Assembly (NCBI GenBank): GCA_965223325.1
Contig: CBDCWI010000002.1
Location: 352,001 to 416,000 of the forward strand
Direction of reading: 5' to 3'
DNA: 64,000 nt
Source: Candidatus Multivoradales bacterium
Lineage (GTDB): Bacteria; Acidobacteriota; Thermoanaerobaculia; Multivoradales; Multivoraceae
Part shown: positions 1 through 64,000 of the stretch, one piece after another
How the letters are laid out: every line of letters starts with the position of its first letter
How positions within the stretch are numbered: the stretch's first letter is position 1
Notes under the pieces: model-generated
The model's input: the letters and a program-made list of their open reading frames with translations, nothing else
Told to the model about the DNA's origin: nothing
Databases searched by the model: none
Program-made: the position numbers and the translations under genes

Positions 1-3000
1 ATTCCGAGTTCGCCGGGGTCCTGGATCCCATCACCGTCGGCGTCGAAGAAGACAGTGTCGCCCAGCGCGCTACCAACAGTTGGGGCATATCCGAAGTCGG
101 CCGTGTCGTCGTCGGTCCCGGCGGCGAGGGCAACCATGGGCGACGCCGGTCCGGTGCCGGGAGTGGCGCCGAACCCGGCCGGCAAGGTGCTCTCGTCCGG
201 GTCGACGAAGTAGTTTCCGGGCGCGAGTCCACTGAACAGGTAGGAGCCCGCGAGGTCTGTCGTCGTCGTCTCGAGCAGCGTATCGCCTGCACCCCGCAGG
301 CCGTCACCGTTGCTGTCCTCCCAGAGTTCGACGACCACGCCGGACAGGCCATTCTCAGCACCGCTCATCACGCCGTCTCGGTTGGCGTCGAACCACACCG
401 TGTCACCAATCGTGCCGCGCTCCTGGGTGCGGTTGTAGCCGAAGTCGACATCACCGACGTTCGTTGCACCGAGGGCGACGGGAAGCGCGTCGAGGCCGCT
501 GGTGAGTTGAGCGTCAGCCAGTACATCGTCGTCGTCGGTGACCACGACACGGTAGTTGCCGGCGGCCAGATCCCGAAACGCGTACGCACCGCTCGCATCC
601 GAGATGGTGGTCGCCAGCACGTTGCCGCTCATGTCTTCGAGAGCGAGGGTGACTCCCGCGATTCCTGGCTCACCGGCACCGTCGTTGACACCGTCGCGAT
701 CACGATCGTCGAAGATCGTGCCCGAAACATCGGCCAGAACAGCATTCTGAAAGCCGAAGTCCGCGTCGAGGTAGCCGGCAAGCACCGAGATCAGAGTGGC
801 CTCGATCTGGATACCCGGCGCGTTGGCGCCCAGCTCCTGATCGGCGGTCGTCGCGGTGTAACCGGTGAGTGCCGCCTGGGACCCATCGATGCTCGCAAAG
901 TAGGTACCGGCGGCCAGCGACTCGAAGCGGTAGTACCCGGCACCATCGGTCACGGTCGACAGGAGCGGCGTGTCGAGGAGCATGTCGAACACTCCGTTGG
1001 CATCGGCGTCGCGCCACAAGTTGACCGTGACGTTGGCAATGCCGACCTCATCGGGATCAAGGACACCGTCAGCATCGACGTCGCTCCACACCATGTCACC
1101 GATGGCACCCGGCACGTTGTAGCCGAAGCTCGCGCCACTCAGGTTTCCGGTTGTCACCGAAAGCGGAAGTCTCGAGTTGAGCGCCGCGGTTGTCGTGCCG
1201 GTGAGGCCAAGAAGCTGTGCATGAACGTCGGTGACCTGAAGCACATAGCTTCCCGGAGCCAGGCCGGTGAAGGTGAAGAAGCCCGAACCATCGGAGACCG
1301 TCGATGCGACAACGTCACCGTGACTGTCGAGCAAGCTGAATGTCACACCTTCGAGACCGCGCTCGCCGATGTCGACGAAAGTATCGGCGTTGGCATCGAA
1401 CCACACCCGGTCGGTGATCGACCGCGTCGCCGCGCTGTCGTAGCCGAAGTCGGCATCCAGATGAGCGTCACCTGCCTCGACGACGATCGGAGCGCTCTGG
1501 TCGGTTCCAGGTGATTGCGGCCCCGAGGTGACTGAGTAGCCCGAGAGAACCTGCCCAGCCGAGAAGTTCGAAGCGGCCACCTCGACGGAATAGCTGCCGG
1601 GAACCACATCGTCGAACAGATAGAAGCCGTCGGCAGCGGTGGTGGTGGTTAAGACGACCGTACCGGCCTCGTTGAGGAGTTGGACGGTCACACCGCCGAG
1701 GCCAGCTTCGCTCGGGTCCTGGAGCCCGTCGGCATCGGCGTCGCTCCAGATCCGGTCGCCAATGACCGCGCGGGTGGTACTGGTGTTCGTGTAGCCGAAG
1801 TCGAGATCGAGGAAGGTCTCATTCGCCGTCACCGTGCGCACAGAGCTCGGATCGGAACCGCCAGCGGTGAGCGAAAGGGCGCCGGGTACGGTTGCGTCCG
1901 TCACGTCAACGAAGTAGACGCCGGGCGAGAGAGCGGAGAACCGGTAGCTGCCGTTGATGTCGGTCGTCGCCAGTCCGACGACAGTGTCGTCGCCGCCTCC
2001 GGGTTGTCCATCTCCTCCGGGGTCGGTCAATAGAACCGTAACGTTTGCGAGACCAGGCTCGCCGACATCCTGGGAACCGTCTCCGTCGACGTCGTGCCAC
2101 ACTCGATCGCCGATGATTCCACCGCGGCTGACGCGGTCGATCGTCATCGCAAAGATCGGCTCGATGGTTTCGCGACTCGACGCACCGGCGCGGTTGGTGA
2201 TCTGACTAACAGCGCTCGACAGTGGATCGTCAACGACCACCTGAAACGTGAGACTGAGGGACTCTCCCGAGAGCAGATAGACGTCGGGTCCCGGTGGAAC
2301 CATCAGCGCCGGCGCCTGTGCACCGACCGTTCGAAGGGCTCGCGAGGTGACATCGATCGTGATCGAGTCGGCGTAGAAGTCATCACTGCCGTTGTTGGCG
2401 AGGCCAGACGACAAGAGGCGCAAGAGGTTGTCCGCTGGGTTGGAGTCGAGATAGGTGGCCGGATCGAGCGCGATGCTGAAGTTTTGATAGGCGGAATCGG
2501 TCGCCGGTCCGGCGAATCGCGTCAACTCGGTCCAGCTCGAACCACCGTTGTACGAGATGTCGAGCGTGACGTAGTCGGAAGCACCATCAAAGCCGGCCCG
2601 ACGGTAATCGAGACTGATGGTTGCGGCCGTGCTGCCGGTGAGGTCGAAACCGCGCTGGGCACCCCTCCCGCTCTTCTGGATACCAAGGCTCAGGTCGCCC
2701 GAATCGGTGAGTACCTGAACGTCCCCTCCAGACGGCGATCCATCGTCGTTGATTTCTGACCAGGCGTTCGGACTCCAGTCGAGCGTCCCGTCCGACCCGT
2801 TGTATCCCGGATCCGGATAGGTCGCCGTGAACTCGTCGCGATAGTCGCCGGTGCCGACGATCATTCCGCTCAGCTGGGCGCTTCCTGGCACGTAGGTCGT
2901 ACCGTTGGGCAGCGGATCGGAGATCGAAACCTCGGTGACCGGAAGGGCACCGGAATTGAGCACGGTCACGTTGTAGTTGATCACGCTACCGGGATTGACC

Positions 3001-6000
3001 GGCCCGCCGCCGGCGCTCGATGATTTGGTGATCGAAAGCTGAGAACTGGCGCCGACCTGATAGCCAAAGTCGATGGTGTAGTCGACGCTACCGCTAGCGA
3101 TGCTCACCGACCCCACGTGGTCGCAGACGGTGCAGCCGGCGCCCTCGTCCGGGTCGTAGAAGAGCACCACGCTCGCCGGCAGCGAAGCAGTGACCACCGC
3201 AACGGTGTAGTTGCCGTCGGCGATATCTCCGAAGGCATAAAACCCCTCGCTGTCGGTGGTCGTCGATGCAACAACGGAGAGCGAGGCATCGACCAGGTTG
3301 AGCTGTACGTTGGCCAGACCGAGCTCCGACGAAACGCTGTAGAGGCCATCACCGTTGCTGTCGAGCCAGACGGCATTGCCGATCGACCCTGGCGCCTGGA
3401 AACCGAAATCGGCAAAGTTGACGAGCTGTCCGGCCCGCAACTCGACCGCCAGGACGCCGTCGCACACCGTACAAGGGCCGGTTTCGGTCGGGTCGCCAAC
3501 CAGCGTCGAACTCGGGAGGTCCGGGTCGGAACTGTCGACCCGAACGATGTAGTCGTCGGGAACCAAACCACGGAACCAGTACTCGCCCTGGGCATCGGTC
3601 GTCGTCGTGCCCCGCAGCACGTCGGTGCCGGGGGTGTACAGGCTGTCGCCGTTTGTGTCCTGGTAGAGCCAGACGGTGACGTTGGCGATTCCAATCTCGT
3701 AGAGATCGTACAGCGCGTCGCGATCGTCGTCGCGCCAAACGCTGTTGCCGATCGTGCCGGGCGGTGCGAAACCAAACTCGAGATCCGCGCGTGTTTCGCC
3801 GGCAGTGAGGGCCACCTGTTCTGGATCGTTCTGGGTGCTCAGAATGTAACGATTGCCATTGGAATCGTTGGGGAGGTCGGTATCTGAAGTGTCGATGTCG
3901 ACGACGTAGTTACCGCCCGGCAGGCTGTCGAAGCGGAAGCCGCCGGCGCCGTCACTCGAGAGGCTGCCGATCAAAGCGTCCTCGGCATCGACTGCTCCGT
4001 TGCCGTTGTCGTCTTCATAGAGTGAGACCTTGATGCCGCCGAGTGAAGCTTCTTCGGCATCGTAGATCGCGTCGCGGTCGGCGTCGGTCCACACGACACC
4101 CGCGATGGTTCCGCTGCCTGTAGGCAGGTAGCCGAAGTCCATCGTTAGCACCGAGTCGCTTCCATCGACGCTGGCACTGCCCTGGGCATCGCAGGTATTG
4201 CAAGCAATCGGTTCATCGGGGTCAGAACTCTGGAGATAGCCATCGGGCAGGTCCGGGTCGCCCTCATCAACGACCACGACGTAGCTACCAGCCACAAGGC
4301 CGGTAAACAGATAGGCGCCGCTCGAGTTGGTGCTCGTCGAGGCGACGAGACCATCCGCGCTCTCGATGACACCGTCGCCGTCTTCGTCCTCGTAGAGAAG
4401 CATCGATACATTGGCGATCCCCTCCTCGCCAGAATCGACCTGGCCGTCCCCGTCCCAGTCTGTCCAGAGCAGATCGCCGATCGTCGACGAGCCGCTCTCC
4501 TGGTACCCGAAGTCGTAGCTTCCCTTGACCTGGCCGCCGGCGACCGCCACGGAGATGGTGGTCATATGGTCGAGAGTTGCATCCGGATCGCCGGTCTGGT
4601 TCCAGGTACCGCCGGCAGGCAGTGTCGCGCTGATGATCGAGACCACGTAGCTTCCATTTGCCAGATCGCTGAACAGGTATTGACCTGCCGAATCGGTGTT
4701 GAGGCTGACTGTTGGGCCGTCGTCTCCATCGCCACAGATCGTGTTTGCGCCGCAGTCCTTCAGATCGACCTGGACGGAGTCCAGGCCCGGCTCGCCGGTC
4801 TCCTGGACGCCGTCGCCGTCCAGGTCACGCCAGACCGTTCCGAAGATCGTGTTGGGAAGCGTGTAGCCGAAGTCGAGAACAGCGTCATCGTTGCTTGCTA
4901 GACCGTCCGCATTGGCGAGTGGCGCACCGCCTCTGTCGTCGCAGACGCCGCAGACTCCCACGAAATCTGGATCGCCGGTCTGGGTAAAGGTGCTCCCGGG
5001 CAACGTCGCAGGAAGAACCAACGCCACGTAGCTCCCGTCTGCGAGACCATCGAACCGGTAGGTGCCGTCGGCCTCGGTCTGCTGAGACACGAGCCGCACA
5101 CCGTCGCTCGGGTTGCCATCGTTGTTGGGGTCGCTCCACAGTTCGACCGTGACTCCCGGAACACCCGGCTCGGCACCGTCTCTGATCCCGTTGCCCGGCG
5201 TGCCTCCTCCCGAGCCGTCGTCAGAGAAGACGGTTCCCGAGATCGTGCCTCGTGGTGCGACATCGACTGTGTCACTGGCAGTGACATCGGCGATAGCGAA
5301 CCCGTCCAGGTACTGCGCACCGTTCGTAGCGGCGGTGTTGGTCGTGGTCGCGACATCGTTCTCGCCGTCGCCGTCGTTGTCAGGAGGTTCGAGGGCCAGA
5401 AAGGTTGCCGTGACCGAGGCGGTTTCCCGAGAATCGAGCGGACCGAGATCATTCCAGGCAAGAACGCCGGTATTGGCGTACGGTGTCGTCGTAAAGCTCA
5501 GGGAGTTGGCCGGTGGATCCGACCACTGGAATTGCAGTTGATCGGCATCGAACGTGTCGACCAGAGGAAGCGGCGAGAGCGTTCCGCCAGAAAGGGCCTT
5601 CGAGCACTCCTCGAGAGTGATGCGGATTCCGATGGCGTCGATATACAGCGTGACGCCGTCGTTCCCGCCCACTGAGGCCGGGTAGTAGCGGATCTTGCTG
5701 TACCTTCCGTTGTTGGAACTGATCCTGTGAAAGGAGAGTGACGTGACATCGGTCACGATCGTGCCGGCATTGCCCACGCCGATGTGGTTGTTGAGGGTCG
5801 CAGAGTCGATGGTGATGAGGTTGGAACCATCGGTCAGCCCTATGTTCAACACATCGTTGCTGACCGCTGAGTCGATATAGAAGTGGATGAACGTCTCGAT
5901 CTTGAGGAAGTTGTGGGGCAGATATCCCACCGCCCATTGAGGGTTCGCGTAGGTCGCCGAGCCGAAGGGGGCTGGTTCGTAGCTTCCGTCGAGTGCCGCC

Positions 6001-8879
6001 AGGGTGGCCGGGGGGGAGCCTGAGACGACGCCCGGGTAGGGGGGCCAGTTGTCCCTGATGAGGTGTTCCATGGACCATGTTTCGACCTGGCAGGGACCAC
6101 CGAGAGCGCGACGCTCGACGAAGTCTCTAGCGTTCTGTCGAGCGTTACTCCATGAACCGGCGAGGTTCGTCTCCGATCGTTTGACGCTTGGGAGTTCGTT
6201 GCCTGGCAACGCCGGAGAGATGGTGGTCGCTATGCCTCCTACCGGGGAGGATGTAGTCTTTTCGGCGATCTCGGCCGAGGGCGAAACAGCGTGCACCAAA
6301 GGCTCGAGAGTGGTTCCAGCGGCAGCGTCGAAGGTCGTCGCGCGCCTCGCGCCGCCGCTCAGGCAGCCCTGCTTCGTTACCCGCACTCCGATCGCGTCGA
6401 GCTGTGGATTGGCATCGTCGGAGCTCCCAGCGGTCACCATGACTGCCGAAACATAGAAGTTCGGATCGGAGAGAGCCGCCCAGTCCCATGTCTGAAGCGC
6501 GGTCACGTCACAGATCATCAATGTGTCTTGGTGATGCGACGAACTTGGCATGGAGGTCCAGGAGTTCGGAGTTGGACATGCCGACGTCGCAACGCCGTCC
6601 TCTGAGTAGACGAAATGAAAGGTATCGTTGCTCAGAGTGCTGACCTTGGTGACCCTCATGACGAGCTGCACGTTCTCGATTGTTCCCGTGCCACCAGTCC
6701 AGTCGAACCCGGTTCCCCGATACTCGCCGGCCCACAATGAGCTGACGCCAGCGGAGAAGCCGTCAGGCGGCCCCAGGCCGTCGGCAGGCGAGAGATCAAA
6801 GGTGGTGTTCGCCGCGTCATAGCTCTCGGCCCACCGCGTCATCACGCAGGAATCTGCGGGAGCCACGTAGGACGTGCCGCTCCTGTTGTTGGTGACATCG
6901 ATTTCAAAGGTGACCAGCTCGCCTTCTGCAGCCGGGTCGCTACTGGTCAGACTCTTGGTGATCACCAGACCAGCCTGGAAGCCAAAATCGGCGGCAGCGT
7001 AGGGGCTGGTGGTCACGCCTCCGAGATCGGTCACAGCAAGCGCGGTTCTGGTGGTCGGAGCGTAGCCATCTGGGAGGTCGGGATCGGCGCGATCGACGAC
7101 CGCGATGTAGTCCCCATCGGGGAGGTTGGCGAAGCTGTAGGCGCCGGAACCGTTCGTGACCGCACTGGTGATCAAGAGATCGCTGGAGTCTAAGGACCCG
7201 TCGCCATTGGCGTCCCAGTAGAGCTCGACCAGAATCGACGCGATGCCAGTCTCAGCGGCGTCGACGCTCTTGTCGCCATCGGCATCGTGCCAGACCACAT
7301 CGCCGATCGAGTTGCTGCCGGTCACCAGGCTCACGGTGCTGTCGCGAGCGAAGGGTGGAGCTTCTCCGAAGCCGAGCTCGGCCTCGTTATCGATGAACGG
7401 CAGGCCACTGAATGGCGAGTCGACCTGAACCTCGAACGACGGCGTGACACTGCCTGACGCCGGTAGCGGATCCCTGAGCCACCACCGCAGATCGGTCACC
7501 GTCGCCGGATCACCCGGCTCGGTCGCAGTCCATGTGAGACGCCCATCGGTCGAGTAGAGAATCAGAGCGGGCGTGTTGGGCGTGTACCCGAGTGTGATCT
7601 GAGCGCTGGCCGCAACGTACGTCGTGTTGGCTGGAATGCTGTCGGTGACGACCAGGGGCACTCCGAGGGCCGGATCACCCGCCGGAGTGACGGCATCGTT
7701 GTCGACCTGAATCGAGTACAGAAGAGTGCCACCAGGAGCGACCGACACCAGGTTGACGGACTTCTCGAGCGTGATCTCGGGAGCGTAGGTCCCGATCTTC
7801 GGCAGACTGATGCCGTAGTCGCCGGTGAACTTCTCGTTGTCAGCCCCAGACGCGACTTCCTGGTAGGGCGACATTCCGATGCTGCAGCCGCCGCGTAGCG
7901 CCAGAAACTCATAGTGCACCTCGCCTCGGCCGCCGGTGTTGTCGGGCGGAAGGTCAGTGAAATAGAGCTGGTCCTCGAAGTTGATCACCAGGTCTGGATC
8001 GCCGCCGCTGCGTTTGATGGTCAAGGTGCCATAGGTGCGCACGAGGCGAAAGCAGGTTGGGTCATGCGCAGGATCTCCCACCGGCTGCAGCCAAGCGTTG
8101 TAGTCGTACTCGAGGTCGCCGTCGTTATCGAAGCCCTTGTTGATGTTGCCGAGGTCGTAGTTGATGCCGTTGGTGGTGACCAGGGTTCCCACGGCGACGG
8201 TGTCGGTGGCAACGTTGAACCACTGGCCGTCCTGAGGGTAGATCTTGTTGGCATTGGCGGAGATCTCATTGCGCATCGTGGCGCGTTGGCTGGCCACGAG
8301 GGGAGCCGGGCTCTCGGCCGAGGTTCCCCAGACGTCGTATTCCAGCCACAGATCGTCATCAGGGTCGCTGGCGACACCCCACACGGCCGGCCCGGTGTTG
8401 TTGGGGTTGCCGCGCCGGGGGTAGGTCACCTGCCAGTACTGGGAGACACACTCGGCGGGGGAGAGGATGTCGAGGTAGCGGCCTGCATCGGACACCGCGC
8501 CGAGGTGGGTGAGCGCGTAAAGGCCACTGTTGGCCAGGTGAGGATGCTCCGCTTGAAAGGCGGCGGCGCTACTGTCGCGGGCGGGATAGACGCCAGGCGA
8601 GAGGGCCGTTGAATCACCGATAAAGCCCTGCACGTCACTTAGCGGCGCGTCGCCATCGTTACAGAACCTGGCCATGACCGTGGCCACCGCAGGCGCGTAG
8701 GTCGAGGGCGAGGTGACGTTCGAGTCGACGACGAAGTTGTAGCCAGCGACGATCTCGATCGAGAGGTCACCGGCCGCGACGAGGGCGCTCGGGGCGAGGT
8801 GAAAGACACCGAGGAGCAGCAGACCGATCCACACTGTACGACAAGGAGCGGTCTCAAGAGGCGGTCTGGGCGGAGGCAT
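1..8879 (-). CDS. Giant secreted repeat adhesin (SdrD B-like and DUF11-like domains), >2959 aa, C-terminus outside window
   Basis: Manual translation from ATG at 8879 gives a signal-like N-terminus (VWIGLLLLGVFHLAPSALVA). The same frame at several checked points and at the left edge gives repeats such as GDTVFFDADGDGIQDPGELG, IGDRVWHDVDGDG and IGNAVWLDSNGDG (about 14 copies, about 345-nt spacing where tandem) plus DUF11-like starts (LSITKSS, LVITKSL, ITLEKSV). The ORF track lists no terminated ORF in this frame, consistent with one open frame. Confidence 0.9.
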   Translation of the reverse strand, partial: MPPPRPPLETAPCRTVWIGLLLLGVFHLAPSALVAAGDLSIEIVAGYNFVVDSNVTSPSTYAPAVATVMARFCNDGDAPLSDVQGFIGDSTALSPGVYPARDSSAAAFQAEHPHLANSGLYALTHLGAVSDAGRYLDILSPAECVSQYWQVTYPRRGNPNNTGPAVWGVASDPDDDLWLEYDVWGTSAESPAPLVASQRATMRNEISANANKIYPQDGQWFNVATDTVAVGTLVTTNGINYDLGNINKGFDNDGDLEYDYNAWLQPVGDPAHDPTCFRLVRTYGTLTIKRSGGDPDLVINFEDQLYFTDLPPDNTGGRGEVHYEFLALRGGCSIGMSPYQEVASGADNEKFTGDYGISLPKIGTYAPEITLEKSVNLVSVAPGGTLLYSIQVDNDAVTPAGDPALGVPLVVTDSIPANTTYVAASAQITLGYTPNTPALILYSTDGRLTWTATEPGDPATVTDLRWWLRDPLPASGSVTPSFEVQVDSPFSGLPFIDNEAELGFGEAPPFARDSTVSLVTGSNSIGDVVWHDADGDKSVDAAETGIASILVELYWDANGDGSLDSSDLLITSAVTNGSGAYSFANLPDGDYIAVVDRADPDLPDGYAPTTRTALAVTDLGGVTTSPYAAADFGFQAGLVITKSLTSSDPAAEGELVTFEIDVTNNRSGTSYVAPADSCVMTRWAESYDAANTTFDLSPADGLGPPDGFSAGVSSLWAGEYRGTGFDWTGGTGTIENVQLVMRVTKVSTLSNDTFHFVYSEDGVATSACPTPNSWTSMPSSSHHQDTLMICDVTALQTWDWAALSDPNFYVSAVMVTAGSSDDANPQLDAIGVRVTKQGCLSGGARRATTFDAAAGTTLEPLVHAVSPSAEIAEKTTSSPVGGIATTISPALPGNELPSVKRSETNLAGSWSNARQNARDFVERRALGGPCQVETWSMEHLIRDNWPPYPGVVSGSPPATLAALDGSYEPAPFGSATYANPQWAVGYLPHNFLKIETFIHFYIDSAVSNDVLNIGLTDGSNLITIDSATLNNHIGVGNAGTIVTDVTSLSFHRISSNNGRYSKIRYYPASVGGNDGVTLYIDAIGIRITLEECSKALSGGTLSPLPLVDTFDADQLQFQWSDPPANSLSFTTTPYANTGVLAWNDLGPLDSRETASVTATFLALEPPDNDGDGENDVATTTNTAATNGAQYLDGFAIADVTASDTVDVAPRGTISGTVFSDDGSGGGTPGNGIRDGAEPGVPGVTVELWSDPNNDGNPSDGVRLVSQQTEADGTYRFDGLADGSYVALVLPATLPGSTFTQTGDPDFVGVCGVCDDRGGAPLANADGLASNDDAVLDFGYTLPNTIFGTVWRDLDGDGVQETGEPGLDSVQVDLKDCGANTICGDGDDGPTVSLNTDSAGQYLFSDLANGSYVVSIISATLPAGGTWNQTGDPDATLDHMTTISVAVAGGQVKGSYDFGYQESGSSTIGDLLWTDWDGDGQVDSGEEGIANVSMLLYEDEDGDGVIESADGLVASTSTNSSGAYLFTGLVAGSYVVVVDEGDPDLPDGYLQSSDPDEPIACNTCDAQGSASVDGSDSVLTMDFGYLPTGSGTIAGVVWTDADRDAIYDAEEASLGGIKVSLYEDDNGNGAVDAEDALIGSLSSDGAGGFRFDSLPGGNYVVDIDTSDTDLPNDSNGNRYILSTQNDPEQVALTAGETRADLEFGFAPPGTIGNSVWRDDDRDALYDLYEIGIANVTVWLYQDTNGDSLYTPGTDVLRGTTTTDAQGEYWFRGLVPDDYIVRVDSSDPDLPSSTLVGDPTETGPCTVCDGVLAVELRAGQLVNFADFGFQAPGSIGNAVWLDSNGDGLYSVSSELGLANVQLNLVDASLSVVASTTTDSEGFYAFGDIADGNYTVAVVTASLPASVVLFYDPDEGAGCTVCDHVGSVSIASGSVDYTIDFGYQVGASSQLSITKSSSAGGGPVNPGSVINYNVTVLNSGALPVTEVSISDPLPNGTTYVPGSAQLSGMIVGTGDYRDEFTATYPDPGYNGSDGTLDWSPNAWSEINDDGSPSGGDVQVLTDSGDLSLGIQKSGRGAQRGFDLTGSTAATISLDYRRAGFDGASDYVTLDISYNGGSSWTELTRFAGPATDSAYQNFSIALDPATYLDSNPADNLLRLLSSGLANNGSDDFYADSITIDVTSRALRTVGAQAPALMVPPGPDVYLLSGESLSLTFQVVVDDPLSSAVSQITNRAGASSRETIEPIFAMTIDRVSRGGIIGDRVWHDVDGDGSQDVGEPGLANVTVLLTDPGGDGQPGGGDDTVVGLATTDINGSYRFSALSPGVYFVDVTDATVPGALSLTAGGSDPSSVRTVTANETFLDLDFGYTNTSTTRAVIGDRIWSDADADGLQDPSEAGLGGVTVQLLNEAGTVVLTTTTAADGFYLFDDVVPGSYSVEVAASNFSAGQVLSGYSVTSGPQSPGTDQSAPIVVEAGDAHLDADFGYDSAATRSITDRVWFDANADTFVDIGERGLEGVTFSLLDSHGDVVASTVSDGSGFFTFTGLAPGSYVLQVTDVHAQLLGLTGTTTAALNSRLPLSVTTGNLSGASFGYNVPGAIGDMVWSDVDADGVLDPDEVGIANVTVNLWRDADANGVFDMLLDTPLLSTVTDGAGYYRFESLAAGTYFASIDGSQAALTGYTATTADQELGANAPGIQIEATLISVLAGYLDADFGFQNAVLADVSGTIFDDRDRDGVNDGAGEPGIAGVTLALEDMSGNVLATTISDASGAYAFRDLAAGNYRVVVTDDDDVLADAQLTSGLDALPVALGATNVGDVDFGYNRTQERGTIGDTVWFDANRDGVMSGAENGLSGVVVELWEDSNGDGLRGAGDTLLETTTTDLAGSYLFSGLAPGNYFVDPDESTLPAGFGATPGTGPASPMVALAAGTDDDTADFGYAPTVGSALGDTVFFDADGDGIQDPGELG

Positions 8880-8914
8880 GATCGTTGGACGGCAGAAGAA
8901 CGAATCAGAACGGA

Positions 8915-8980
8915 TAGTCAAACAGCAAGTATAAATATTATAACGCAAATAACGGAGAAAACCACTTTCAATAAGCAAGA
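8915..8980. promoter_or_regulatory. AT-rich divergent promoter region (adhesin / lipoprotein)
   Basis: Marked AT-rich patch (aagtataaatattataacgcaaataac) in GC-rich DNA between divergent genes; promoter elements not mapped. Confidence 0.4.
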
Positions 8981-9042
8981 AAGTCGCCCTGGGGGCCCCT
9001 TCAAAAACAGACCCCGAGCCGGTCTGTCTCCCATCCTGCATC

Positions 9043-9070
9043 GCGTCCGATAAGATAGATTATGTCAACC
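9043..9070 (+). other. dif: dif-like XerC/XerD recombination site
   Basis: GCGTCCGATAA-GATAGA-TTATGTCAACC: 11-6-11 layout with the conserved ATAA-N6-TTATGTNAA core of E. coli dif (GGTGCGCATAA-TGTATA-TTATGTTAAAT); intergenic. Confidence 0.82.
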
Positions 9071-9190
9071 TATCAATGAGAGCCGGTCTCAAGTAACGAA
9101 TCGTCTCCAGTTCGGAAAGGTCCACCTGAAGCCGCCGAAAGCAAAACCTGCTCGACCGCGGAACCCAAACCTGACCTCTTGGAGATGACC

Positions 9191-9709
9191 ATGAACCGCA
9201 AGACCCTCACCCTCGCCCTGACGCTTCTTCTCGCAGCTTCCCTGACCGCCTGTTCAGGCGGTGGCGGCGGCGCCGACTCGCCAACCGCTCCGACCGCGGC
9301 ACCAGTACTCAACGTGCACGGCACCTGGCAGGGCTACTACGGTGGCCGAATCGTGACCCTGACCATGAGCCAGGCCGCCAACAGCCGCAACATCAGCGGC
9401 AGCGTTGACTCCCGCTACTACCTCACCGGTTCGACGGGACTCACCGGGACCACCAACTACCGTGGTCGTGACAACGGTACGGTCGACTGGGAAGCGACCC
9501 TTTCCTGCGGCTCCTGGAGTGGCCACCTCGAAATGAACGGAAGCCGCACCCGCATCTACGGAAACGCCTTGTACCGCGAGTGCGGGAGCACCGTCGTCAA
9601 GACTGGCATGATGGACCTGGTGAAGGTTTCTGAAAGCGCGTCGACCACGAGCGGTGGCAGCGCCGACACGGTCGGCAAGTTCGAGGACGCCGACAGCTTC
9701 TTCGAGTGA
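9191..9709 (+). CDS. Hypothetical lipoprotein (172 aa)
   Basis: GGAG RBS at 9181; MNRKTLTLALTLLLAASLTA-C lipobox, Gly/Pro linker, beta-rich body. Confidence 0.85.
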   Translation: MNRKTLTLALTLLLAASLTACSGGGGGADSPTAPTAAPVLNVHGTWQGYYGGRIVTLTMSQAANSRNISGSVDSRYYLTGSTGLTGTTNYRGRDNGTVDWEATLSCGSWSGHLEMNGSRTRIYGNALYRECGSTVVKTGMMDLVKVSESASTTSGGSADTVGKFEDADSFFE

Positions 9710-9734
9710 AGCGCAACCAGGAAGGGGCCCTTAC

Positions 9735-10604
9735 CTAGGCCTCTTCCAGCTCTCGGAGCTCACTCAGGATCTGCTCCAGCGCCCCGATGAGATCCTGACG
9801 ATCGACCTCTTCTTGACGAAACGTCAGGGAGAGGTCGAAGCGCTTGTCGGGGGCCTTGAACTTGAAGACGTAGGGCTTCGGCCGCGCTGGCTTACCCTTG
9901 TCGCTGTCCTTCTTGACCGCCCGGCGCACGTCCTTACGGCTCAGGCCGAGGCTCGAGATGCGCTCGAGCAGTAGGATCATCTCGTCCTCGTCATCGAGTT
10001 TCATGACCTCGAGGAGAACCGTCTTGGAGTCGATGCCCAGCGCGTCGACCGCCGAGCGGACCCGCTTGGGCATCTTGAGAAGGCTCAAGCTCTCGGTCAC
10101 CGAAACCCGTGACTTCCCCACCGACCTCGACACTTCTTCATGAGTGTAGTCGTGCTGGGTGGCCAGCGCTCGATAACCCTCGGCCTCTTCGAACGGGGTC
10201 AGGTCTTTGCGCTGCAGGTTCTCGATGAGCGCGATCTCGAGCGCCTCGCTCTCCGAGATGTCCATCTCGATCGCCGGGATTTCGTAGAGGCCCGCTTCCA
10301 TCGCGGCACGGTAGCGGCGCTCGCCAGAGATGATGCGGTAGCCGGTACCGTCTTCGCGGGAACGCACCAGAATCGGCTCGAGAACCCCCTTCTCGCGCAC
10401 CGACGACACCAGGTCCTGAAGGTCGCCCAGCTGAACTCGCGGCTGGTTCGGATCAGGTTCGATGGCCGAAAGCGCAATCATGCGACCGACGGGAGCTTCG
10501 CTGCGACCAACGAGTTCGTCGACGAAGTGTGCCTCATGGCGCATGCGCACTTTCGACGGTAGGCCTCTCTTCTTCGAACTGCGGCTGGTAGCGGGTTCAG
10601 ACAC
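9735..10604 (-). CDS. parB: ParB/Spo0J-family partition protein
   Basis: PDPNQPR, GVLEPILVR, CTP-binding GERRYRA, ENLQRKDL, HTH region THEEVSRSVGKSR. GTG start at 10604 overlaps the parA stop. Confidence 0.93.
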   Translation of the reverse strand: MSEPATSRSSKKRGLPSKVRMRHEAHFVDELVGRSEAPVGRMIALSAIEPDPNQPRVQLGDLQDLVSSVREKGVLEPILVRSREDGTGYRIISGERRYRAAMEAGLYEIPAIEMDISESEALEIALIENLQRKDLTPFEEAEGYRALATQHDYTHEEVSRSVGKSRVSVTESLSLLKMPKRVRSAVDALGIDSKTVLLEVMKLDDEDEMILLLERISSLGLSRKDVRRAVKKDSDKGKPARPKPYVFKFKAPDKRFDLSLTFRQEEVDRQDLIGALEQILSELRELEEA

Positions 10605-11358
10605 GGGCCAGAACCTCCTCGGACAACTTGTAGTACTCGAAAGCACCGGATGAACGCGGGGCAAAGGTAAACACAGACTCGCGATGGGCGGGACTCTCCT
10701 CGAGCCGCACGCTCTTCGAAATCACCGTCTCAAAGAGCTTGTCGCCAAAGACACCGGCAATCTCTTGATGAACGTCGCGCGCTAGCAGGGTGCGCTTGTC
10801 ATGCAGCGTGATCACCACTCCGAGCAGTTGCAACCCCGGGTTGGCGCGCCGCTTGAGCTTGTCGATCGTGTCGAGCAGATCGTCGGTTCCCTCGAGGGCG
10901 AAGTAGCTCGACTGAATCGGAATCAGAACGTGCTGCGCAGCGACCAGTGAGTTGACCGTGATCACACCCAGGGTCGGCGGCGTGTCGATCAGAATGTAGT
11001 CGTATTCGTTGCGTAACGCCTCGAGCTCGTCTTTGAGCCGGTAGTCGCGGTCGATCTCACCCAGCAACTTGGCTTCGAGCTTCGCCAGCGCGATCGAAGA
11101 CGGTGCGACGAAGAGATTCGGAACCGTAGGCACCGGCATGATGACGTCGGCGATCCCCACGTCGGGCTCGGTCATCGCCTGGAACATCGTCTGGCCGACG
11201 ACCGTTTCGGGCTCGAGAAACGACATGGTGCTGTTGGCCTGGGGATCGAGATCCAACAGCAGGGTCTTGCGCCCCTTCGAGGCAATCGCCGCCGAGAGGT
11301 TGATGGCGGTGGTGGTCTTCCCCACTCCGCCCTTCTGATTCGTAATCGCAATGACCAT
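10597..11358 (-). CDS. parA: ParA/Soj-family ATPase
   Basis: Deviant Walker A NQKGGVGKTT, DLDPQAN, IDTPP, VRLEESP. Confidence 0.95.
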   Translation of the reverse strand: MVIAITNQKGGVGKTTTAINLSAAIASKGRKTLLLDLDPQANSTMSFLEPETVVGQTMFQAMTEPDVGIADVIMPVPTVPNLFVAPSSIALAKLEAKLLGEIDRDYRLKDELEALRNEYDYILIDTPPTLGVITVNSLVAAQHVLIPIQSSYFALEGTDDLLDTIDKLKRRANPGLQLLGVVITLHDKRTLLARDVHQEIAGVFGDKLFETVISKSVRLEESPAHRESVFTFAPRSSGAFEYYKLSEEVLARV

Positions 11359-11435
11359 GGGGAGCGGGCGCAGTGTAGAGCACCGCTTCATGCAGGGTCA
11401 ACGATAAAACCACTCAAAAGGCGAATTCGTGAATC

Positions 11436-11453
11436 ATGTCGGCCGGCCGACAT
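11436..11453. promoter_or_regulatory. Perfect 18-bp palindrome, candidate parS/operator
   Basis: ATGTCGGCC|GGCCGACAT with no loop and no U-tract, about 78 bp upstream of the parA ATG. Confidence 0.55.
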
Positions 11454-11462
11454 CGTACGCGC

Positions 11463-11963
11463 TTACATCGTGTACTTGCCGAGATCGTCGGGACCGAGCT
11501 CTTCGAGCATCTTGCGGACCTCGTCTGGATCTTCGGTATCGACCCCTTCGGTCCTGGTCACCGCCTTGGCGCGGTCCAGCACATCCTTCTCGACGTAGAG
11601 CGACGCGCCGCTGCGGACGGCGAAGGCGATGGCGTCACTCGGCCGCGAGTCGACCCGGATCGTCTCGCCACCTCGGTTCAAGTAGAGCTCGGCGTAGAAG
11701 GTCTGGCCTTGCAGGTCGTTGATGACGACCTTCTCGAGCACCGCGCCGAGGTCGGTGACCACCGCACTCAACAAGTCATGGGTCATGGGCCGCGCGCGAT
11801 CGATCTTCTCGAGCTCGATCTGAATCGCGCTGGCTTCGAAGACACCGATCCAGATCGGCAGGAAGATCTGCTCCGCCTCATCGCGCAGGATCACGATCGG
11901 ATGGTTCGATGACGGATCGATCATCAACCCACGCACCGACATCTTGACCAGGGTGTCAGGCAC
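11463..11963 (-). CDS. Bifunctional nuclease family protein (DUF151)
   Basis: LPIWIGVFEA, RPMTHDL, FYAEL, DSRPSDAIA motifs. Confidence 0.93.
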   Translation of the reverse strand: MPDTLVKMSVRGLMIDPSSNHPIVILRDEAEQIFLPIWIGVFEASAIQIELEKIDRARPMTHDLLSAVVTDLGAVLEKVVINDLQGQTFYAELYLNRGGETIRVDSRPSDAIAFAVRSGASLYVEKDVLDRAKAVTRTEGVDTEDPDEVRKMLEELGPDDLGKYTM

Positions 11964-13338
11964 TGCGATCCTCCCGAACGTCGCGTGCGGTCCTTACCCG
12001 CCGCGGCGCGACCACCAGTTCCCCCAGCAAGCTGTGGTCGTTGGCATGCTGGATCTGAACTGGAACGATCGTCCCGGCGGTCACCGAATCGCCAGCCGCA
12101 AAGTGCACGATGCGGTGGCACGGCGTCCGTCCACTCCTGTACCCGTCCTGGCGACTGCGACCGGTGACCAGAACCTCGTGCGTCTCGCCGATGAGCGCCT
12201 CGTTGAGGGCGCGCTGGATCGGAGTCTGCAAGGCAAACAGATCCTGCAGGCGACGGTCGGCCACTGCGAGGGGAACCTCTTGATCGGGAAGTCGCAGAGC
12301 CGGAGTGCCCGGACGTGGCGAGTACTTGAAGGCGAACACCTGGCTGTAGCGCACCCTCTCGACCAGGTTCATGGTCTGCCTAAAGTCCTCCTCGGTTTCA
12401 CCCGGGAAGCCGACGATGATGTCGGTCGACAGTGCCAGGCCACAGCGCGCGTCGCGCAAGGCATCGACCAGCGCAAAGTAGCTCGCCACGTCGTATCCCC
12501 GACCCATGCGCTTGAGGATCTTGTCGGAACCCGACTGGACCGGCAGATGAACGAAGGGACAGATATTCGCATGACGCGCCACCGACGCCACCATGCGGGA
12601 GCTGAAGTCCCGCGGGTACGAGGTGATGAACCGCAGCCGGGCGAGCCCAGGAATGACCGCGATGCGGTCCAGCAGGTCAGCGAAGTCGAGCGCCCGGCCA
12701 CTCCCCCGCCCGTCTTCGGGCTCGCGCCAATGGTTGACCGTCTGCCCGAGTAGCTCGATCTCCTGGAAGCCTTCGGCGACCAGCCGCTCGGCCTCGGTCA
12801 CGATCTCGGCCAACGGCCGGCTGCGCTCTGGACCCCGGGTGGTCGGGACGATGCAGAAGGTGCAGCGCTTATCGCAGCCTTCGATGATCGTGATCATGCC
12901 CTTGTGCGAATCAGCACGGGCAATGGTGTCCATGTCGTAGTGGCGGTCCTGCGGAAAGCCAGTCGCCAGAACGCGCTCGCCGCGTTGCGCCCGCTCGACG
13001 ATGCGCCCAAGTTCCCCGACGCGACCCGTACCGACGACGAAGTCCAGGTCTTTGACCCGTTGGAGAGCCGCCTCGCCCTCCTGTTGAGCGACACAGCCGC
13101 AGAAACCAATGACAAGGTCAGAATTGTTTTCTTTCAACGACCGATAACGGCCGAGCTGCGAGTACGACTTTTGCGCCGCCTTCTCCCGCACGCTGCACGA
13201 GTTCAGGAGAATCACATCCGCTTCTTCAGCCGATTCGGTGCGCTCCATGCCCTGTACCGCGAGCTGCCCCGCCATGCGCTGCGAGTCGAGCTCGTTCATC
13301 TGGCAGCCCCAGGTCTCTACGAAAAAGCGCTTTCCCAT
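11956..13338 (-). CDS. miaB: tRNA-2-methylthio-N6-dimethylallyladenosine synthase MiaB
   Basis: ETWGCQMN, NSCSVREKA, GCVAQ, radical SAM GCDKRCTFC, LLGQTVN, HLPVQSGS, C-terminal TRAM-like region. Confidence 0.93.
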   Translation of the reverse strand: MGKRFFVETWGCQMNELDSQRMAGQLAVQGMERTESAEEADVILLNSCSVREKAAQKSYSQLGRYRSLKENNSDLVIGFCGCVAQQEGEAALQRVKDLDFVVGTGRVGELGRIVERAQRGERVLATGFPQDRHYDMDTIARADSHKGMITIIEGCDKRCTFCIVPTTRGPERSRPLAEIVTEAERLVAEGFQEIELLGQTVNHWREPEDGRGSGRALDFADLLDRIAVIPGLARLRFITSYPRDFSSRMVASVARHANICPFVHLPVQSGSDKILKRMGRGYDVASYFALVDALRDARCGLALSTDIIVGFPGETEEDFRQTMNLVERVRYSQVFAFKYSPRPGTPALRLPDQEVPLAVADRRLQDLFALQTPIQRALNEALIGETHEVLVTGRSRQDGYRSGRTPCHRIVHFAAGDSVTAGTIVPVQIQHANDHSLLGELVVAPRRVRTARDVREDRSA

Positions 13339-13493
13339 CCTTGCGATCACCTCACACGGATCCATGAGCCCTGGCGGCCGTCCAGAGGGGAGCGACTGTC
13401 GGGCGAGCTGCGAAGGTTACTACGGGACGGGGCCGCCGCACTGCCCGCCGCACTGCCGGCGCCACCCCGCGCGGCGTGGGGGCCAACCTCGTT

Positions 13494-14099
13494 TCAGTCC
13501 TGGCTACGGTTACGGTAGAGCTCGGGGTCGACGACCTCGGCCATCTTGCGGTAGGCCTCCGCGCGACCGACGAATTCCGCGATCCGCCGTGCCTCGTCCT
13601 CGGGGGAACCGAGGACCTCACGGTAGTGCACGTCGATCCACTCGAAGGCTGGATCGTTCTTGAGCAGATACCCCACCCGCCAGAGATGGTTCTCGTAGGC
13701 GTCGGTCATCTGCGCATCGGCGGCGTCGTCCTGCTCCTCGCGGTGATCGAGCATCTTCTGCTGTGAAGCCAGCACTTCGCGCAGGTCACGGCGCATGAAG
13801 ATGACCTTGTAGTTGTTGTCGCGCGGCAGGTCCTTGAGCAGAAACGAAATGACTTTGATCGCCTTGCCGCGCGAAGCCCGCAACCAGGACTTGTCTGCCA
13901 TGCCTTCGAGGTCCTTGACCCGCTCGTCCTCGAAGTAGCCCTTGGGGTTGTCGATATCGGCTTCACGCTCGTTATCGGTCACCACGCTGAGTCCGGCTGC
14001 ATCGAGCATCTTCATCGCCATGGATGTGCCCGAGCGCGGCAGCCCGGAGACCACAACCACCGGTGGCCCTTTGGTCAATCGTCGAATCAACTTACGCAT
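13494..14099 (-). CDS. PAPS-dependent sulfotransferase-family protein
   Basis: 5'-PSB loop SGLPRSGTS, NPKGYFE, 3'-PB-like RRDLREVLAS. Confidence 0.85.
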   Translation of the reverse strand: MRKLIRRLTKGPPVVVVSGLPRSGTSMAMKMLDAAGLSVVTDNEREADIDNPKGYFEDERVKDLEGMADKSWLRASRGKAIKVISFLLKDLPRDNNYKVIFMRRDLREVLASQQKMLDHREEQDDAADAQMTDAYENHLWRVGYLLKNDPAFEWIDVHYREVLGSPEDEARRIAEFVGRAEAYRKMAEVVDPELYRNRSQD

Positions 14100-14431
14100 C
14101 AATCAGCTCACTGGAATCGGAGGTTAGCGGGAGCGTGCGCACCCTAGCAGGAGTCGCCGGCTTCCTGGGGCCTCCCGGGCACTCTCCGCGGTCGAGCGGC
14201 CCATCGGTTGCGACACCATCGGAGGGCACCGTATGCTCTTTCGCGAACCCGAGCCGGTTGTCTTCCGGCCGCCTGTTCACCGACTTCTGGCGGTCGCTGG
14301 CCCAGCTCCCGATGATCCAGCTTCGGCTGTGCACCGCCCGGGCGCTTTGCACCAACTCGCCGCGCGGTGAGGCCTGCCCGAAGCCCGCCCGAGCTTCCGA
14401 TTCACCTTCACCCCCTCCAGTAAACAGCGAT

Positions 14432-16666
14432 ATGAAAGCCAAGCCCCAGAGGTCCATCACCCGCCAGAGAGCCGCCGCCGGCGACGCCAGCACGATCAAC
14501 AAACGCGGTGTCACCACCGTGGTGTTCTTCGCCGCCCTGGGACTGGTTGCGTTGCCGGGCTTCGCCCACGCCTACATCGGTCCCGGCGCAGGCGTCGCGC
14601 TTCTGTCGTCGTTCGCGGTGCTCTTTGTCACCATCATCATCGCCCTGGCCGCTGTCCTGGTGTGGCCCTTCCGCACCCTCTACCGGATTCTGCGACGCAA
14701 GAAGCCGCCCAAACCACTGGTCAAGCGGCTGGTCATCGTTGGCTTCGACGGCCAGGACCCGCGCCTCACCGACCAGTACCTCGCCGAAGGCAAGCTGCCG
14801 AACTTCGAGCGCCTCGCCAGGCGGGGCGGCTACCGCAAGCTGCGCACGACCTTCCCGTCGTTGTCGCCCGTCGCCTGGTCGAGCTTCAGCACCGGAACCA
14901 ACCCCGGCAAGCACAACATCTTCGACTTTCTCGACCGCGACCTGCGCAGCTACCTGCCGACCCTCTCCTCCACTGCCATCGGCCGGGTCGAACGCTTCCT
15001 GAAGCTGGGCAAGTGGCGCATCCCGCTTCATAAGCCGGAGCTGCGCCTCCTACGCAAGTCGAAACCGTTCTGGTCGATCCTCGGCGAGCACAACATCTGG
15101 AGCACGGTGCTGCGCGTCCCGATTACCTTTCCGCCCGACAAGTTCTACGGTGCGCAGCTCGCCGCAATGTGCGTTCCAGATCTCCTCGGTACCCAGGGCA
15201 CCTTTCTCCTGTTCACGACCCGACCGGCAGAGGGAGAGTTCAAGGAGGGCGGCCTGCGGTTCGAGCTCCCAGACTCAGGTGGCAACCACTTCGAGACCCA
15301 GGTCGAGGGTCCAGAGAACACCTTCTTGCCACCCGACGAGGATGGCGACGAACCCAAACTCACCACGCCAATGACCATTCGCCTCGACCGCTCAGAAGGT
15401 CTCGCGCACATCGAAACCGGTGATGAGAGCCTGGTCCTGCGGCCGGGTGAGTTCTCGCCCTGGGTGACCTTGACGTTCAAAGCGGCGCCCGGAGTCAAGG
15501 TCCACGGCATCTGCCGCATGAAGGTCACCGAAATGCCCGGCCATGACGAGAGCGAGCACTTCTCGCTCTACCTGACACCGCTCAACATCTCGCCTGACAA
15601 GCCGGCCATGCCGATTTCCCATCCGTCGTACTACGCCACCTACCTGCAGAAGGTCGTCGGCGACTACTGCACTTTGGGGCTCGCCGAAGACACCTGGGCA
15701 CTCAACGAAGGGATCACCGACGACGGCACCTTCCTCGAGCAGACCTATGACATCGATCGCGAGCGTGAAGAGATGTTCATGGCCTCACTCGAGAAGCTCA
15801 AGAAGGGCGCCCTGGTGTGCGTCTTCGACGCCACCGACCGCATCCAGCACATGTTCTGGCGCTATCACGAGAAGGGTCACCCCGCTGCCGCCGGCATCGT
15901 CGACCCTGAGCACGGCGACGCGATCGAGAAGCTCTATCGCCACAACGACGAGCTCCTCGGCCGGGTGATGGAAAAGCTCGATGACGACGACCTGTTGATC
16001 GTGCTCTCAGACCACGGCTTCGACTCCTTCCGGCGGGGTGTCAATCTCAACCGCTGGCTGGTCGACCAAGGGCTCCTGGTGCTCAAAGAGGGCACCGACG
16101 GTTCGAGCGAGTGGCTGCGCGATATCGACTGGTCGAAGTCGAAGGCCTATGCCCTGGGCCTGTCAGGAATCTTCCTCAACCTCGCCGGCCGCGAAGAACA
16201 GGGCATCGTGCAGCCAGGCGAGGAGGCGCGCGCCGTCAAGCAAGAGATCATCGAGGGTCTCGCCGGCATGATGGACGAAGAACGTGGCGAGGTCGGCATC
16301 ATCGAAGCATTCGACACCGAGGTCATCTATTCGGGACCCTACCGCCGCAACGCTCCCGACCTGATCATCGGTTTCAACTCCGGCTACCGCACCTCATGGG
16401 ACTGCGCGACCGGCCAGTCTCATGGCCCGGTCTTCGAAGACAACACCAAGGCCTGGAGCGGCGACCACTGCATCGATCCGCGTTTGGTACCCGGAGTCCT
16501 GTTCTCGGACCGGCCCATCGAGAACGAAGATCCGTCGCTTCTCGACCTGGCCCCAACCGCGCTCCAACTGTTTGGTATCGACGCCCCGGCACACATGGAG
16601 GGCGAGGCGCTGTTCTCCGAAGCTGCAGTGAATCGAAAGACGACCCAAGAGCGCGACGCCGCCTGA
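14432..16666 (+). CDS. Alkaline-phosphatase-superfamily (type I phosphodiesterase/nucleotide pyrophosphatase) protein with N-terminal YIGPG anchor
   Basis: GFDG, TTFPSLSPVAWSSFSTGTNPGKH, DRIQH, LSDHGF, GDH metal-site motifs; N-terminal AHA-YIGPGAG followed by a TM helix and RRKK. Start at 14432 is inferred. Confidence 0.88.
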   Translation: MKAKPQRSITRQRAAAGDASTINKRGVTTVVFFAALGLVALPGFAHAYIGPGAGVALLSSFAVLFVTIIIALAAVLVWPFRTLYRILRRKKPPKPLVKRLVIVGFDGQDPRLTDQYLAEGKLPNFERLARRGGYRKLRTTFPSLSPVAWSSFSTGTNPGKHNIFDFLDRDLRSYLPTLSSTAIGRVERFLKLGKWRIPLHKPELRLLRKSKPFWSILGEHNIWSTVLRVPITFPPDKFYGAQLAAMCVPDLLGTQGTFLLFTTRPAEGEFKEGGLRFELPDSGGNHFETQVEGPENTFLPPDEDGDEPKLTTPMTIRLDRSEGLAHIETGDESLVLRPGEFSPWVTLTFKAAPGVKVHGICRMKVTEMPGHDESEHFSLYLTPLNISPDKPAMPISHPSYYATYLQKVVGDYCTLGLAEDTWALNEGITDDGTFLEQTYDIDREREEMFMASLEKLKKGALVCVFDATDRIQHMFWRYHEKGHPAAAGIVDPEHGDAIEKLYRHNDELLGRVMEKLDDDDLLIVLSDHGFDSFRRGVNLNRWLVDQGLLVLKEGTDGSSEWLRDIDWSKSKAYALGLSGIFLNLAGREEQGIVQPGEEARAVKQEIIEGLAGMMDEERGEVGIIEAFDTEVIYSGPYRRNAPDLIIGFNSGYRTSWDCATGQSHGPVFEDNTKAWSGDHCIDPRLVPGVLFSDRPIENEDPSLLDLAPTALQLFGIDAPAHMEGEALFSEAAVNRKTTQERDAA

Positions 16667-16760
16667 TCGAGTGATCAGCGTACGGCCTGAGTCCAGCGCA
16701 CAACAGAACCCTCAAGCACACACACATACGCCGCCCATCGCGGCGAAGGAGCCTCGCAAC

Positions 16761-16955
16761 ATGTTCGGTGGAAGCAAGATCAAACTCGACAAGGACCTCC
16801 TCGACAAGGTCAAGAAGTACGCAGACATCGCAGGCTACTCCTCGCCCGAGGAGTTCATCACCCATGCTCTCGAAAAAGAGCTCGCCAAGCTCGAAGACGC
16901 CGACTCCGAAGAAGAGATCCGCAAACGCCTGAAGGGCCTTGGCTACATTTCCTGA
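16761..16955 (+). CDS. Small CopG/RHH-like protein (64 aa) with C-terminal RLKGLGYIS tail
   Basis: AAGGAG RBS; KIKLDKDLLDKVKKYADIAGYSSPEEFITHAL fits a strand-helix-helix pattern; codon usage matches neighbours. Confidence 0.8.
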   Translation: MFGGSKIKLDKDLLDKVKKYADIAGYSSPEEFITHALEKELAKLEDADSEEEIRKRLKGLGYIS

Positions 16956-16993
16956 TCCCACGGCCCGAGCCTCAAACTCCCAGCAGTCCCACT

Positions 16994-17821
16994 ATGAACG
17001 CCTTCTTCTCCCTGCTCGCAGGTCTGACCGACCTCCTGATGCGTCCCTTCGTCAACCTGCCGTTGATCGTGCCGGTGACGGTGATGGCAGCCATCGCCAC
17101 CGTCTTGTTCCTCCTGGTCTACCGGTGGACCTCGAACCAGGAGGGCCTGGTGCGGGTCAAGAACAAGCTGGCGGCATCGTTCTTCGAGATCAGGCTCTGG
17201 AACGACGACATCGGAGCCATCTTCCGCGCCCAACGCGACCTTTTGTGGAACAACCTCAAGTACATCGGCCTCAACCTGGTGCCGATTCTCTGGTTGACCA
17301 TTCCGTTCGCGCTCGCGATGGGGCAACTGCAGGGCTACTGGGGCTACGAGCCCTTCCTCCCAGGTGAAAGCCGCGTCGTCCGCGCCGAAGTGCTCGGCGA
17401 GATCGCCTCCGCCGGGCGACCCGATCTCGAGCTCGAACTGCCCGAGGGCATCACCTTGACCGCCCCACCGGTGTGGAGCAGAAAAGCTCACGAAATGGCG
17501 TGGCAGGTGCGCGCCGAGGCCCCCGGCGCCTACGAAATCGCCCTCCGCCTCGGCGATCAGACGACAAACAAAGCCGTCACCGTCGGCAAGGGAGCACTGC
17601 GCCGTTCACCGATTCGCGCCAACGGCAATTGGATCGATCGCATCCTCTACCCATCAGAACCGGCTCTCGATGAGGCCACCGGCCTCAAGCGCATCACCAT
17701 CGACTACAACGACGCCGAAGTCGACATGGGGTTCTGGTCGATCCACTGGCTGGTGCCGTTCCTGCTCCTCACCATCGTCTTCGCCTTTGCCATTCGCGAG
17801 CGCATGGGCGTGACGTTCTAA
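16994..17821 (+). CDS. Membrane protein, DUF106/EMC3/TMCO1-like (Oxa1 superfamily)
   Basis: TM1, helical hairpin (YRWTSNQEGLVRVKNKL), TM2 (LVPILWLTIPF), YEPFLPGE, soluble insert, C-terminal TM3 (HWLVPFLLLTIVFAFAIRERMGV). Family call from remembered pattern of archaeal DUF106 proteins. Confidence 0.6.
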   Translation: MNAFFSLLAGLTDLLMRPFVNLPLIVPVTVMAAIATVLFLLVYRWTSNQEGLVRVKNKLAASFFEIRLWNDDIGAIFRAQRDLLWNNLKYIGLNLVPILWLTIPFALAMGQLQGYWGYEPFLPGESRVVRAEVLGEIASAGRPDLELELPEGITLTAPPVWSRKAHEMAWQVRAEAPGAYEIALRLGDQTTNKAVTVGKGALRRSPIRANGNWIDRILYPSEPALDEATGLKRITIDYNDAEVDMGFWSIHWLVPFLLLTIVFAFAIRERMGVTF

Positions 17822-17916
17822 CTGGAGACCCGGGGCAGCCTTGAAGGCTCCAAGCACCTGCTAGCGTGGCCAGCAACCAAGGAGGCTCTGCAACCGGTGT
17901 CGCAATCTCAAGGCTC

Positions 17917-18048
17917 GGCAAGTTTCGCGACGAGTGCCTCAACCAACACTGGTTCGTCGACCTGGCCGAAGTGCGAAGAGCAATCGAGACTTGGAGAGTC
18001 AGTCGACTACAACTGCGAGCGACCCCATGGCTCGCTGGGCGGCTTCGC
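17917..18048 (+). pseudogene. IS3-family transposase (integrase core C-terminal) relic
   Basis: GKFRDECLNQHWFVDLAEVRRAIETWRV continuing as DYNCERPHGSLGG in another frame after an AGTC duplication (17997-18004). Confidence 0.8.
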
Positions 18049-18206
18049 CAGTGCGACGGTTCCAGGCTAATGCAAAAGAGCGCTTCGGTGTACCTTCTCG
18101 CCGTCCGGGCAAGTTTCCCGCTCCCGATCGTGGAGTCATTCTTTGAAACAGCGGAGCGCCGCCAACGAGGCATGACGAGTCGGTAGTTCACAGCGCCAAA
18201 CGCCCG

Positions 18207-18254
18207 TGCCACCGGAGACGATGCCACCGGAGGCGATGCCGCCGGAGACGATGC
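18207..18254. repeat. 3 x 15-bp tandem repeat
   Basis: tgccaccggagacga / tgccaccggaggcga / tgccgccggagacga, intergenic. Confidence 0.85.
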
Positions 18255-18299
18255 GGTCGAACAAGCTTGCTGCGAAGGAACGCAGCATACAGATGTCAG

Positions 18300-18767
18300 C
18301 TAGCGCACGCAGGCACCGCCCTTGTAATGACCCAAGGGACAGGTCCACAGCTCGGGATTGACGGGCCGCCACTCCAGGTCGACAAAGGTGACGGTCGGCT
18401 CGGTTACCGCCGGCGACATGCCAGAAACCACCGCCAGGATCGCTGTCGAGGGCGCGTCAGACACCAGGCGCGTCACCGTGAGGGAGACCAGCGAAGTCCA
18501 TGCACAACCCGCGACCCCACAGCCACCGCCGCCGAGCGACAGGGACTCGTAGCGCACCTGGTAACGCTCGCCGGTCTTGTCGCGCAGGAACCGGACAACC
18601 TGCGGATGAGCCCGCACCGCCTCAACGGCCGGGTCTTCATCCTGCGCCGCTGCGGGTAGAACCAAGACCATCGCCAGAGCGGCCAGGAATACGCCAGCCA
18701 GGAAAAGTAGAACGAAGGACGTCGGCTGTTGGCCGTTGGTTGTCTCTTCTGTCGTCGAGAATGGCAT
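18300..18767 (-). CDS. Hypothetical secreted protein with four cysteines
   Basis: GGAGGTG RBS; hydrophobic signal ending PAAA-Q; GGGGCGVAGC and a C-terminal Cys pair. Confidence 0.7.
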   Translation of the reverse strand: MPFSTTEETTNGQQPTSFVLLFLAGVFLAALAMVLVLPAAAQDEDPAVEAVRAHPQVVRFLRDKTGERYQVRYESLSLGGGGCGVAGCAWTSLVSLTVTRLVSDAPSTAILAVVSGMSPAVTEPTVTFVDLEWRPVNPELWTCPLGHYKGGACVR

Positions 18768-18781
18768 AGGACATCACCTCC

Positions 18782-20902
18782 CTATTCTTCGATGTAGCCA
18801 AGTCGTTTGAGTTCCTCGGTGGTCTGCGGATCGAGACTCCAAGCGTCGACAGGTTCTCGGCCATCGCCAGAGCTTTCGCCCAGTCCCAGCTGGCGGCGGG
18901 CCCTTTCGATCCCTTCCAGCACCGCCTGTCGCCTCTCCTGCAATTGCGCGACTGAACGGTCTCCATCGAGGCCGTCGAGAGCCAACGGTCGTTGATCGCC
19001 AGGGTCGGTGCTCCGATCGAAGACCGCCGACCGCGCGGTGTCGTTCGCTTGAATGAGTTTCTGACCTCGCCACACCATCGCACTGTGCCAATCGCCGCGC
19101 CGCGTGTGACTCATATAGATCGCCCGCTCGGGCCCTCCGGTGAAAAGAGAAGGCTCGACAAACCCTCGGACACCCGCCGGGACCTTGACGTGCGCCTCGG
19201 CGAGAAGACTGCGAAAGAGGCCCGCCGTCGAGCGCGGCGCGTCTTCGCTTGCGGCGCGGCGGCCGGGAGCCTTGAGGAGGAGCGGCACGCGAACTACCTC
19301 GTCGTAGAAGGTGTGCCCATGTTCGAAGCCGTCGTGCTCCCAGAACTCCTCACCGTGATCACCCACGACCGCAATGACGGTCTGCTCCCACCGCCTCGAG
19401 CGCCGAATCTGAGCGAACACCTCGCCAAGGGCCTGGTCGACGGCCCGCACCTCGGCGTCGTAGAGCGCTTCGATCGCCCGCTTCTCAAGGGCCGTGGGCG
19501 TGAACTGCCCGCTCAGAACTTCCTGCAGTTGCGAGAAGCGACCGCTCGCTAGACGCTCTGGGAGATCCTTCGGCAACCCGGCGGCGGGCGGTGCGTAGGG
19601 CAGATGCGGATCGAGCAGATGGAGCCACAAGAAGTACGGCCGACGCTCGGCACCGCTGGTCAACTGGTGCAGGAGATCTTCGGTTTCCGCTCCCAGCTCG
19701 GCGGTATTGCGATGGGTGGCAGCCGCCAGAACCGGCCAGGAGCGCGCCACTCCGTCGCGTGGTACCGCAACCGGGCGCAGCAGGCGCGCTCCGAGGGCGG
19801 AGCGCGGGCCGATGCGCGGAAACACCCGCCAGTGGTCGAAACCACGCCGCAACGTACCGAACTGGAGGTGGACTGAGGCTGCTACCGCTCCTGTTCGGTA
19901 GCCCGCGCCAGCCAACGTCTCGGCCAGGGTTGGAAGAGCGAGCGGAACCGGCTGGCGCATGTCGACGACCTCGTGGACGGCCGGCAGGAGCCCAGTGTGC
20001 AGACTGGCCAGAGTCGGGAGGGTCCAGGGAGCGACGGTCAGCGCTCGCTCGAAGCGCACCGCCTCAGAGCCCAGGGCCACCAGGTTCGGCATCAGCTCCT
20101 CAGTGAGTCGATCCGCCCGCAGGGTGTCGACAGTGATGAGAACCACATCGGGTCGTCCGTCGGCTTCTTCTGCGGCCGAAACAGAGGTCCCCGGCTTCTG
20201 TGCCCCGGCCCACGATCGTGCAACAACCACCACCAGAAACAAGAAGGCCACGACAACCACCGCGCGGGCAAGGCGCCGAGGCCAAGGGCTGCGGCGGATG
20301 AACCAGAACAGCAAGGCGCCGAGGGCAACGATCACCAGCCCATCGAGCCAGCGGCCCGGACCCGACATGTCGCGCCGCTCAACCAATGCGCCCATCCAGG
20401 GCCCGCCGAGGCGTAGGGCGACCCAGGTCAGGCCAAGAACGGCGACCGCCGAGACTCCCTCGAGCATGCGCCGGAAAAACTCGACGCGCTCGAGACCTGC
20501 CCGCCACAGGAGGGCCGCGACTGCCAGCGAAGTGACAACTGGCACAGCCACCTGCCAGGCTGCCGGGCCGCCGCCCGAACTGGTGGGAACCAGGGTGCTA
20601 CAAAGAGCCGCGACCGCCAGACCGATCAAGCCGCCCGCGGTCGCCAGCGCGACGGAGCGAGAAGCCGTGAGTGGCGAGCGCCCGGACAGTCTCACGAAAA
20701 GGGCGACGACCGCCAGTGAGGCGAGGGCCAGCACAACGCTGGTCGCGAGCGGCAGAATGAGGAGGTCGAAGGTCGTCGTTCGCACTCGCTCACGAACGAG
20801 TGCAATGACGAGGTCGAATGAACCGAACAACATGGCACCCGCCAGAACGGTTCGCAGCAACGGCCAGTTCATCCCGCCCGCGATGGTCTCGCGCACCTTC
20901 AT
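18782..20902 (-). CDS. Membrane-anchored sulfatase-like hydrolase/transferase
   Basis: Multi-TM N-terminus; ITVDTLRADR, PWTLPTLASLHTG, LLDPHLPY, GDHGEEF, HGHTFYDE; ends EELKRLGYIEE. ATG overlaps the addA-like stop (ATGA). Confidence 0.88.
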   Translation of the reverse strand: MKVRETIAGGMNWPLLRTVLAGAMLFGSFDLVIALVRERVRTTTFDLLILPLATSVVLALASLAVVALFVRLSGRSPLTASRSVALATAGGLIGLAVAALCSTLVPTSSGGGPAAWQVAVPVVTSLAVAALLWRAGLERVEFFRRMLEGVSAVAVLGLTWVALRLGGPWMGALVERRDMSGPGRWLDGLVIVALGALLFWFIRRSPWPRRLARAVVVVAFLFLVVVVARSWAGAQKPGTSVSAAEEADGRPDVVLITVDTLRADRLTEELMPNLVALGSEAVRFERALTVAPWTLPTLASLHTGLLPAVHEVVDMRQPVPLALPTLAETLAGAGYRTGAVAASVHLQFGTLRRGFDHWRVFPRIGPRSALGARLLRPVAVPRDGVARSWPVLAAATHRNTAELGAETEDLLHQLTSGAERRPYFLWLHLLDPHLPYAPPAAGLPKDLPERLASGRFSQLQEVLSGQFTPTALEKRAIEALYDAEVRAVDQALGEVFAQIRRSRRWEQTVIAVVGDHGEEFWEHDGFEHGHTFYDEVVRVPLLLKAPGRRAASEDAPRSTAGLFRSLLAEAHVKVPAGVRGFVEPSLFTGGPERAIYMSHTRRGDWHSAMVWRGQKLIQANDTARSAVFDRSTDPGDQRPLALDGLDGDRSVAQLQERRQAVLEGIERARRQLGLGESSGDGREPVDAWSLDPQTTEELKRLGYIEE

Positions 20903-23900
20903 TCGACGCGCACCTCGCTGCCAATCTCGAGGAAGAGCAGCCGGGCATCGACCGCTGCTGGTAGCAGGCCGAGAATCTGCGCCAGGGCATCGCGGTAGGT
21001 GGCAATCTGGTAGCGGTAGCGTTCGACGAGCTCCGGCACCCGGTTTGCGGGTACCCGGTCGCCCTTCCAGTCCCAGAGCACCGCCCCCGCCGGCTGCCCA
21101 CGCACGTGCTCGATGAAAACCCGATCGAAGCGACCGCTGAGGAGCTTCCCGTCCTGGACCAGGGCAAAGGCGCGCTCGCGCCACAGCTCCCCGCCTCTCG
21201 CTCCGCCCTTGCGTGGTGGCGCCAGGACCCGGAGAACCGTCGGATGAGAGAGCATCTGGCGGAACTCTCTGAGCCATCCTTCGAGGGACAGTCCTTCGAT
21301 CTCGGGGGCCTCGCGCCGGGCAATCGACATCAGCTGGCGATCGGAGGGTGCACTGTGGCGACCACGGCTCTTCTCTGGGTCGAGCCACTCGACCTCTGCC
21401 AACCAGGCGTGGAGGATCGACCCCCGCATCCGTTCGAGTTCGGAACCGCGCTCGAGCAGCACGGTCGCCGGCACGGTGCCGTCCTGGTGGGAACCCGCGG
21501 ACGGAGCAACCGTGACCAGACTCCTGGGGGGAGACTTCCGACGGGTTCGTTCACTGGCTGACGCTGTCTTCGAAGACGCTGGCTTAGACCGGCCGACCTG
21601 TTCGTCGTCCGGTCGCAGTCTCGAGTCTTCTGCCAACTCGTCTTGCGCCCGACTGAGGGAGCTACCCGCTAGCTTCTCCATCCACCGCGGGTCGCCGGCT
21701 CTAAACGGCACGCCGACGTTCTGGCGCGAGAGCGGCGTTCCTCTACCCAGAGCCTCGGCGATCCAGGCCGCTGCACCGCGGTCTCCGCCGCCTTCTTTTG
21801 CCAGCAGGTAGAGGCCATACCGGGCCCGGGTCATTCCGACGTAGAGCGCACTCAGCTCGTCCTGCCAGCCACGCCGCTGTTCCTGGAGCCGGGCAGCCTC
21901 GAGCCGGGGATCGAGACTGGCGATGCTCTTGTTTCGCGCTGGAAAGATCGCCGTCGGCGCGGCCGTCTCTTCTTTGCGCTCCACCCAGACGGTCGAGCTC
22001 ACACGTCGGGTCCAGTCGAGTTCGCACAACATCACCGCGTCGAACTCGAGGCCTTTCGATCGGTGGACGGTCATCACCCGTACACCAGACCGGGTCGGCT
22101 CTTCGACCAGGTGACGCTCGGCAGCAGCGACGAAGTCGATCGTTCGGCCCCGGTCATCCCGCTCAAAGGTCTCGGCCAGGTCGAGCAGCTGCGCGAGCCG
22201 ACGGCGCGAGCGCTCGCTGCTCACTCGCGCCAGCCAGGTTGCCAGACGCGAGACCATTCGCGGCAGGCCCTCCTCACCGATCCTTCGACGAAGCGCGGCC
22301 GACAACCGGTGGGGATCCCAGCTGGTGATCTCGAGTGGTTGTGCCAGGGGCGAATGGGCGAGATGAAAGAACGATGCGGTATCACCAGGATGATCGGCGA
22401 GTACCAGGGCCGACAAAACCAGAGCGACCGCGGGATCGTCGTCGATCGGGCTCCCGCCTTCGCCACTGGCGTCGATCCCGCCGCGGCGCAGGGCGTCGAG
22501 GACATGACCTGCGAGTCGATTGGTGCGGGTGAGAACGGCGATCGCCGGCTGGTAGCCAGGCGGCGCCGCGCCGAGCAGTTCCTCGATCCAGGCGCGCACT
22601 GCGGCGATATGGATGTTTGGCTCGTCGCTCGCCAGGTCGCCCGCCGACCCCTCGAACGAGTCTTCGTCAATCTCGGGCTCCGCGCTCGGCGACACTCGAA
22701 ACTCAACGTACCCGGGTTTCTCTCTATCGACGGCCCGGTGGGCTTCGAGACCATGCAACCAATCCGCAACCAGGTCGGCGTGTGGAGCTAGCGGCTTCCA
22801 CTGCGGGGCGGCGGCCAGTACCCGGTCGACGACCTCGAGAATCACTGGCGAGGAGCGATAGCTCACATCGAGGGTCTCGGGGGCGATCTCGCGTTTCGCC
22901 AGCTCGGCTTCGATGTCTCGAAAGAGGGCCGCGCAGCCACCACGCCAGCCATAGATCGCCTGCTTGGCGTCGCCGACGCAGAAGAAGCTGTGCGAGCCGT
23001 CACCGTGCGCCCAGATCTCCTCGGCGATCGGCTTGAGCACCCGCCACTGCTCGAGGCTGGTGTCTTGGAATTCATCGAGCAGGAGATGCTGGATGCGACC
23101 GTCGAGTCGATAGGCGATCTGCATGCGCACCGCTTCGTCGACCTCGCCAAGGCTTTCGAGCAGCCAACGGGAGAGGTCGCCGAACAGCGCCAGGCGCCGC
23201 CTGCGCCTGAGACTGTCGTACTGCTCGTCGAAGGCCCGGAGGAGCCCATAAAGCGCCATCCCGCGCCCGGCGAGCACTTCGAGCAGAGTGAAGCGCGCAT
23301 GTTCGAGCAGCGGTCGATAGGCCGCCACAACCACCGCGGGAAGCGGTTTGCGGTAGTACTGAAGATCGCCCTCGTAGACCTTCTTGGCCAGGCCATCCTT
23401 CAGGAACGACTCCCAGTCGCGCGCCTCGGCGGCTGCATAGTCTCTAGCGAGCGCCGTCTTGACGCGCTTCTCGAGCGGCTCCTCGATGAGGCAACGCTTC
23501 AGCTCGCGCAGGGCGTCCTCGAGGTTGACATCGGTCTGGGGCGGCGCCACTTCGAGACGGGTCCACGCTTCGGCGCTCCGGGCCTCGCGGTACAACTCGT
23601 AGAGGGCGTCGAGAACCCGGTCGAGAGCGCCAGCGACCGAGCGCTTCGCCTGCTCGCCGTGCAGGCGCTCGATGAGTCGCACCAACTCGTCGAGGTCGGA
23701 GCGCGCGCCGCGCTCGAGAACCCTCGAGAGGGCCTCGAAACGCAGCCGCTCGCTCTTCGGATCATCGGGGGTTCCGAGCTCGGGTCGCTCGGGCAAGCCC
23801 AACTCGTAGCGAAAACAGGTGACGAGCCGGTAGAAAAAGGCGTCGAGGGTCGAGATCTGAAGCCGGGGCAGATCGGCGACCAGGCGCCGCAGGAGCTCAC

Positions 23901-24219
23901 CACACGCTGCGCGGTCGACGCCGGCGACCCCGAGCTCATGCAACTCTTGCGACAGCTTCTCGGTTGCCGCCTCGTCGAGACAGGCGATCGCGAGGCGAGT
24001 GAGGACCCGCTCGAGGATCTCGCCGGCTGCCTGGCGAGTAAAGGTCACCGCCAGAATGGTCCGCGGGCTCGAGCCTAGAAACAGAAGGCGCAGGATCTCG
24101 AGCGTCAGGCGATAAGTCTTGCCGGTTCCGGCTGACGCTCGCACCAGGCGATGCGGCGGCACGGTAGGCAACCCGCCGCCGGGCCCAGTGCTGCCGTCGT
24201 CTAGCGGGACCAGGGTCAC
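20899..24219 (-). CDS. addA: AddA/RecB-like UvrD helicase with C-terminal PD-(D/E)xK nuclease
   Basis: ASAGTGKT, TFTRQAAGE, LLDEFQDTS, GDAKQAIYGWRG, MTVHRSKGLEF, LYVGMTRAR; nuclease GRFDRV...DWK...Q...Y. Confidence 0.88.
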   Translation of the reverse strand: MTLVPLDDGSTGPGGGLPTVPPHRLVRASAGTGKTYRLTLEILRLLFLGSSPRTILAVTFTRQAAGEILERVLTRLAIACLDEAATEKLSQELHELGVAGVDRAACGELLRRLVADLPRLQISTLDAFFYRLVTCFRYELGLPERPELGTPDDPKSERLRFEALSRVLERGARSDLDELVRLIERLHGEQAKRSVAGALDRVLDALYELYREARSAEAWTRLEVAPPQTDVNLEDALRELKRCLIEEPLEKRVKTALARDYAAAEARDWESFLKDGLAKKVYEGDLQYYRKPLPAVVVAAYRPLLEHARFTLLEVLAGRGMALYGLLRAFDEQYDSLRRRRRLALFGDLSRWLLESLGEVDEAVRMQIAYRLDGRIQHLLLDEFQDTSLEQWRVLKPIAEEIWAHGDGSHSFFCVGDAKQAIYGWRGGCAALFRDIEAELAKREIAPETLDVSYRSSPVILEVVDRVLAAAPQWKPLAPHADLVADWLHGLEAHRAVDREKPGYVEFRVSPSAEPEIDEDSFEGSAGDLASDEPNIHIAAVRAWIEELLGAAPPGYQPAIAVLTRTNRLAGHVLDALRRGGIDASGEGGSPIDDDPAVALVLSALVLADHPGDTASFFHLAHSPLAQPLEITSWDPHRLSAALRRRIGEEGLPRMVSRLATWLARVSSERSRRRLAQLLDLAETFERDDRGRTIDFVAAAERHLVEEPTRSGVRVMTVHRSKGLEFDAVMLCELDWTRRVSSTVWVERKEETAAPTAIFPARNKSIASLDPRLEAARLQEQRRGWQDELSALYVGMTRARYGLYLLAKEGGGDRGAAAWIAEALGRGTPLSRQNVGVPFRAGDPRWMEKLAGSSLSRAQDELAEDSRLRPDDEQVGRSKPASSKTASASERTRRKSPPRSLVTVAPSAGSHQDGTVPATVLLERGSELERMRGSILHAWLAEVEWLDPEKSRGRHSAPSDRQLMSIARREAPEIEGLSLEGWLREFRQMLSHPTVLRVLAPPRKGGARGGELWRERAFALVQDGKLLSGRFDRVFIEHVRGQPAGAVLWDWKGDRVPANRVPELVERYRYQIATYRDALAQILGLLPAAVDARLLFLEIGSEVRVE

Positions 24220-27200
24220 CCTTCGGCTCCGTCACCCTGCCGGGGTGGGAGCAGTTCTCCTGGCTCGCGCCCTCGGTAGGCCTGTTCCGCATGCGCAATA
24301 GCTAGCGGCCGGTTGGGAACCCGGTCGAGCGCCAGGCGGGTGAAACCATCGTCGAAGAGTGGTGGCTCACCCGGCGGCCAGAAAACCTCGGAGCGGATGC
24401 GCGACAGCACCTCGGCCGCAGCGCGCTCTGCGTCCTGGTGTTGTCTCCTGGACCAACGAGCCGGCAGCCATCGGGGATCGCTCTTTACCGCACTCAACTG
24501 AACGTAGCCAGCCACGACGCCTCCTGGCCCGGCTTCGCTGTCCTCCGGAGCTCGATCCGCTCGGTTTCGAGCGGCAACCAAAGCATCGGTGATGGCCGGC
24601 TGGTGTGCCACTCCCCCAGGGGCAACCGCACTCTTCACCATCTCGAGATAGATCGGCAGCTGAAAGTCATGAAATCCCAGGTAGGGGTCGTCGGGATCCG
24701 GGTTGCGGTCGGGCCCGTGGGTGTCAGAAGGTGAGCGGCCGCGCTCCGAGGTCTTGTAGTCGATCACTCGCAGCCCCAACTCGGGGTGGAGATCGACCCG
24801 GTCGATGCGACCCCGGACGGTTAGCGCTTCACCCGCGATGGTGTAGGTGTGAGTCAGGGAGCGTTCGCAGAGCTCTGGAACCGCACGCCAGCCTCGTGAA
24901 GCCTGCTCCGCCTGCCAGAGGGCGAACCACTCGAGGCGGCGCTTCATCTGGGTCGCCTGTACCTCAACGATCGGTGACGGGCGCGCGCCGAAGCGGACAC
25001 GGAGCCCGCGCTCGAGGAGTTCGAAGAGGCTCTCCTTGATCGTTTCGCTATCTTCAACCGCGGTGGCGTCGGGACGCTGGACCCAGGCGTCGAGCACCTG
25101 GTGCAGCAGAATGCCGAAGGCTCGCGCGTCGATCTCGCGCGGCAGGTCACGAGCCACTTCGAGCCCTCTGACATAGCGCAGCCAGAATCGGTAGGGGCAG
25201 CGAACGTACTGCGCGAGGGCCGTACAACCGAGGCCTCGCCCACCCTGAAACGGGTCCCGTGCCGGGGGCGAGAGGTGCGCGGCATCCGGGGGCACGAGAC
25301 CCATGCCCGCAATCTGCGTGGGCCCGAGGGTAAGTGCCGCGTCTCGATCAAGACGGCATCCCGGCGCAGCGGTGGGCATCCTGGTCAGCTCGAGAACTCG
25401 CCGCGCACGGGCTTCGGTCGACGCGCCAGCCGCAGTTTCGAGAAGCAACCGACTGGGCAGGAGAGGATCGTTCAGGGCGCTCCGCCGGCCAGCGAGAAGG
25501 GTAATGCGCTCGCGACTGTTGATCGTCGCCTCGAGAATGAAGCGATCGCGCGCCAGGCGGCGAGAGTCGTCGAGTAGGCCGAGAGTACGCCGCGTGCCAT
25601 CGGGCAGCAGAGCGTCAAAGACCCCTCCCTGGGGCACCAGGCCTTCGTTCATTCCCATCACGACCAGGAAAGGCACATCGTCGTGCGCCAGCTCGAGCCA
25701 TCCGAGGACCTCGACGTGGCCTTCGGTCGTACCGGCGGCCTCGGTCGCCAGGCGACGAGACGAAAGGGCCAACTCCAAGATCGACGCCGCTTCGCTTGCC
25801 GAAACCGCTTGCACGCGCGGCCAGTCGGCGGTCACGTTTCCAAGGGCTTCGAGTCCCTCGGCGACGGCGGTAAGGGCTTGCGCCGTTTCACGGTCCCCGG
25901 CTTCGAGCTCCGAGAGATCGCGCCCGCGATACGCACGATGGAGCAGCTCGAGGAAGGTTGACCGCCAGGTCTCGGGAGCGCGACGCGAGGCGGTATGACT
26001 CCGCCCGCGGGTTGCATCCTCGCCTTCCGCAGTGCCTATGACGATGCTTCGAACGAGACGTGTGAGACGCTTCTGATCGCGCGCGTGACCGGGAACAGGT
26101 GGTTCCGTGCTCTCGAGCAGGCTGTGCTCCGAATAGCGATCGAACCAGGCAATCCACTCTGACGACAGGCGTTCTCTCAGGAGTTCAGGTTGAGCGACCA
26201 GAAGAGGTGCGTGAGTGTCGTCTTCACCCGCCCACATGTCGACATCAGTGTCCTCGAGCTCAATGTCCTCAGGCTCAGCGCCCTCAGGCTCCGTGTCGTC
26301 GGCGAACTCTGGCAGCAGGTTGGTCGCGTCGGGATGACGAAGGAGAGCGGCCAGATCCGAGGCCTGCTGGCTCTCGAAGAAGCGCGACCAGGCGACGATC
26401 AAGCGCACCGGCGGCGAGGCAGTCACGGTCCGACCGAGCGGCGAGTGGCTTCCCACACCGGCAAGCTGGAGACCCTCTTCGACTGCACGGACTTGATCGT
26501 CGGCCGTCAGGCCAACAGTACACTCGTCGGCTGAGCGGCCGTCCCTGAGGGCGCACTTGACGGTCTCGACAACCCTCTCCACCTGGTGCTGTGGCTTGTC
26601 GCAGATCACCACCTCGGGACGGGCGAGATCGAGACCACGTTCGGTCCAGAACCTCTGCACTAGACCGCCCCAGCGATCGAAACCAGCCGCGAGATCGGCG
26701 GGAGCCTGGATCAAGACGCTGACCGCGGAACCAGACTGCGCCAGCAGACGACGCCACAACTGGCCGAGGTCTGGAACGCCGACCAGAACCACCCGTTCCG
26801 CGACCTCAGGACCCCGGCGAGGTGCAGCGAGCGCTCCTACCCGAGCCCTCGACCGGCTCACGAGACCACGCGCAGAAAGCCGCTTCTCGAGCTCATTCTC
26901 GACTCGCTCGAGGACCGACCAGCGTCGATCGTCGAACCCTTGCCCACTCTTCTCCAGTTGCTTGCGCGCCGAGCGAACATCGAGCCCTGCGAGTGCCAAC
27001 TCGTCGGTGAGCTCACCGAGCGCCCGCGCCAGAACCAGCAGCCCACCGAGGTCGGTGGCCTCGGGTGGGTGTGGCAAGAGCGCTTGGAGGGCGCTGGCTT
27101 CGATCGCCGCCAGGGCCGCCGCGCGCTCGACCACCTCCACCAGCGCTTTTGCGGCTGGCAACTCGTGGTGCACCAGAAGATCGCCCAGCGCTCCCGGCGT

Positions 27201-27455
27201 CACCACCTGCGGTGGCAGCATGCCGCCGTAGCGTCTTGTTGCGACCACGGCCAGACGTTCCCGCAGCCGGCGTGCTGCACGTCGTCCTGGAACGACAACG
27301 AGGAGATGATCGAGCTCGACGAGCGCCGTGTGAGGACTGCGACCACGCTCGAGCAACCACTCTGCCGCACGGGCGAGGATCGGTTCCTGCCACCCCAGAA
27401 AAACGCGCTCGGGAGCTCTGTCCTCGGCATGCGCCGGAGTGGTGGTGTCGCTCAT
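24216..27455 (-). CDS. addB: AddB-like subunit (inactive helicase fold + PD-(D/E)xK nuclease)
   Basis: VVVPGRRAARRLRE, EVLGWLEL, MNEGLVP, YVRCPYRFWL, GRIDRVD...IDYKT...QLPIY; overlaps addA by 4 nt. Confidence 0.8.
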   Translation of the reverse strand: MSDTTTPAHAEDRAPERVFLGWQEPILARAAEWLLERGRSPHTALVELDHLLVVVPGRRAARRLRERLAVVATRRYGGMLPPQVVTPGALGDLLVHHELPAAKALVEVVERAAALAAIEASALQALLPHPPEATDLGGLLVLARALGELTDELALAGLDVRSARKQLEKSGQGFDDRRWSVLERVENELEKRLSARGLVSRSRARVGALAAPRRGPEVAERVVLVGVPDLGQLWRRLLAQSGSAVSVLIQAPADLAAGFDRWGGLVQRFWTERGLDLARPEVVICDKPQHQVERVVETVKCALRDGRSADECTVGLTADDQVRAVEEGLQLAGVGSHSPLGRTVTASPPVRLIVAWSRFFESQQASDLAALLRHPDATNLLPEFADDTEPEGAEPEDIELEDTDVDMWAGEDDTHAPLLVAQPELLRERLSSEWIAWFDRYSEHSLLESTEPPVPGHARDQKRLTRLVRSIVIGTAEGEDATRGRSHTASRRAPETWRSTFLELLHRAYRGRDLSELEAGDRETAQALTAVAEGLEALGNVTADWPRVQAVSASEAASILELALSSRRLATEAAGTTEGHVEVLGWLELAHDDVPFLVVMGMNEGLVPQGGVFDALLPDGTRRTLGLLDDSRRLARDRFILEATINSRERITLLAGRRSALNDPLLPSRLLLETAAGASTEARARRVLELTRMPTAAPGCRLDRDAALTLGPTQIAGMGLVPPDAAHLSPPARDPFQGGRGLGCTALAQYVRCPYRFWLRYVRGLEVARDLPREIDARAFGILLHQVLDAWVQRPDATAVEDSETIKESLFELLERGLRVRFGARPSPIVEVQATQMKRRLEWFALWQAEQASRGWRAVPELCERSLTHTYTIAGEALTVRGRIDRVDLHPELGLRVIDYKTSERGRSPSDTHGPDRNPDPDDPYLGFHDFQLPIYLEMVKSAVAPGGVAHQPAITDALVAARNRADRAPEDSEAGPGGVVAGYVQLSAVKSDPRWLPARWSRRQHQDAERAAAEVLSRIRSEVFWPPGEPPLFDDGFTRLALDRVPNRPLAIAHAEQAYRGREPGELLPPRQGDGAEG

Positions 27456-27479
27456 CGATTTCGGTGTGGGTCAGGCCGT

Positions 27480-30263
27480 TCAGTTCGAAGATCCCACGGT
27501 CGGGCCTCGTGCCTCGCTGCCCACTTGCTGGGACTGTCCTTCACCGGATTGTCCTTCACCGGACTGTGCCTCTGCCGAGAAGGAGTCGACGGCGTCGATT
27601 CCGATGCGATGGCACGATGTCAGATCTTCGTAGGCCTCGGGGCGGCAGGTTGCCAACACGACCTGGCAGCTCTCCGCCGCCTGTTCGATGACGCCGCACA
27701 GCCGCCTCATGCGCTCGTGATCCGCGTTCACCAGCCGATCGTCGAGTACCACCAGCTGGCGTTCTTCACTCGAGAGGAGGACGGCGATCGCCAGCCGCAG
27801 CAACACCGCGACCTGCTCGTGGGTGCCGTAGCTGAGACTGCTGAGCGGTAGCGCATCGTCATCGCCGTCGCCGGTCACTCCGACCGGCAGCAGCTTGTCG
27901 TCGAGGACCAGCGCCTTGTAGCGCTCTCCGGTCAGTTGGCGCAACCAGGCGTCGACGCGCTCACTGACCGGAGCAGTCACCGCCCGACTGCGCTCACGGC
28001 GCCGGCGTTCGAGCTGGTCGTACAACAGGCGGGCGGCATCGGCACGACGGCTGACGGTGGCGTGGCGATCCCGGTGCGCGGCGAGGCGATGTTCGAGCTC
28101 ATCCAGCCGTCCGAAGACCCCCATCTCGGCCGCCGACTGGATTCGCGCCCGCCGGTCGGTGGCGTCGGTCTCGAGCCGACGCACGAGAGCCTCGGTCGCC
28201 TCGAGCTCCCGCTGGAGCGAAGCCACCCGTCGCCTGGGCCCGGCAATCTCGCGCTCCCAGCGCTCCACGAGTGCCTGGTGGTCGGTCCGAACTCTCGTCA
28301 CCTCAGCCGTCGCCCGCGAAGCCGCCCCGGCGAGGGCTTCGAGCGTTCCCCAGCTCTCCAGGTCCCGACCGTTCTGTTCTTCGAGGGCTTCGAGTTCGCT
28401 TCTCGCGGCTACCATGGTCCCGGTCGCATCGCGCAACGCTTCGCTGCGAGTCAGGCATTCCTGCTGCGCCTGATGCTCGGCATCGCGAGCGCGTTGCAGG
28501 CGAGTGCGCAGGTCTTCGTGCTCGCGTTCGCCGGCGGCGATTTCCTCTGCGGTGTGTTCGCGCGCCCAACCCTCGATCCCCGGTAGGACCGCCTGCGACG
28601 CACTGGCCTGGATCTCCTGCTGCTCGCGCTCTACCGCTTCCAACCGGGCCACCGGATCTTCGTCTCCGAGCCCAGCCAGACGACCGTCGACCCCGCTGAG
28701 GGCCGCCTTCCAGCCGGTCACCTCGGTATGACGCGCAGCCAGTTCGTCGAAGTCACTAGCCTCGAATACGTCGAGAACCTCCTGGCAGTGGTCCCGTTCG
28801 CGTGCGAGCATCGTCCGCCAACGTTCGAGGTCTCCGTGCGAGGGCGTAACCTCGACCCGGCGTCCGCCGCCGAGAACAAACCGCGTTGCCTCGGTCACGA
28901 GGTAGCTACCATCCGCCGAGCGCCTGGTCTCGGGCTCGACGGCGAGCGACTCGCCCGGCAATTGCTCGAACCGGACCCGCACTGCCCCACCCTCGAGTCG
29001 CGCCTCGAGGTTCTCGCGCTCACGGTTCGAAACCACGAAGCGATTCCAAACCCGTTCATCGGGCAGCGGCCGGCTCTCGATCTTGGCCCGCAGCGCGGCC
29101 CGTTGGGCCTCGAGCTCCGTGAGCTTTCGGACAACTCCCTCGAGCCGCTCGCGCTCCCTCTCGAGGCGCTCGAGGCGCAGTCGCGAGCGCAACTCGGCGA
29201 GCTTCGCTTCGAGTCGCTCGAGCTTGGGTTGCAGATCCTTCTCCTGTCGGCGAGCGTGCCCTTCGGCCTCGCGCCGAAACTGCCTGACCTCACCGGAGAG
29301 CTCAGCTTCGCGCAGTCGACTCTCGGCGAGGCGGGCCTCGAGTTGGGCTGCGCGCTCCCGGCGTTGGCGTACCGCGGCCAGGACCGAGTTCGCACGATCG
29401 GCTCGTTCAACCGCCACCTCGAGCGCCCGCTCCTGCTCGACCCGCGTCTGTTCGAGGGTCTTGACCGCCGTCATGCGCTCCTCGAGAGCGGCGATTTTCT
29501 GCTCGAAGCCCACCTGCCGTGTGCCGAGCTTCTCGAGGTGTTCCTCGGTCTCGATCAGCTGGGCGCGCAGCGTCGCTACCCGCTCGGCTTCGCTCGTCAC
29601 ACGCGCGAGCTCCGCTTCGAGCGCTGGAATCTCCTCCGCCACCCGGAAGGCCTCCGAACGACGCGACAGGCGACCGGTCGCCGTCCAGTACTCACGATAG
29701 GCCGCCTGGGCGCCCGTGAGGACACGATCCTCTGCCGCAGTGGTTAGGGCCAGCTCGACGAGACCGGAAAGCCCCTTCTCGAGCGCCTCGCTCCATGCCT
29801 GCTCGGGGATTCCGGCCTCGCGCTGCAGATACCACAGCGCCTGGGACCATCCGCGGTGTTCTGGGCGCGTGGCACCTCGGTGCTCGGTTCCTCCGAGAAG
29901 TGCACGCAGGTGTTCGTCGGCGCCGTCGCCCTCGTGGTCGACGACGAACTCTCCCTTGCGCTCACGCGCCAGCTCCGCCATCGGGTCGTGCAAAAAGCGC
30001 TTGCGCACGCGGTAGCGCCGCCCGTCGTGAGAGAAGGTCACGACGACCTCCGGCCCGAGCGAGCTTCCCAGGGAGCGAATGCTTCGCAGCTGCTTGGCCT
30101 TCGAGGTGTGGCGGTCGAAGAGTGCACGCGCCACCGCTTCGAAGAGGGTGCTCTTGCCCGCCTCGTTGGGACCGACGACCAGATTCAACTGCGGCCCGAA
30201 CTCGAAGGTCCGCGGCGCCCGGTAGCCTCGCCAGTTGCGAACGGTGACCGTCTCGAGAATCAA
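27480..30263 (-). CDS. SMC/Rad50-like ATPase (SbcC/YhaN type)
   Basis: Walker A GPNEAGKST, long coiled coil, signature LSYGT, Walker B-like VVLDD; TTG start overlaps the upstream stop. Confidence 0.88.
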   Translation of the reverse strand: MILETVTVRNWRGYRAPRTFEFGPQLNLVVGPNEAGKSTLFEAVARALFDRHTSKAKQLRSIRSLGSSLGPEVVVTFSHDGRRYRVRKRFLHDPMAELARERKGEFVVDHEGDGADEHLRALLGGTEHRGATRPEHRGWSQALWYLQREAGIPEQAWSEALEKGLSGLVELALTTAAEDRVLTGAQAAYREYWTATGRLSRRSEAFRVAEEIPALEAELARVTSEAERVATLRAQLIETEEHLEKLGTRQVGFEQKIAALEERMTAVKTLEQTRVEQERALEVAVERADRANSVLAAVRQRRERAAQLEARLAESRLREAELSGEVRQFRREAEGHARRQEKDLQPKLERLEAKLAELRSRLRLERLERERERLEGVVRKLTELEAQRAALRAKIESRPLPDERVWNRFVVSNRERENLEARLEGGAVRVRFEQLPGESLAVEPETRRSADGSYLVTEATRFVLGGGRRVEVTPSHGDLERWRTMLARERDHCQEVLDVFEASDFDELAARHTEVTGWKAALSGVDGRLAGLGDEDPVARLEAVEREQQEIQASASQAVLPGIEGWAREHTAEEIAAGEREHEDLRTRLQRARDAEHQAQQECLTRSEALRDATGTMVAARSELEALEEQNGRDLESWGTLEALAGAASRATAEVTRVRTDHQALVERWEREIAGPRRRVASLQRELEATEALVRRLETDATDRRARIQSAAEMGVFGRLDELEHRLAAHRDRHATVSRRADAARLLYDQLERRRRERSRAVTAPVSERVDAWLRQLTGERYKALVLDDKLLPVGVTGDGDDDALPLSSLSYGTHEQVAVLLRLAIAVLLSSEERQLVVLDDRLVNADHERMRRLCGVIEQAAESCQVVLATCRPEAYEDLTSCHRIGIDAVDSFSAEAQSGEGQSGEGQSQQVGSEARGPTVGSSN
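27531..27567. repeat. 15-bp tandem repeat encoding QSGEG at the SbcC-like C-terminus
   Basis: ggactgtccttcacc / ggattgtccttcacc / ggactgt. Confidence 0.8.
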
Positions 30264-31393
30264 GCTGGTGCCTCCGCCAAGCGACGCAGCAGGCGCCGCG
30301 CCTCTTCGACCGTCGCGCGGTCCCCCTCCTCATCCCCTTCGAGGAGGCTCGCGAGCTCACGGTCGACGTCGTCCAGGAGGCCAGCGGGCAGAGGCGTCTC
30401 TGGCAGCGGTTCGCGGAGGCGCCAGTCCAGGTAGAGCGCCACTGCCTCGAGGCGTAGACGCGTCTGCTCGGCTTCTGCCTGCACCTCCCGGTCCTGGCCG
30501 AGACTGCCCGAGACCCGTAGCACGAGCCGATGACCGGCCGTCGCGCGAGCCGAGCCAGCCCGCTCATCATCAGGACCACCAACCGAGCTGAAGCGCCGTA
30601 CCAGTGCGTGAAGCGGAGCGAGATCGGTCGGATCATCGATCCTGGAATCAAAGGCGTGCCATGCGGTACTCGCCACATCGATCGCGTCGACGCGCGGTGC
30701 CGTCGCAGACCCTGGTTCGATGTCAACGACCAGAACGTGGCCAGGGTTCTGTTCCCCGAAGCCCGTCGGTTCAATGGTGCCTGGATAGCCGACGCGGTCG
30801 AGCAGAGTCAGCCCGTGCCAATCTCCCAGCGCGACCCAGTCGAAGCCGCCAGCGAGAAGGCGTTCGAGGTCGATGGGAAACTGACTGCGCACCTGGAGCG
30901 TCGACAGTGCACCGTGCGCTATCGCGACGCGGGCGCGGGTATCACCCGCTGCGCGGGGTGGTAGCCACGCGGTCGGGTCGCGACGACTACGACGCTCGGT
31001 CAGTGGGCAGGCATAGATTGCCAGGTCGCCCTCGAGCTCGATCTCTTCCTGACGATCGAGGATGCGAACCTGATCGGCAACGCGCTTCCAGGCCGAGCGG
31101 TACCAGAGTCCGCCTGGGAGCAGCGGATCGTGGTTGCCGGGCAGGACCAGCACCGGGATCGGTGCCAGGGACTCGAGGAGGTCGATCGCCCGCACCAGGA
31201 TGGATTCGTCGACATCAGGGTGATCGAAGGTGTCACCGGCCAGGACCACGGCGTCGACTTTCCGTTCACGGGCGAGCGCCACGACCCGCTCGGCGCTTCG
31301 AAAGCGCAGCTGCGCGAGATCGTCGGCGACCGCTCCCGCCTGACGCGGCCGGAGGCCGAGTTGCCAGTCCGCTGTATGGAGGATGCGCAGCAT
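30260..31393 (-). CDS. Mre11/SbcD-like metallophosphoesterase nuclease
   Basis: HTADWQLG, AGDTFD, PGNHD, AHG, GDWH, YPGTIEP motifs. Confidence 0.92.
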   Translation of the reverse strand: MLRILHTADWQLGLRPRQAGAVADDLAQLRFRSAERVVALARERKVDAVVLAGDTFDHPDVDESILVRAIDLLESLAPIPVLVLPGNHDPLLPGGLWYRSAWKRVADQVRILDRQEEIELEGDLAIYACPLTERRSRRDPTAWLPPRAAGDTRARVAIAHGALSTLQVRSQFPIDLERLLAGGFDWVALGDWHGLTLLDRVGYPGTIEPTGFGEQNPGHVLVVDIEPGSATAPRVDAIDVASTAWHAFDSRIDDPTDLAPLHALVRRFSSVGGPDDERAGSARATAGHRLVLRVSGSLGQDREVQAEAEQTRLRLEAVALYLDWRLREPLPETPLPAGLLDDVDRELASLLEGDEEGDRATVEEARRLLRRLAEAPA

Positions 31394-31429
31394 GGGGTCG
31401 AGCCTGCTGGCGCGGCTTCCGGGAGGGCA

Positions 31430-31458
31430 AGTCCCTGAGAATCAGTGACTTAGGGACT
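31430..31458. promoter_or_regulatory. Inverted repeat upstream of the DNA-repair operon
   Basis: AGTCCCTGAG-N9-CTTAGGGACT (one mismatch); contains AATCAGTGACTTA, one mismatch from the IHF consensus WATCAANNNNTTR. Confidence 0.45.
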
Positions 31459-31716
31459 CCTACGCCAGTCAACCGCGGCCGATCGTGAGCCTTCCCCGGG
31501 ATGGTAACGCCTTCGGCGGTTGGCCGTTGGCGGATCCGTCAAGGGGTTGGCGGTGCGAAATGGGGCTCGCGGTCTCTCGACGCGCCTCGAAGCGTCGTTA
31601 ATATCTAGTATTTCGAGTTTAAATAGTGTTTTTGATAGACTTCAACACTGGGTTTCTCGCCCCCGACTCCCCGATCTCCTGGGTTCTTGCACCTTCGGCT
31701 CTGAAGCCACCTCTCC

Positions 31717-32493
31717 ATGGCAGCCCCGCAACTCAAATACGAATCGCAACTCGAGAGCGACGCCCTGCCAGGACTCCTCTCGAAGATCCACGACCACCGG
31801 GTTCCCGGAGTGGTCGAGGTCCGCGCCGGCGACACCGAGAAGCAGCTCTACGTTCGCGATGGCAACGTCATCTTCGCCACCTCGAACAACCCCGAAGATC
31901 GGCTCGGCGTCTATCTGCTGCGCGAGGGCTTGATGGATCGTGAGGGCTTCGAGCTCATCGCCAGGCAGCGCTCGGAGTCCACCGAGCGCGCTGGAGTCCT
32001 GATGATCAAGGCCGGGCTGCTCTCTCCGCGCCAGCTGCGCGAAGCCGTTCGAAAGCAGGTCGAGCGCATTGCCTGGAGCTTCTTCGAGTACGAAGCGGGC
32101 ACGGTCTGCTTTCGTATCCACGAACACCGACAGAGCAATCAGGTCACCATTCAGCTGCCGCTCCGGCAAATGATCTACGAGGGCATCCGCGACCGGGTCA
32201 GCACCACCGCTGCTCTCAACCGCCTTGGCCGGCTCGATATCGCGTACAAACAGAGCTGGAACGGCGAAGACCTCATCGACATCGGTTTGACTGGCGAGGA
32301 ATTCGCGCTCCTCCAGGCCCTCGACGGCAAGAGAACCCTGCGCGAGATCGTCGGTCTCGACAATGAAAAGACCGATCTCCAGATTCGTCTGGTCTACGCC
32401 TTCTACGTGCTCAAACTGGCGCGCCCGGTGGATCCGAGCGATCGCACGCAAGTCACTATCCGACTGCAGACGACGGGTGACAAGTTCGACTGA
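31717..32493 (+). CDS. DUF4388 (PatA-N) domain protein
   Basis: LPGLL...GVVEV...KQLYVRDGNVIFATSN..EDRLG.YL pattern, then LDGKRTLREI. Confidence 0.8.
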   Translation: MAAPQLKYESQLESDALPGLLSKIHDHRVPGVVEVRAGDTEKQLYVRDGNVIFATSNNPEDRLGVYLLREGLMDREGFELIARQRSESTERAGVLMIKAGLLSPRQLREAVRKQVERIAWSFFEYEAGTVCFRIHEHRQSNQVTIQLPLRQMIYEGIRDRVSTTAALNRLGRLDIAYKQSWNGEDLIDIGLTGEEFALLQALDGKRTLREIVGLDNEKTDLQIRLVYAFYVLKLARPVDPSDRTQVTIRLQTTGDKFD

Positions 32494-34393
32494 ACCTTCG
32501 CCCGGCTCGAGCTTCTGACAGCGCGCGATGCTGGTAGAGCTGGCCGTCTTCGAAACCCAGCTTGCGGTAGTACCCGCGGGTCCCCACCGCCGAGATGACG
32601 GCGAGGTTCTTGTAGCCGGCCTGCCGCGCCACTTCCTCGGCGCGAGCCATCAGCCGACGCCCGAGTCCCGAGTGCTGAGCGCGTCCTCGACTCCGCGCAC
32701 CGACCTCGACCAGGTTGCCGTAGACGTGCACCTCACGCACCATCGCGGTGCGGCCGCGCTCTCTCAACTCGTCGACGAAGACCGGTTCGTCTGGCAGTGA
32801 CAGGCGTAGGAAACCCGCCAGGCGATCCTCCTGATCGACCGCTTCGAGGAAGATCTCCTCCGACTTCCCGTTGCCACAGCCGGCGGCGAAGCTCGTCTGT
32901 TTCATCTCGAGGTCATCGGGAGAGACGGTCAACCCCCGAATCTCACGTGCCCTGATCTCCCTGAGCTCTAAACCACGACGACGCGCCTCGTCCTCGGCAA
33001 CCTGGCGGAGGTTGGTGAGCTTGTTACCGACCGCGATCTCTTGCGAGGGGATGTCACGGATTATGCGGGTCAGGCGGCAGTAGCGAGGCGTCGCCTCGAG
33101 GCACCGAGCCAAGACGTCGACCAGCTCGTCGTGTTCCCACGGTCGCCACTCGCCGCGCTCCCAATACTGCATCAACTCCGCACTCGGCACCAGCGAGCAC
33201 GGATAGATCTTGAGCTCGTCGGGACGAAAGGCGGGGTCGTCGAAGAGGCGGTGATAGTCCAGGACGTCCGCCTCTGGGCTCGAACCATGGAGGTTCGGCA
33301 TCCAGTGGGCGTGAACCTTGAATCCCGCCGCTCGCAGCATCGAGAGTGCGCGCCGCGAAGCCGCGACGTCGTGTCCTCGATGGTTGAGCTCGAGAACCCG
33401 GTCGTCGAGGCTCTGCAGCCCGATCTGGACTTTGGTCGCGCCCAGGCGGCGCAAGCGCAACACTTCGGCTTCGTCGATGTGATCGGGCCGGGTTTCGAGC
33501 ACCAGGCCTACCGAGCGCACCGGCGCGGCTTCATTCTCACGATGCAGCGCTTCGAGTTCTTCCCAGGTCGCCGTCTGGCCGGCGAGTTCAGACGCCACCT
33601 CCGGGTTGGAGCGGGTAAAACCGGCGAGCAGACCGTTGTAGCCCTGGCGGCCAGCCGTGTCCTCACCGGCACTCCGCCAGTCGATCGCGGAGGTCTCGCC
33701 CTTCTCCTCGATCGGGTCGTGCACCACCGTGCGGCGGCTCGGACTCCCGTCGAAATCGCCGGCGGTCATGCACTCGCCAAAGTCGTGCATCGCCTCGAAA
33801 CAGCGCGCCAGAAACCAGATGCGATATGGCTCAGGGTAGAAGGACCAGGTACCGCCGAGCACGATCAACTCCACCTTGTCGACGGAGTGCCCAATCTCAT
33901 ACAGAGTTCGCAGCCGCGACCACGTCTGGCCGTAGGGGTCAAAGGCGTGTTCTGCCGCGCGCTGAGCGCCCGGCTCGCTCGAGATGTAGCTCTTGGGCAT
34001 CCGCACATCGTTGGGACAGAAGATGCAACGCCCCGGGCAGGCGTAGGGTTTCGTCAAAACGGTCACCGGCGTCACGCCGCTCTGGGTGCGCATCGGTTTG
34101 CGCCGAATCCTCGCCATCAACGCGCGGGAATCCCAGCCGGCTGACTCGGCCTCTCCATTGCGCTCGAACCAGCGCAACGTGGCAACCAACTCGGCCTTCG
34201 AGTAGAAGCCCCCCTCTGGTCTGGCGTGCTGGCGCAGAATGCTCGCCATCTCGCGGTCTGAGAGGTGCTCGGGAGATTCCGCGACCGCACGCAGAATCGG
34301 CTCGATGCGCTCCCGGTCGGCCGCGGTCGGCGTCCTTCGTACGCTGTCGCGACCCTGCTTCAGGGCGCGCCCCCAAGAGCGCGACCACCGCAA
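32456..34393 (-). CDS. elp3: Elp3 tRNA uridine(34) 5-carboxymethylation radical SAM/GNAT enzyme
   Basis: RTQSGVTPVTVLTKPYACPGRCIFCP, MPKSY, KVELIVLGGTW, ETRPD, DELKIYP, RIIRDIP, REVHVYG, QHSGLG, VISAVGTRGYYRKLG. True start uncertain. Confidence 0.92.
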   Translation of the reverse strand: MRWSRSWGRALKQGRDSVRRTPTAADRERIEPILRAVAESPEHLSDREMASILRQHARPEGGFYSKAELVATLRWFERNGEAESAGWDSRALMARIRRKPMRTQSGVTPVTVLTKPYACPGRCIFCPNDVRMPKSYISSEPGAQRAAEHAFDPYGQTWSRLRTLYEIGHSVDKVELIVLGGTWSFYPEPYRIWFLARCFEAMHDFGECMTAGDFDGSPSRRTVVHDPIEEKGETSAIDWRSAGEDTAGRQGYNGLLAGFTRSNPEVASELAGQTATWEELEALHRENEAAPVRSVGLVLETRPDHIDEAEVLRLRRLGATKVQIGLQSLDDRVLELNHRGHDVAASRRALSMLRAAGFKVHAHWMPNLHGSSPEADVLDYHRLFDDPAFRPDELKIYPCSLVPSAELMQYWERGEWRPWEHDELVDVLARCLEATPRYCRLTRIIRDIPSQEIAVGNKLTNLRQVAEDEARRRGLELREIRAREIRGLTVSPDDLEMKQTSFAAGCGNGKSEEIFLEAVDQEDRLAGFLRLSLPDEPVFVDELRERGRTAMVREVHVYGNLVEVGARSRGRAQHSGLGRRLMARAEEVARQAGYKNLAVISAVGTRGYYRKLGFEDGQLYQHRALSEARAGRRFSRTCHPSSAVG

Positions 34394-35310
34394 AGAGATG
34401 CGAAGTCGGTTGTCGCGTCGCCAACCCAGCGTCGATCGAGATAGCGCTCGAGGTAGAGCTTCTTGTCTTGCTGTGGGAGTCGAAGGCGGGTCGCCTCAAA
34501 GCCCGGCGGTGGTGCCTCGAACACCTCCTCGCCTGACGCGGTCGCCGCCGCATCCGCTCCGTCAATGGCCGGAGCTGGCCGCCGCGGCAGGGCGTAGCCG
34601 CGGAACTCCCCGTCACCGAGTGCCACCTCCCAGAGGCTGAACAACCCACGTGCGGGATCCCGTTGGGCACACAGGCCTTCCATCGGGCGGCCGCGCGCCC
34701 GCCGGCGCTCGAAGGCACGCTTGATCTGATGGTGAAGCGAAAGGACGTGCGACCCGAACTCAGTGGTCACACTCAGGTACCAAACCACCCGACTTTCCTC
34801 ACTTGCCTCTGGGAAGAGCTCCCGCGCCCGCTCGGCAGCGACCTCTTGCCAACTCGATGGGACAGGTCCGTCGCTGGCGGCGAGCAAGAGCGCGTGGGTC
34901 AGATACTCGTAGGCATCGACCGCGAGAGTCGAAGGCGCGCGCAAAGTCCGCCCGTTTGAGCCTGTCGCGCTCTCGGCGGGCTGCCAATAGACATCAGAGC
35001 GCAGAAACAGGCGCCGCGGCACTGACTCCTCGCCGAGGGTCACCGCTGGCTGATAGAACGCCATCGCCAGGCCAGGACTGTCGTGCGCCAGGATCAAGAG
35101 ACCTGCCGCGGCGCCGGTTACCACCGCCGGAAGCTCTTCGGCTTCGAGCAGGCGAGCGAGCTTCCAACCAGGAAGAGGCGCTCCAAGGTTCGATTCCTGG
35201 ACGGTGGAACGTGCCACGCGAGGGCCAACCAGATTCAACAGGACAGCCGCCAACACCGCCAGCGAGATTGGGCGCCAGACGCCAGGCGCCGCTCGAGGTC
35301 GATGAGGCAT
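34360..35310 (-). CDS. Hypothetical exported protein
   Basis: 316-aa ORF filling the gap before elp3, N-terminal hydrophobic segment; no family recognised. Confidence 0.6.
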   Translation of the reverse strand: MPHRPRAAPGVWRPISLAVLAAVLLNLVGPRVARSTVQESNLGAPLPGWKLARLLEAEELPAVVTGAAAGLLILAHDSPGLAMAFYQPAVTLGEESVPRRLFLRSDVYWQPAESATGSNGRTLRAPSTLAVDAYEYLTHALLLAASDGPVPSSWQEVAAERARELFPEASEESRVVWYLSVTTEFGSHVLSLHHQIKRAFERRRARGRPMEGLCAQRDPARGLFSLWEVALGDGEFRGYALPRRPAPAIDGADAAATASGEEVFEAPPPGFEATRLRLPQQDKKLYLERYLDRRWVGDATTDFASLCGGRALGGAP

Positions 35311-35412
35311 GATAGGGAACTATAGCCGCGGGGCTGCGACCCAGGGAGGCCGCAACAGTGCATCGCTCGCTTCTCGAGGCGAGCGTGGCCCGAAGCCATC
35401 GAACGCACAGAG

Positions 35413-36201
35413 ATGACAGCGATGACCAAGTTTTCTGAAGCTCGCGTCGCCCTCGTTACCGGGGCCGGCAGCGGAATCGGCCGCGGCATCAGCCGGGCGC
35501 TCGCCACGTCGGGATACAGCCTGGTCCTCACCGGAAGAAGGAGAAAACCCCTCGAAGAGCTGGCCGCGGATCTTGCCGTTCCAACCCTCGTCGCTCCAGG
35601 TGACGTGTCGAGCCCGGCCCACGCCGCAGGTATGGTTGGCGCCAGTCGAGAGCGTTTCGGCCGGCTCGATCTGTTGGTGAACAACGCCGGTATTGCCCGT
35701 GGCGGACCGCTAGAGTCACTCTCCGACGACGAGGTCGAGGCGCTGCTGTCGATTGATCTGGCCGGGCCCATCCATATGTTGCGCGCGGCACTCCAGCTGC
35801 TCACCGAAACTGCGCACGAGGCCGGTGAGAGTTCGGTGGTCAACATTTCGTCTTCGGTGGCCCTGGCTCCGATCAAGAACTTCTCGGTCTACATCGCCGC
35901 CAAGGCGGGCCTCGACGGCTTCACGCGGGCGATGGCGCTCGAGCTTGCCGAGCGCCGCATTCGTGTCAACGCCGTTTCGCCTGGCATCGTAGAGACTCCG
36001 ATCTTCGAGACCATGATGCCAACCGAAGCGATCAAGGACTTCCTCGCTGCTTTCGATACCGCCGTGCCGCTCGGCCGTGTCGGTCGACCAGACGACATCG
36101 CGGCGACCGTCAGCTTTCTGGCCTCGCCACGAGCGTCCTATCTGACCGGTGCGATTCTGCCAGTCGACGGAGGCCTCAGCCTGGCTGCCGACGGCAAGTG
36201 A
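35413..36201 (+). CDS. Short-chain dehydrogenase/reductase
   Basis: TGAGSGIG, NNAG, YIAAK, VNAVSPG, VDGG. Confidence 0.93.
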   Translation: MTAMTKFSEARVALVTGAGSGIGRGISRALATSGYSLVLTGRRRKPLEELAADLAVPTLVAPGDVSSPAHAAGMVGASRERFGRLDLLVNNAGIARGGPLESLSDDEVEALLSIDLAGPIHMLRAALQLLTETAHEAGESSVVNISSSVALAPIKNFSVYIAAKAGLDGFTRAMALELAERRIRVNAVSPGIVETPIFETMMPTEAIKDFLAAFDTAVPLGRVGRPDDIAATVSFLASPRASYLTGAILPVDGGLSLAADGK

Positions 36202-36968
36202 CGGACAGAAACCAAACCGCGGGCGACGCGGCGAAACGAGCCGACGAGCTCAACCGCGATTTCTACGAGACCTGTGCCGCCGACTTCAGTCGCACGCGGC
36301 GCACACCGTGGCCGGGCTGGAAGACGCTGCTCGCACGCCCGGCCATTCAACACGCACTCAACCAGGCCAGGGCCAATGCGCGCCCTCTCCGCGTACTCGA
36401 TGCAGGCTGCGGCAACGGTCGGTTCGCTTCGCTCTTGGCGGGCGAACTCACCGAGTGTGAACTTCCGCTCTCCTACCTCGGCCTCGACCGCTCGCGCGCT
36501 CTGATCGCCGAGGCGCAGAAGGGCGTTCACTTGGCACCGCCTCACCAGGGGCGCTTCGTGGTTGCCGATCTCGAGACTTCGCTCTCGGTCGCCGGGCATG
36601 ACTACGACCTGGTCTCATGCTTCGGCGTCTTTCACCACATTCCAACCCAGGAACGGCGCGTAGTTCTCTTGGCGTCTCTCGCCGGTACCGTCGGCTCACA
36701 TGGTGTGCTGGCGGTCTCCTACTGGCGTTTTCAAACCCTCGAACGGGTCGCGCGCCGGGCGATCGCCAGCGACCTGGAGCCGGGCGCGGTTCTCCTGCCC
36801 TGGGGTGGAGACCCGGCGCACCTGCGCTTCTGTCAGCAGATGTCCGAGGAACAACGCCGAGAGGTCGAGGAGGAGGCTCTGGTTGACGGCGTCGACAGCT
36901 TCACCGCCGACGGCGCCAATGGCGAGGCCAACCTCTACCGCCTCTACCGCGGCCGAACGAAGGGTTAG
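36198..36968 (+). CDS. Class I SAM methyltransferase, Trm9/ALKBH8-like
   Basis: FYETCAADFSRTRRTPWP, LDAGCGNGRF, FGVFHHIPTQERR, VSYW; GTGA overlap with the SDR gene. Confidence 0.8.
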   Translation: MTDRNQTAGDAAKRADELNRDFYETCAADFSRTRRTPWPGWKTLLARPAIQHALNQARANARPLRVLDAGCGNGRFASLLAGELTECELPLSYLGLDRSRALIAEAQKGVHLAPPHQGRFVVADLETSLSVAGHDYDLVSCFGVFHHIPTQERRVVLLASLAGTVGSHGVLAVSYWRFQTLERVARRAIASDLEPGAVLLPWGGDPAHLRFCQQMSEEQRREVEEEALVDGVDSFTADGANGEANLYRLYRGRTKG

Positions 36969-37189
36969 GGCGGCCCTTGTGTCCCTCCCGGCTGGCAGGA
37001 CACGTCGCACGACGTCAACAGCGTCACGCTCCAGCTGAACCCTCGGTCAGGATCGCAGGTGGCCCGAGCCAGCTCAGCGCAAGTCGAAAAGCGATAGCTG
37101 GCCCAACCGACGACGGCCACCATCAGCACTGCAAACGCTACTACGCCGCGGAGAGCCGTGCGGCCCAGTTTGTACCCTTGCTTCTCCAT
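36965..37189 (-). CDS. Small single-TM protein with four cysteines
   Basis: 74 aa, 16 bp downstream of sdhB; basic N-terminus, TM helix, then four Cys; fills the gap exactly. Confidence 0.5.
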   Translation of the reverse strand: MEKQGYKLGRTALRGVVAFAVLMVAVVGWASYRFSTCAELARATCDPDRGFSWSVTLLTSCDVSCQPGGTQGPP

Positions 37190-37205
37190 CGCATCCCCCG
37201 GGTGT

Positions 37206-39892
<2,687 letters not shown>

Positions 39893-39911
39893 CGAACGCT
39901 CCTGTTTGCGG

Positions 39912-40586
39912 TCACGACAGAACTCCCGTCAACACGCCAATTGGCACGAGCAGAAAACCCACGGTCACCATCACTGCAAACAAAACAGCGAAGGGCCGTC
40001 GCAACCGGTCGATCGAGGGATGACGAAGACCAAGGGTTTGAAAGAAACTCCACAGGCCGTGGTAGAGGTGAGTCCCGAGGAGCAGAACCGCGACGACGTA
40101 GGCCAACGCAACCGGCCACTTTGAGAGCCCACTGGTCAGGTTGTGGTACGCGTCTCCGGCGATGAAGTCCGGGTGGGCGTTGCCGACCGTCAGATGCATC
40201 AAGTGGTACACGATATAGGCGAAGAGAATGTAGCCGCTGTAGCGCATCGTGCGTGAGGCATAGTCGAGCTGCACCCCTTGCCGACGTCGATAGTTCTGTG
40301 GACGCGCGCGACGGTTGACGAGCGTGAGCGCGGTCGCAGCCCAGATGTGAAGACCCGCGGCAAGCAGAAGACCCAGGCGCGCAATCCAGAGTGCCCCCTC
40401 GTGGGGAATGAACGGCGAACCGAAGTCGCGAATGCCCTCGGCATAGTGGTTGAAGGCTTCGGCGCCTTGAAACGCCTTGAGGTTTCCGGCCATATGGCCG
40501 ACGACGAACCCGAAGAGCATCAGGCCGGTGATTGCCATGACCGCTTTCTGGAAAATCGTCGATCGATGAAGTGTCGTCAAGGACAT
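39912..40586 (-). CDS. sdhC: Succinate dehydrogenase cytochrome b subunit
   Basis: KAVMAITG, five TM segments with heme His residues (GHM, LHI, YHL, HLYHG). Confidence 0.92.
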
Positions 40587-40845
40587 TGGTGTTTCTCGTT
40601 AGAGCGTGCGCATCAGCGGTTGAGCGAGTCGAGCACCGCGTGCTCCACCCAGATGAGCGGTCCTCTGCTCAGGACCGCCGCTGCCAGGGTCCCGGCTACC
40701 AGGCACGGGCTGCCCCTACCTGCCTTCCCCGCACACCGTCGCGTTCGACCCAGAGCAGCTCTCGTGGAAGATAGCTGAGCGTACCCGAAGAAGCAGCCAT
40801 GTTCGAGCTTCCTGCGGTTACTACGGATGTCCGAAAGGAAGGGTC

Positions 40846-42168
40846 TCATAGGAAATCGCGGTCACGGATCTTCTTGGGCAGGAACTCCTCGGTCACAAAG
40901 GAGATGCCTTTGTTCGAGAGTGCCTCCAGTTCCCATTTCACGCCCTCGGCCAGCATGTGTTTGATCTCGCGCTGCCAGGCCCGGTCTTTGAACCAGTCGT
41001 AGGCGAGAATCTCACGCGCCCGGGCCTTGTCCTGCTCGTTGAGTTTGATGCTCACCGTGTTGGCAATGCCGAACTTCGCTGGGTCATAGCTGGAGAGGCC
41101 AAGAAACTTGGCACTCGGAACAGCCATCCGCTGCGACTCGAACGCCAGATTGATCGAGCCCTGCTTCACGACCGAGTGGATGTAGTAGCCCCAGGGATCG
41201 TTGTCGACGAAGACATAGAGCGGCAGCTTCAGCTCCTTGACCATGCGAAAAAGCAGCCGACGCACACCGCGCGACGGCTGCCCCTGCCCGGTGACCAGAA
41301 TGCACTTATGCTTCTTCCAGAACTTGTCTTCGTTCAGGCGTGCCCAAACTGCCTCTTTCTCGACCAGGAGAATGAACTTCGCATTGTGTTTCACAAACTG
41401 CACGACGTTCGGTTCGACGATCCCTGGCACCGACCAACCACCTGATCCCATTCGCGCGAGATTGATGGTGTCGCCCGCATCGATGATGGTCGCCGGGCCG
41501 ACCACGGAGCCTCGCTTGGCAGCAAACAGCTTGAGCTCCTCGCGCAAAGCGCCGAGAGTGACCTCGAGATCTTCAATGATCGGATCGGATTCGCTCTGGT
41601 CGTCGAAGGTGTTCTCTTTGCCGTCGGCAAGGGTGTACTTGCTCATGTAGTACATGTCACGAATGCTGGTGGTCTTGTCCTCCTCCTGCAGCTGCGAACA
41701 GCCACGGGCGACCACGAACGTTTGCATGTACTTCTTGGCCTGATTGAGATTGAACAGGCTGCGGCGTTGCGTCACCTTGCCCATCTCGAGAATCTTCTTC
41801 TTGGGCGAGAAGGTGACGTTCGAAAGCGTGCGCGATGGAATGTCGACGAAGGGATCGATGCCCTGTTCGGCCAGCTCGACGGTCTTCTCGGCGAGGTGGA
41901 TAATCTTGAGGTCGGTGTCGAGCCGCGGCGGGATCTTGAAACTCTTGACGTTCGAGTTGTCGAGCTTCCGGGAAGCCCGTTCGAGCTGCTTGGCAGTCGG
42001 CTTCCTGGCCCGGGCCTTCTTCTTGGCCCCCGCCTTCTTCTTCGAAGCCTTCGCAGCACTCTTCTTCGCGACCTTCTTCTTCGTCGCCTTCTTCTTCGCT
42101 CGCTTCTTGGCGGCCTTCTTCTTGCTCGCGCTCCTCTTGCGTGTGGGTGTTTTCTTGCGAGTCGCCAT
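40846..42168 (-). CDS. top6A: DNA topoisomerase VI subunit A (Spo11 family) with Lys/Ala-rich N-terminal tail
   Basis: SIRDMYY (catalytic Tyr region), FDDQSESD, TOPRIM VEKEAV and DNDPWG, GQGQP, ELEAL. Confidence 0.95.
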   Translation of the reverse strand: MATRKKTPTRKRSASKKKAAKKRAKKKATKKKVAKKSAAKASKKKAGAKKKARARKPTAKQLERASRKLDNSNVKSFKIPPRLDTDLKIIHLAEKTVELAEQGIDPFVDIPSRTLSNVTFSPKKKILEMGKVTQRRSLFNLNQAKKYMQTFVVARGCSQLQEEDKTTSIRDMYYMSKYTLADGKENTFDDQSESDPIIEDLEVTLGALREELKLFAAKRGSVVGPATIIDAGDTINLARMGSGGWSVPGIVEPNVVQFVKHNAKFILLVEKEAVWARLNEDKFWKKHKCILVTGQGQPSRGVRRLLFRMVKELKLPLYVFVDNDPWGYYIHSVVKQGSINLAFESQRMAVPSAKFLGLSSYDPAKFGIANTVSIKLNEQDKARAREILAYDWFKDRAWQREIKHMLAEGVKWELEALSNKGISFVTEEFLPKKIRDRDFL

Positions 42169-42202
42169 CGATTCTTCTACCTTCTAAAAGGAGCCGGTCA
42201 CC

Positions 42203-43921
42203 TCAACCGAGGTCGAGAACAGCCTGTTCCTCTGGATCTCCGCCGGCGTCGCCCCGGTCGACGATCAACGTGTTCTCGGCGTCCGCCAGCTCTTCGTTAC
42301 TCTTCTTCGAAGACTTGAGCTCGGCTAGCAACTCCGCCAGCTCCGTCTTACCGGTCGAAATCCCAACGAGGTTGTCACGAAACGGTTCTTGATCGCGCGC
42401 TGTGATGCGCTCGACACAGTTGACGACTTCGTCCAGGTAGAGGTTGAAGACCTCGCGCCGCTTGGCTTCGTTACGCGCCCGCGCCTTGCGCTTGACCCAG
42501 GTGCCCATGCGGCGACCACAAGATTGCACCGCAAGGCGGATCTCTTTGCGAATCTCCTCGTAGTCCGCGACTGCTTCCTTGCTCTCGGAACTGAAGGGCA
42601 CCCACACCGAGGCCATGTGCACCAAAACGACCAGCGGACCCGTCGGCAGAGCTCCGCGTGACTGGGCGAGGCCGTAGCTCTTCCAGCCAACGTCCATCAC
42701 CGCGCGGGTGATCGCGCAACCGCCCGCCTGATAGAGCAGCGGCACGCGGTTGGCGAAACGCAACACCTTGGCCAGTTCATCGCCCGGTAGTTCCCCACCA
42801 TAGGCCAGGCCGACTTCGATCTGGAACGGATTGCCGCGGTAGACCGTCGGTCGTCGCGTTTCGACGGTGTAGAACTCAGCCGGCAGACCGCGCGTCAGGC
42901 CAGCGAGCAGCTCGCGCATGCCAATCGGTGAGAGGCAGTTGGTCGGCGGCGCCATGATCCTGGTCGACGGGTCGTTGATCGCCCGATAGAGCTGGTCGAC
43001 GCCCCCACGCTGAATGGTGTTGGGCCGGTTGCGTGGCTTGAGGCCGGCTTTGGTGACGATCTTCGAAGCCAGTGCCGGACTGACCCGGCTGAAATCCTTG
43101 GCCAGGAAAGAGGTCACCGTTGGCTGCTTCGTGGCCTGCAACATCTTCATCAAAACGCCCAGCTCGACACCGTGCGGGTGCGGCTTGATTTCCTTCGGAG
43201 CGATTGGGTTGTCGTCGACCGTGCGCTCCCAGAGCACCTCGTCGCCGGCGGGGTTCTTGTAGTAGAGCGTCACGTGGGGATTCGCCACCGCCACCTGGCG
43301 CAGGAACTCGTCGACCGAACGCTTACCCTTCTGGTAGTCACCCTCGAGTTCGATCTCGAGCTGCGTGCCGGACCTGCGGTCCCACTTGGACAGCTTCTTC
43401 TCTTTGAGGATCTTGGGCTTGTTGGAAGTGGTGTCGATCATCACCTGCATCCACACCGCTGGCTTGCGTGGACCGGTCTTCGAGATCGCGATCATCGGCT
43501 TGCCGGTGGTCAGCTGGCCGTACATTGCCGCCGCCGAGATGCCGATCCCCTGTTGGCCGCGACTCTGTTTCATGCTGTGGAACTTCGAGCCGTAGAGCAG
43601 CTTGCCGAAAATGTTGGGAATCTGTCTCGACACGATGCCGGGGCCGTTGTCGCCGACCCGCACGACAAAGCGCTTCTCCTTGACCTTGCCCTTCTCCATC
43701 ACTCGCTCGAGCTCGACGGTGATGTCGGGCAGGATGCCGGCCTCTTCACAGGCATCGAGCGAGTTGTCGACCGCCTCCTTGACCGCGGTCAGGAGTGCCT
43801 TGCGCAGAGAATCGAAACCCAGCAGATGTCGATTCTTGGCAAAGAACTCAGAGACTGAGATCTCACGCTGCTTCTTCGAAAGGGTCTCGGCGGTGACCCG
43901 TTTCGTCTTCCTGGTGGCCAT
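42203..43921 (-). CDS. top6B: DNA topoisomerase VI subunit B
   Basis: [12 protein letters not shown] motifs [24 protein letters not shown]; RFANRVPL; SESKEAVA. Confidence 0.95.
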
Positions 43922-44058
43922 TCCTCGGCTTCCTCTGGGTCCATGGTTCGCTAGCAACCGCAACATGAGAGATGGTAACGACTACGGTTCGAACTAGCAG
44001 CGCTCGGGCTCTGTGTCAACGAAGAGGGGCTCCGTCTGGCCGCCGTGAGCGAGGTTCC

Positions 44059-45330
44059 TCAGCCGTCGCCGGGCGCCTGGGCTTCGTTCTCGAAGCGAAG
44101 GGGAAACGCCAGCTCGACTTGAAAACCGCCGTCGCGACCGTTGCGCATGACGAAGCTCTGGCGGTCGCCGTAGAGCTGGCGCAGACGGGCCTCGGTGTTG
44201 TGCAGGCCGACCCCCGGCTTGAGTGATTCGACGGGGTTGCCTTTCATGCCCGGTCCGCTGTCCCAGACCCGCAGCTCGATGCGATCAGGAAACTGCGGCC
44301 GCGCCTGGACCTCGATCAGACCGGCCGCCGAGCGCCGCGAGATGCCGTGGCGAATCGAGTTCTCGACCAGGGGTTGCAGTACCAGGCTGGGAACCAGGGC
44401 CTGTTCGACCTCCGGGTCGATCTCGAGGCGCACCTCGAGACGATCTGCGAAACGCGCCTTCTCGATCTCAATGTACTTCTCGAGCAACTCGATCTCGTCT
44501 GACAGTGCAATGACCTGCTCGCCGCCCTGGTCGAGAGACATGCGAAGGAAGTCGGAGAGGGTCACCAGCATGCGGTCGGCGGCATCGACGTCGCGATACA
44601 TGAGGGCCGAAATTGCGTTCAGGGTGTTGAACAAGAAATGCGGGTTGAGCTGTGAACGCAACACCTGCACGCGCGCCTGCGACAGGCCGGCCTCGAGCTG
44701 ACTGGCGCGCAACTCGCGGTCGCGAAAGCGCCGGTGATACTCGAAGGCATGGACGACCGCCAGAATCGCCGAATAGACGAGCAGATAGAACTCGAGTCCA
44801 CCCAGGAGGTAGCCCCGTCCCAGACGCCAGAAGCGCGGTGGAGTCTCGGTCGTCAGGCTCAGGAGCAGCCAACTCTTGCTCATCTCGAGCACCGCGTAGG
44901 CAATCGAGACCATCACCCCGGTCACCAGGTGGATCCAGATCCGTCGACGCCAGTGTCGGCGTTCGAGGGGATAGCGGCGCACCATGGCGAGCGCCAGCGG
45001 AACGAACAACGCCCACAGGCACCAGCCCACCAACTCGCTCGCCAACCGCTCCCAGGGAACCGGCTGCTGATCCGCAACGTTCTGAAGGAGCGCCGGGGTC
45101 ACACCGACGAGTCCGACCAGGACGAAGATCAACAGGAGCTGCAGCCACCCGAGGCTCCCACCCGCATCGACGCTCGCATCCGGGATGCCGGAGTCGGCCA
45201 ACACGGACCGGTTCTCGGTTGCCTGCGCTAGCTCGAGGTGTCCGTCACCGACGTAGCGCTCGGCCGCCGACTCCAGGGGCCGCACTCCAGGAACGGCGCT
45301 CTCATCGAGCGGATCACCGGTGGACGTCAT
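44059..45330 (-). CDS. LytS/YehU-family membrane sensor histidine kinase
   Basis: Multi-TM input; QLNPHFLFNTLN, LQPLVENSIRHG, DSGPG, GVGL. Confidence 0.92.
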   Translation of the reverse strand: MTSTGDPLDESAVPGVRPLESAAERYVGDGHLELAQATENRSVLADSGIPDASVDAGGSLGWLQLLLIFVLVGLVGVTPALLQNVADQQPVPWERLASELVGWCLWALFVPLALAMVRRYPLERRHWRRRIWIHLVTGVMVSIAYAVLEMSKSWLLLSLTTETPPRFWRLGRGYLLGGLEFYLLVYSAILAVVHAFEYHRRFRDRELRASQLEAGLSQARVQVLRSQLNPHFLFNTLNAISALMYRDVDAADRMLVTLSDFLRMSLDQGGEQVIALSDEIELLEKYIEIEKARFADRLEVRLEIDPEVEQALVPSLVLQPLVENSIRHGISRRSAAGLIEVQARPQFPDRIELRVWDSGPGMKGNPVESLKPGVGLHNTEARLRQLYGDRQSFVMRNGRDGGFQVELAFPLRFENEAQAPGDG

Positions 45331-45344
45331 GCATCACCCGAGTT

Positions 45345-47528
45345 TCATTCTCCAAAGCGCAGGTTCACCCCGGCATGGAAGAGCCGTGGTGCACCGATGT
45401 TGACCAGGCCGCCGCCGGAGATCCCCGTCTCGACCTTTTCGTCGGTGACGTTCTCGAGCGCCAGGAAGACGTCGATCTTCTTTTGCACGGAGCGACTCAC
45501 ACGCAGGCCCCAGATGACCGCGTCGCCGAGACGGCGCGTGTTGAGTGGATCGTCCCACTGCGCGTCGACGTAGCGACCCTCGCCAACCAGGCGAACCGGC
45601 CCCTGCCAATCCAAGCGCAGGCTCGCCTGCTGCTCCGGCACCTGAGCGAGCCCCAGGCCCACCAGGTCAGTGACTGGTGCCGCTTTGATTTCGCTGTCGG
45701 TCCATAGCAGGCTGAACGCCAGAGACAGCCGGTCACTGAGCGGCCCGCGCACGTCGAACTCGAGCCCCTGTACGCGAACTTCGCCGAGGTTCTGGCGCTG
45801 GCGACAGTCTCCGCCTCCGGGAGTGAAACCGCAGGGTGCAATCACCCCGGGTCCCTGTGCGAGGGTCACGTTGGCGACTGCATCCTCGAGCTGGTTGGCG
45901 AAGCCGGTGGCCTCGAACTGCCAGCGCCGATGCGACCAGGAGCCACCGAGCTCGAGGCCCTCGACGCTCTCTGGGACCAGGAGAGGGTTGGCGGCGGTGA
46001 TGTCACTGCCCACTCGGAACGGTCGATACAACTCGTTGACGGTCGGTGCGCGGAAAGCGCGGTAGAGACTCGCAAACAGGCGGCCGCCAGACCCCGCGTC
46101 GAAGACCAGGCCGAGGCGGGGTGACACTTCGGTCTCGCGGCGATCGGCGTATCGTTGCTCGAGCCGGACCGAGCCATCTACTCGCTCGGTCTCGAGCCGG
46201 AAACCATCGCGGCTTTCCCAACGATCGATGCGTGCACCGAGGACCAGCTCGATACGCTCGCCGACCTGCATCGCGTCACGCAACCAGAGTCCGCCGAGCT
46301 CCTGCTCGCCGCCAGCCTGCCGCTGACGGTTGAAATCGGCGGTGAAGAAAAAGAGCTCATTGGTTTCGCCTTCGACCTGGCGCCATTCGAGACCACCAGA
46401 AACGGCGTGTGATACGCCCCCGAGTGTTCGATCGGCACGCGTCTGGTGCCACTGGAGCTCGATCGCCAGCGCCTCGGCCGGCACGTCGAACTGGTCGAGC
46501 GCCGGGCGCTCACTGCTGCGGTCACTCGCTGCACTCGAGAAGCGCGAACCGAAGCTCTGGTCCTGGCCGTGCACCGAAAGACCCCACTCTCCCGCTGCCA
46601 TGAACCACCCCGAAAGAGCAAAGCCATCGAGCTCGGTGTCGTTGCCGGTGAGGAAAGTGCCGTTGCCGCGTTCCTCTTCGTAGCGATCGAGAGCCACCTT
46701 CGCATTCCAGCGCTCGGTCGGATCGACGTGAAGCGTCGCGCCGTAGGTCTGGTGGTCAGACGTCGCTGGCACGTCGATCGCACCGCGCTGGTCCCCACGC
46801 AGGATGTAGTAGCCGTCGGTATCAAAGCCCTCGACCCGCGCCCCGATAGAGCCCCAAGAGAACCCTCGCCGACCTGACGCCTCGAGGCGATAGGTGGCGC
46901 GTTCGCCGGCCGCCAGGTGCAGCCCGAGGACATCGTCGCGACGCCCGCGATCGGTGAGCAGCTGAATCACGCCGCCGAGGGCATAGTTGCCCCACACACT
47001 CGAGGCACCGCCACGCACCAGCTCGACCCGTTCGAGCTCGAAACGCGGCACCCGGCCCCAGTACACCCAGCCGCCGAACGGATCGTTCAGCGGCACCCCG
47101 TCGAGAACCACCAGCGTTCGGGAGACTCCGCTCGGTCCCAGACCGCGTAACGACACTCCCTGGGTGGTGGGGTGAGCCACGACACTCGAGCTGCGCCGAA
47201 AAAGCGAGAAGCCGGGCACGGCGCGCAAAGCGTCGTCGGCGGTCAGAGCGGCAGATCCGTCGAGGTCGTGGCGATCGATCACCGTCACATGGGAAGGTAC
47301 GTCCTCGATCGACTCCTCGATGCGTGCTGCGGTCACCACCACGACATCCAGAACCGTCTCTGGAGCGGTCCCTGCCGCTTCCCCGTCATGCGTCTCGGGC
47401 TCCTGCGCCCCGGCCTCCGTCCACGGCATGAGAAGCACCGTTCCGACCAGCACGACAAACGAGGCCGTGGTCAGCCGAGCTCTCGCTCTCTTCGCTTCTC
47501 TGTTCTCTACGGTCAAGCCCTTACCCAT
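45345..47528 (-). CDS. TonB-dependent outer-membrane receptor
   Basis: Signal peptide, DVVVVTAAR, plug VVLDGVPLND and RVELVRGGASSVWG, FRAPTVNELY, ENVTDE. Start inferred. Confidence 0.92.
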   Translation of the reverse strand: MGKGLTVENREAKRARARLTTASFVVLVGTVLLMPWTEAGAQEPETHDGEAAGTAPETVLDVVVVTAARIEESIEDVPSHVTVIDRHDLDGSAALTADDALRAVPGFSLFRRSSSVVAHPTTQGVSLRGLGPSGVSRTLVVLDGVPLNDPFGGWVYWGRVPRFELERVELVRGGASSVWGNYALGGVIQLLTDRGRRDDVLGLHLAAGERATYRLEASGRRGFSWGSIGARVEGFDTDGYYILRGDQRGAIDVPATSDHQTYGATLHVDPTERWNAKVALDRYEEERGNGTFLTGNDTELDGFALSGWFMAAGEWGLSVHGQDQSFGSRFSSAASDRSSERPALDQFDVPAEALAIELQWHQTRADRTLGGVSHAVSGGLEWRQVEGETNELFFFTADFNRQRQAGGEQELGGLWLRDAMQVGERIELVLGARIDRWESRDGFRLETERVDGSVRLEQRYADRRETEVSPRLGLVFDAGSGGRLFASLYRAFRAPTVNELYRPFRVGSDITAANPLLVPESVEGLELGGSWSHRRWQFEATGFANQLEDAVANVTLAQGPGVIAPCGFTPGGGDCRQRQNLGEVRVQGLEFDVRGPLSDRLSLAFSLLWTDSEIKAAPVTDLVGLGLAQVPEQQASLRLDWQGPVRLVGEGRYVDAQWDDPLNTRRLGDAVIWGLRVSRSVQKKIDVFLALENVTDEKVETGISGGGLVNIGAPRLFHAGVNLRFGE

Positions 47529-47666
47529 CGCTGCCTCTTTCGACCATGCTCTGCTCGAGCGGAAACTGCTTTCGCGAAAACGCGCTGCTGAACGTCGTGC
47601 GCCACCACCCTCCTGGCTGGAGGTCGGCATGAGTGAGCAGTCTATTCACTATGCTCCTCCCTCGCG

Positions 47667-48749
47667 ATGAAGTTCTTCGATGGCCATAACGACGTTCTCC
47701 TGAAACTGCATCAGGCGACGCGTACCCAGCAGAAGAGTCTGGCTCGGGTCATCGAGAGCTTCGGCCGCGGCCGCGACAGCGGGCATCTCGACCTGCCGCG
47801 GGCGCGGCTCGGCAGGCTGGCCGGGGGATTGTTCGCCGTCTTTGTACCTCCCCCGAGAGGCGGCCCCCCCGCGTTCGGCAAGAACCGCACTGCCGACGGC
47901 TACCGGGTTCCTCTACCCGAAGCGATCGAGCCATCCTGGGCGCACCAGGAAACCGCTTCCATGTTCGACCTCTTCGACCAGTTGATGGCGGCGTTCCCAG
48001 ATGATCTCCAGCACGTCACGGGCCGAGCCACCCTCGGCGAGGCACTGTCCTCGAACCGGATCGCGGCTGTCCTTCACATCGAAGGGGCCGAGGCGATCAC
48101 CGACCCGCAGAGCGACACCAAGGCCCTGTACGAGCGCGGCCTGCGCTCGCTCGGCCCGGTCTGGAGTCGACCGAACATCTTCGGCACCGGGGTTCCCTTC
48201 GCCTATCCCGCGACCTCGGATATCGGCCCGGGCTTGACCGAGCTCGGGCGTCGGCTGCTCGCGACTTGCGAGCGGCTCGGCATCATGGTCGACCTCGCCC
48301 ACCTGAACGCTCGCGGCTTCTGGGACTACGCGGAGTTCGCAGCCAGACCGCTCGTGGTCTCTCATACGGCCGCACAAGCCCTCTGCCCGACGGCGCGCAA
48401 CCTCACCGACGACCAGATCGATGCGGTCGGAGCGAGCGGAGGCCTGGTCGGTGTCAACCTGCACGTCGGCGACCTGCGCTCCGACGGTCGTTTCGACTCC
48501 GACACGCCCCTCGATCGCTGGACCCAACATGTCTCCTACATCGCCGGCCGCATTGGCGCCGAGCATGTCGCCATTGGCTCGGACATGGACGGTGCTCTGA
48601 TGCCGCGCGACTTCGGCGACGCGACGGGCTTCCCGCGCCTCGCCGAGGCGCTCGCGAGAAGCGGTTTCAACGCCAGCGAAGTAGAAGGGATCGCCTGTTC
48701 CAATTGGTTGCGAACCCTGAACACGGCACTCGCCAGTACTCGGAACTGA
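47667..48749 (+). CDS. Membrane dipeptidase (peptidase M19)
   Basis: DGHND, LHIEGAE, DLAH, VSHT, GSDMDG. Confidence 0.92.
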   Translation: MKFFDGHNDVLLKLHQATRTQQKSLARVIESFGRGRDSGHLDLPRARLGRLAGGLFAVFVPPPRGGPPAFGKNRTADGYRVPLPEAIEPSWAHQETASMFDLFDQLMAAFPDDLQHVTGRATLGEALSSNRIAAVLHIEGAEAITDPQSDTKALYERGLRSLGPVWSRPNIFGTGVPFAYPATSDIGPGLTELGRRLLATCERLGIMVDLAHLNARGFWDYAEFAARPLVVSHTAAQALCPTARNLTDDQIDAVGASGGLVGVNLHVGDLRSDGRFDSDTPLDRWTQHVSYIAGRIGAEHVAIGSDMDGALMPRDFGDATGFPRLAEALARSGFNASEVEGIACSNWLRTLNTALASTRN

Positions 48750-48798
48750 CCGCGCCGAGCCGGGCGAGATCACTCGGGCGCTCGGGCGGCTGACCTCT

Positions 48799-49932
48799 TC
48801 AGTCCTCGCCCAGCTCCATGCGAAGTTCGGCGACCGCGTAGTCACCGGCTTGCGCGAGACCACCTTCTTCGCGCAGTTTCTCGAGCTTGGCCTTGGCCTC
48901 GATCTCTCGCGACCGCATCTTCGAGCTTTCGAGTGAGTCCTCGAGCTCGGCGACTCTCTGGTTGCTGACTTCGAGCTGCTGCAGGAGCGTGTCACGTTCG
49001 GCTTGCGACCGGCGCACCAGGTCCTCGATGTCTTGCCAGGCGGCGTCGCGCGTCTCGAGCTGCTCTTCGAGCTCGGCGACCCTGTCCGCGACGGCGGTGT
49101 TCGAGTCTCCCGACTGCCGTTTCTCCAGTTCGGCGAGATCGTGCTCGCGGTCGATGGCTTCCTTCTTCAGGCGCTCGAGCTGGTCACCTAGCTCGGCACG
49201 CTCCTCCTCGACGGCCTCGAGCGCGGTGCTGAGGTCTCGAAGCTTTTGCTCGTTGACCTCTCCGGCCGACCGCAGCGCCTCGTCGCGAGCCTCCTGTTTC
49301 AAACGCTCACGATCGCGCTCGAACTCGGCTTCCGTTTCAGCCCAGCGACACTTCAGGTTGTCGACTTCCTTTTCCTTACCTTCGAGCCGTTCGTACAGCC
49401 CAGCGACCTCGTCCCGCAATTCGTTGCGAACCGACTGCACCTTCCGGAGCTCGTCGCGCGTGTCGGTGTGGAACTTCTTCTCTTCTTCGAAGGCGGCGAG
49501 GGTCTCGTCCTTCTCCTGGCGCCAGGCGTCGGCGCGCCTCTCGAGGCTTCCGAGATCGTTGGCCGCCTTCTCGAGTTCGCGCTCCTGCTCCTGGAAGCGC
49601 AGCTCGACATCCTCGAGCGCCTTCTCGACTTCGTCCAGCTCGTCCTCGCGTAGCCGGAGCTCGCGATCGAGAGTCGACGTCTCCTCCGCCAGGGCCTTGA
49701 TCTGCTCCCGGCTGTCGACCAGCTCGAGGTCGACTTCACGAAGACGCTCCTCAGCCCGTCGGGCGGCGAGGTTCAAGCGCGCATCGCGGCGCTCGAGCTC
49801 TTCGCGCAGGCGATGGACCTCGCCCTCGAGCTCGGTTCGTTTCAGGGTCTCGGGAGGTGCAGGCGCGGTCGCATCGCCGGCAGAAGACGGCTTCGCGTCT
49901 TTTCTGGGCGCGCGGGCGCTCGATCGAGCCAT
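48799..49932 (-). CDS. Long acidic coiled-coil protein (377 aa)
   Basis: GAGG RBS before ATG 49932; near-continuous E/R/L heptad-like sequence; no Walker motifs or TM. Confidence 0.8.
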   Translation of the reverse strand: MARSSARAPRKDAKPSSAGDATAPAPPETLKRTELEGEVHRLREELERRDARLNLAARRAEERLREVDLELVDSREQIKALAEETSTLDRELRLREDELDEVEKALEDVELRFQEQERELEKAANDLGSLERRADAWRQEKDETLAAFEEEKKFHTDTRDELRKVQSVRNELRDEVAGLYERLEGKEKEVDNLKCRWAETEAEFERDRERLKQEARDEALRSAGEVNEQKLRDLSTALEAVEEERAELGDQLERLKKEAIDREHDLAELEKRQSGDSNTAVADRVAELEEQLETRDAAWQDIEDLVRRSQAERDTLLQQLEVSNQRVAELEDSLESSKMRSREIEAKAKLEKLREEGGLAQAGDYAVAELRMELGED

Positions 49933-50006
49933 CGTTTTCCTCGGCAGGATTCGCGGGGAGGGGACAGAACGGGCCACCAGACATTGAGGTCGTGCCCAAT
50001 ATTTCT

Positions 50007-50034
50007 CAATTTTCTCAGATTTTTGAGAAAATTG
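50007..50034. promoter_or_regulatory. Perfect AT-rich 11-6-11 inverted repeat
   Basis: CAATTTTCTCA-GATTTT-TGAGAAAATTG, about 75 bp upstream of the coiled-coil gene. Confidence 0.6.
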
Positions 50035-50082
50035 CCAGAAACGAGCACCAGCGCTCATCACGTTTCGATCGGAGTTCAGGAA

Positions 50083-53000
50083 TCAGGCCTTGCTATGGCC
50101 GAACCAGGAATCGAGAACCGCGTAGAGCGCCGGCACCACCAAGAGGGTCAGGGCGGTCGACGCCAACAAGCCGCCGATCACCGTAATCGCCATCGGGGCG
50201 CGAAGTTCGCTGCCTTCGCCGAGGCCAAGCGCCAGCGGCAGGAGACCGAGGACCGTCGTAGCGGTGGTCATCAGAATAGGGCGCAACCTGACGCGGCCGG
50301 CCTCGCGCAGGGCCTCGATGCGGGGCAGCCCCCCCGCCTCGCCGCCCTCTTCCCCAGGAGCGACATCAGAACTCTCGCCGCGGCGGAGCCGGTTCGTGTA
50401 GTCAATGAGGACGATGGCGTTATTGACCACGATTCCGGCGAGGAGAATCGCACCAATCAGAACCACGATACTGATCGTGGTGTTCGTCAGCACCAGGAGA
50501 ACAACCGCTCCGATCACCGAAAGCGGGACGCTGAACAGAATGACCAACGGGTGTAGAAGCGATTCGAACTGCGAAGCCATGACCAGGTAGACCATGAACA
50601 CGGCGAGCAGGATGGCGAGGCGCATGCTGTCGAAGGAGGTCTCCATCTCTTCCCGCTGGCCGCCGAGCTCGTAGGAGAACCCCACCGGGAGCTCGCTCCC
50701 CGCCATCACGGTCTCGATATCTTCACTCACCGAACCCAGGTCTCGGCCTTCGAGGTTGGCGGTGATTCGCGCGACCCGCGACCCGTCGGCGCGGCGAATT
50801 TCGGCCGGGCCGATCGTCTCGATGACCTCTGCCACCGCTGACAGCGGCAGCGAGGTGGTCTCACCCGCCCGAATGTCGAGGTTCTCGAGATCGCGCACGC
50901 TGTCGCGGAAGCGTTCATCGGAGCGCAGGCGAATCTCGATGTTGCGGTCGTCGCGGTGGATGTCGGTGGCAATGTCGCCCTGGATCTTGGAACGCAAGAG
51001 GCCGCCGATATCACCGACCGTGAGGCCAAAGGCGGCAAGTCGATCGCGATCGAAGAGAATCTGTAGCTCCGGGTTGCCACCCTCGGTCGACGACTCGACA
51101 TCCACCAGTCCCTCGATCGCACGCAGTCGCGGCAGGACCTGACTCCCGACGCGCTCGAGCTGCGCGAGGTTGTGGCCGCGGATCTCGATCTCGATCGGTG
51201 TCTTGAAGCTGAAGTACGACGGCCTTCCGAAGCGGTACTCGAAGCCGCCGGTCCGTCCTAGAGGACCCGCCTGTGGCCCCTCGCCACCCGCCGTACCCGC
51301 GGTACCCGCCGTACTGGCAGAGCTGGAATAGAGCGCGTTCTCGTCGTCGAGGAAGGAGCGCAGGTCGTTGATGCGTGCATCTTCGCGCTCGCGGTCACTC
51401 GGCTGCTGCAAAAGAAGGGTTACCTGCGCGGTGTGCTCGCGGGTTTCGCCGGCGACACCTCCCTGCTCGTTGGAGCTGCCAATCAGCGAGTACACGGTCT
51501 CGACGCCATCGAGGCTGGCGGCATACTGCTCGACGCCCTGGACCCGCCGGTCGGTCACCTCGAGTCGACTTCCCGGTGGAAGTTCGAGGTCGACCCACAC
51601 TTCGCCCTGGATCAGCTCGGGAACCAGTTCGCGACCGAGCCGGCCCGCCATCCAGAGCGCCACCAGCAGGAGAAGGAGCCCGAGGCCAATGGCAGGAAAG
51701 GGCCGACGGAGCACCGCGTCGAGGCAGCGGTCGTAGAGCCGCCGCACCACTTCGAAGCCGGCGTCGAAGGCGACGAGAATCGGTGAAAGAAGGGTCCGCA
51801 GAAGGGCCACCAGACCAAGCCAGATCGCGAGCAAGAACCTGACGATCCTCACGACTCCGCTGGTGGCACCGCGTTGCAGCGCCGCCACCGGCCGCGAACG
51901 CGCTCGCGGCGGGGCGTCATCTTCGAAGCCCTCATCGAGCTCTCGCCCGAAGTCCCGTGACGCCAGCATCGGAATGACCGTCAGCGCCACCACCAGCGAA
52001 ACGAGGAGCGAATAGGTCACCGTGAGGGCCTGGTCGCCGAACAACTGCCCGGCGATACCTTCGATGAAAACGATCGGCACAAAGACACAAACGGTGGTGA
52101 TGGTGCTCGCAATGACAGCGCTGCCCACCTCGGAGGCTCCTACCCGCGCCGCCTCCACCAGGTCGAGGCCACGTTCGCGCTGACGCTCGATCGCTTCCAG
52201 AACGACAATCGAGTTGTCGAGCAGCAATCCCACACCGAGGGTCAAGCCACCGAGAGACATGATGTTGAGCGACACGTCCGAGACGAACATCAAGAAGAAG
52301 GTCGCCATCACCGAAACCGGAATCGAGATGGCGATGATGACGGTGTTGCGCGCCGAACGGAGGAAGAGAAACAGCACCACGACGGCCAGAGCACCACCCA
52401 TGACGGCGCTCGATAGCACCGCACTGACCGACTCGCGGATATAGCGCGACTGGTCGGTGACCACGGTCAGGTCGAGGGTCGGGTCGAGGCGCCGCAGGCG
52501 ATCGCGCAGGTCGTCGAGTTGCTCGCGCACATCGTCGGCCACGGTGACGGTGTTGGTGCCGCCCTCTTTGTAGACCGCGACTTCGACGCTTTCGAGGCCG
52601 TTGATGCGGGTGATGATCTCTCGTTCGCGGGTTCCCTTGTAGACCCGTGCCACATCTTCGAGACGGACCGTTGCGCCGCCGGAGCGGTCGACGACGATCT
52701 GCTGGAGTTCGTCGGGCCGGACGATCTCGTTGATCGTGCGCACCAGGTACTCGGTCTGCCCCTCGCGCAGTCGGCCACCCGTGAGGTTGACATTCTCGGC
52801 GGCCAGCCGACTGGTGATCTGGCGAATGTCGAGGCCGAGCGAAGTGAGCTTGCGCTCGTCGACCTCGACTTGAATCTCTTCCTCGAGCCCCCCGGAAACC
52901 AGTGCCGCCGCCACACCCTCGACGCGCTCGAGCGAGCGCCGCACCTCCTCTTCGGCCAGGAGGCGTAGCCGAATCAGGTCGTCGATTCCGGTGATACCGA

Positions 53001-53415
53001 CCCGCAGAATCGGATCGAGCGATGGGTCGTAGCGCAGCAGGACCGGCCGGTCGGCATCGATCGGTAGCCGAATCACATCGAGACGCTCGCGCACGTCGAG
53101 CGAAGCGAAATCCATGTCGGTGCCCCAGGCGAATTCGAGCGTCACCTCCGAGGTATCGGCACGCGAGCTCGAAGTAACGGCAACGACGTTGTTGACCACC
53201 CCGACGGCATCTTCGATCGGCCGGGTCACCAGGGTCTCGATCTCGGCCGGCGCCGCCCCCTCGTAGTCGGTACGCACGGTCACCGAGGGGTAGGTGATGT
53301 CGGGCAGCAGATCGACCGCGAGCTGCTCGAACGCCACGACGCCAAAGACCACCGCCGCAACCGCGAAGATGAACACCGTCACCGGACGGCGAATCGAGAA
53401 GTTGACCGTACGCAA
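50083..53415 (-). CDS. RND efflux permease (AcrB/MdtB-like) 2
   Basis: SIRRPV, LLPDITYP, DNSIVVLE, QFESLLHP, GIVVNNAIVLID, RLRPILMT. Confidence 0.95.
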   Translation of the reverse strand: MRTVNFSIRRPVTVFIFAVAAVVFGVVAFEQLAVDLLPDITYPSVTVRTDYEGAAPAEIETLVTRPIEDAVGVVNNVVAVTSSSRADTSEVTLEFAWGTDMDFASLDVRERLDVIRLPIDADRPVLLRYDPSLDPILRVGITGIDDLIRLRLLAEEEVRRSLERVEGVAAALVSGGLEEEIQVEVDERKLTSLGLDIRQITSRLAAENVNLTGGRLREGQTEYLVRTINEIVRPDELQQIVVDRSGGATVRLEDVARVYKGTREREIITRINGLESVEVAVYKEGGTNTVTVADDVREQLDDLRDRLRRLDPTLDLTVVTDQSRYIRESVSAVLSSAVMGGALAVVVLFLFLRSARNTVIIAISIPVSVMATFFLMFVSDVSLNIMSLGGLTLGVGLLLDNSIVVLEAIERQRERGLDLVEAARVGASEVGSAVIASTITTVCVFVPIVFIEGIAGQLFGDQALTVTYSLLVSLVVALTVIPMLASRDFGRELDEGFEDDAPPRARSRPVAALQRGATSGVVRIVRFLLAIWLGLVALLRTLLSPILVAFDAGFEVVRRLYDRCLDAVLRRPFPAIGLGLLLLLVALWMAGRLGRELVPELIQGEVWVDLELPPGSRLEVTDRRVQGVEQYAASLDGVETVYSLIGSSNEQGGVAGETREHTAQVTLLLQQPSDREREDARINDLRSFLDDENALYSSSASTAGTAGTAGGEGPQAGPLGRTGGFEYRFGRPSYFSFKTPIEIEIRGHNLAQLERVGSQVLPRLRAIEGLVDVESSTEGGNPELQILFDRDRLAAFGLTVGDIGGLLRSKIQGDIATDIHRDDRNIEIRLRSDERFRDSVRDLENLDIRAGETTSLPLSAVAEVIETIGPAEIRRADGSRVARITANLEGRDLGSVSEDIETVMAGSELPVGFSYELGGQREEMETSFDSMRLAILLAVFMVYLVMASQFESLLHPLVILFSVPLSVIGAVVLLVLTNTTISIVVLIGAILLAGIVVNNAIVLIDYTNRLRRGESSDVAPGEEGGEAGGLPRIEALREAGRVRLRPILMTTATTVLGLLPLALGLGEGSELRAPMAITVIGGLLASTALTLLVVPALYAVLDSWFGHSKA

Positions 53416-53421
53416 AGGGGT

Positions 53422-55188
53422 TTAGCCCACGGGACGGCCGAAGGGCGACTCGCCGTTCTCTATGCGCTTGATGCGCTCTTCGATCTCGTCGTCGCTGAGG
53501 CCACGTTCCTTCATCCGCGTGCGGATCTCGTCGAGCCGCTCCGGCGTGAGCTCACCGGGCGGCGGTCCGCCGCCGCGACCGCGGCGCGCCTTCATCACTT
53601 CGAGACGCTCCTCGATCTGAGCCTCGGTGAGCCCCTCGCTCTCGAGGCGCTTGCGAATGCGCTCGACGACCTCCGGCGGTGGGCCTTCACCCGGGGTCAC
53701 CGCTCCTTCGGTTCTTTGCATCGTTGCGCTGCGCTGTCGCCCGCCGGTGGCGGGCGCCGCTTCAGTTGCCTGTGAGGCGGGCCTGGTCACCGGGGGGCTC
53801 TGTCTGGCGTCGTCGCTTGCCTCTGCAGCCTCGCGCGCCGCGGATGGCCGGCCGGCCTCTCTTCCAGTGCCACCGGGTCGCCGATCGCCGCCCGCCTGCA
53901 TCGCCTCGAGACGCTCCTCGATCTGCTCGTCGCTCATGCCGCGCTCTTTCATGCGCTGCTTGATGCCTTCGATCATCTCGGGGCTCGGAGGCCCGCCGCC
54001 AAAGCCTGGTGGGCCGGCGCCGGCCAAAGGCGGCGCGGTGGCGGCATCTGATTCAGACAGTACGTAGACCGCGGTTCCGTCGCTGACCGCTTCCTGGCCA
54101 ATGGTGATCACCCGCTCGCCCTCGCTCAATCCATTGGTCACCTCGACCATGTCCGACTCGGCGAAACCGAGCCCGATCTCACGACGCCTGGCGACCTCGC
54201 CATCCAGAACGTAGACCGTGTCGCCAACGCTCTCGAGCACCAGCGCACGCCGTGGAATGACGAGGGTGTTCTCACGCCGGTCGATCTCGAGGAAGACGGA
54301 AGCGAACATCCCGGGGCGCAGGTCACCTTCACCGTCGACTGACAGGGTGACCTTGAAGGTGCCGGTGGCAGCATCGATGACCGGGCTCTTGCGCAGGACG
54401 CGAGCGTTGAAACGCCGATCCCCGAAGGCCTCGACGCTCAAATACCCTGACTGCCCCACCGCGAGCCGCGGCAGGTCTTTCTCCGGCAGCTGTACCGGCG
54501 CCAGGAGCGGTGTGAAATCGGACAGGCGAAACAGCCTTTGACCGTTGTTGACAAACTCGGCGAACTTGATCGCCCGCTCGATCACCAGGCCGCTGAAAGG
54601 CGCTCGGATCTCGGTGTAGCCATGTTGGATCTCAACCGCCTGCAGGCGGGCGTTGGCCGAATCCAGTCGTGCCTTCGCCGTCTCGTAGGTCTCCTGCGAG
54701 ATGATGCCCGCCTCTTGCGTCTTCACCGCGCGCTCGAAAGCTACCCGTGCCTCCTCGACCTCCACCCGCGCCAGCTCGAGGTCAGACTCGACCGGTTCGG
54801 GATCGATGCGCGCCAGGAGGCGGCCGCGCTCGACGTACATTCCTTCCTCAGCTTCCAACTCGACGATCGGACCCGAGATCCGGGCGACGATGTCGACCTC
54901 GTTCTCGGCCTCGAGGGTGCCGTTGGCCTCGATATAGTCGGCAATCTCGCGCCGCTCCACCGTCTCGACCTCGACCGGAATCGCCGTGCTCCCGGCGGCC
55001 TCGCCACCGCCGAAGCCTCCAAAGCCACCGCCGAGACCACCGCGACCGCCGCCGGCTCGGCCGCCACCACGCTCGGAAGAAGCCGCTTCGCTACCGCCTC
55101 CGCAGGCTGCCAGGAGCAACACCAGCGAAGCGACGAACAGCAGACAGGCCAGTAGCCTGGCGATTGGAGAATCAGGAGATGGTTGCAT
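53422..55188 (-). CDS. RND periplasmic adaptor (MFP) lipoprotein with triple-repeat C-terminal extension
   Basis: Lipobox LLLAAC, IRAPFSG, LRPGMF, GLSEGERV, then about 185 extra residues. Confidence 0.92.
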   Translation of the reverse strand: MQPSPDSPIARLLACLLFVASLVLLLAACGGGSEAASSERGGGRAGGGRGGLGGGFGGFGGGEAAGSTAIPVEVETVERREIADYIEANGTLEAENEVDIVARISGPIVELEAEEGMYVERGRLLARIDPEPVESDLELARVEVEEARVAFERAVKTQEAGIISQETYETAKARLDSANARLQAVEIQHGYTEIRAPFSGLVIERAIKFAEFVNNGQRLFRLSDFTPLLAPVQLPEKDLPRLAVGQSGYLSVEAFGDRRFNARVLRKSPVIDAATGTFKVTLSVDGEGDLRPGMFASVFLEIDRRENTLVIPRRALVLESVGDTVYVLDGEVARRREIGLGFAESDMVEVTNGLSEGERVITIGQEAVSDGTAVYVLSESDAATAPPLAGAGPPGFGGGPPSPEMIEGIKQRMKERGMSDEQIEERLEAMQAGGDRRPGGTGREAGRPSAAREAAEASDDARQSPPVTRPASQATEAAPATGGRQRSATMQRTEGAVTPGEGPPPEVVERIRKRLESEGLTEAQIEERLEVMKARRGRGGGPPPGELTPERLDEIRTRMKERGLSDDEIEERIKRIENGESPFGRPVG

Positions 55189-58100
55189 CGAGGGCCTCAC
55201 CGGGTGTTGCCCTCGGACGGCGTCTAGCAAGCGCCGCGACCCGGCGTACGAAACGCGTCGCGTCGTCAATGAGGGAGTAGATCGTGGGAATGACCAGGAG
55301 GGTCAAGAAGGTCGAAGTCGTCAAGCCGCCGAGAATCACCAACCCCATCGGCGCCCAGTACGCAGCGCGCCCCTCGGGGCGGCCGAAGATCTCCGGCAGA
55401 ACAAACGGGGCAACCATCGGCGAGAGCCCGAGAATCGTGGTGATCGCGGTCATCAGAATCGGTCGCAACCGGTGCTTGCCACCGAGGACGATCGCCTCGT
55501 CTCGGGCCAAGCCCTCGCGGCGCAAATGACCGATGTGATCGATCAACACGATCGCGTTGTTGACGACAATGCCAGCGAGGATGATCAGACCCATGTCGGC
55601 GGCACCATCGCGCGGCTGCCCAACCGCTTTCATCACCAGCCCGACGCCGATGAACGCGAAGGGAATCGAGAACATGATGGTCAGCGGTTGAGCGAAGCTC
55701 TCGAACAGCGACGCCATGATCATGTAGATGAGAATGGTCGCAAAGATGAAGGCGAAGATCGCCGAGTTCGCGTCGTCTTCGGCATCGTCCCAGGAGCGCC
55801 CAAAGCCGAGTGAGTAGCCTTCGGGCATCGGAATGCCGGCGATCGTCCCGCTCACCATACGCTGCAACACGAACGACGGGATCGCGGTTGTCGACTCGGC
55901 ACTGATGGTGATGCGCGCATTGCGGTTCTCACGTGTGATCGAGCGCGCTCCACGTGCGACATCGAAGGTCGCCAGGCTACCGATGGGTACCGCGGCAGAC
56001 TCGAGAGCGCCGGGAGTTCGCACGCGCACCGGCAGTTTGCGCAGCTGGTCGAGAGTCTCGCGATCTTCCTCGCGGTACTGCATCACCACCCCAACCTCGC
56101 GCTCGGGGGTCTTGATGTAGCTCAGATTGCGTTCCGAGAGCGCCGAGCTCACGGTCTGCCCCACCGCCCGCGAGGAGAGCCCCGATTGGAGAGCACGGCT
56201 CGGCTCGACACTCAAGACGATCTCCTGGTCGCCGCTCTCGAGCGAGGTGTCAATGTCTTTGAGCATCGGCAGTGCGCGCAAGTGCTCGACCACCATCGGC
56301 GCCAGCAGCTCGAGAACCGCCATGTCCTCACCCTCGAGTTCGAGGTTGAGCCCCCCGCCTCCCCCAGGTGGCCCGCGCCGGCTTTGGGCGAGACGGAAGG
56401 TCACGCCCGCCATGGTCGGCAGTGCCTCCCTGATCTCGTCGCTGATCTCCTCTGGCGAACGCTCGGCTTCGGCCTCCGGGGTCAGGTAGATGTCGAAACG
56501 GTTGCTTCCACCGTGACCACGTGACCTCGAACGCGCCGCACCGAGGTTCCATCGATAGGCGACGTCGGCGATCTCCCAGGCTTCGCGATTTTCGTCCAGC
56601 AACTCGTAGACGCCACGATAGAGCGCCATCTTCTCGTCGCTCGTAGCCTGCGCCGGCGCATCGACGGAAAGGGTGAACTCACGCCCCAGCGAGGGGGGCT
56701 GCATGGAGCGACCGATCCCCATGTAGAGGTTCCACGAGAACCAGAGGAGACCAATCGAGGCGGCGGCAAACAGCAACCGGTGACGGAGGGTGAACCCGAT
56801 CACCCCGCCGTACAGGCTGATCACCCGATCGAGAACCGGCATGTGGCGGCGGGTCTCAGCGCGCAGGATGAGCGCCGCAACCATCGGCACGACGGTCAGG
56901 GAAATGATCAGCGAGGCGACCATCACCACCACGACGGTCAAGCCGATATCTCCCATGAAACGCAAGAAGCCCCTGCCGCCACCGGAAACGAAGATCATCG
57001 GTACGAAGACGCAGGCGGTGGTGATCGTCGACGCGATGATCGGCATCGCCACTGCGCTGGCGCCGTGGAGGGCGGCAGTGCGGGCATCTTCACCGAGTTC
57101 ACTGCGATGCCGGAAGATGGACTCTATGACGACGATCGAGTTGTCGAACAACATGCCGACTGCCAGCATCAGTCCCATCAGGCTCATCACGTTGAGGGTG
57201 ATGTCGGTCACACCCAACTGGCGCAGCAGGTAGATGATCACGAAGGTACCGATGAGCGACAGGGGAATCGCGATCGCGATCAAAACGGTAGTGCGAAAAC
57301 GGCGCAGGAAGAGGAACATGAAGACCACCGCCAGTCCGCCGCCAATGAAGCCAGCCTTGCTGAGCTCGGTGAGGCCCTGCGTCACGTCTTTCGAGGCGTC
57401 GTGAAAGTGCTTGACCACCAGGCCCTCGGCCTCGGGCATGGCAGCGATGTCGGCGAGCTCACGCTTGACGACATTGACGACGCTGAGCACGTTGGCGCTC
57501 GAGACCTTGTTGATCGAGAGTGACACCGACTCGGTACCGTTCAGATAGCTGAAGGAGCGCTTGGCGGGAAAGTCGTAACTGACCTCTGCAACGTCTTCGA
57601 TCTTCAGACCATCGGCGCGGATGGGCACGTTCCTGATCTGGTCGATGGTGCGCAGTTCGCCGATCGCGCGCACCAAGAGCACCCGACCGCGCTCGCGCAA
57701 GACACCTGCTGATGTGTTCTGGTTGGCCAATCGAATGGCGCTGGCAAGGTCTGAGACGTCGACACCGTGAGCGGCGAGGCGCGAGGGAATGAGGTCGATG
57801 CGCAGCTGCCGGGTGCGAATGCCGTGCACTCCGGCCTGTGCCACGCCTTCCAGGCGCTCGAGCCGCGGCTGCACCACCTCTTCGACGAACTGGTTCAGGC
57901 GTTCTTCGCTCCACGGCGCCGCCAGGTTGCTGCGCAGAACCGGAATGTCGCTACTCTGAAACCGTCGCACCCAGACCCGCTCGAGGTCGTCTGGAAGTTG
58001 GTTGCGCACCCGGTCGATGCGGTCGCGCACATCGACCGCGGCCAGGTCCATGTCAACGTTCTCAGCGAAGGTGAGGTTGACCGAGCCGCTCTCCGCCGAG

Positions 58101-58450
58101 GCATTCGAGGTCAACGTCTCGACCCCGTTGATGGTACCCAGGCTGTCTTCGAGCGGTCGTACGATCTGACGCTCGACTTCTTCGGGCGATGACGACGGCC
58201 AGGGAGCGAAGACCGAAACGGAGTTGCTCTCGAAGCTGGGCAGGAACTCGAGCGGCAGCCGCATCAGCGAGAGCACGCCGAGAACGATCAGGCCCAGGAT
58301 CGCCATGACCATGGTGATCTTGCGATCGATCGCGAAACGCACCACGGGATGATTGCGGGCGATCGAGGTGCGCTCGCGTTGCCGTTGGCGGCGCTCTGTT
58401 GAGGGTCCAGCAGCGCCTTCGGACGAAGGATCGTTTGACTCAATGCTCAT
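55172..58450 (-). CDS. RND efflux permease (AcrB/MdtC-like) 1
   Basis: LPLEFLP, DNSIVVIE, LFESFAQP, GIVVNNAIVLID, RLRPILMT. Start inferred at 58450. Confidence 0.93.
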   Translation of the reverse strand: MSIESNDPSSEGAAGPSTERRQRQRERTSIARNHPVVRFAIDRKITMVMAILGLIVLGVLSLMRLPLEFLPSFESNSVSVFAPWPSSSPEEVERQIVRPLEDSLGTINGVETLTSNASAESGSVNLTFAENVDMDLAAVDVRDRIDRVRNQLPDDLERVWVRRFQSSDIPVLRSNLAAPWSEERLNQFVEEVVQPRLERLEGVAQAGVHGIRTRQLRIDLIPSRLAAHGVDVSDLASAIRLANQNTSAGVLRERGRVLLVRAIGELRTIDQIRNVPIRADGLKIEDVAEVSYDFPAKRSFSYLNGTESVSLSINKVSSANVLSVVNVVKRELADIAAMPEAEGLVVKHFHDASKDVTQGLTELSKAGFIGGGLAVVFMFLFLRRFRTTVLIAIAIPLSLIGTFVIIYLLRQLGVTDITLNVMSLMGLMLAVGMLFDNSIVVIESIFRHRSELGEDARTAALHGASAVAMPIIASTITTACVFVPMIFVSGGGRGFLRFMGDIGLTVVVVMVASLIISLTVVPMVAALILRAETRRHMPVLDRVISLYGGVIGFTLRHRLLFAAASIGLLWFSWNLYMGIGRSMQPPSLGREFTLSVDAPAQATSDEKMALYRGVYELLDENREAWEIADVAYRWNLGAARSRSRGHGGSNRFDIYLTPEAEAERSPEEISDEIREALPTMAGVTFRLAQSRRGPPGGGGGLNLELEGEDMAVLELLAPMVVEHLRALPMLKDIDTSLESGDQEIVLSVEPSRALQSGLSSRAVGQTVSSALSERNLSYIKTPEREVGVVMQYREEDRETLDQLRKLPVRVRTPGALESAAVPIGSLATFDVARGARSITRENRNARITISAESTTAIPSFVLQRMVSGTIAGIPMPEGYSLGFGRSWDDAEDDANSAIFAFIFATILIYMIMASLFESFAQPLTIMFSIPFAFIGVGLVMKAVGQPRDGAADMGLIILAGIVVNNAIVLIDHIGHLRREGLARDEAIVLGGKHRLRPILMTAITTILGLSPMVAPFVLPEIFGRPEGRAAYWAPMGLVILGGLTTSTFLTLLVIPTIYSLIDDATRFVRRVAALARRRPRATPGEALDATIS

Positions 58451-58687
58451 GGTGCTGGGCTCATGGTGCTGCGCTTGTCGCGCTGGTTTCTCTGCCGGAG
58501 GCAATCGGATCACCGGCTCGTCTGACTTCGCTAGGGAAGTCCCAATGTTTTCAGGACATTGGGACGATACGACGAATCGAACGGCGACGATAGCAGCGGT
58601 GAGCTCCGGCCCGTCGACCGGCGACGTAAGCAGCAAGTAAAACCTGGCGAATGCACGCTCTTCTTGAGCCGCAAGTAGGCTCAGACC

Positions 58688-60082
58688 GTGAACAACCGCA
58701 AGCGGGGCCTTACCCCCGACGACTCACCTGCCTGGCAGACGGTGCTCGAGATCTGCCGCCGCGCCGACGTCCATGGAGGGCGTGCGCACCTGGTCGGCGG
58801 GTCGGTACGTGACCGCCTGATCGGCCACCAGGTCCATGACTTTGATCTCGAGGTCTTCGGGCTCGACGGTGAAGCGCTCGAGCGCATGCTGGCGAAGTTC
58901 ACCGAGGTCGACCCGGTGGGCCGCTCGTTCGGCGTTCTCAAAGTCAAGCATTTGCCCATCGACATCGCGCTGCCGCGCCGCGAACGCAAGGTCGGCACCG
59001 GGCATCGCGGTTTCGAAACCCTCGCCGACCCCGAGATGTCGCCCGAGGACGCAGCGGCTCGCCGCGATTTCACCATCAATGCGATTGCCTGGGATCCCCT
59101 CCGGGACCGCCTGATCGACCCCTGGGGCGGCGCCCGAGACCTCGACCGTGGCATCCTCCGGCACACCTCGGAACGCTTCGCCGAAGACCCGCTGCGCGTC
59201 TTACGCGGCATGCAGTTCATCGCCCGCTTCGAACTGTCGCCAGCACCTGAAACAGTCCAGCTGGCGCGCACCATGGGCCTCGAGGGGCTGGCCCCGGAAC
59301 GGATCTTCGAAGAGTGGCGCAAGTACTTTCTCGAGGGTCGCGCGATGAGCCGCGGCCTGTGGTTTCTGCGCTCCACCGGCTGGATTCAGTACTTCCCCGA
59401 GATCGCTGCCCTCATCGACTGCCCTCAGGATCCGATCTGGCATCCCGAGGGGTCGGTCTTTCGCCACACTGGCTTCGTACTCGACGCATTCGCGGCGGAT
59501 CGCATCGCTCTCCCCCACGAGGATCTGCGGGTCGGCCTCGCTTGCCTCTGTCACGACTTCGGGAAGCCCGCCACCACCCGTCTCGAAGGCGGGCGCTGGC
59601 GTTCTCGCCATCACGACTCCTTCGGCGTTCATCCGACCCAGAGCTTTCTTCGGCGAATGACCAATCAGGAGGACCTGATCGCGGACGTTTGCGATCTGGT
59701 CGCTGATCACCTCCGCCCGCGGCAACTCTGGGAGGTCAAAGCCGGTGACGCCGCGATCCGGAGGCTGGCACGCCGCATCGGCCGCATCGATCGCCTGGTG
59801 CGCGTCGCACGGGCCGACTCTTCCGGCCGTCCACCGTTGCCCCCAGACGACGGCGAGGCCGCCGACTGGCTGTTGGCGAAGGCCCAGCGACTCGAGCTCG
59901 AGGCGAGTGCGCCGCAACCGTTGGTTCTCGGACGCCATCTGATCGCTCGCGGCCTCGCTCCCGGTCCGCACTTCGGACCAATGCTCGACGCCGCCTTCGA
60001 GGCGCAGCTCGACGGCACCTTCGATGACGAACGAGGTGCCCTCGCCTGGCTCGACCAGTACCTCGCCAGCAAAAGGGACTAA
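58688..60082 (+). CDS. cca: Class II tRNA nucleotidyltransferase / poly(A) polymerase family with HD domain
   Basis: VGGSVRD, DFDLEV, RRDFTINA, EDPLRVLR, ERIFEE, WHPEG, HDFGK. CCA- versus A-adding specificity not determinable here. Confidence 0.85.
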   Translation: MNNRKRGLTPDDSPAWQTVLEICRRADVHGGRAHLVGGSVRDRLIGHQVHDFDLEVFGLDGEALERMLAKFTEVDPVGRSFGVLKVKHLPIDIALPRRERKVGTGHRGFETLADPEMSPEDAAARRDFTINAIAWDPLRDRLIDPWGGARDLDRGILRHTSERFAEDPLRVLRGMQFIARFELSPAPETVQLARTMGLEGLAPERIFEEWRKYFLEGRAMSRGLWFLRSTGWIQYFPEIAALIDCPQDPIWHPEGSVFRHTGFVLDAFAADRIALPHEDLRVGLACLCHDFGKPATTRLEGGRWRSRHHDSFGVHPTQSFLRRMTNQEDLIADVCDLVADHLRPRQLWEVKAGDAAIRRLARRIGRIDRLVRVARADSSGRPPLPPDDGEAADWLLAKAQRLELEASAPQPLVLGRHLIARGLAPGPHFGPMLDAAFEAQLDGTFDDERGALAWLDQYLASKRD

Positions 60083-60167
60083 CAACACCGAAAGGACTCC
60101 CAGGCACGTACCGCGCACATCGACATCTTGCTATCGTGCGACAAATTTCGAACGCGGAGAATCCGAG

Positions 60168-60977
60168 ATGACGTTCCCTTCAGGTCTCGAGCGAGCCCTC
60201 GCCGTTGTATTCCTCATTGTGTTGGCGGCCACCGCTGCCCTTCCGCTCAGTGCCCAGACGACGGTTTCAATTGCCGCCAGCGCCGACACGACGCTCTATG
60301 AGTCCGCGGCCGGAGCGCTCGCCAACGGCGGCGGTCAGTTCCTGTTCGTCGGCAACACCAACGAAATGGCGCCTGGCGACGAACCGAAGCGCCGCGCCCT
60401 CATCGCTTTCGACATCGCCGGTGCGGTTCCGGCCGGCGCCACCATCGACTCGGTGACCCTCGAACTGGCCATGGACCGCACCATCGTCGGCAACGTTGGC
60501 GTCGACCTCCATCGCGTCTCCGCTTCGTGGAACGAAGGCTCCACCGACGCAGCCGGACAAGAGGGCAAGGGCGGCCCCGCGGTCCCCGGTGACGCCACCT
60601 GGCTGCATCGCGACTCGCCCGGCACGGCGTGGACCGCCGCCGGCGGCGACTATGTTCCGGCCGCCAGTGCCACCGCCACGGTCGGGGGTGCCGGCACCTA
60701 CACCTGGTCCTCGGCGACGATGACGGTGGACGTTCAGGCCTGGCTCGACGCGCCGGCGACCAGTCACGGTTGGCTGCTGCGCACGATCGAGTTCCCCGGG
60801 GCAGCCGAGGCCAAGCGCTTCATCAGTCGTGAGGGCGCCGCCGGCCCGGTCCTGCGGGTGACCTATTCAGGCGTTGCGGGTCCAGCCGCACCGATTCCCG
60901 CCCTGCCTCTCTCGGGTTTGATCGCGCTCGCCGTGGTGCTGGCGCTGGCCGGCATCTCCCGCCTGAGGCGCCCCTGA
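60168..60977 (+). CDS. Secreted DNRLRE-like domain protein with IPTL-CTERM sorting signal
   Basis: GGAG RBS, signal peptide, ADTTLYE, RRALIAFD, SWNEG, HGWLL, SRE..P.L.VTY; C-terminal IPALPLSGLIALAVVLALAG-RLRR. Confidence 0.8.
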   Translation: MTFPSGLERALAVVFLIVLAATAALPLSAQTTVSIAASADTTLYESAAGALANGGGQFLFVGNTNEMAPGDEPKRRALIAFDIAGAVPAGATIDSVTLELAMDRTIVGNVGVDLHRVSASWNEGSTDAAGQEGKGGPAVPGDATWLHRDSPGTAWTAAGGDYVPAASATATVGGAGTYTWSSATMTVDVQAWLDAPATSHGWLLRTIEFPGAAEAKRFISREGAAGPVLRVTYSGVAGPAAPIPALPLSGLIALAVVLALAGISRLRRP

Positions 60978-61244
60978 ACGGGGGTTCCTGCCCCCTCCAA
61001 AGGCGGTAGAACAGCACAAACCAGCACGAGACGCCGCCGTTGGACCTGGGCGACGGAGAAGCCCCGGAATCACGGGCTCTGGTAGTCTGTTTCCTGATTC
61101 GAGAACACACTGCCGGCACCCTGGCACCCGCTGCGCTCCCGGCCCGAGGCCGGGAGAACTGCCGAAACAACGGCTCTCATCCGAGGAGGGCCCCGCCACC
61201 AGGGCATTCCCACGCCACGGCATTCTGCCTAGAGGAGCATCACG

Positions 61245-62237
61245 ATGTTCACCCGATCGACCCCCGAGACCCGCCTCTTGCTCGGCCTGGTTGCCAGCCT
61301 CGCCCTGGTGCTCGTCAGCCTTCCGGCCGCCGCCCAGCTACCCGGCTCGATGAGCGGCAAGATCTTCGACGAGAACTCCGAGCCGGTCGCCGGGGTGGTG
61401 ATCACGGTCACCGATCCCGAGCGCCCGGGCTGGTCCGAGACCTTTACCAGTCGCAAGAACGGCATGTACAAGGTCTTTTTGACCTCATCCCTGCCCTCCT
61501 ACACCTTCGCCTTTGCCAAGGAGGGTTATCAGTCGTTCTCGCTCAATGGCGTCAAGATCCAGGCCCGGCAGGAGATCAAGCGTAACTGGGACATCAAGTC
61601 GCAGGATGCCGCCGTCGCCGCGGCCCAGGCGGCAGGGCAGGTCGCGCCGGAACTCTCTGAGGCCGACATCGCCAAGGGCAACGCGATGAAGAGCTTCAAC
61701 GCCGCGGTGCAAGCCTTCAATGGCGGCGACACCGCCACCGCCATCGAGGGCTTCAAAGCGGCGATCGAGAAGAACCCCGAGCTCGGCATCGCCTATGCCG
61801 GCCTCGCGCGCGCGCAGCGCGCGGCGGGCAACCACCAGCAAGCGGTCGAGGCCGCCGAGCGGGCGGTCGGGCTCGAGACCGACGTCGGCGACATGAACCA
61901 GATCCTCTTTGACGCCCACTCCGCCCTCGGCAACAAAGAAGAGGCCAACGCCGCGCTCTCGAAACTCACCACCGGCGATCCCGCGAAGGCCGCCCTCAAC
62001 CTGTTCAATCAGGCTGCCGACATGTTCAACAGCGGCGACATGGAGGGAGCGATCGCCGGCTTCGAGAAGGTCTTGGCGGTCGATCCCGACCACCCGAAGG
62101 CCAACTACATGATCGGTACGGCCCTCTCCGGTTCGGATCCCGCGCGCGCCAAGACGCACCTCGAAAAGTTCCTTGCCGTCGCACCCTCTGATCCCGACGC
62201 CGAGGTCGCCAAGCAGATGATCGAGTACCTGAAGTAG
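61245..62237 (+). CDS. Secreted carboxypeptidase-regulatory-like domain + TPR protein
   Basis: Signal peptide, SGKIFDENSEPVAGVVI...KEGYQ, then TPR helices (FEKVLAVDPDH). Confidence 0.88.
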   Translation: MFTRSTPETRLLLGLVASLALVLVSLPAAAQLPGSMSGKIFDENSEPVAGVVITVTDPERPGWSETFTSRKNGMYKVFLTSSLPSYTFAFAKEGYQSFSLNGVKIQARQEIKRNWDIKSQDAAVAAAQAAGQVAPELSEADIAKGNAMKSFNAAVQAFNGGDTATAIEGFKAAIEKNPELGIAYAGLARAQRAAGNHQQAVEAAERAVGLETDVGDMNQILFDAHSALGNKEEANAALSKLTTGDPAKAALNLFNQAADMFNSGDMEGAIAGFEKVLAVDPDHPKANYMIGTALSGSDPARAKTHLEKFLAVAPSDPDAEVAKQMIEYLK

Positions 62238-62275
62238 GGAGCCGCCCCAACGGCACTCTGGTGCGTACTTGATAG

Positions 62276-62301
62276 CGAAGGCTCCCGCATGGGAGCCTTC
62301 G
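62276..62301 (+). terminator. Stem-loop, probable intrinsic terminator
   Basis: CGAAGGCTCCC-GCAT-GGGAGCCTTCG, 11-bp perfect stem downstream of the TPR gene; U-tract weak. Confidence 0.6.
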
Positions 62302-62368
62302 TCGTCCTCACTCGCCCCAAAGAAGTGAATCACCACCTCGATCAACCAAAGCGAGGGACCCCAGACCG

Positions 62369-64000
62369 ATGCTGCGTTCCACCAGACGACTCTCTACCTT
62401 CGCTCGTTTCCTCCTGCTCGCGGCGGGAGCGCTACCGGCTACCTTCGCTGCCGCCCAGGTCGAGACTCCAGCCGCCCCTCTCGCAGTCAAAGACATCATG
62501 CGCCACCCCGACTGGCTGGGGCGCGCTCCCGAGACCGTGTGGTGGAGTGAAGACGGTTCGGCAGCCTGGTTCCTGCGCAAACGCGAGGGCTCCGAAGTCC
62601 GCGACGTGTGGACCTTCCAGGTCCGCGCGAACGGCGAGCCGAGCCCGCCGGCGCTCGTTCCGCCAGCTGACTACGAGAGCGTGCCGGGACGACGTGGAAC
62701 CTGGAGCGCCGACCAAAGTGCACGAGTGGCGGCCTGGCAAGGTGACATCTATCTGTGGAGAGACGGCGCCCGCCGGCAGCTCACCCGCACCGCCGAACGC
62801 GACAGTTCACCGTTCTTTCTCGGCGGCTCGAACAGCGTTATCGCCTACCAAACCGGCAACACCTGGACGACCCACGACCTCGGTCGTGGCTTGATCGGCC
62901 ACCCGTTCGAACTGCGCACCGAAGATGAGCCCGAAGAGGCTCGGCAGGAACGCGACGAGAAGGAGGGCTGGCTGGGCGAGCAACAGGAACGTTTGTTCGA
63001 CATTGTGCGCCAGCGAACTCAGGAGGAGCGCCAACAAGAGGAGTTCGAAGCCGCAATCAGGAGCGAAAGCACCAGCACACCCGACCCACCCTGGTACCTC
63101 GGCGACGACAAGGAAGTCGGTCTCAACGAGTTGTCTCCAACCGGCGAGCATCTGCTCGTCCACCTCCTGCCCGCCGACCGCCCCAAGGCAACGCGCACCG
63201 AGATGCCCGAATGGGTGACTGCCAGTGGCAATATCGAAACGCGAGAGGTGCGCGCGAAGGTCGGCATCCCGAAGCCCTTCGATTCTGAGGTCCTGGTGCT
63301 CGATCGCCAGAGGCACGAACAGCAGGTCCTCGACTTCTCGGGGCTCCCCGGCATTACCGACGATCCACTGGCTGAGATTCGGGCCGTACAGCAGGAGGCA
63401 GACGACGATGCACAAGACGACGACGAGAAAGAGCCGGAGCCGCGCCCGCTCCAGATTCGCGACATCCAGACCAGCCCCGATGGCCGCTACGCCATCGTGC
63501 AGGCACACTCGTTCGACAACAAGGATCGCTGGCTGGCGCTCATCATCCTCGAGACCGCAACCGTCGTTTCTCTCCATCACCTTCACGATCCGGGCTGGAT
63601 CAACTGGAGCTTCAACGACTTTGGATGGCTGCCCGACAGCTCGGGTGTGTGGTTTCTGTCCGAAGAGTCCGGCTGGTCCCAGGTCTATCGTGCCCTGCTG
63701 CCGACCCAAACGGATGACATAACGGCCGGCTCGATCACCATTGAGCGCCTGACCCGCGGTGACTTCGTGGTCTCGGAACCGCAGCTTGCGCGGGATGGCC
63801 GTACCCTCTACTACCGCGCCAACACCAACGATCCCAGCGTCTGGGAGATCTGGAAGCTCGATCTCGAAACGTCGGAGGCAACCCAGCTCACCAACCTCTC
63901 TGGAGATACGTCGGCCTACCCCTCACCAGACGGTCGACACCTGCTGCTCCTGTCTTCGACCACCAACCGACCGCCCGAGCTCTTCTTGCTCAGGAACGGC
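62369..64000 (+). CDS. S9-family (DPP IV-like) serine peptidase, N-terminal propeller part; runs off window
   Basis: Manual translation: signal peptide, KDIMRHPDWLGRAPE, DNKDRW, HDPGWINW, SEESGWSQ, TNRPPELF; same frame at start and window end. Catalytic domain is outside the window. Confidence 0.82.
   Translation, partial: MLRSTRRLSTFARFLLLAAGALPATFAAAQVETPAAPLAVKDIMRHPDWLGRAPETVWWSEDGSAAWFLRKREGSEVRDVWTFQVRANGEPSPPALVPPADYESVPGRRGTWSADQSARVAAWQGDIYLWRDGARRQLTRTAERDSSPFFLGGSNSVIAYQTGNTWTTHDLGRGLIGHPFELRTEDEPEEARQERDEKEGWLGEQQERLFDIVRQRTQEERQQEEFEAAIRSESTSTPDPPWYLGDDKEVGLNELSPTGEHLLVHLLPADRPKATRTEMPEWVTASGNIETREVRAKVGIPKPFDSEVLVLDRQRHEQQVLDFSGLPGITDDPLAEIRAVQQEADDDAQDDDEKEPEPRPLQIRDIQTSPDGRYAIVQAHSFDNKDRWLALIILETATVVSLHHLHDPGWINWSFNDFGWLPDSSGVWFLSEESGWSQVYRALLPTQTDDITAGSITIERLTRGDFVVSEPQLARDGRTLYYRANTNDPSVWEIWKLDLETSEATQLTNLSGDTSAYPSPDGRHLLLLSSTTNRPPELFLLRNG

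Follow-up and report, generated by a model that had tools for sequence, protein, structure and literature searches.

ParABS systems are regarded as machines for the segregation of replication origins, and the chromosomal members (Soj/Spo0J-parS of T. thermophilus and B. subtilis, ParAB-parS of C. crescentus and M. xanthus) share a recognisable architecture. The locus described here resembles them in its parA-parB operon, in a Soj-type ParA with a deviant Walker A motif, in a ParB that combines GERRxR and ENLQR motifs with a helix-turn-helix (HTH) and a predicted C-terminal beta-beta-alpha element, and in a 16-bp palindromic cis site with TGT...ACA ends. It differs from them, however, in its place next to dif at the terminus instead of near oriC; in a ParB site that is probably TGTCGGC-NN-GCCGACA and not TGTTTCACGTGAAACA; in a ParB with a variant ParA-contact peptide and no ParB_C match; and in sharing its chromosome with a canonical copy. 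Multipartite genomes (V. cholerae chromosome 2, the Thermus megaplasmid parABSm) also combine two ParABS systems with distinct centromeres in one cell, although there the second system belongs to a separate replicon, each lying near its own origin, whereas here the two sets of genes occupy opposite replication poles of one chromosome. A literature search found no published description of a terminus-linked second ParABS, and the organisation and segregation of the terminus outside the enterobacteria and Caulobacter are largely an open field.

The locus lies in a stretch of 64,000 nucleotides (the window), in which a dif site, a second parB (parB2), a second parA (parA2) and a perfect palindrome all fall within 2.4 kb. 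The four elements had been singled out in an earlier note, and each of them is present at the position given there; none of the checks by which the note proposed to refute its reading went against it. The reading that we favour, with a probability of roughly 55%, is that ParA2, ParB2 and a candidate centromere, parS2 (TGTCGGC-NN-GCCGACA), constitute a complete second ParABS-type system that is dedicated to the terminus and stands beside the origin ParABS.

The chromosomal dif site (9043..9070, + strand) was read directly as GCGTCCGATAA-GATAGA-TTATGTCAACC, and its 28 bp consist of two 11-bp arms and a 6-bp spacer, in a single copy, at the terminus. By analogy with known dif sites, we take 9043-9053 to be the XerC-type arm, 9054-9059 the spacer and 9060-9070 the XerD-type arm. 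The 24-nt core (GTCYGATAA-N6-TTATGTMAA) has one match at no more than one mismatch in the 6.69-Mb genome and none in the reversed control, a genome-wide search for a better dif returned none, and no second dif-like site with at least 18 of 28 matches was found within the first 20 kb of the window. The two contigs of the genome make up one chromosome; skew is monotonic throughout contig C1, and the cumulative GC skew of the whole genome (1-kb steps) has its minimum at dnaA (C2:3.5 Mb) and its maximum at C2:361,000, which corresponds to window position 9,000, with dif (C2:361,043) sitting on that maximum. The polarity of GGGNAGGG (+:-) is 42:14 to the left of dif and 19:42 to the right; the best-fitting switch point is 3 kb away from dif. 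Both the skew maximum and the polarity switch thus coincide with the site that the earlier note had called dif-like. The genome encodes elsewhere a XerD (C2:2,253,479; 359.6 bits against a cut-off of 329.6), a second Xer-type recombinase (C2:3,219,914; 286.6 bits) and an FtsK with a gamma domain (FtsK_gamma, 94.2 bits), so that XerC/XerD-type recombinases and the FtsK gamma domain, as expected for dimer resolution, are present. In 36 of 41 genomes of the order a conserved, nearly single-copy dif motif is present, and 65 of 151 genomes of the phylum contain an exact match to the pattern.

The genome contains two ParB_N loci only, and the other one is canonical. It has the order yidC-jag-...-rsmG-parA1-parB1, with a bactofilin gene after parB1, is located at C2:3.464-3.466 Mb and contains three perfect TGTTTCACGTGAAACA sites; its parAB lies about 40 kb from dnaA (C2:3,505,930), at the skew minimum. 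Since a canonical parAB is found at the origin, the set linked to dif is not the sole parAB but a second one, as had been proposed. The parB2 cassette is 3.14 Mb from dnaA on one arm and is therefore not origin-proximal. Proximity to the origin is a typical feature of ParABS systems, although not one that defines them mechanistically. In all eight single-contig genomes for which both ParBs were listed, these are 42-50% of the circle apart; in G144, which has a genome of 1.9 Mb, the distance between them is just 73 kb.

The gene parA2 (10597..11358, - strand, stop codon included) encodes a Soj-type ParA ATPase of 253 aa. Its open frame spans 10597-11391, with an alternative upstream ATG at 11391; the start at 11358 is the likely one, and ParA2 orthologues begin MIIAITNQKGG. 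The deviant Walker A motif that marks a ParA, NQKGGVGKTT, was read directly in the protein, which matches Pfam AAA_31 (191 bits) and also CbiA, is 39% identical to ParA1 and has as its closest structures 8RAY (E = 1.5e-56) and the T. thermophilus Soj 1WCV (E = 3e-52). A weak sigma-70-like promoter match, TTGACC-18-TACACT (11372..11401, - strand), lies between parS2 and parA2; the search gave one site against 0.6 expected from shuffles, and it is a consensus match only.

The gene parB2 (9735..10604, - strand, stop codon included) encodes a ParB paralogue according to both Pfam and NCBIfam. The open frame extends over 9735-10664, and the true start is most likely the GTG at 10604, giving 289 aa; this GTG overlaps the parA2 stop within GTGTCTGA and is kept in most orthologues, and the two genes share 8 nt. 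ParB2 matches ParB_N (92 bits), HTH_ParB (63.5 bits, cut-off 22.6, against a higher 112.6 bits in ParB1) and NCBIfam parB_part (150.9 bits, cut-off 58.45), and it is 40% identical to ParB1 across 144 aa only. Its closest solved structure is the Spo0J 1VZ0 (E = 1e-40), 7BNK is also among the best matches, and the values for KorB (E = 5e-16) and RepB (51 bits) are given for comparison. The gap between the 1VZ0 and KorB values, the Soj-type affinity of ParA2 and the vertical conservation of the cassette in a housekeeping block all speak against the other suggestion of the earlier note, a domesticated par system of plasmid type.

All 13 ParB2 orthologues compared have the CTPase motifs GERRYRAA and ENLQR unchanged, and the N-terminal domain, with its GERRxRA arginine patch and ENLQR box, is a predicted CTPase. 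The HTH is divergent: the altered KSRVSVTESLSLLK...SKTVLL is present, exactly as had been quoted together with the CTP motif GERRYRA, and the recognition helix has clade-fixed differences (VTNSLRLL...AGQARPLL in ParB1 vs VTESLSLL...KSxLLEVL in ParB2). Judging from these substitutions, the DNA specificity of ParB2 appears to differ from that of ParB1, and the chromosome would then offer a natural experiment in ParB specificity switching, with two orthogonal ParB/parS pairs on one molecule.

At its N-terminus ParB2 has a variant peptide, KKRGLPSKVRMRHEAHFVDEL, whose conserved form K(K/R)RGLPxRVxMRHxxHFV aligns with (K/R)RGLGRGLDAL of ParB1. The published ParA-binding motif is (L/I/F)G(K/R)G(L/I/F) (10.1101/2025.10.10.680097). 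This canonical peptide is absent from ParB2, in which only the aligned variant was found. The Pfam family ParB_C has no match in ParB2, whereas ParB1 does match. In the AlphaFold2 model of ParB2 (mean pLDDT 81.8), the C-terminus forms strands at 245-250 and 257-262 and a helix at 269-288 (pLDDT 76-89), a beta-beta-alpha topology that may correspond to the known ParB C-terminal dimerisation domain.

Noc is not known to have a ParA partner, and its NBS sites are absent from the terminus region as a rule. ParB2, unlike Noc, has a ParA partner and candidate sites that mark the terminus. The two are alike in that ParB2 is also a paralogue that stands beside a canonical ParB and has apparently switched its specificity through substitutions in the recognition helix, Noc being described as a duplicate of parB (10.1101/2025.10.10.680097). 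The NCBIfam Noc model (TIGR04285) is the top match for ParB2, and the score of 156.3 bits is far under the cut-off of 315, which places ParB2 outside that family.

The candidate parS2 (11436..11453) is a perfect 18-bp palindrome, ATGTCGGCCGGCCGACAT, with a conserved 16-bp core, TGTCGGCCGGCCGACA (11437-11452), that lies 10 bp past the stop codon of the neighbouring BFN gene and 78 bp before the parA2 start. No other match to the 18-mer was found in the genome at up to two mismatches, and the 14-nt core likewise has one copy; parS2-like sites at up to two mismatches showed no ter clustering in this genome. No canonical parS (at most two mismatches) was found near parS2, and the palindrome is not terminator-like, and its RNA fold is no better than those of shuffles (z = -0.52). 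In 24 of 30 relatives outside the genus g11, copies that are mostly perfect and have no more than one mismatch are found at most 2.5 kb from parB2, on the parA2 side, at 1 to 5 per genome, and in most of the genomes listed perfect copies occur nowhere else. In 11 mapped loci the site is intergenic between BFN and parA2. Across the phylum it is inside the cassette in 20 of 20 loci (17 with perfect half-sites, three with one mismatch), against two matches in the reversed control for these loci. The half-sites TGTCGGC/GCCGACA are steady and the centre varies (CG, GC, CA, AG, CT, GT, AC), the pattern that binding by a protein dimer would lead one to expect, and the outer TGT...ACA is common to parS2 and canonical parS. 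The palindrome is thus a conserved cis element of the cassette, which is consistent with the proposal that the system has a centromere of its own; if so, ParB2 and parS2 would be ready-made orthogonal tags for chromosome imaging.

In this order the palindrome stands in the likely parA2 promoter region, a place that would suit an operator too, and across the phylum miaB, BFN, lptFG and metK are as syntenic as the par genes. Both facts fit the notion that the location at the terminus is incidental, the cassette being an old duplicate in a frozen block that serves autoregulation only or some non-chromosomal cargo. This is highly improbable in our view: parS2 has different positions in different lineages (within parB2, upstream of parA2, or in the interval from parB2 to dif) and yet, g11 apart, never leaves the cassette in the lineages examined; the extra sites of g11 are confined to the Ter region; and a ParB with an HTH and intact CTPase motifs points to a DNA cargo.

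From the features of the two proteins and of the site we infer that ParB2 binds parS2 and clamps with CTP, that ParA2 and ParB2 interact, and that the cellular role of the system is to position the ter region. Dimers of ParB2 would recognise parS2 through the re-specified HTH, close into CTP-dependent clamps and spread over the few neighbouring kb, including dif, which is 2.4 kb away here. ParA2, as a nucleoid-bound Soj-type ATPase stimulated by the variant N-terminal peptide of ParB2, would then position or separate the terminus complex. This could keep the last-replicated DNA and dif at the plane of division for FtsK-XerCD, after which the sister termini would be parted. If true, this would be a natural case of ParABS machinery working at the opposite chromosomal pole, phylum-wide and joined to dif. 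Points counted against it are the single parS2 in this genome, a peptide that is off the published motif, the missing ParB_C match and the existence of g11 without ParA2.

The linkage between parB2 and dif, which the earlier note had proposed to check in related genomes, holds in most of them. ParB2-type matches (55-71% identity) occur in 39 of 40 relatives in the order, with one partial match at a contig edge, and 34 of the 36 genomes with a dif match have dif on the contig of parB2, where it follows the 3' end of the parB2 match at a distance of 8 bp to 2.6 kb (8-300 bp in most). Across the phylum, by a hand count from bimodal E-values, about 90 of 151 genomes have a ParB2-type match, and 83 of the 90 also have a canonical-type one. 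Among the 42 of these genomes that match the dif pattern exactly, 33 have dif at most 6.1 kb from parB2; this count covers 42 of the 90, the other 48 having no such match. The exceptions are nine of the 42 genomes, in which the dif-pattern match is on another contig, two (G042 and G117) whose best dif-like sites are 38 and 31 kb away, respectively, and G016, with dif at 24 kb. All 20 order loci and all 20 phylum loci have the cassette in the same context, and since synteny across the phylum covers the entire block miaB-BFN-parA2-parB2-dif-lptFG-metK, the adjacency of parB2 and dif could partly be inherited gene order and not selected proximity.

Such closeness, together with a parS2 that in many deep lineages is inside parB2 or between parB2 and dif, and with an insertion hotspot beside dif in G000 and G016, is also what would be seen if the system were a local controller of dif, in which ParB2 clamps regulate XerCD-FtsK, block elements that exploit dif, or load or unload SMC, positioning being secondary. 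We regard this as improbable. The orientation of dif relative to parB2 flips between lineages, against a fixed architecture involving one Xer arm; acidobacterial families without ParB2 share the same dif type; and parB2 and dif can be separated by insertions of 0.7-24 kb.

The neighbours of the cassette are housekeeping genes, in agreement with what had been reported from the sequence. The conserved upstream neighbour (11463..11963, - strand; PF02577, 132 bits) encodes a BFN-domain protein (bifunctional nuclease), BFN_dom being, as we understand it, the 'DUF151' of the earlier note, and keeps its syntenic place in all 20 order loci and in 18 of 20 phylum loci. The outer neighbour (11956..13365, - strand) encodes a miaB-type radical-SAM methylthiotransferase with the domains UPF0004, Radical_SAM and TRAM, and is syntenic in 20 of 20 and 17 of 20 loci, respectively. 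In frames of at least 166 aa from -9 to +18 kb, no Pfam match to rep, integrase or relaxase families was found, and the claimed absence of a rep gene stands in that range; two of these frames, 9179-9709 and 16994-17821, have no Pfam match at all.

This context bears on the question of a mobile origin. The gonococcal genetic island is flanked by dif sites and carries parA/parB-like genes. The parB2 cassette is like such islands and other IMEX in that par-like genes adjoin dif, and Xer-mediated integration does put foreign DNA at dif; the 24-kb insert between parB2 and dif in G016, where a degenerate dif-like site is found 2.2 kb away from parB2, could be read in the same way. The idea that the locus is the remnant of an integrated plasmid, chromid or IMEX, a par locus that landed at dif and has no function for the host, is nevertheless scarcely credible. 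Unlike those elements, the cassette has neither a second flanking dif nor mobility genes in the frames and range scanned, it keeps the same housekeeping context and strong sequence conservation in roughly 90 of the 151 phylum genomes, and ParA2 and ParB2 are of the chromosomal Soj/Spo0J type and not of plasmid types. With a single dif-like site over the window's first 20 kb and a conserved, non-patchy context, the locus was not classed as an IMEX or integrated plasmid.

The genus g11 departs from this pattern. In eight of eight loci parA2 is absent and the N-terminal peptide of ParB2 is gone too, while ParB2 and dif are kept, so that ParA-driven movement is dispensable there. Near-consensus sites number 3-9 per genome, and of the 30 counted in five single-contig genomes, 29 are no more than 480 kb from dif (reversed controls gave 0-1 matches per genome). 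One conserved site, about 5.2 kb beyond dif, is found in all five, and the sites therefore bracket dif; the flanks of the nine sites of G022 are mutually unrelated, which shows that they are not a repeat element.

The arrangement in g11 is what a marker or organiser of the terminus would look like, that is, a ParB2 that on parS2 labels or compacts Ter or tethers it to the divisome, with ParA2 as an accessory tuner. Models for such a role are MatP/matS and ZapT. The likeness to MatP/matS of E. coli and V. cholerae consists of a sequence-specific DNA-binding protein (here predicted) with sites confined around dif, and in g11 of dispersed sites without a ParA partner; the differences are that the CTPase fold of ParB2 is unrelated to the MatP fold and that this genome has one site and a dedicated ParA. 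The Pfam scan of ParB2 gave ParB_N and HTH_ParB only, and the resemblance to MatP is thus one of function and not of family. As a general account, the marker or organiser is unlikely: every locus examined outside g11, 12 in the order and 20 in the phylum, still has parA2, ParA2 is more conserved (mean column identity 75%, 13 orthologues) than ParB2 (63%), and the sites cluster in the cassette instead of being dispersed.

Under the favoured reading of a terminus ParABS, g11 would show how a ParA-dependent partition complex can evolve into a Ter organiser with dispersed sites. More tentatively, acidobacterial chromosomes might be bi-centromeric, with one ParABS at the origin and another, based on TGTCGGC-NN-GCCGACA, that forms CTP clamps on dif and actively places and parts the sister termini at the plane of division; g11, in which the motor would have been shed and the sites multiplied over about 0.9 Mb, could then be a ParB-based, convergent counterpart of the Ter macrodomain of MatP/matS.

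A minor observation concerns the DNA next to dif, which behaves as a hotspot for insertions. Between parB2 and dif there is an ORF (9179..9709, + strand) with a lipoprotein-like signal (LTAC), no Pfam or NCBIfam match and no tblastn match in the loci of 20 relatives; it is a lineage-specific insertion, outside the conserved cassette. In a genome of the same genus (G001), dif is 274 bp from the parB2 match.

Reading of the sequence confirmed all four elements recognised in the earlier note, namely a dif-like 28-mer (GCGTCCGATAA-GATAGA-TTATGTCAACC, 9043-9070), a parB homologue (open frame 9735-10664, minus strand; Pfam ParB_N and HTH_ParB), a parA homologue (10597-11391; Pfam AAA_31/CbiA) and a perfect 18-bp palindrome, ATGTCGGCCGGCCGACAT (11436-11453). 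The genes are called here parB2 and parA2 and the palindrome, a candidate centromere, parS2; ParA1 and ParB1 denote the canonical origin-proximal pair. Pfam assigns the upstream neighbours, previously described as DUF151 and miaB, as a bifunctional-nuclease-domain gene (BFN) and a MiaB-type gene. Translation of ParB2 most likely starts with GTG at 10604, overlapping in GTGTCTGA with the stop codon of parA2; most ParB2 orthologues share this GTG-Ser start. The most likely start of ParA2 is the ATG at 11358 (MVIAITNQKGG), matching its orthologues. Between parB2 and dif there is a 176-aa open reading frame with a lipoprotein-type signal, which has no family match and for which none of 20 related loci has a counterpart. 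An AddAB/RexAB-like pair, made up of a UvrD-type helicase of 1,106 aa and, after it, a PD-(D/E)XK nuclease protein of 1,079 aa, is encoded on the minus strand at 20899-27455, 12-18 kb from dif.

The cassette lies at the chromosomal terminus, as the earlier note had proposed. The assembly (6.69 Mb) consists of two contigs, C1 and C2, and the window lies at C2:352,001-416,000. The cumulative GC skew of C2 climbs as far as 350-361 kb, declines until about 3.5 Mb and then climbs again, and that of C1 is monotonic across all 2.14 Mb, which means that C1 belongs to one replichore and is not a separate replicon. The skew minimum coincides with dnaA (C2:3,505,930), and the maximum, at 1-kb resolution, falls at C2:361,000, with dif at C2:361,043. 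The polarity (+:-) of GGGNAGGG is 42:14 to the left of dif and 19:42 to the right, out to 800 kb, with the best switch point 3 kb from dif. This word was used as an a priori KOPS in place of KOPS-like octamers searched for de novo, none of which was sharply polar (even the best only 62-75% leading-strand). The core pattern of dif is single-copy in the genome (0 for the reversed control). Elsewhere the genome encodes two Xer-type recombinases, one of which passes the NCBIfam cut-off for XerD, and a gamma-domain FtsK. The first 20 kb of the window hold no further dif or pseudo-dif, at a threshold of 18/28 matches, that could delimit the cassette as in an IMEX.

The genome contains exactly two ParB_N loci. 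The canonical parAB sought elsewhere was found in the order YidC, Jag-like R3H protein, GidB/RsmG, ParA1, ParB1 and bactofilin, with three perfect TGTTTCACGTGAAACA sites at C2:3,465,949-3,466,063; no canonical parS with up to two mismatches was found near the terminus cassette. ParA2 is 39% identical to ParA1, and ParB2 is 40% identical to ParB1 over the N-terminal 144 residues only. The parAB-dif cassette is, then, a second system beside an intact origin ParABS. The bactofilin gene (C2:3,463,211-3,463,612; 4212-4613 of locus L035; Pfam Bactofilin, 89.5 bits) abuts the stop codon of parB1, an arrangement that resembles the bactofilin-ParABS association known from Myxococcus. Nine AAA_31 matches occur in the genome, one of them at C2:2,256,528, 2 kb from xerD. 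Two adjacent orphan ParA-like (AAA_31) genes, at C1:213,616-215,441 and C1:216,009, have a degenerate parS-like palindrome, CGTTTCACCTGAAACA, at a distance of about 0.6-2.4 kb.

The suggestion that this might be a domesticated plasmid-type par system found no support as regards the type. The nearest structures to ParB2 are Spo0J of T. thermophilus (1VZ0, E = 1e-40), then the ParB-family entries 7BNK, 7O0N and 7BNR, and then Noc, KorB being far away in the same comparison; those nearest to ParA2 are 8RAY and T. thermophilus Soj. Among NCBIfam models, ParB2 scores above the parB_part cut-off and below that of Noc (156 vs 315 bits), and fails every plasmid RepB/SopB model. In the ESM-Atlas the closest clusters are acidobacterial ParB clusters. 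The AlphaFold2 model (mean pLDDT 81.8) has a disordered N-terminal peptide, ParB_N and helical DNA-binding domains and a C-terminal strand-strand-helix unit; despite the latter, Pfam ParB_C has no match in ParB2. The observation that the CTP motif is kept and the recognition region altered was upheld: GERRYRAA, like ENLQR, is invariant across 13 ParB2 orthologues, and an alignment of 21 ParB2 against 18 ParB1 sequences shows clade-fixed replacements in the recognition helices (VTNSLRLL and AGQARPLL in ParB1 vs VTESLSLL and KSxLLEVL in ParB2). These positions set the specificity of ParB and Noc.

Comparison among genomes indicates that the palindrome is a conserved cis element. Its 16-bp core, TGTCGGC-SS-GCCGACA, occurs once in the source genome, where about 0.03 copies are expected from base composition. 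Outside one genus, g11, 24 of 30 relatives carry one to five copies (up to one mismatch, mostly perfect) within 2.5 kb of parB2 on the parA2 side, a count that excludes G012 and G031, where matches are present with positions not listed. In 11 mapped loci the palindrome is intergenic between BFN and parA2. At up to one mismatch it is absent from G002, G008, G009 and G014; of these, G009 has its parB2 at the end of a contig, and G014, which is 79% complete, lacks a ParB2 match. The reversed palindrome gives 0-2 matches per genome in the relatives. In other classes of the phylum (Acidobacteriota) the site lies inside the cassette in 20 of 20 loci, with perfect half-sites in 17 and one mismatch in three; the central two bases vary, and the reversed control gives two matches over all 20. 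The deeper lineages often have it within parB2 or between parB2 and dif. Other readings of the palindrome were discarded: Rfam has no match in 1-16000 and the fold is no better than that of shuffled sequences (z = -0.52), as regards an RNA gene, and there is no terminator-like site in 8700-11700. A set of dispersed weak sites in the source genome was likewise discarded: 20 matches at up to two mismatches show no clustering near the terminus, leaving one site only. Genome G007 has a tandem duplication (L013, C1:6,756,000-6,775,999; offset about 7.8 kb) of part of miaB, BFN, parA2 and parB2. A separate one-mismatch palindrome precedes each copy, and the second parB2 is cut short at about 190 aa.

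The linkage to dif, on which the earlier proposal also depended, is kept in most relatives with a dif match. Within the order (Multivoradales), 39 of 40 relatives in 12 families have ParB2-type matches, one of them partial, with 55-71% identity vs 32-48% for the canonical paralogue. The dif pattern is present in 36 of 41 genomes of the order, mostly single-copy, and in 34 of these 36 it shares a contig with parB2 and follows the 3' end of the parB2 match at a distance of 8 bp to 2.6 kb (distances compared by hand); in the remaining two it is on another contig (G015) or 24 kb off (G016). A phylum sample of 151 genomes at least 90% complete gave bimodal best E-values (≤1e-56 or ≥8e-43), with a ParB2-type match in 90 genomes by hand count, 83 of which have a canonical-type match too. 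The exact dif pattern was found in 65 of the 151; among the 42 that bear both, the other 48 ParB2-bearing genomes having no exact match, 33 have it on the contig of parB2 at a distance of at most 6.1 kb (31 within 2.5 kb) and nine on another contig. These tallies include three unpublished genomes (G062, G182 and G087), and become 88/148 and 31/40 without them. The best dif-like site is separated from parB2 by 38 kb in G042 and by 31 kb in G117. All eight single-contig genomes with both proteins listed (G007, G011, G016, G018, G022, G024, G109 and G145) have ParB1 and ParB2 42-50% of the circle apart, a distance that served as a proxy for cumulative skew.

It could alternatively be held that the location at the terminus is incidental. 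The whole block miaB-BFN-parA2-parB2-dif-lptFG-metK is syntenic (BFN in 18, MiaB in 17 and LptFG in 19 of 20 phylum loci), so inheritance of this order may account for part of the parB2-dif adjacency. Across lineages dif does not keep one orientation to parB2. The least likely explanation is that the cassette is a mobile-element remnant, given that both proteins are of chromosomal type, no mobility genes were found among the frames scanned, and the cassette is inherited vertically.

Genus g11 departs from this arrangement. Its gene order is miaB-BFN-parB2-dif, without parA2, in 8/8 loci (L014-L018, L023-L025), and ParA1-ParB1 is still at the origin. Its ParB2 does not have the peptide K(K/R)RGLPxRVxMRHxxHFV, which in other lineages aligns with KRGLGRGLDAL of ParB1; the joint loss of parA2 and this N-terminal peptide is the strongest available indication that the peptide may be the contact with ParA2. 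A predicted complex of the ParA2 dimer, ATP and ParB2 residues 1-45 (scores 0.05, 0.32 and 0.00) speaks neither for nor against binding. Families f24 and f39 may likewise lack the peptide, as their ParB2 match begins at residue 29-41. Five single-contig g11 genomes of 4.2-4.9 Mb (G011, G016, G018, G022 and G024) have 3-9 near-consensus sites each (16-mer, up to one mismatch), and 29 of the 30 lie within 480 kb of dif, the reversed controls giving 0-1 matches per genome. One site is about 5.2 kb beyond dif in each of the five. The nine sites of G022 have unrelated flanks, and five are in frames open over the whole 1-kb stretch and four in open stretches of 195-324 codons; they are therefore not copies of a repeat element. 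Since the five genomes are close kin, the sites are probably orthologous, and the 30 are not independent events.

Taken together, the sequence comparisons are read most economically as pointing to a terminus-dedicated ParABS. ParB2 would load at parS2 and then spread over dif, and ParA2 would position or separate the ParB2-parS2 complex. In g11 the system may have turned into a ParA-independent organiser with dispersed sites, a role proposed from sequence and functionally reminiscent of MatP/matS. Two alternatives to a terminus-dedicated ParABS are that the complex is a pure Ter marker, or that it acts locally at dif to regulate Xer or SMC.

A full-text literature search, covering few subscription journals and no supplements, turned up no account of the parS2 motif or of a chromosomal ParABS located at the terminus or beside dif. 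Neither is mentioned in the available portions of a review on chromosomal ParB from 2020 (PMC7022226) or of a preprint from 2025 that surveys the ParB-CTPase fold (10.1101/2025.10.10.680097), whose Supplementary Fig. 1, a ParB tree, could show the clade. The analysis adds the second system beside an intact origin ParABS, the half-sites shared across the phylum, the separation of the two ParB loci by nearly half of the circle in the single-contig genomes examined, and a genus with ParA2 lost and sites dispersed over the Ter region.

Some observations concern the surroundings of dif and of parB2 in individual genomes. The flank of dif looks like an insertion hotspot: the source genome has about 16 kb of lineage-specific DNA between dif and lptFG (window 3-8879, minus strand, leftward to C2:348,139; 4595-7147 of L082), which holds a TonB-dependent receptor gene and a giant gene (about 4,246 aa) whose product has SdrD-B-like repeats, with 13 stretches matched by Pfam in the 2,959 aa that the window covers, and in G001, of the same genus, an open frame of fused lptF/lptG starts 38 bp after dif. 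Besides its good dif (C1:3,640,937), 24 kb from parB2, G016 has a degenerate dif-like site (19/28) about 2.2 kb from parB2 (L015, C1:3,655,500-3,675,499), which is what integration of a mobile element at dif through Xer recombination would be expected to leave behind. In G144 (1.9 Mb, family f24) only 73 kb separates the ParB2-type gene from the canonical ParB gene (C5:354,203-428,037).
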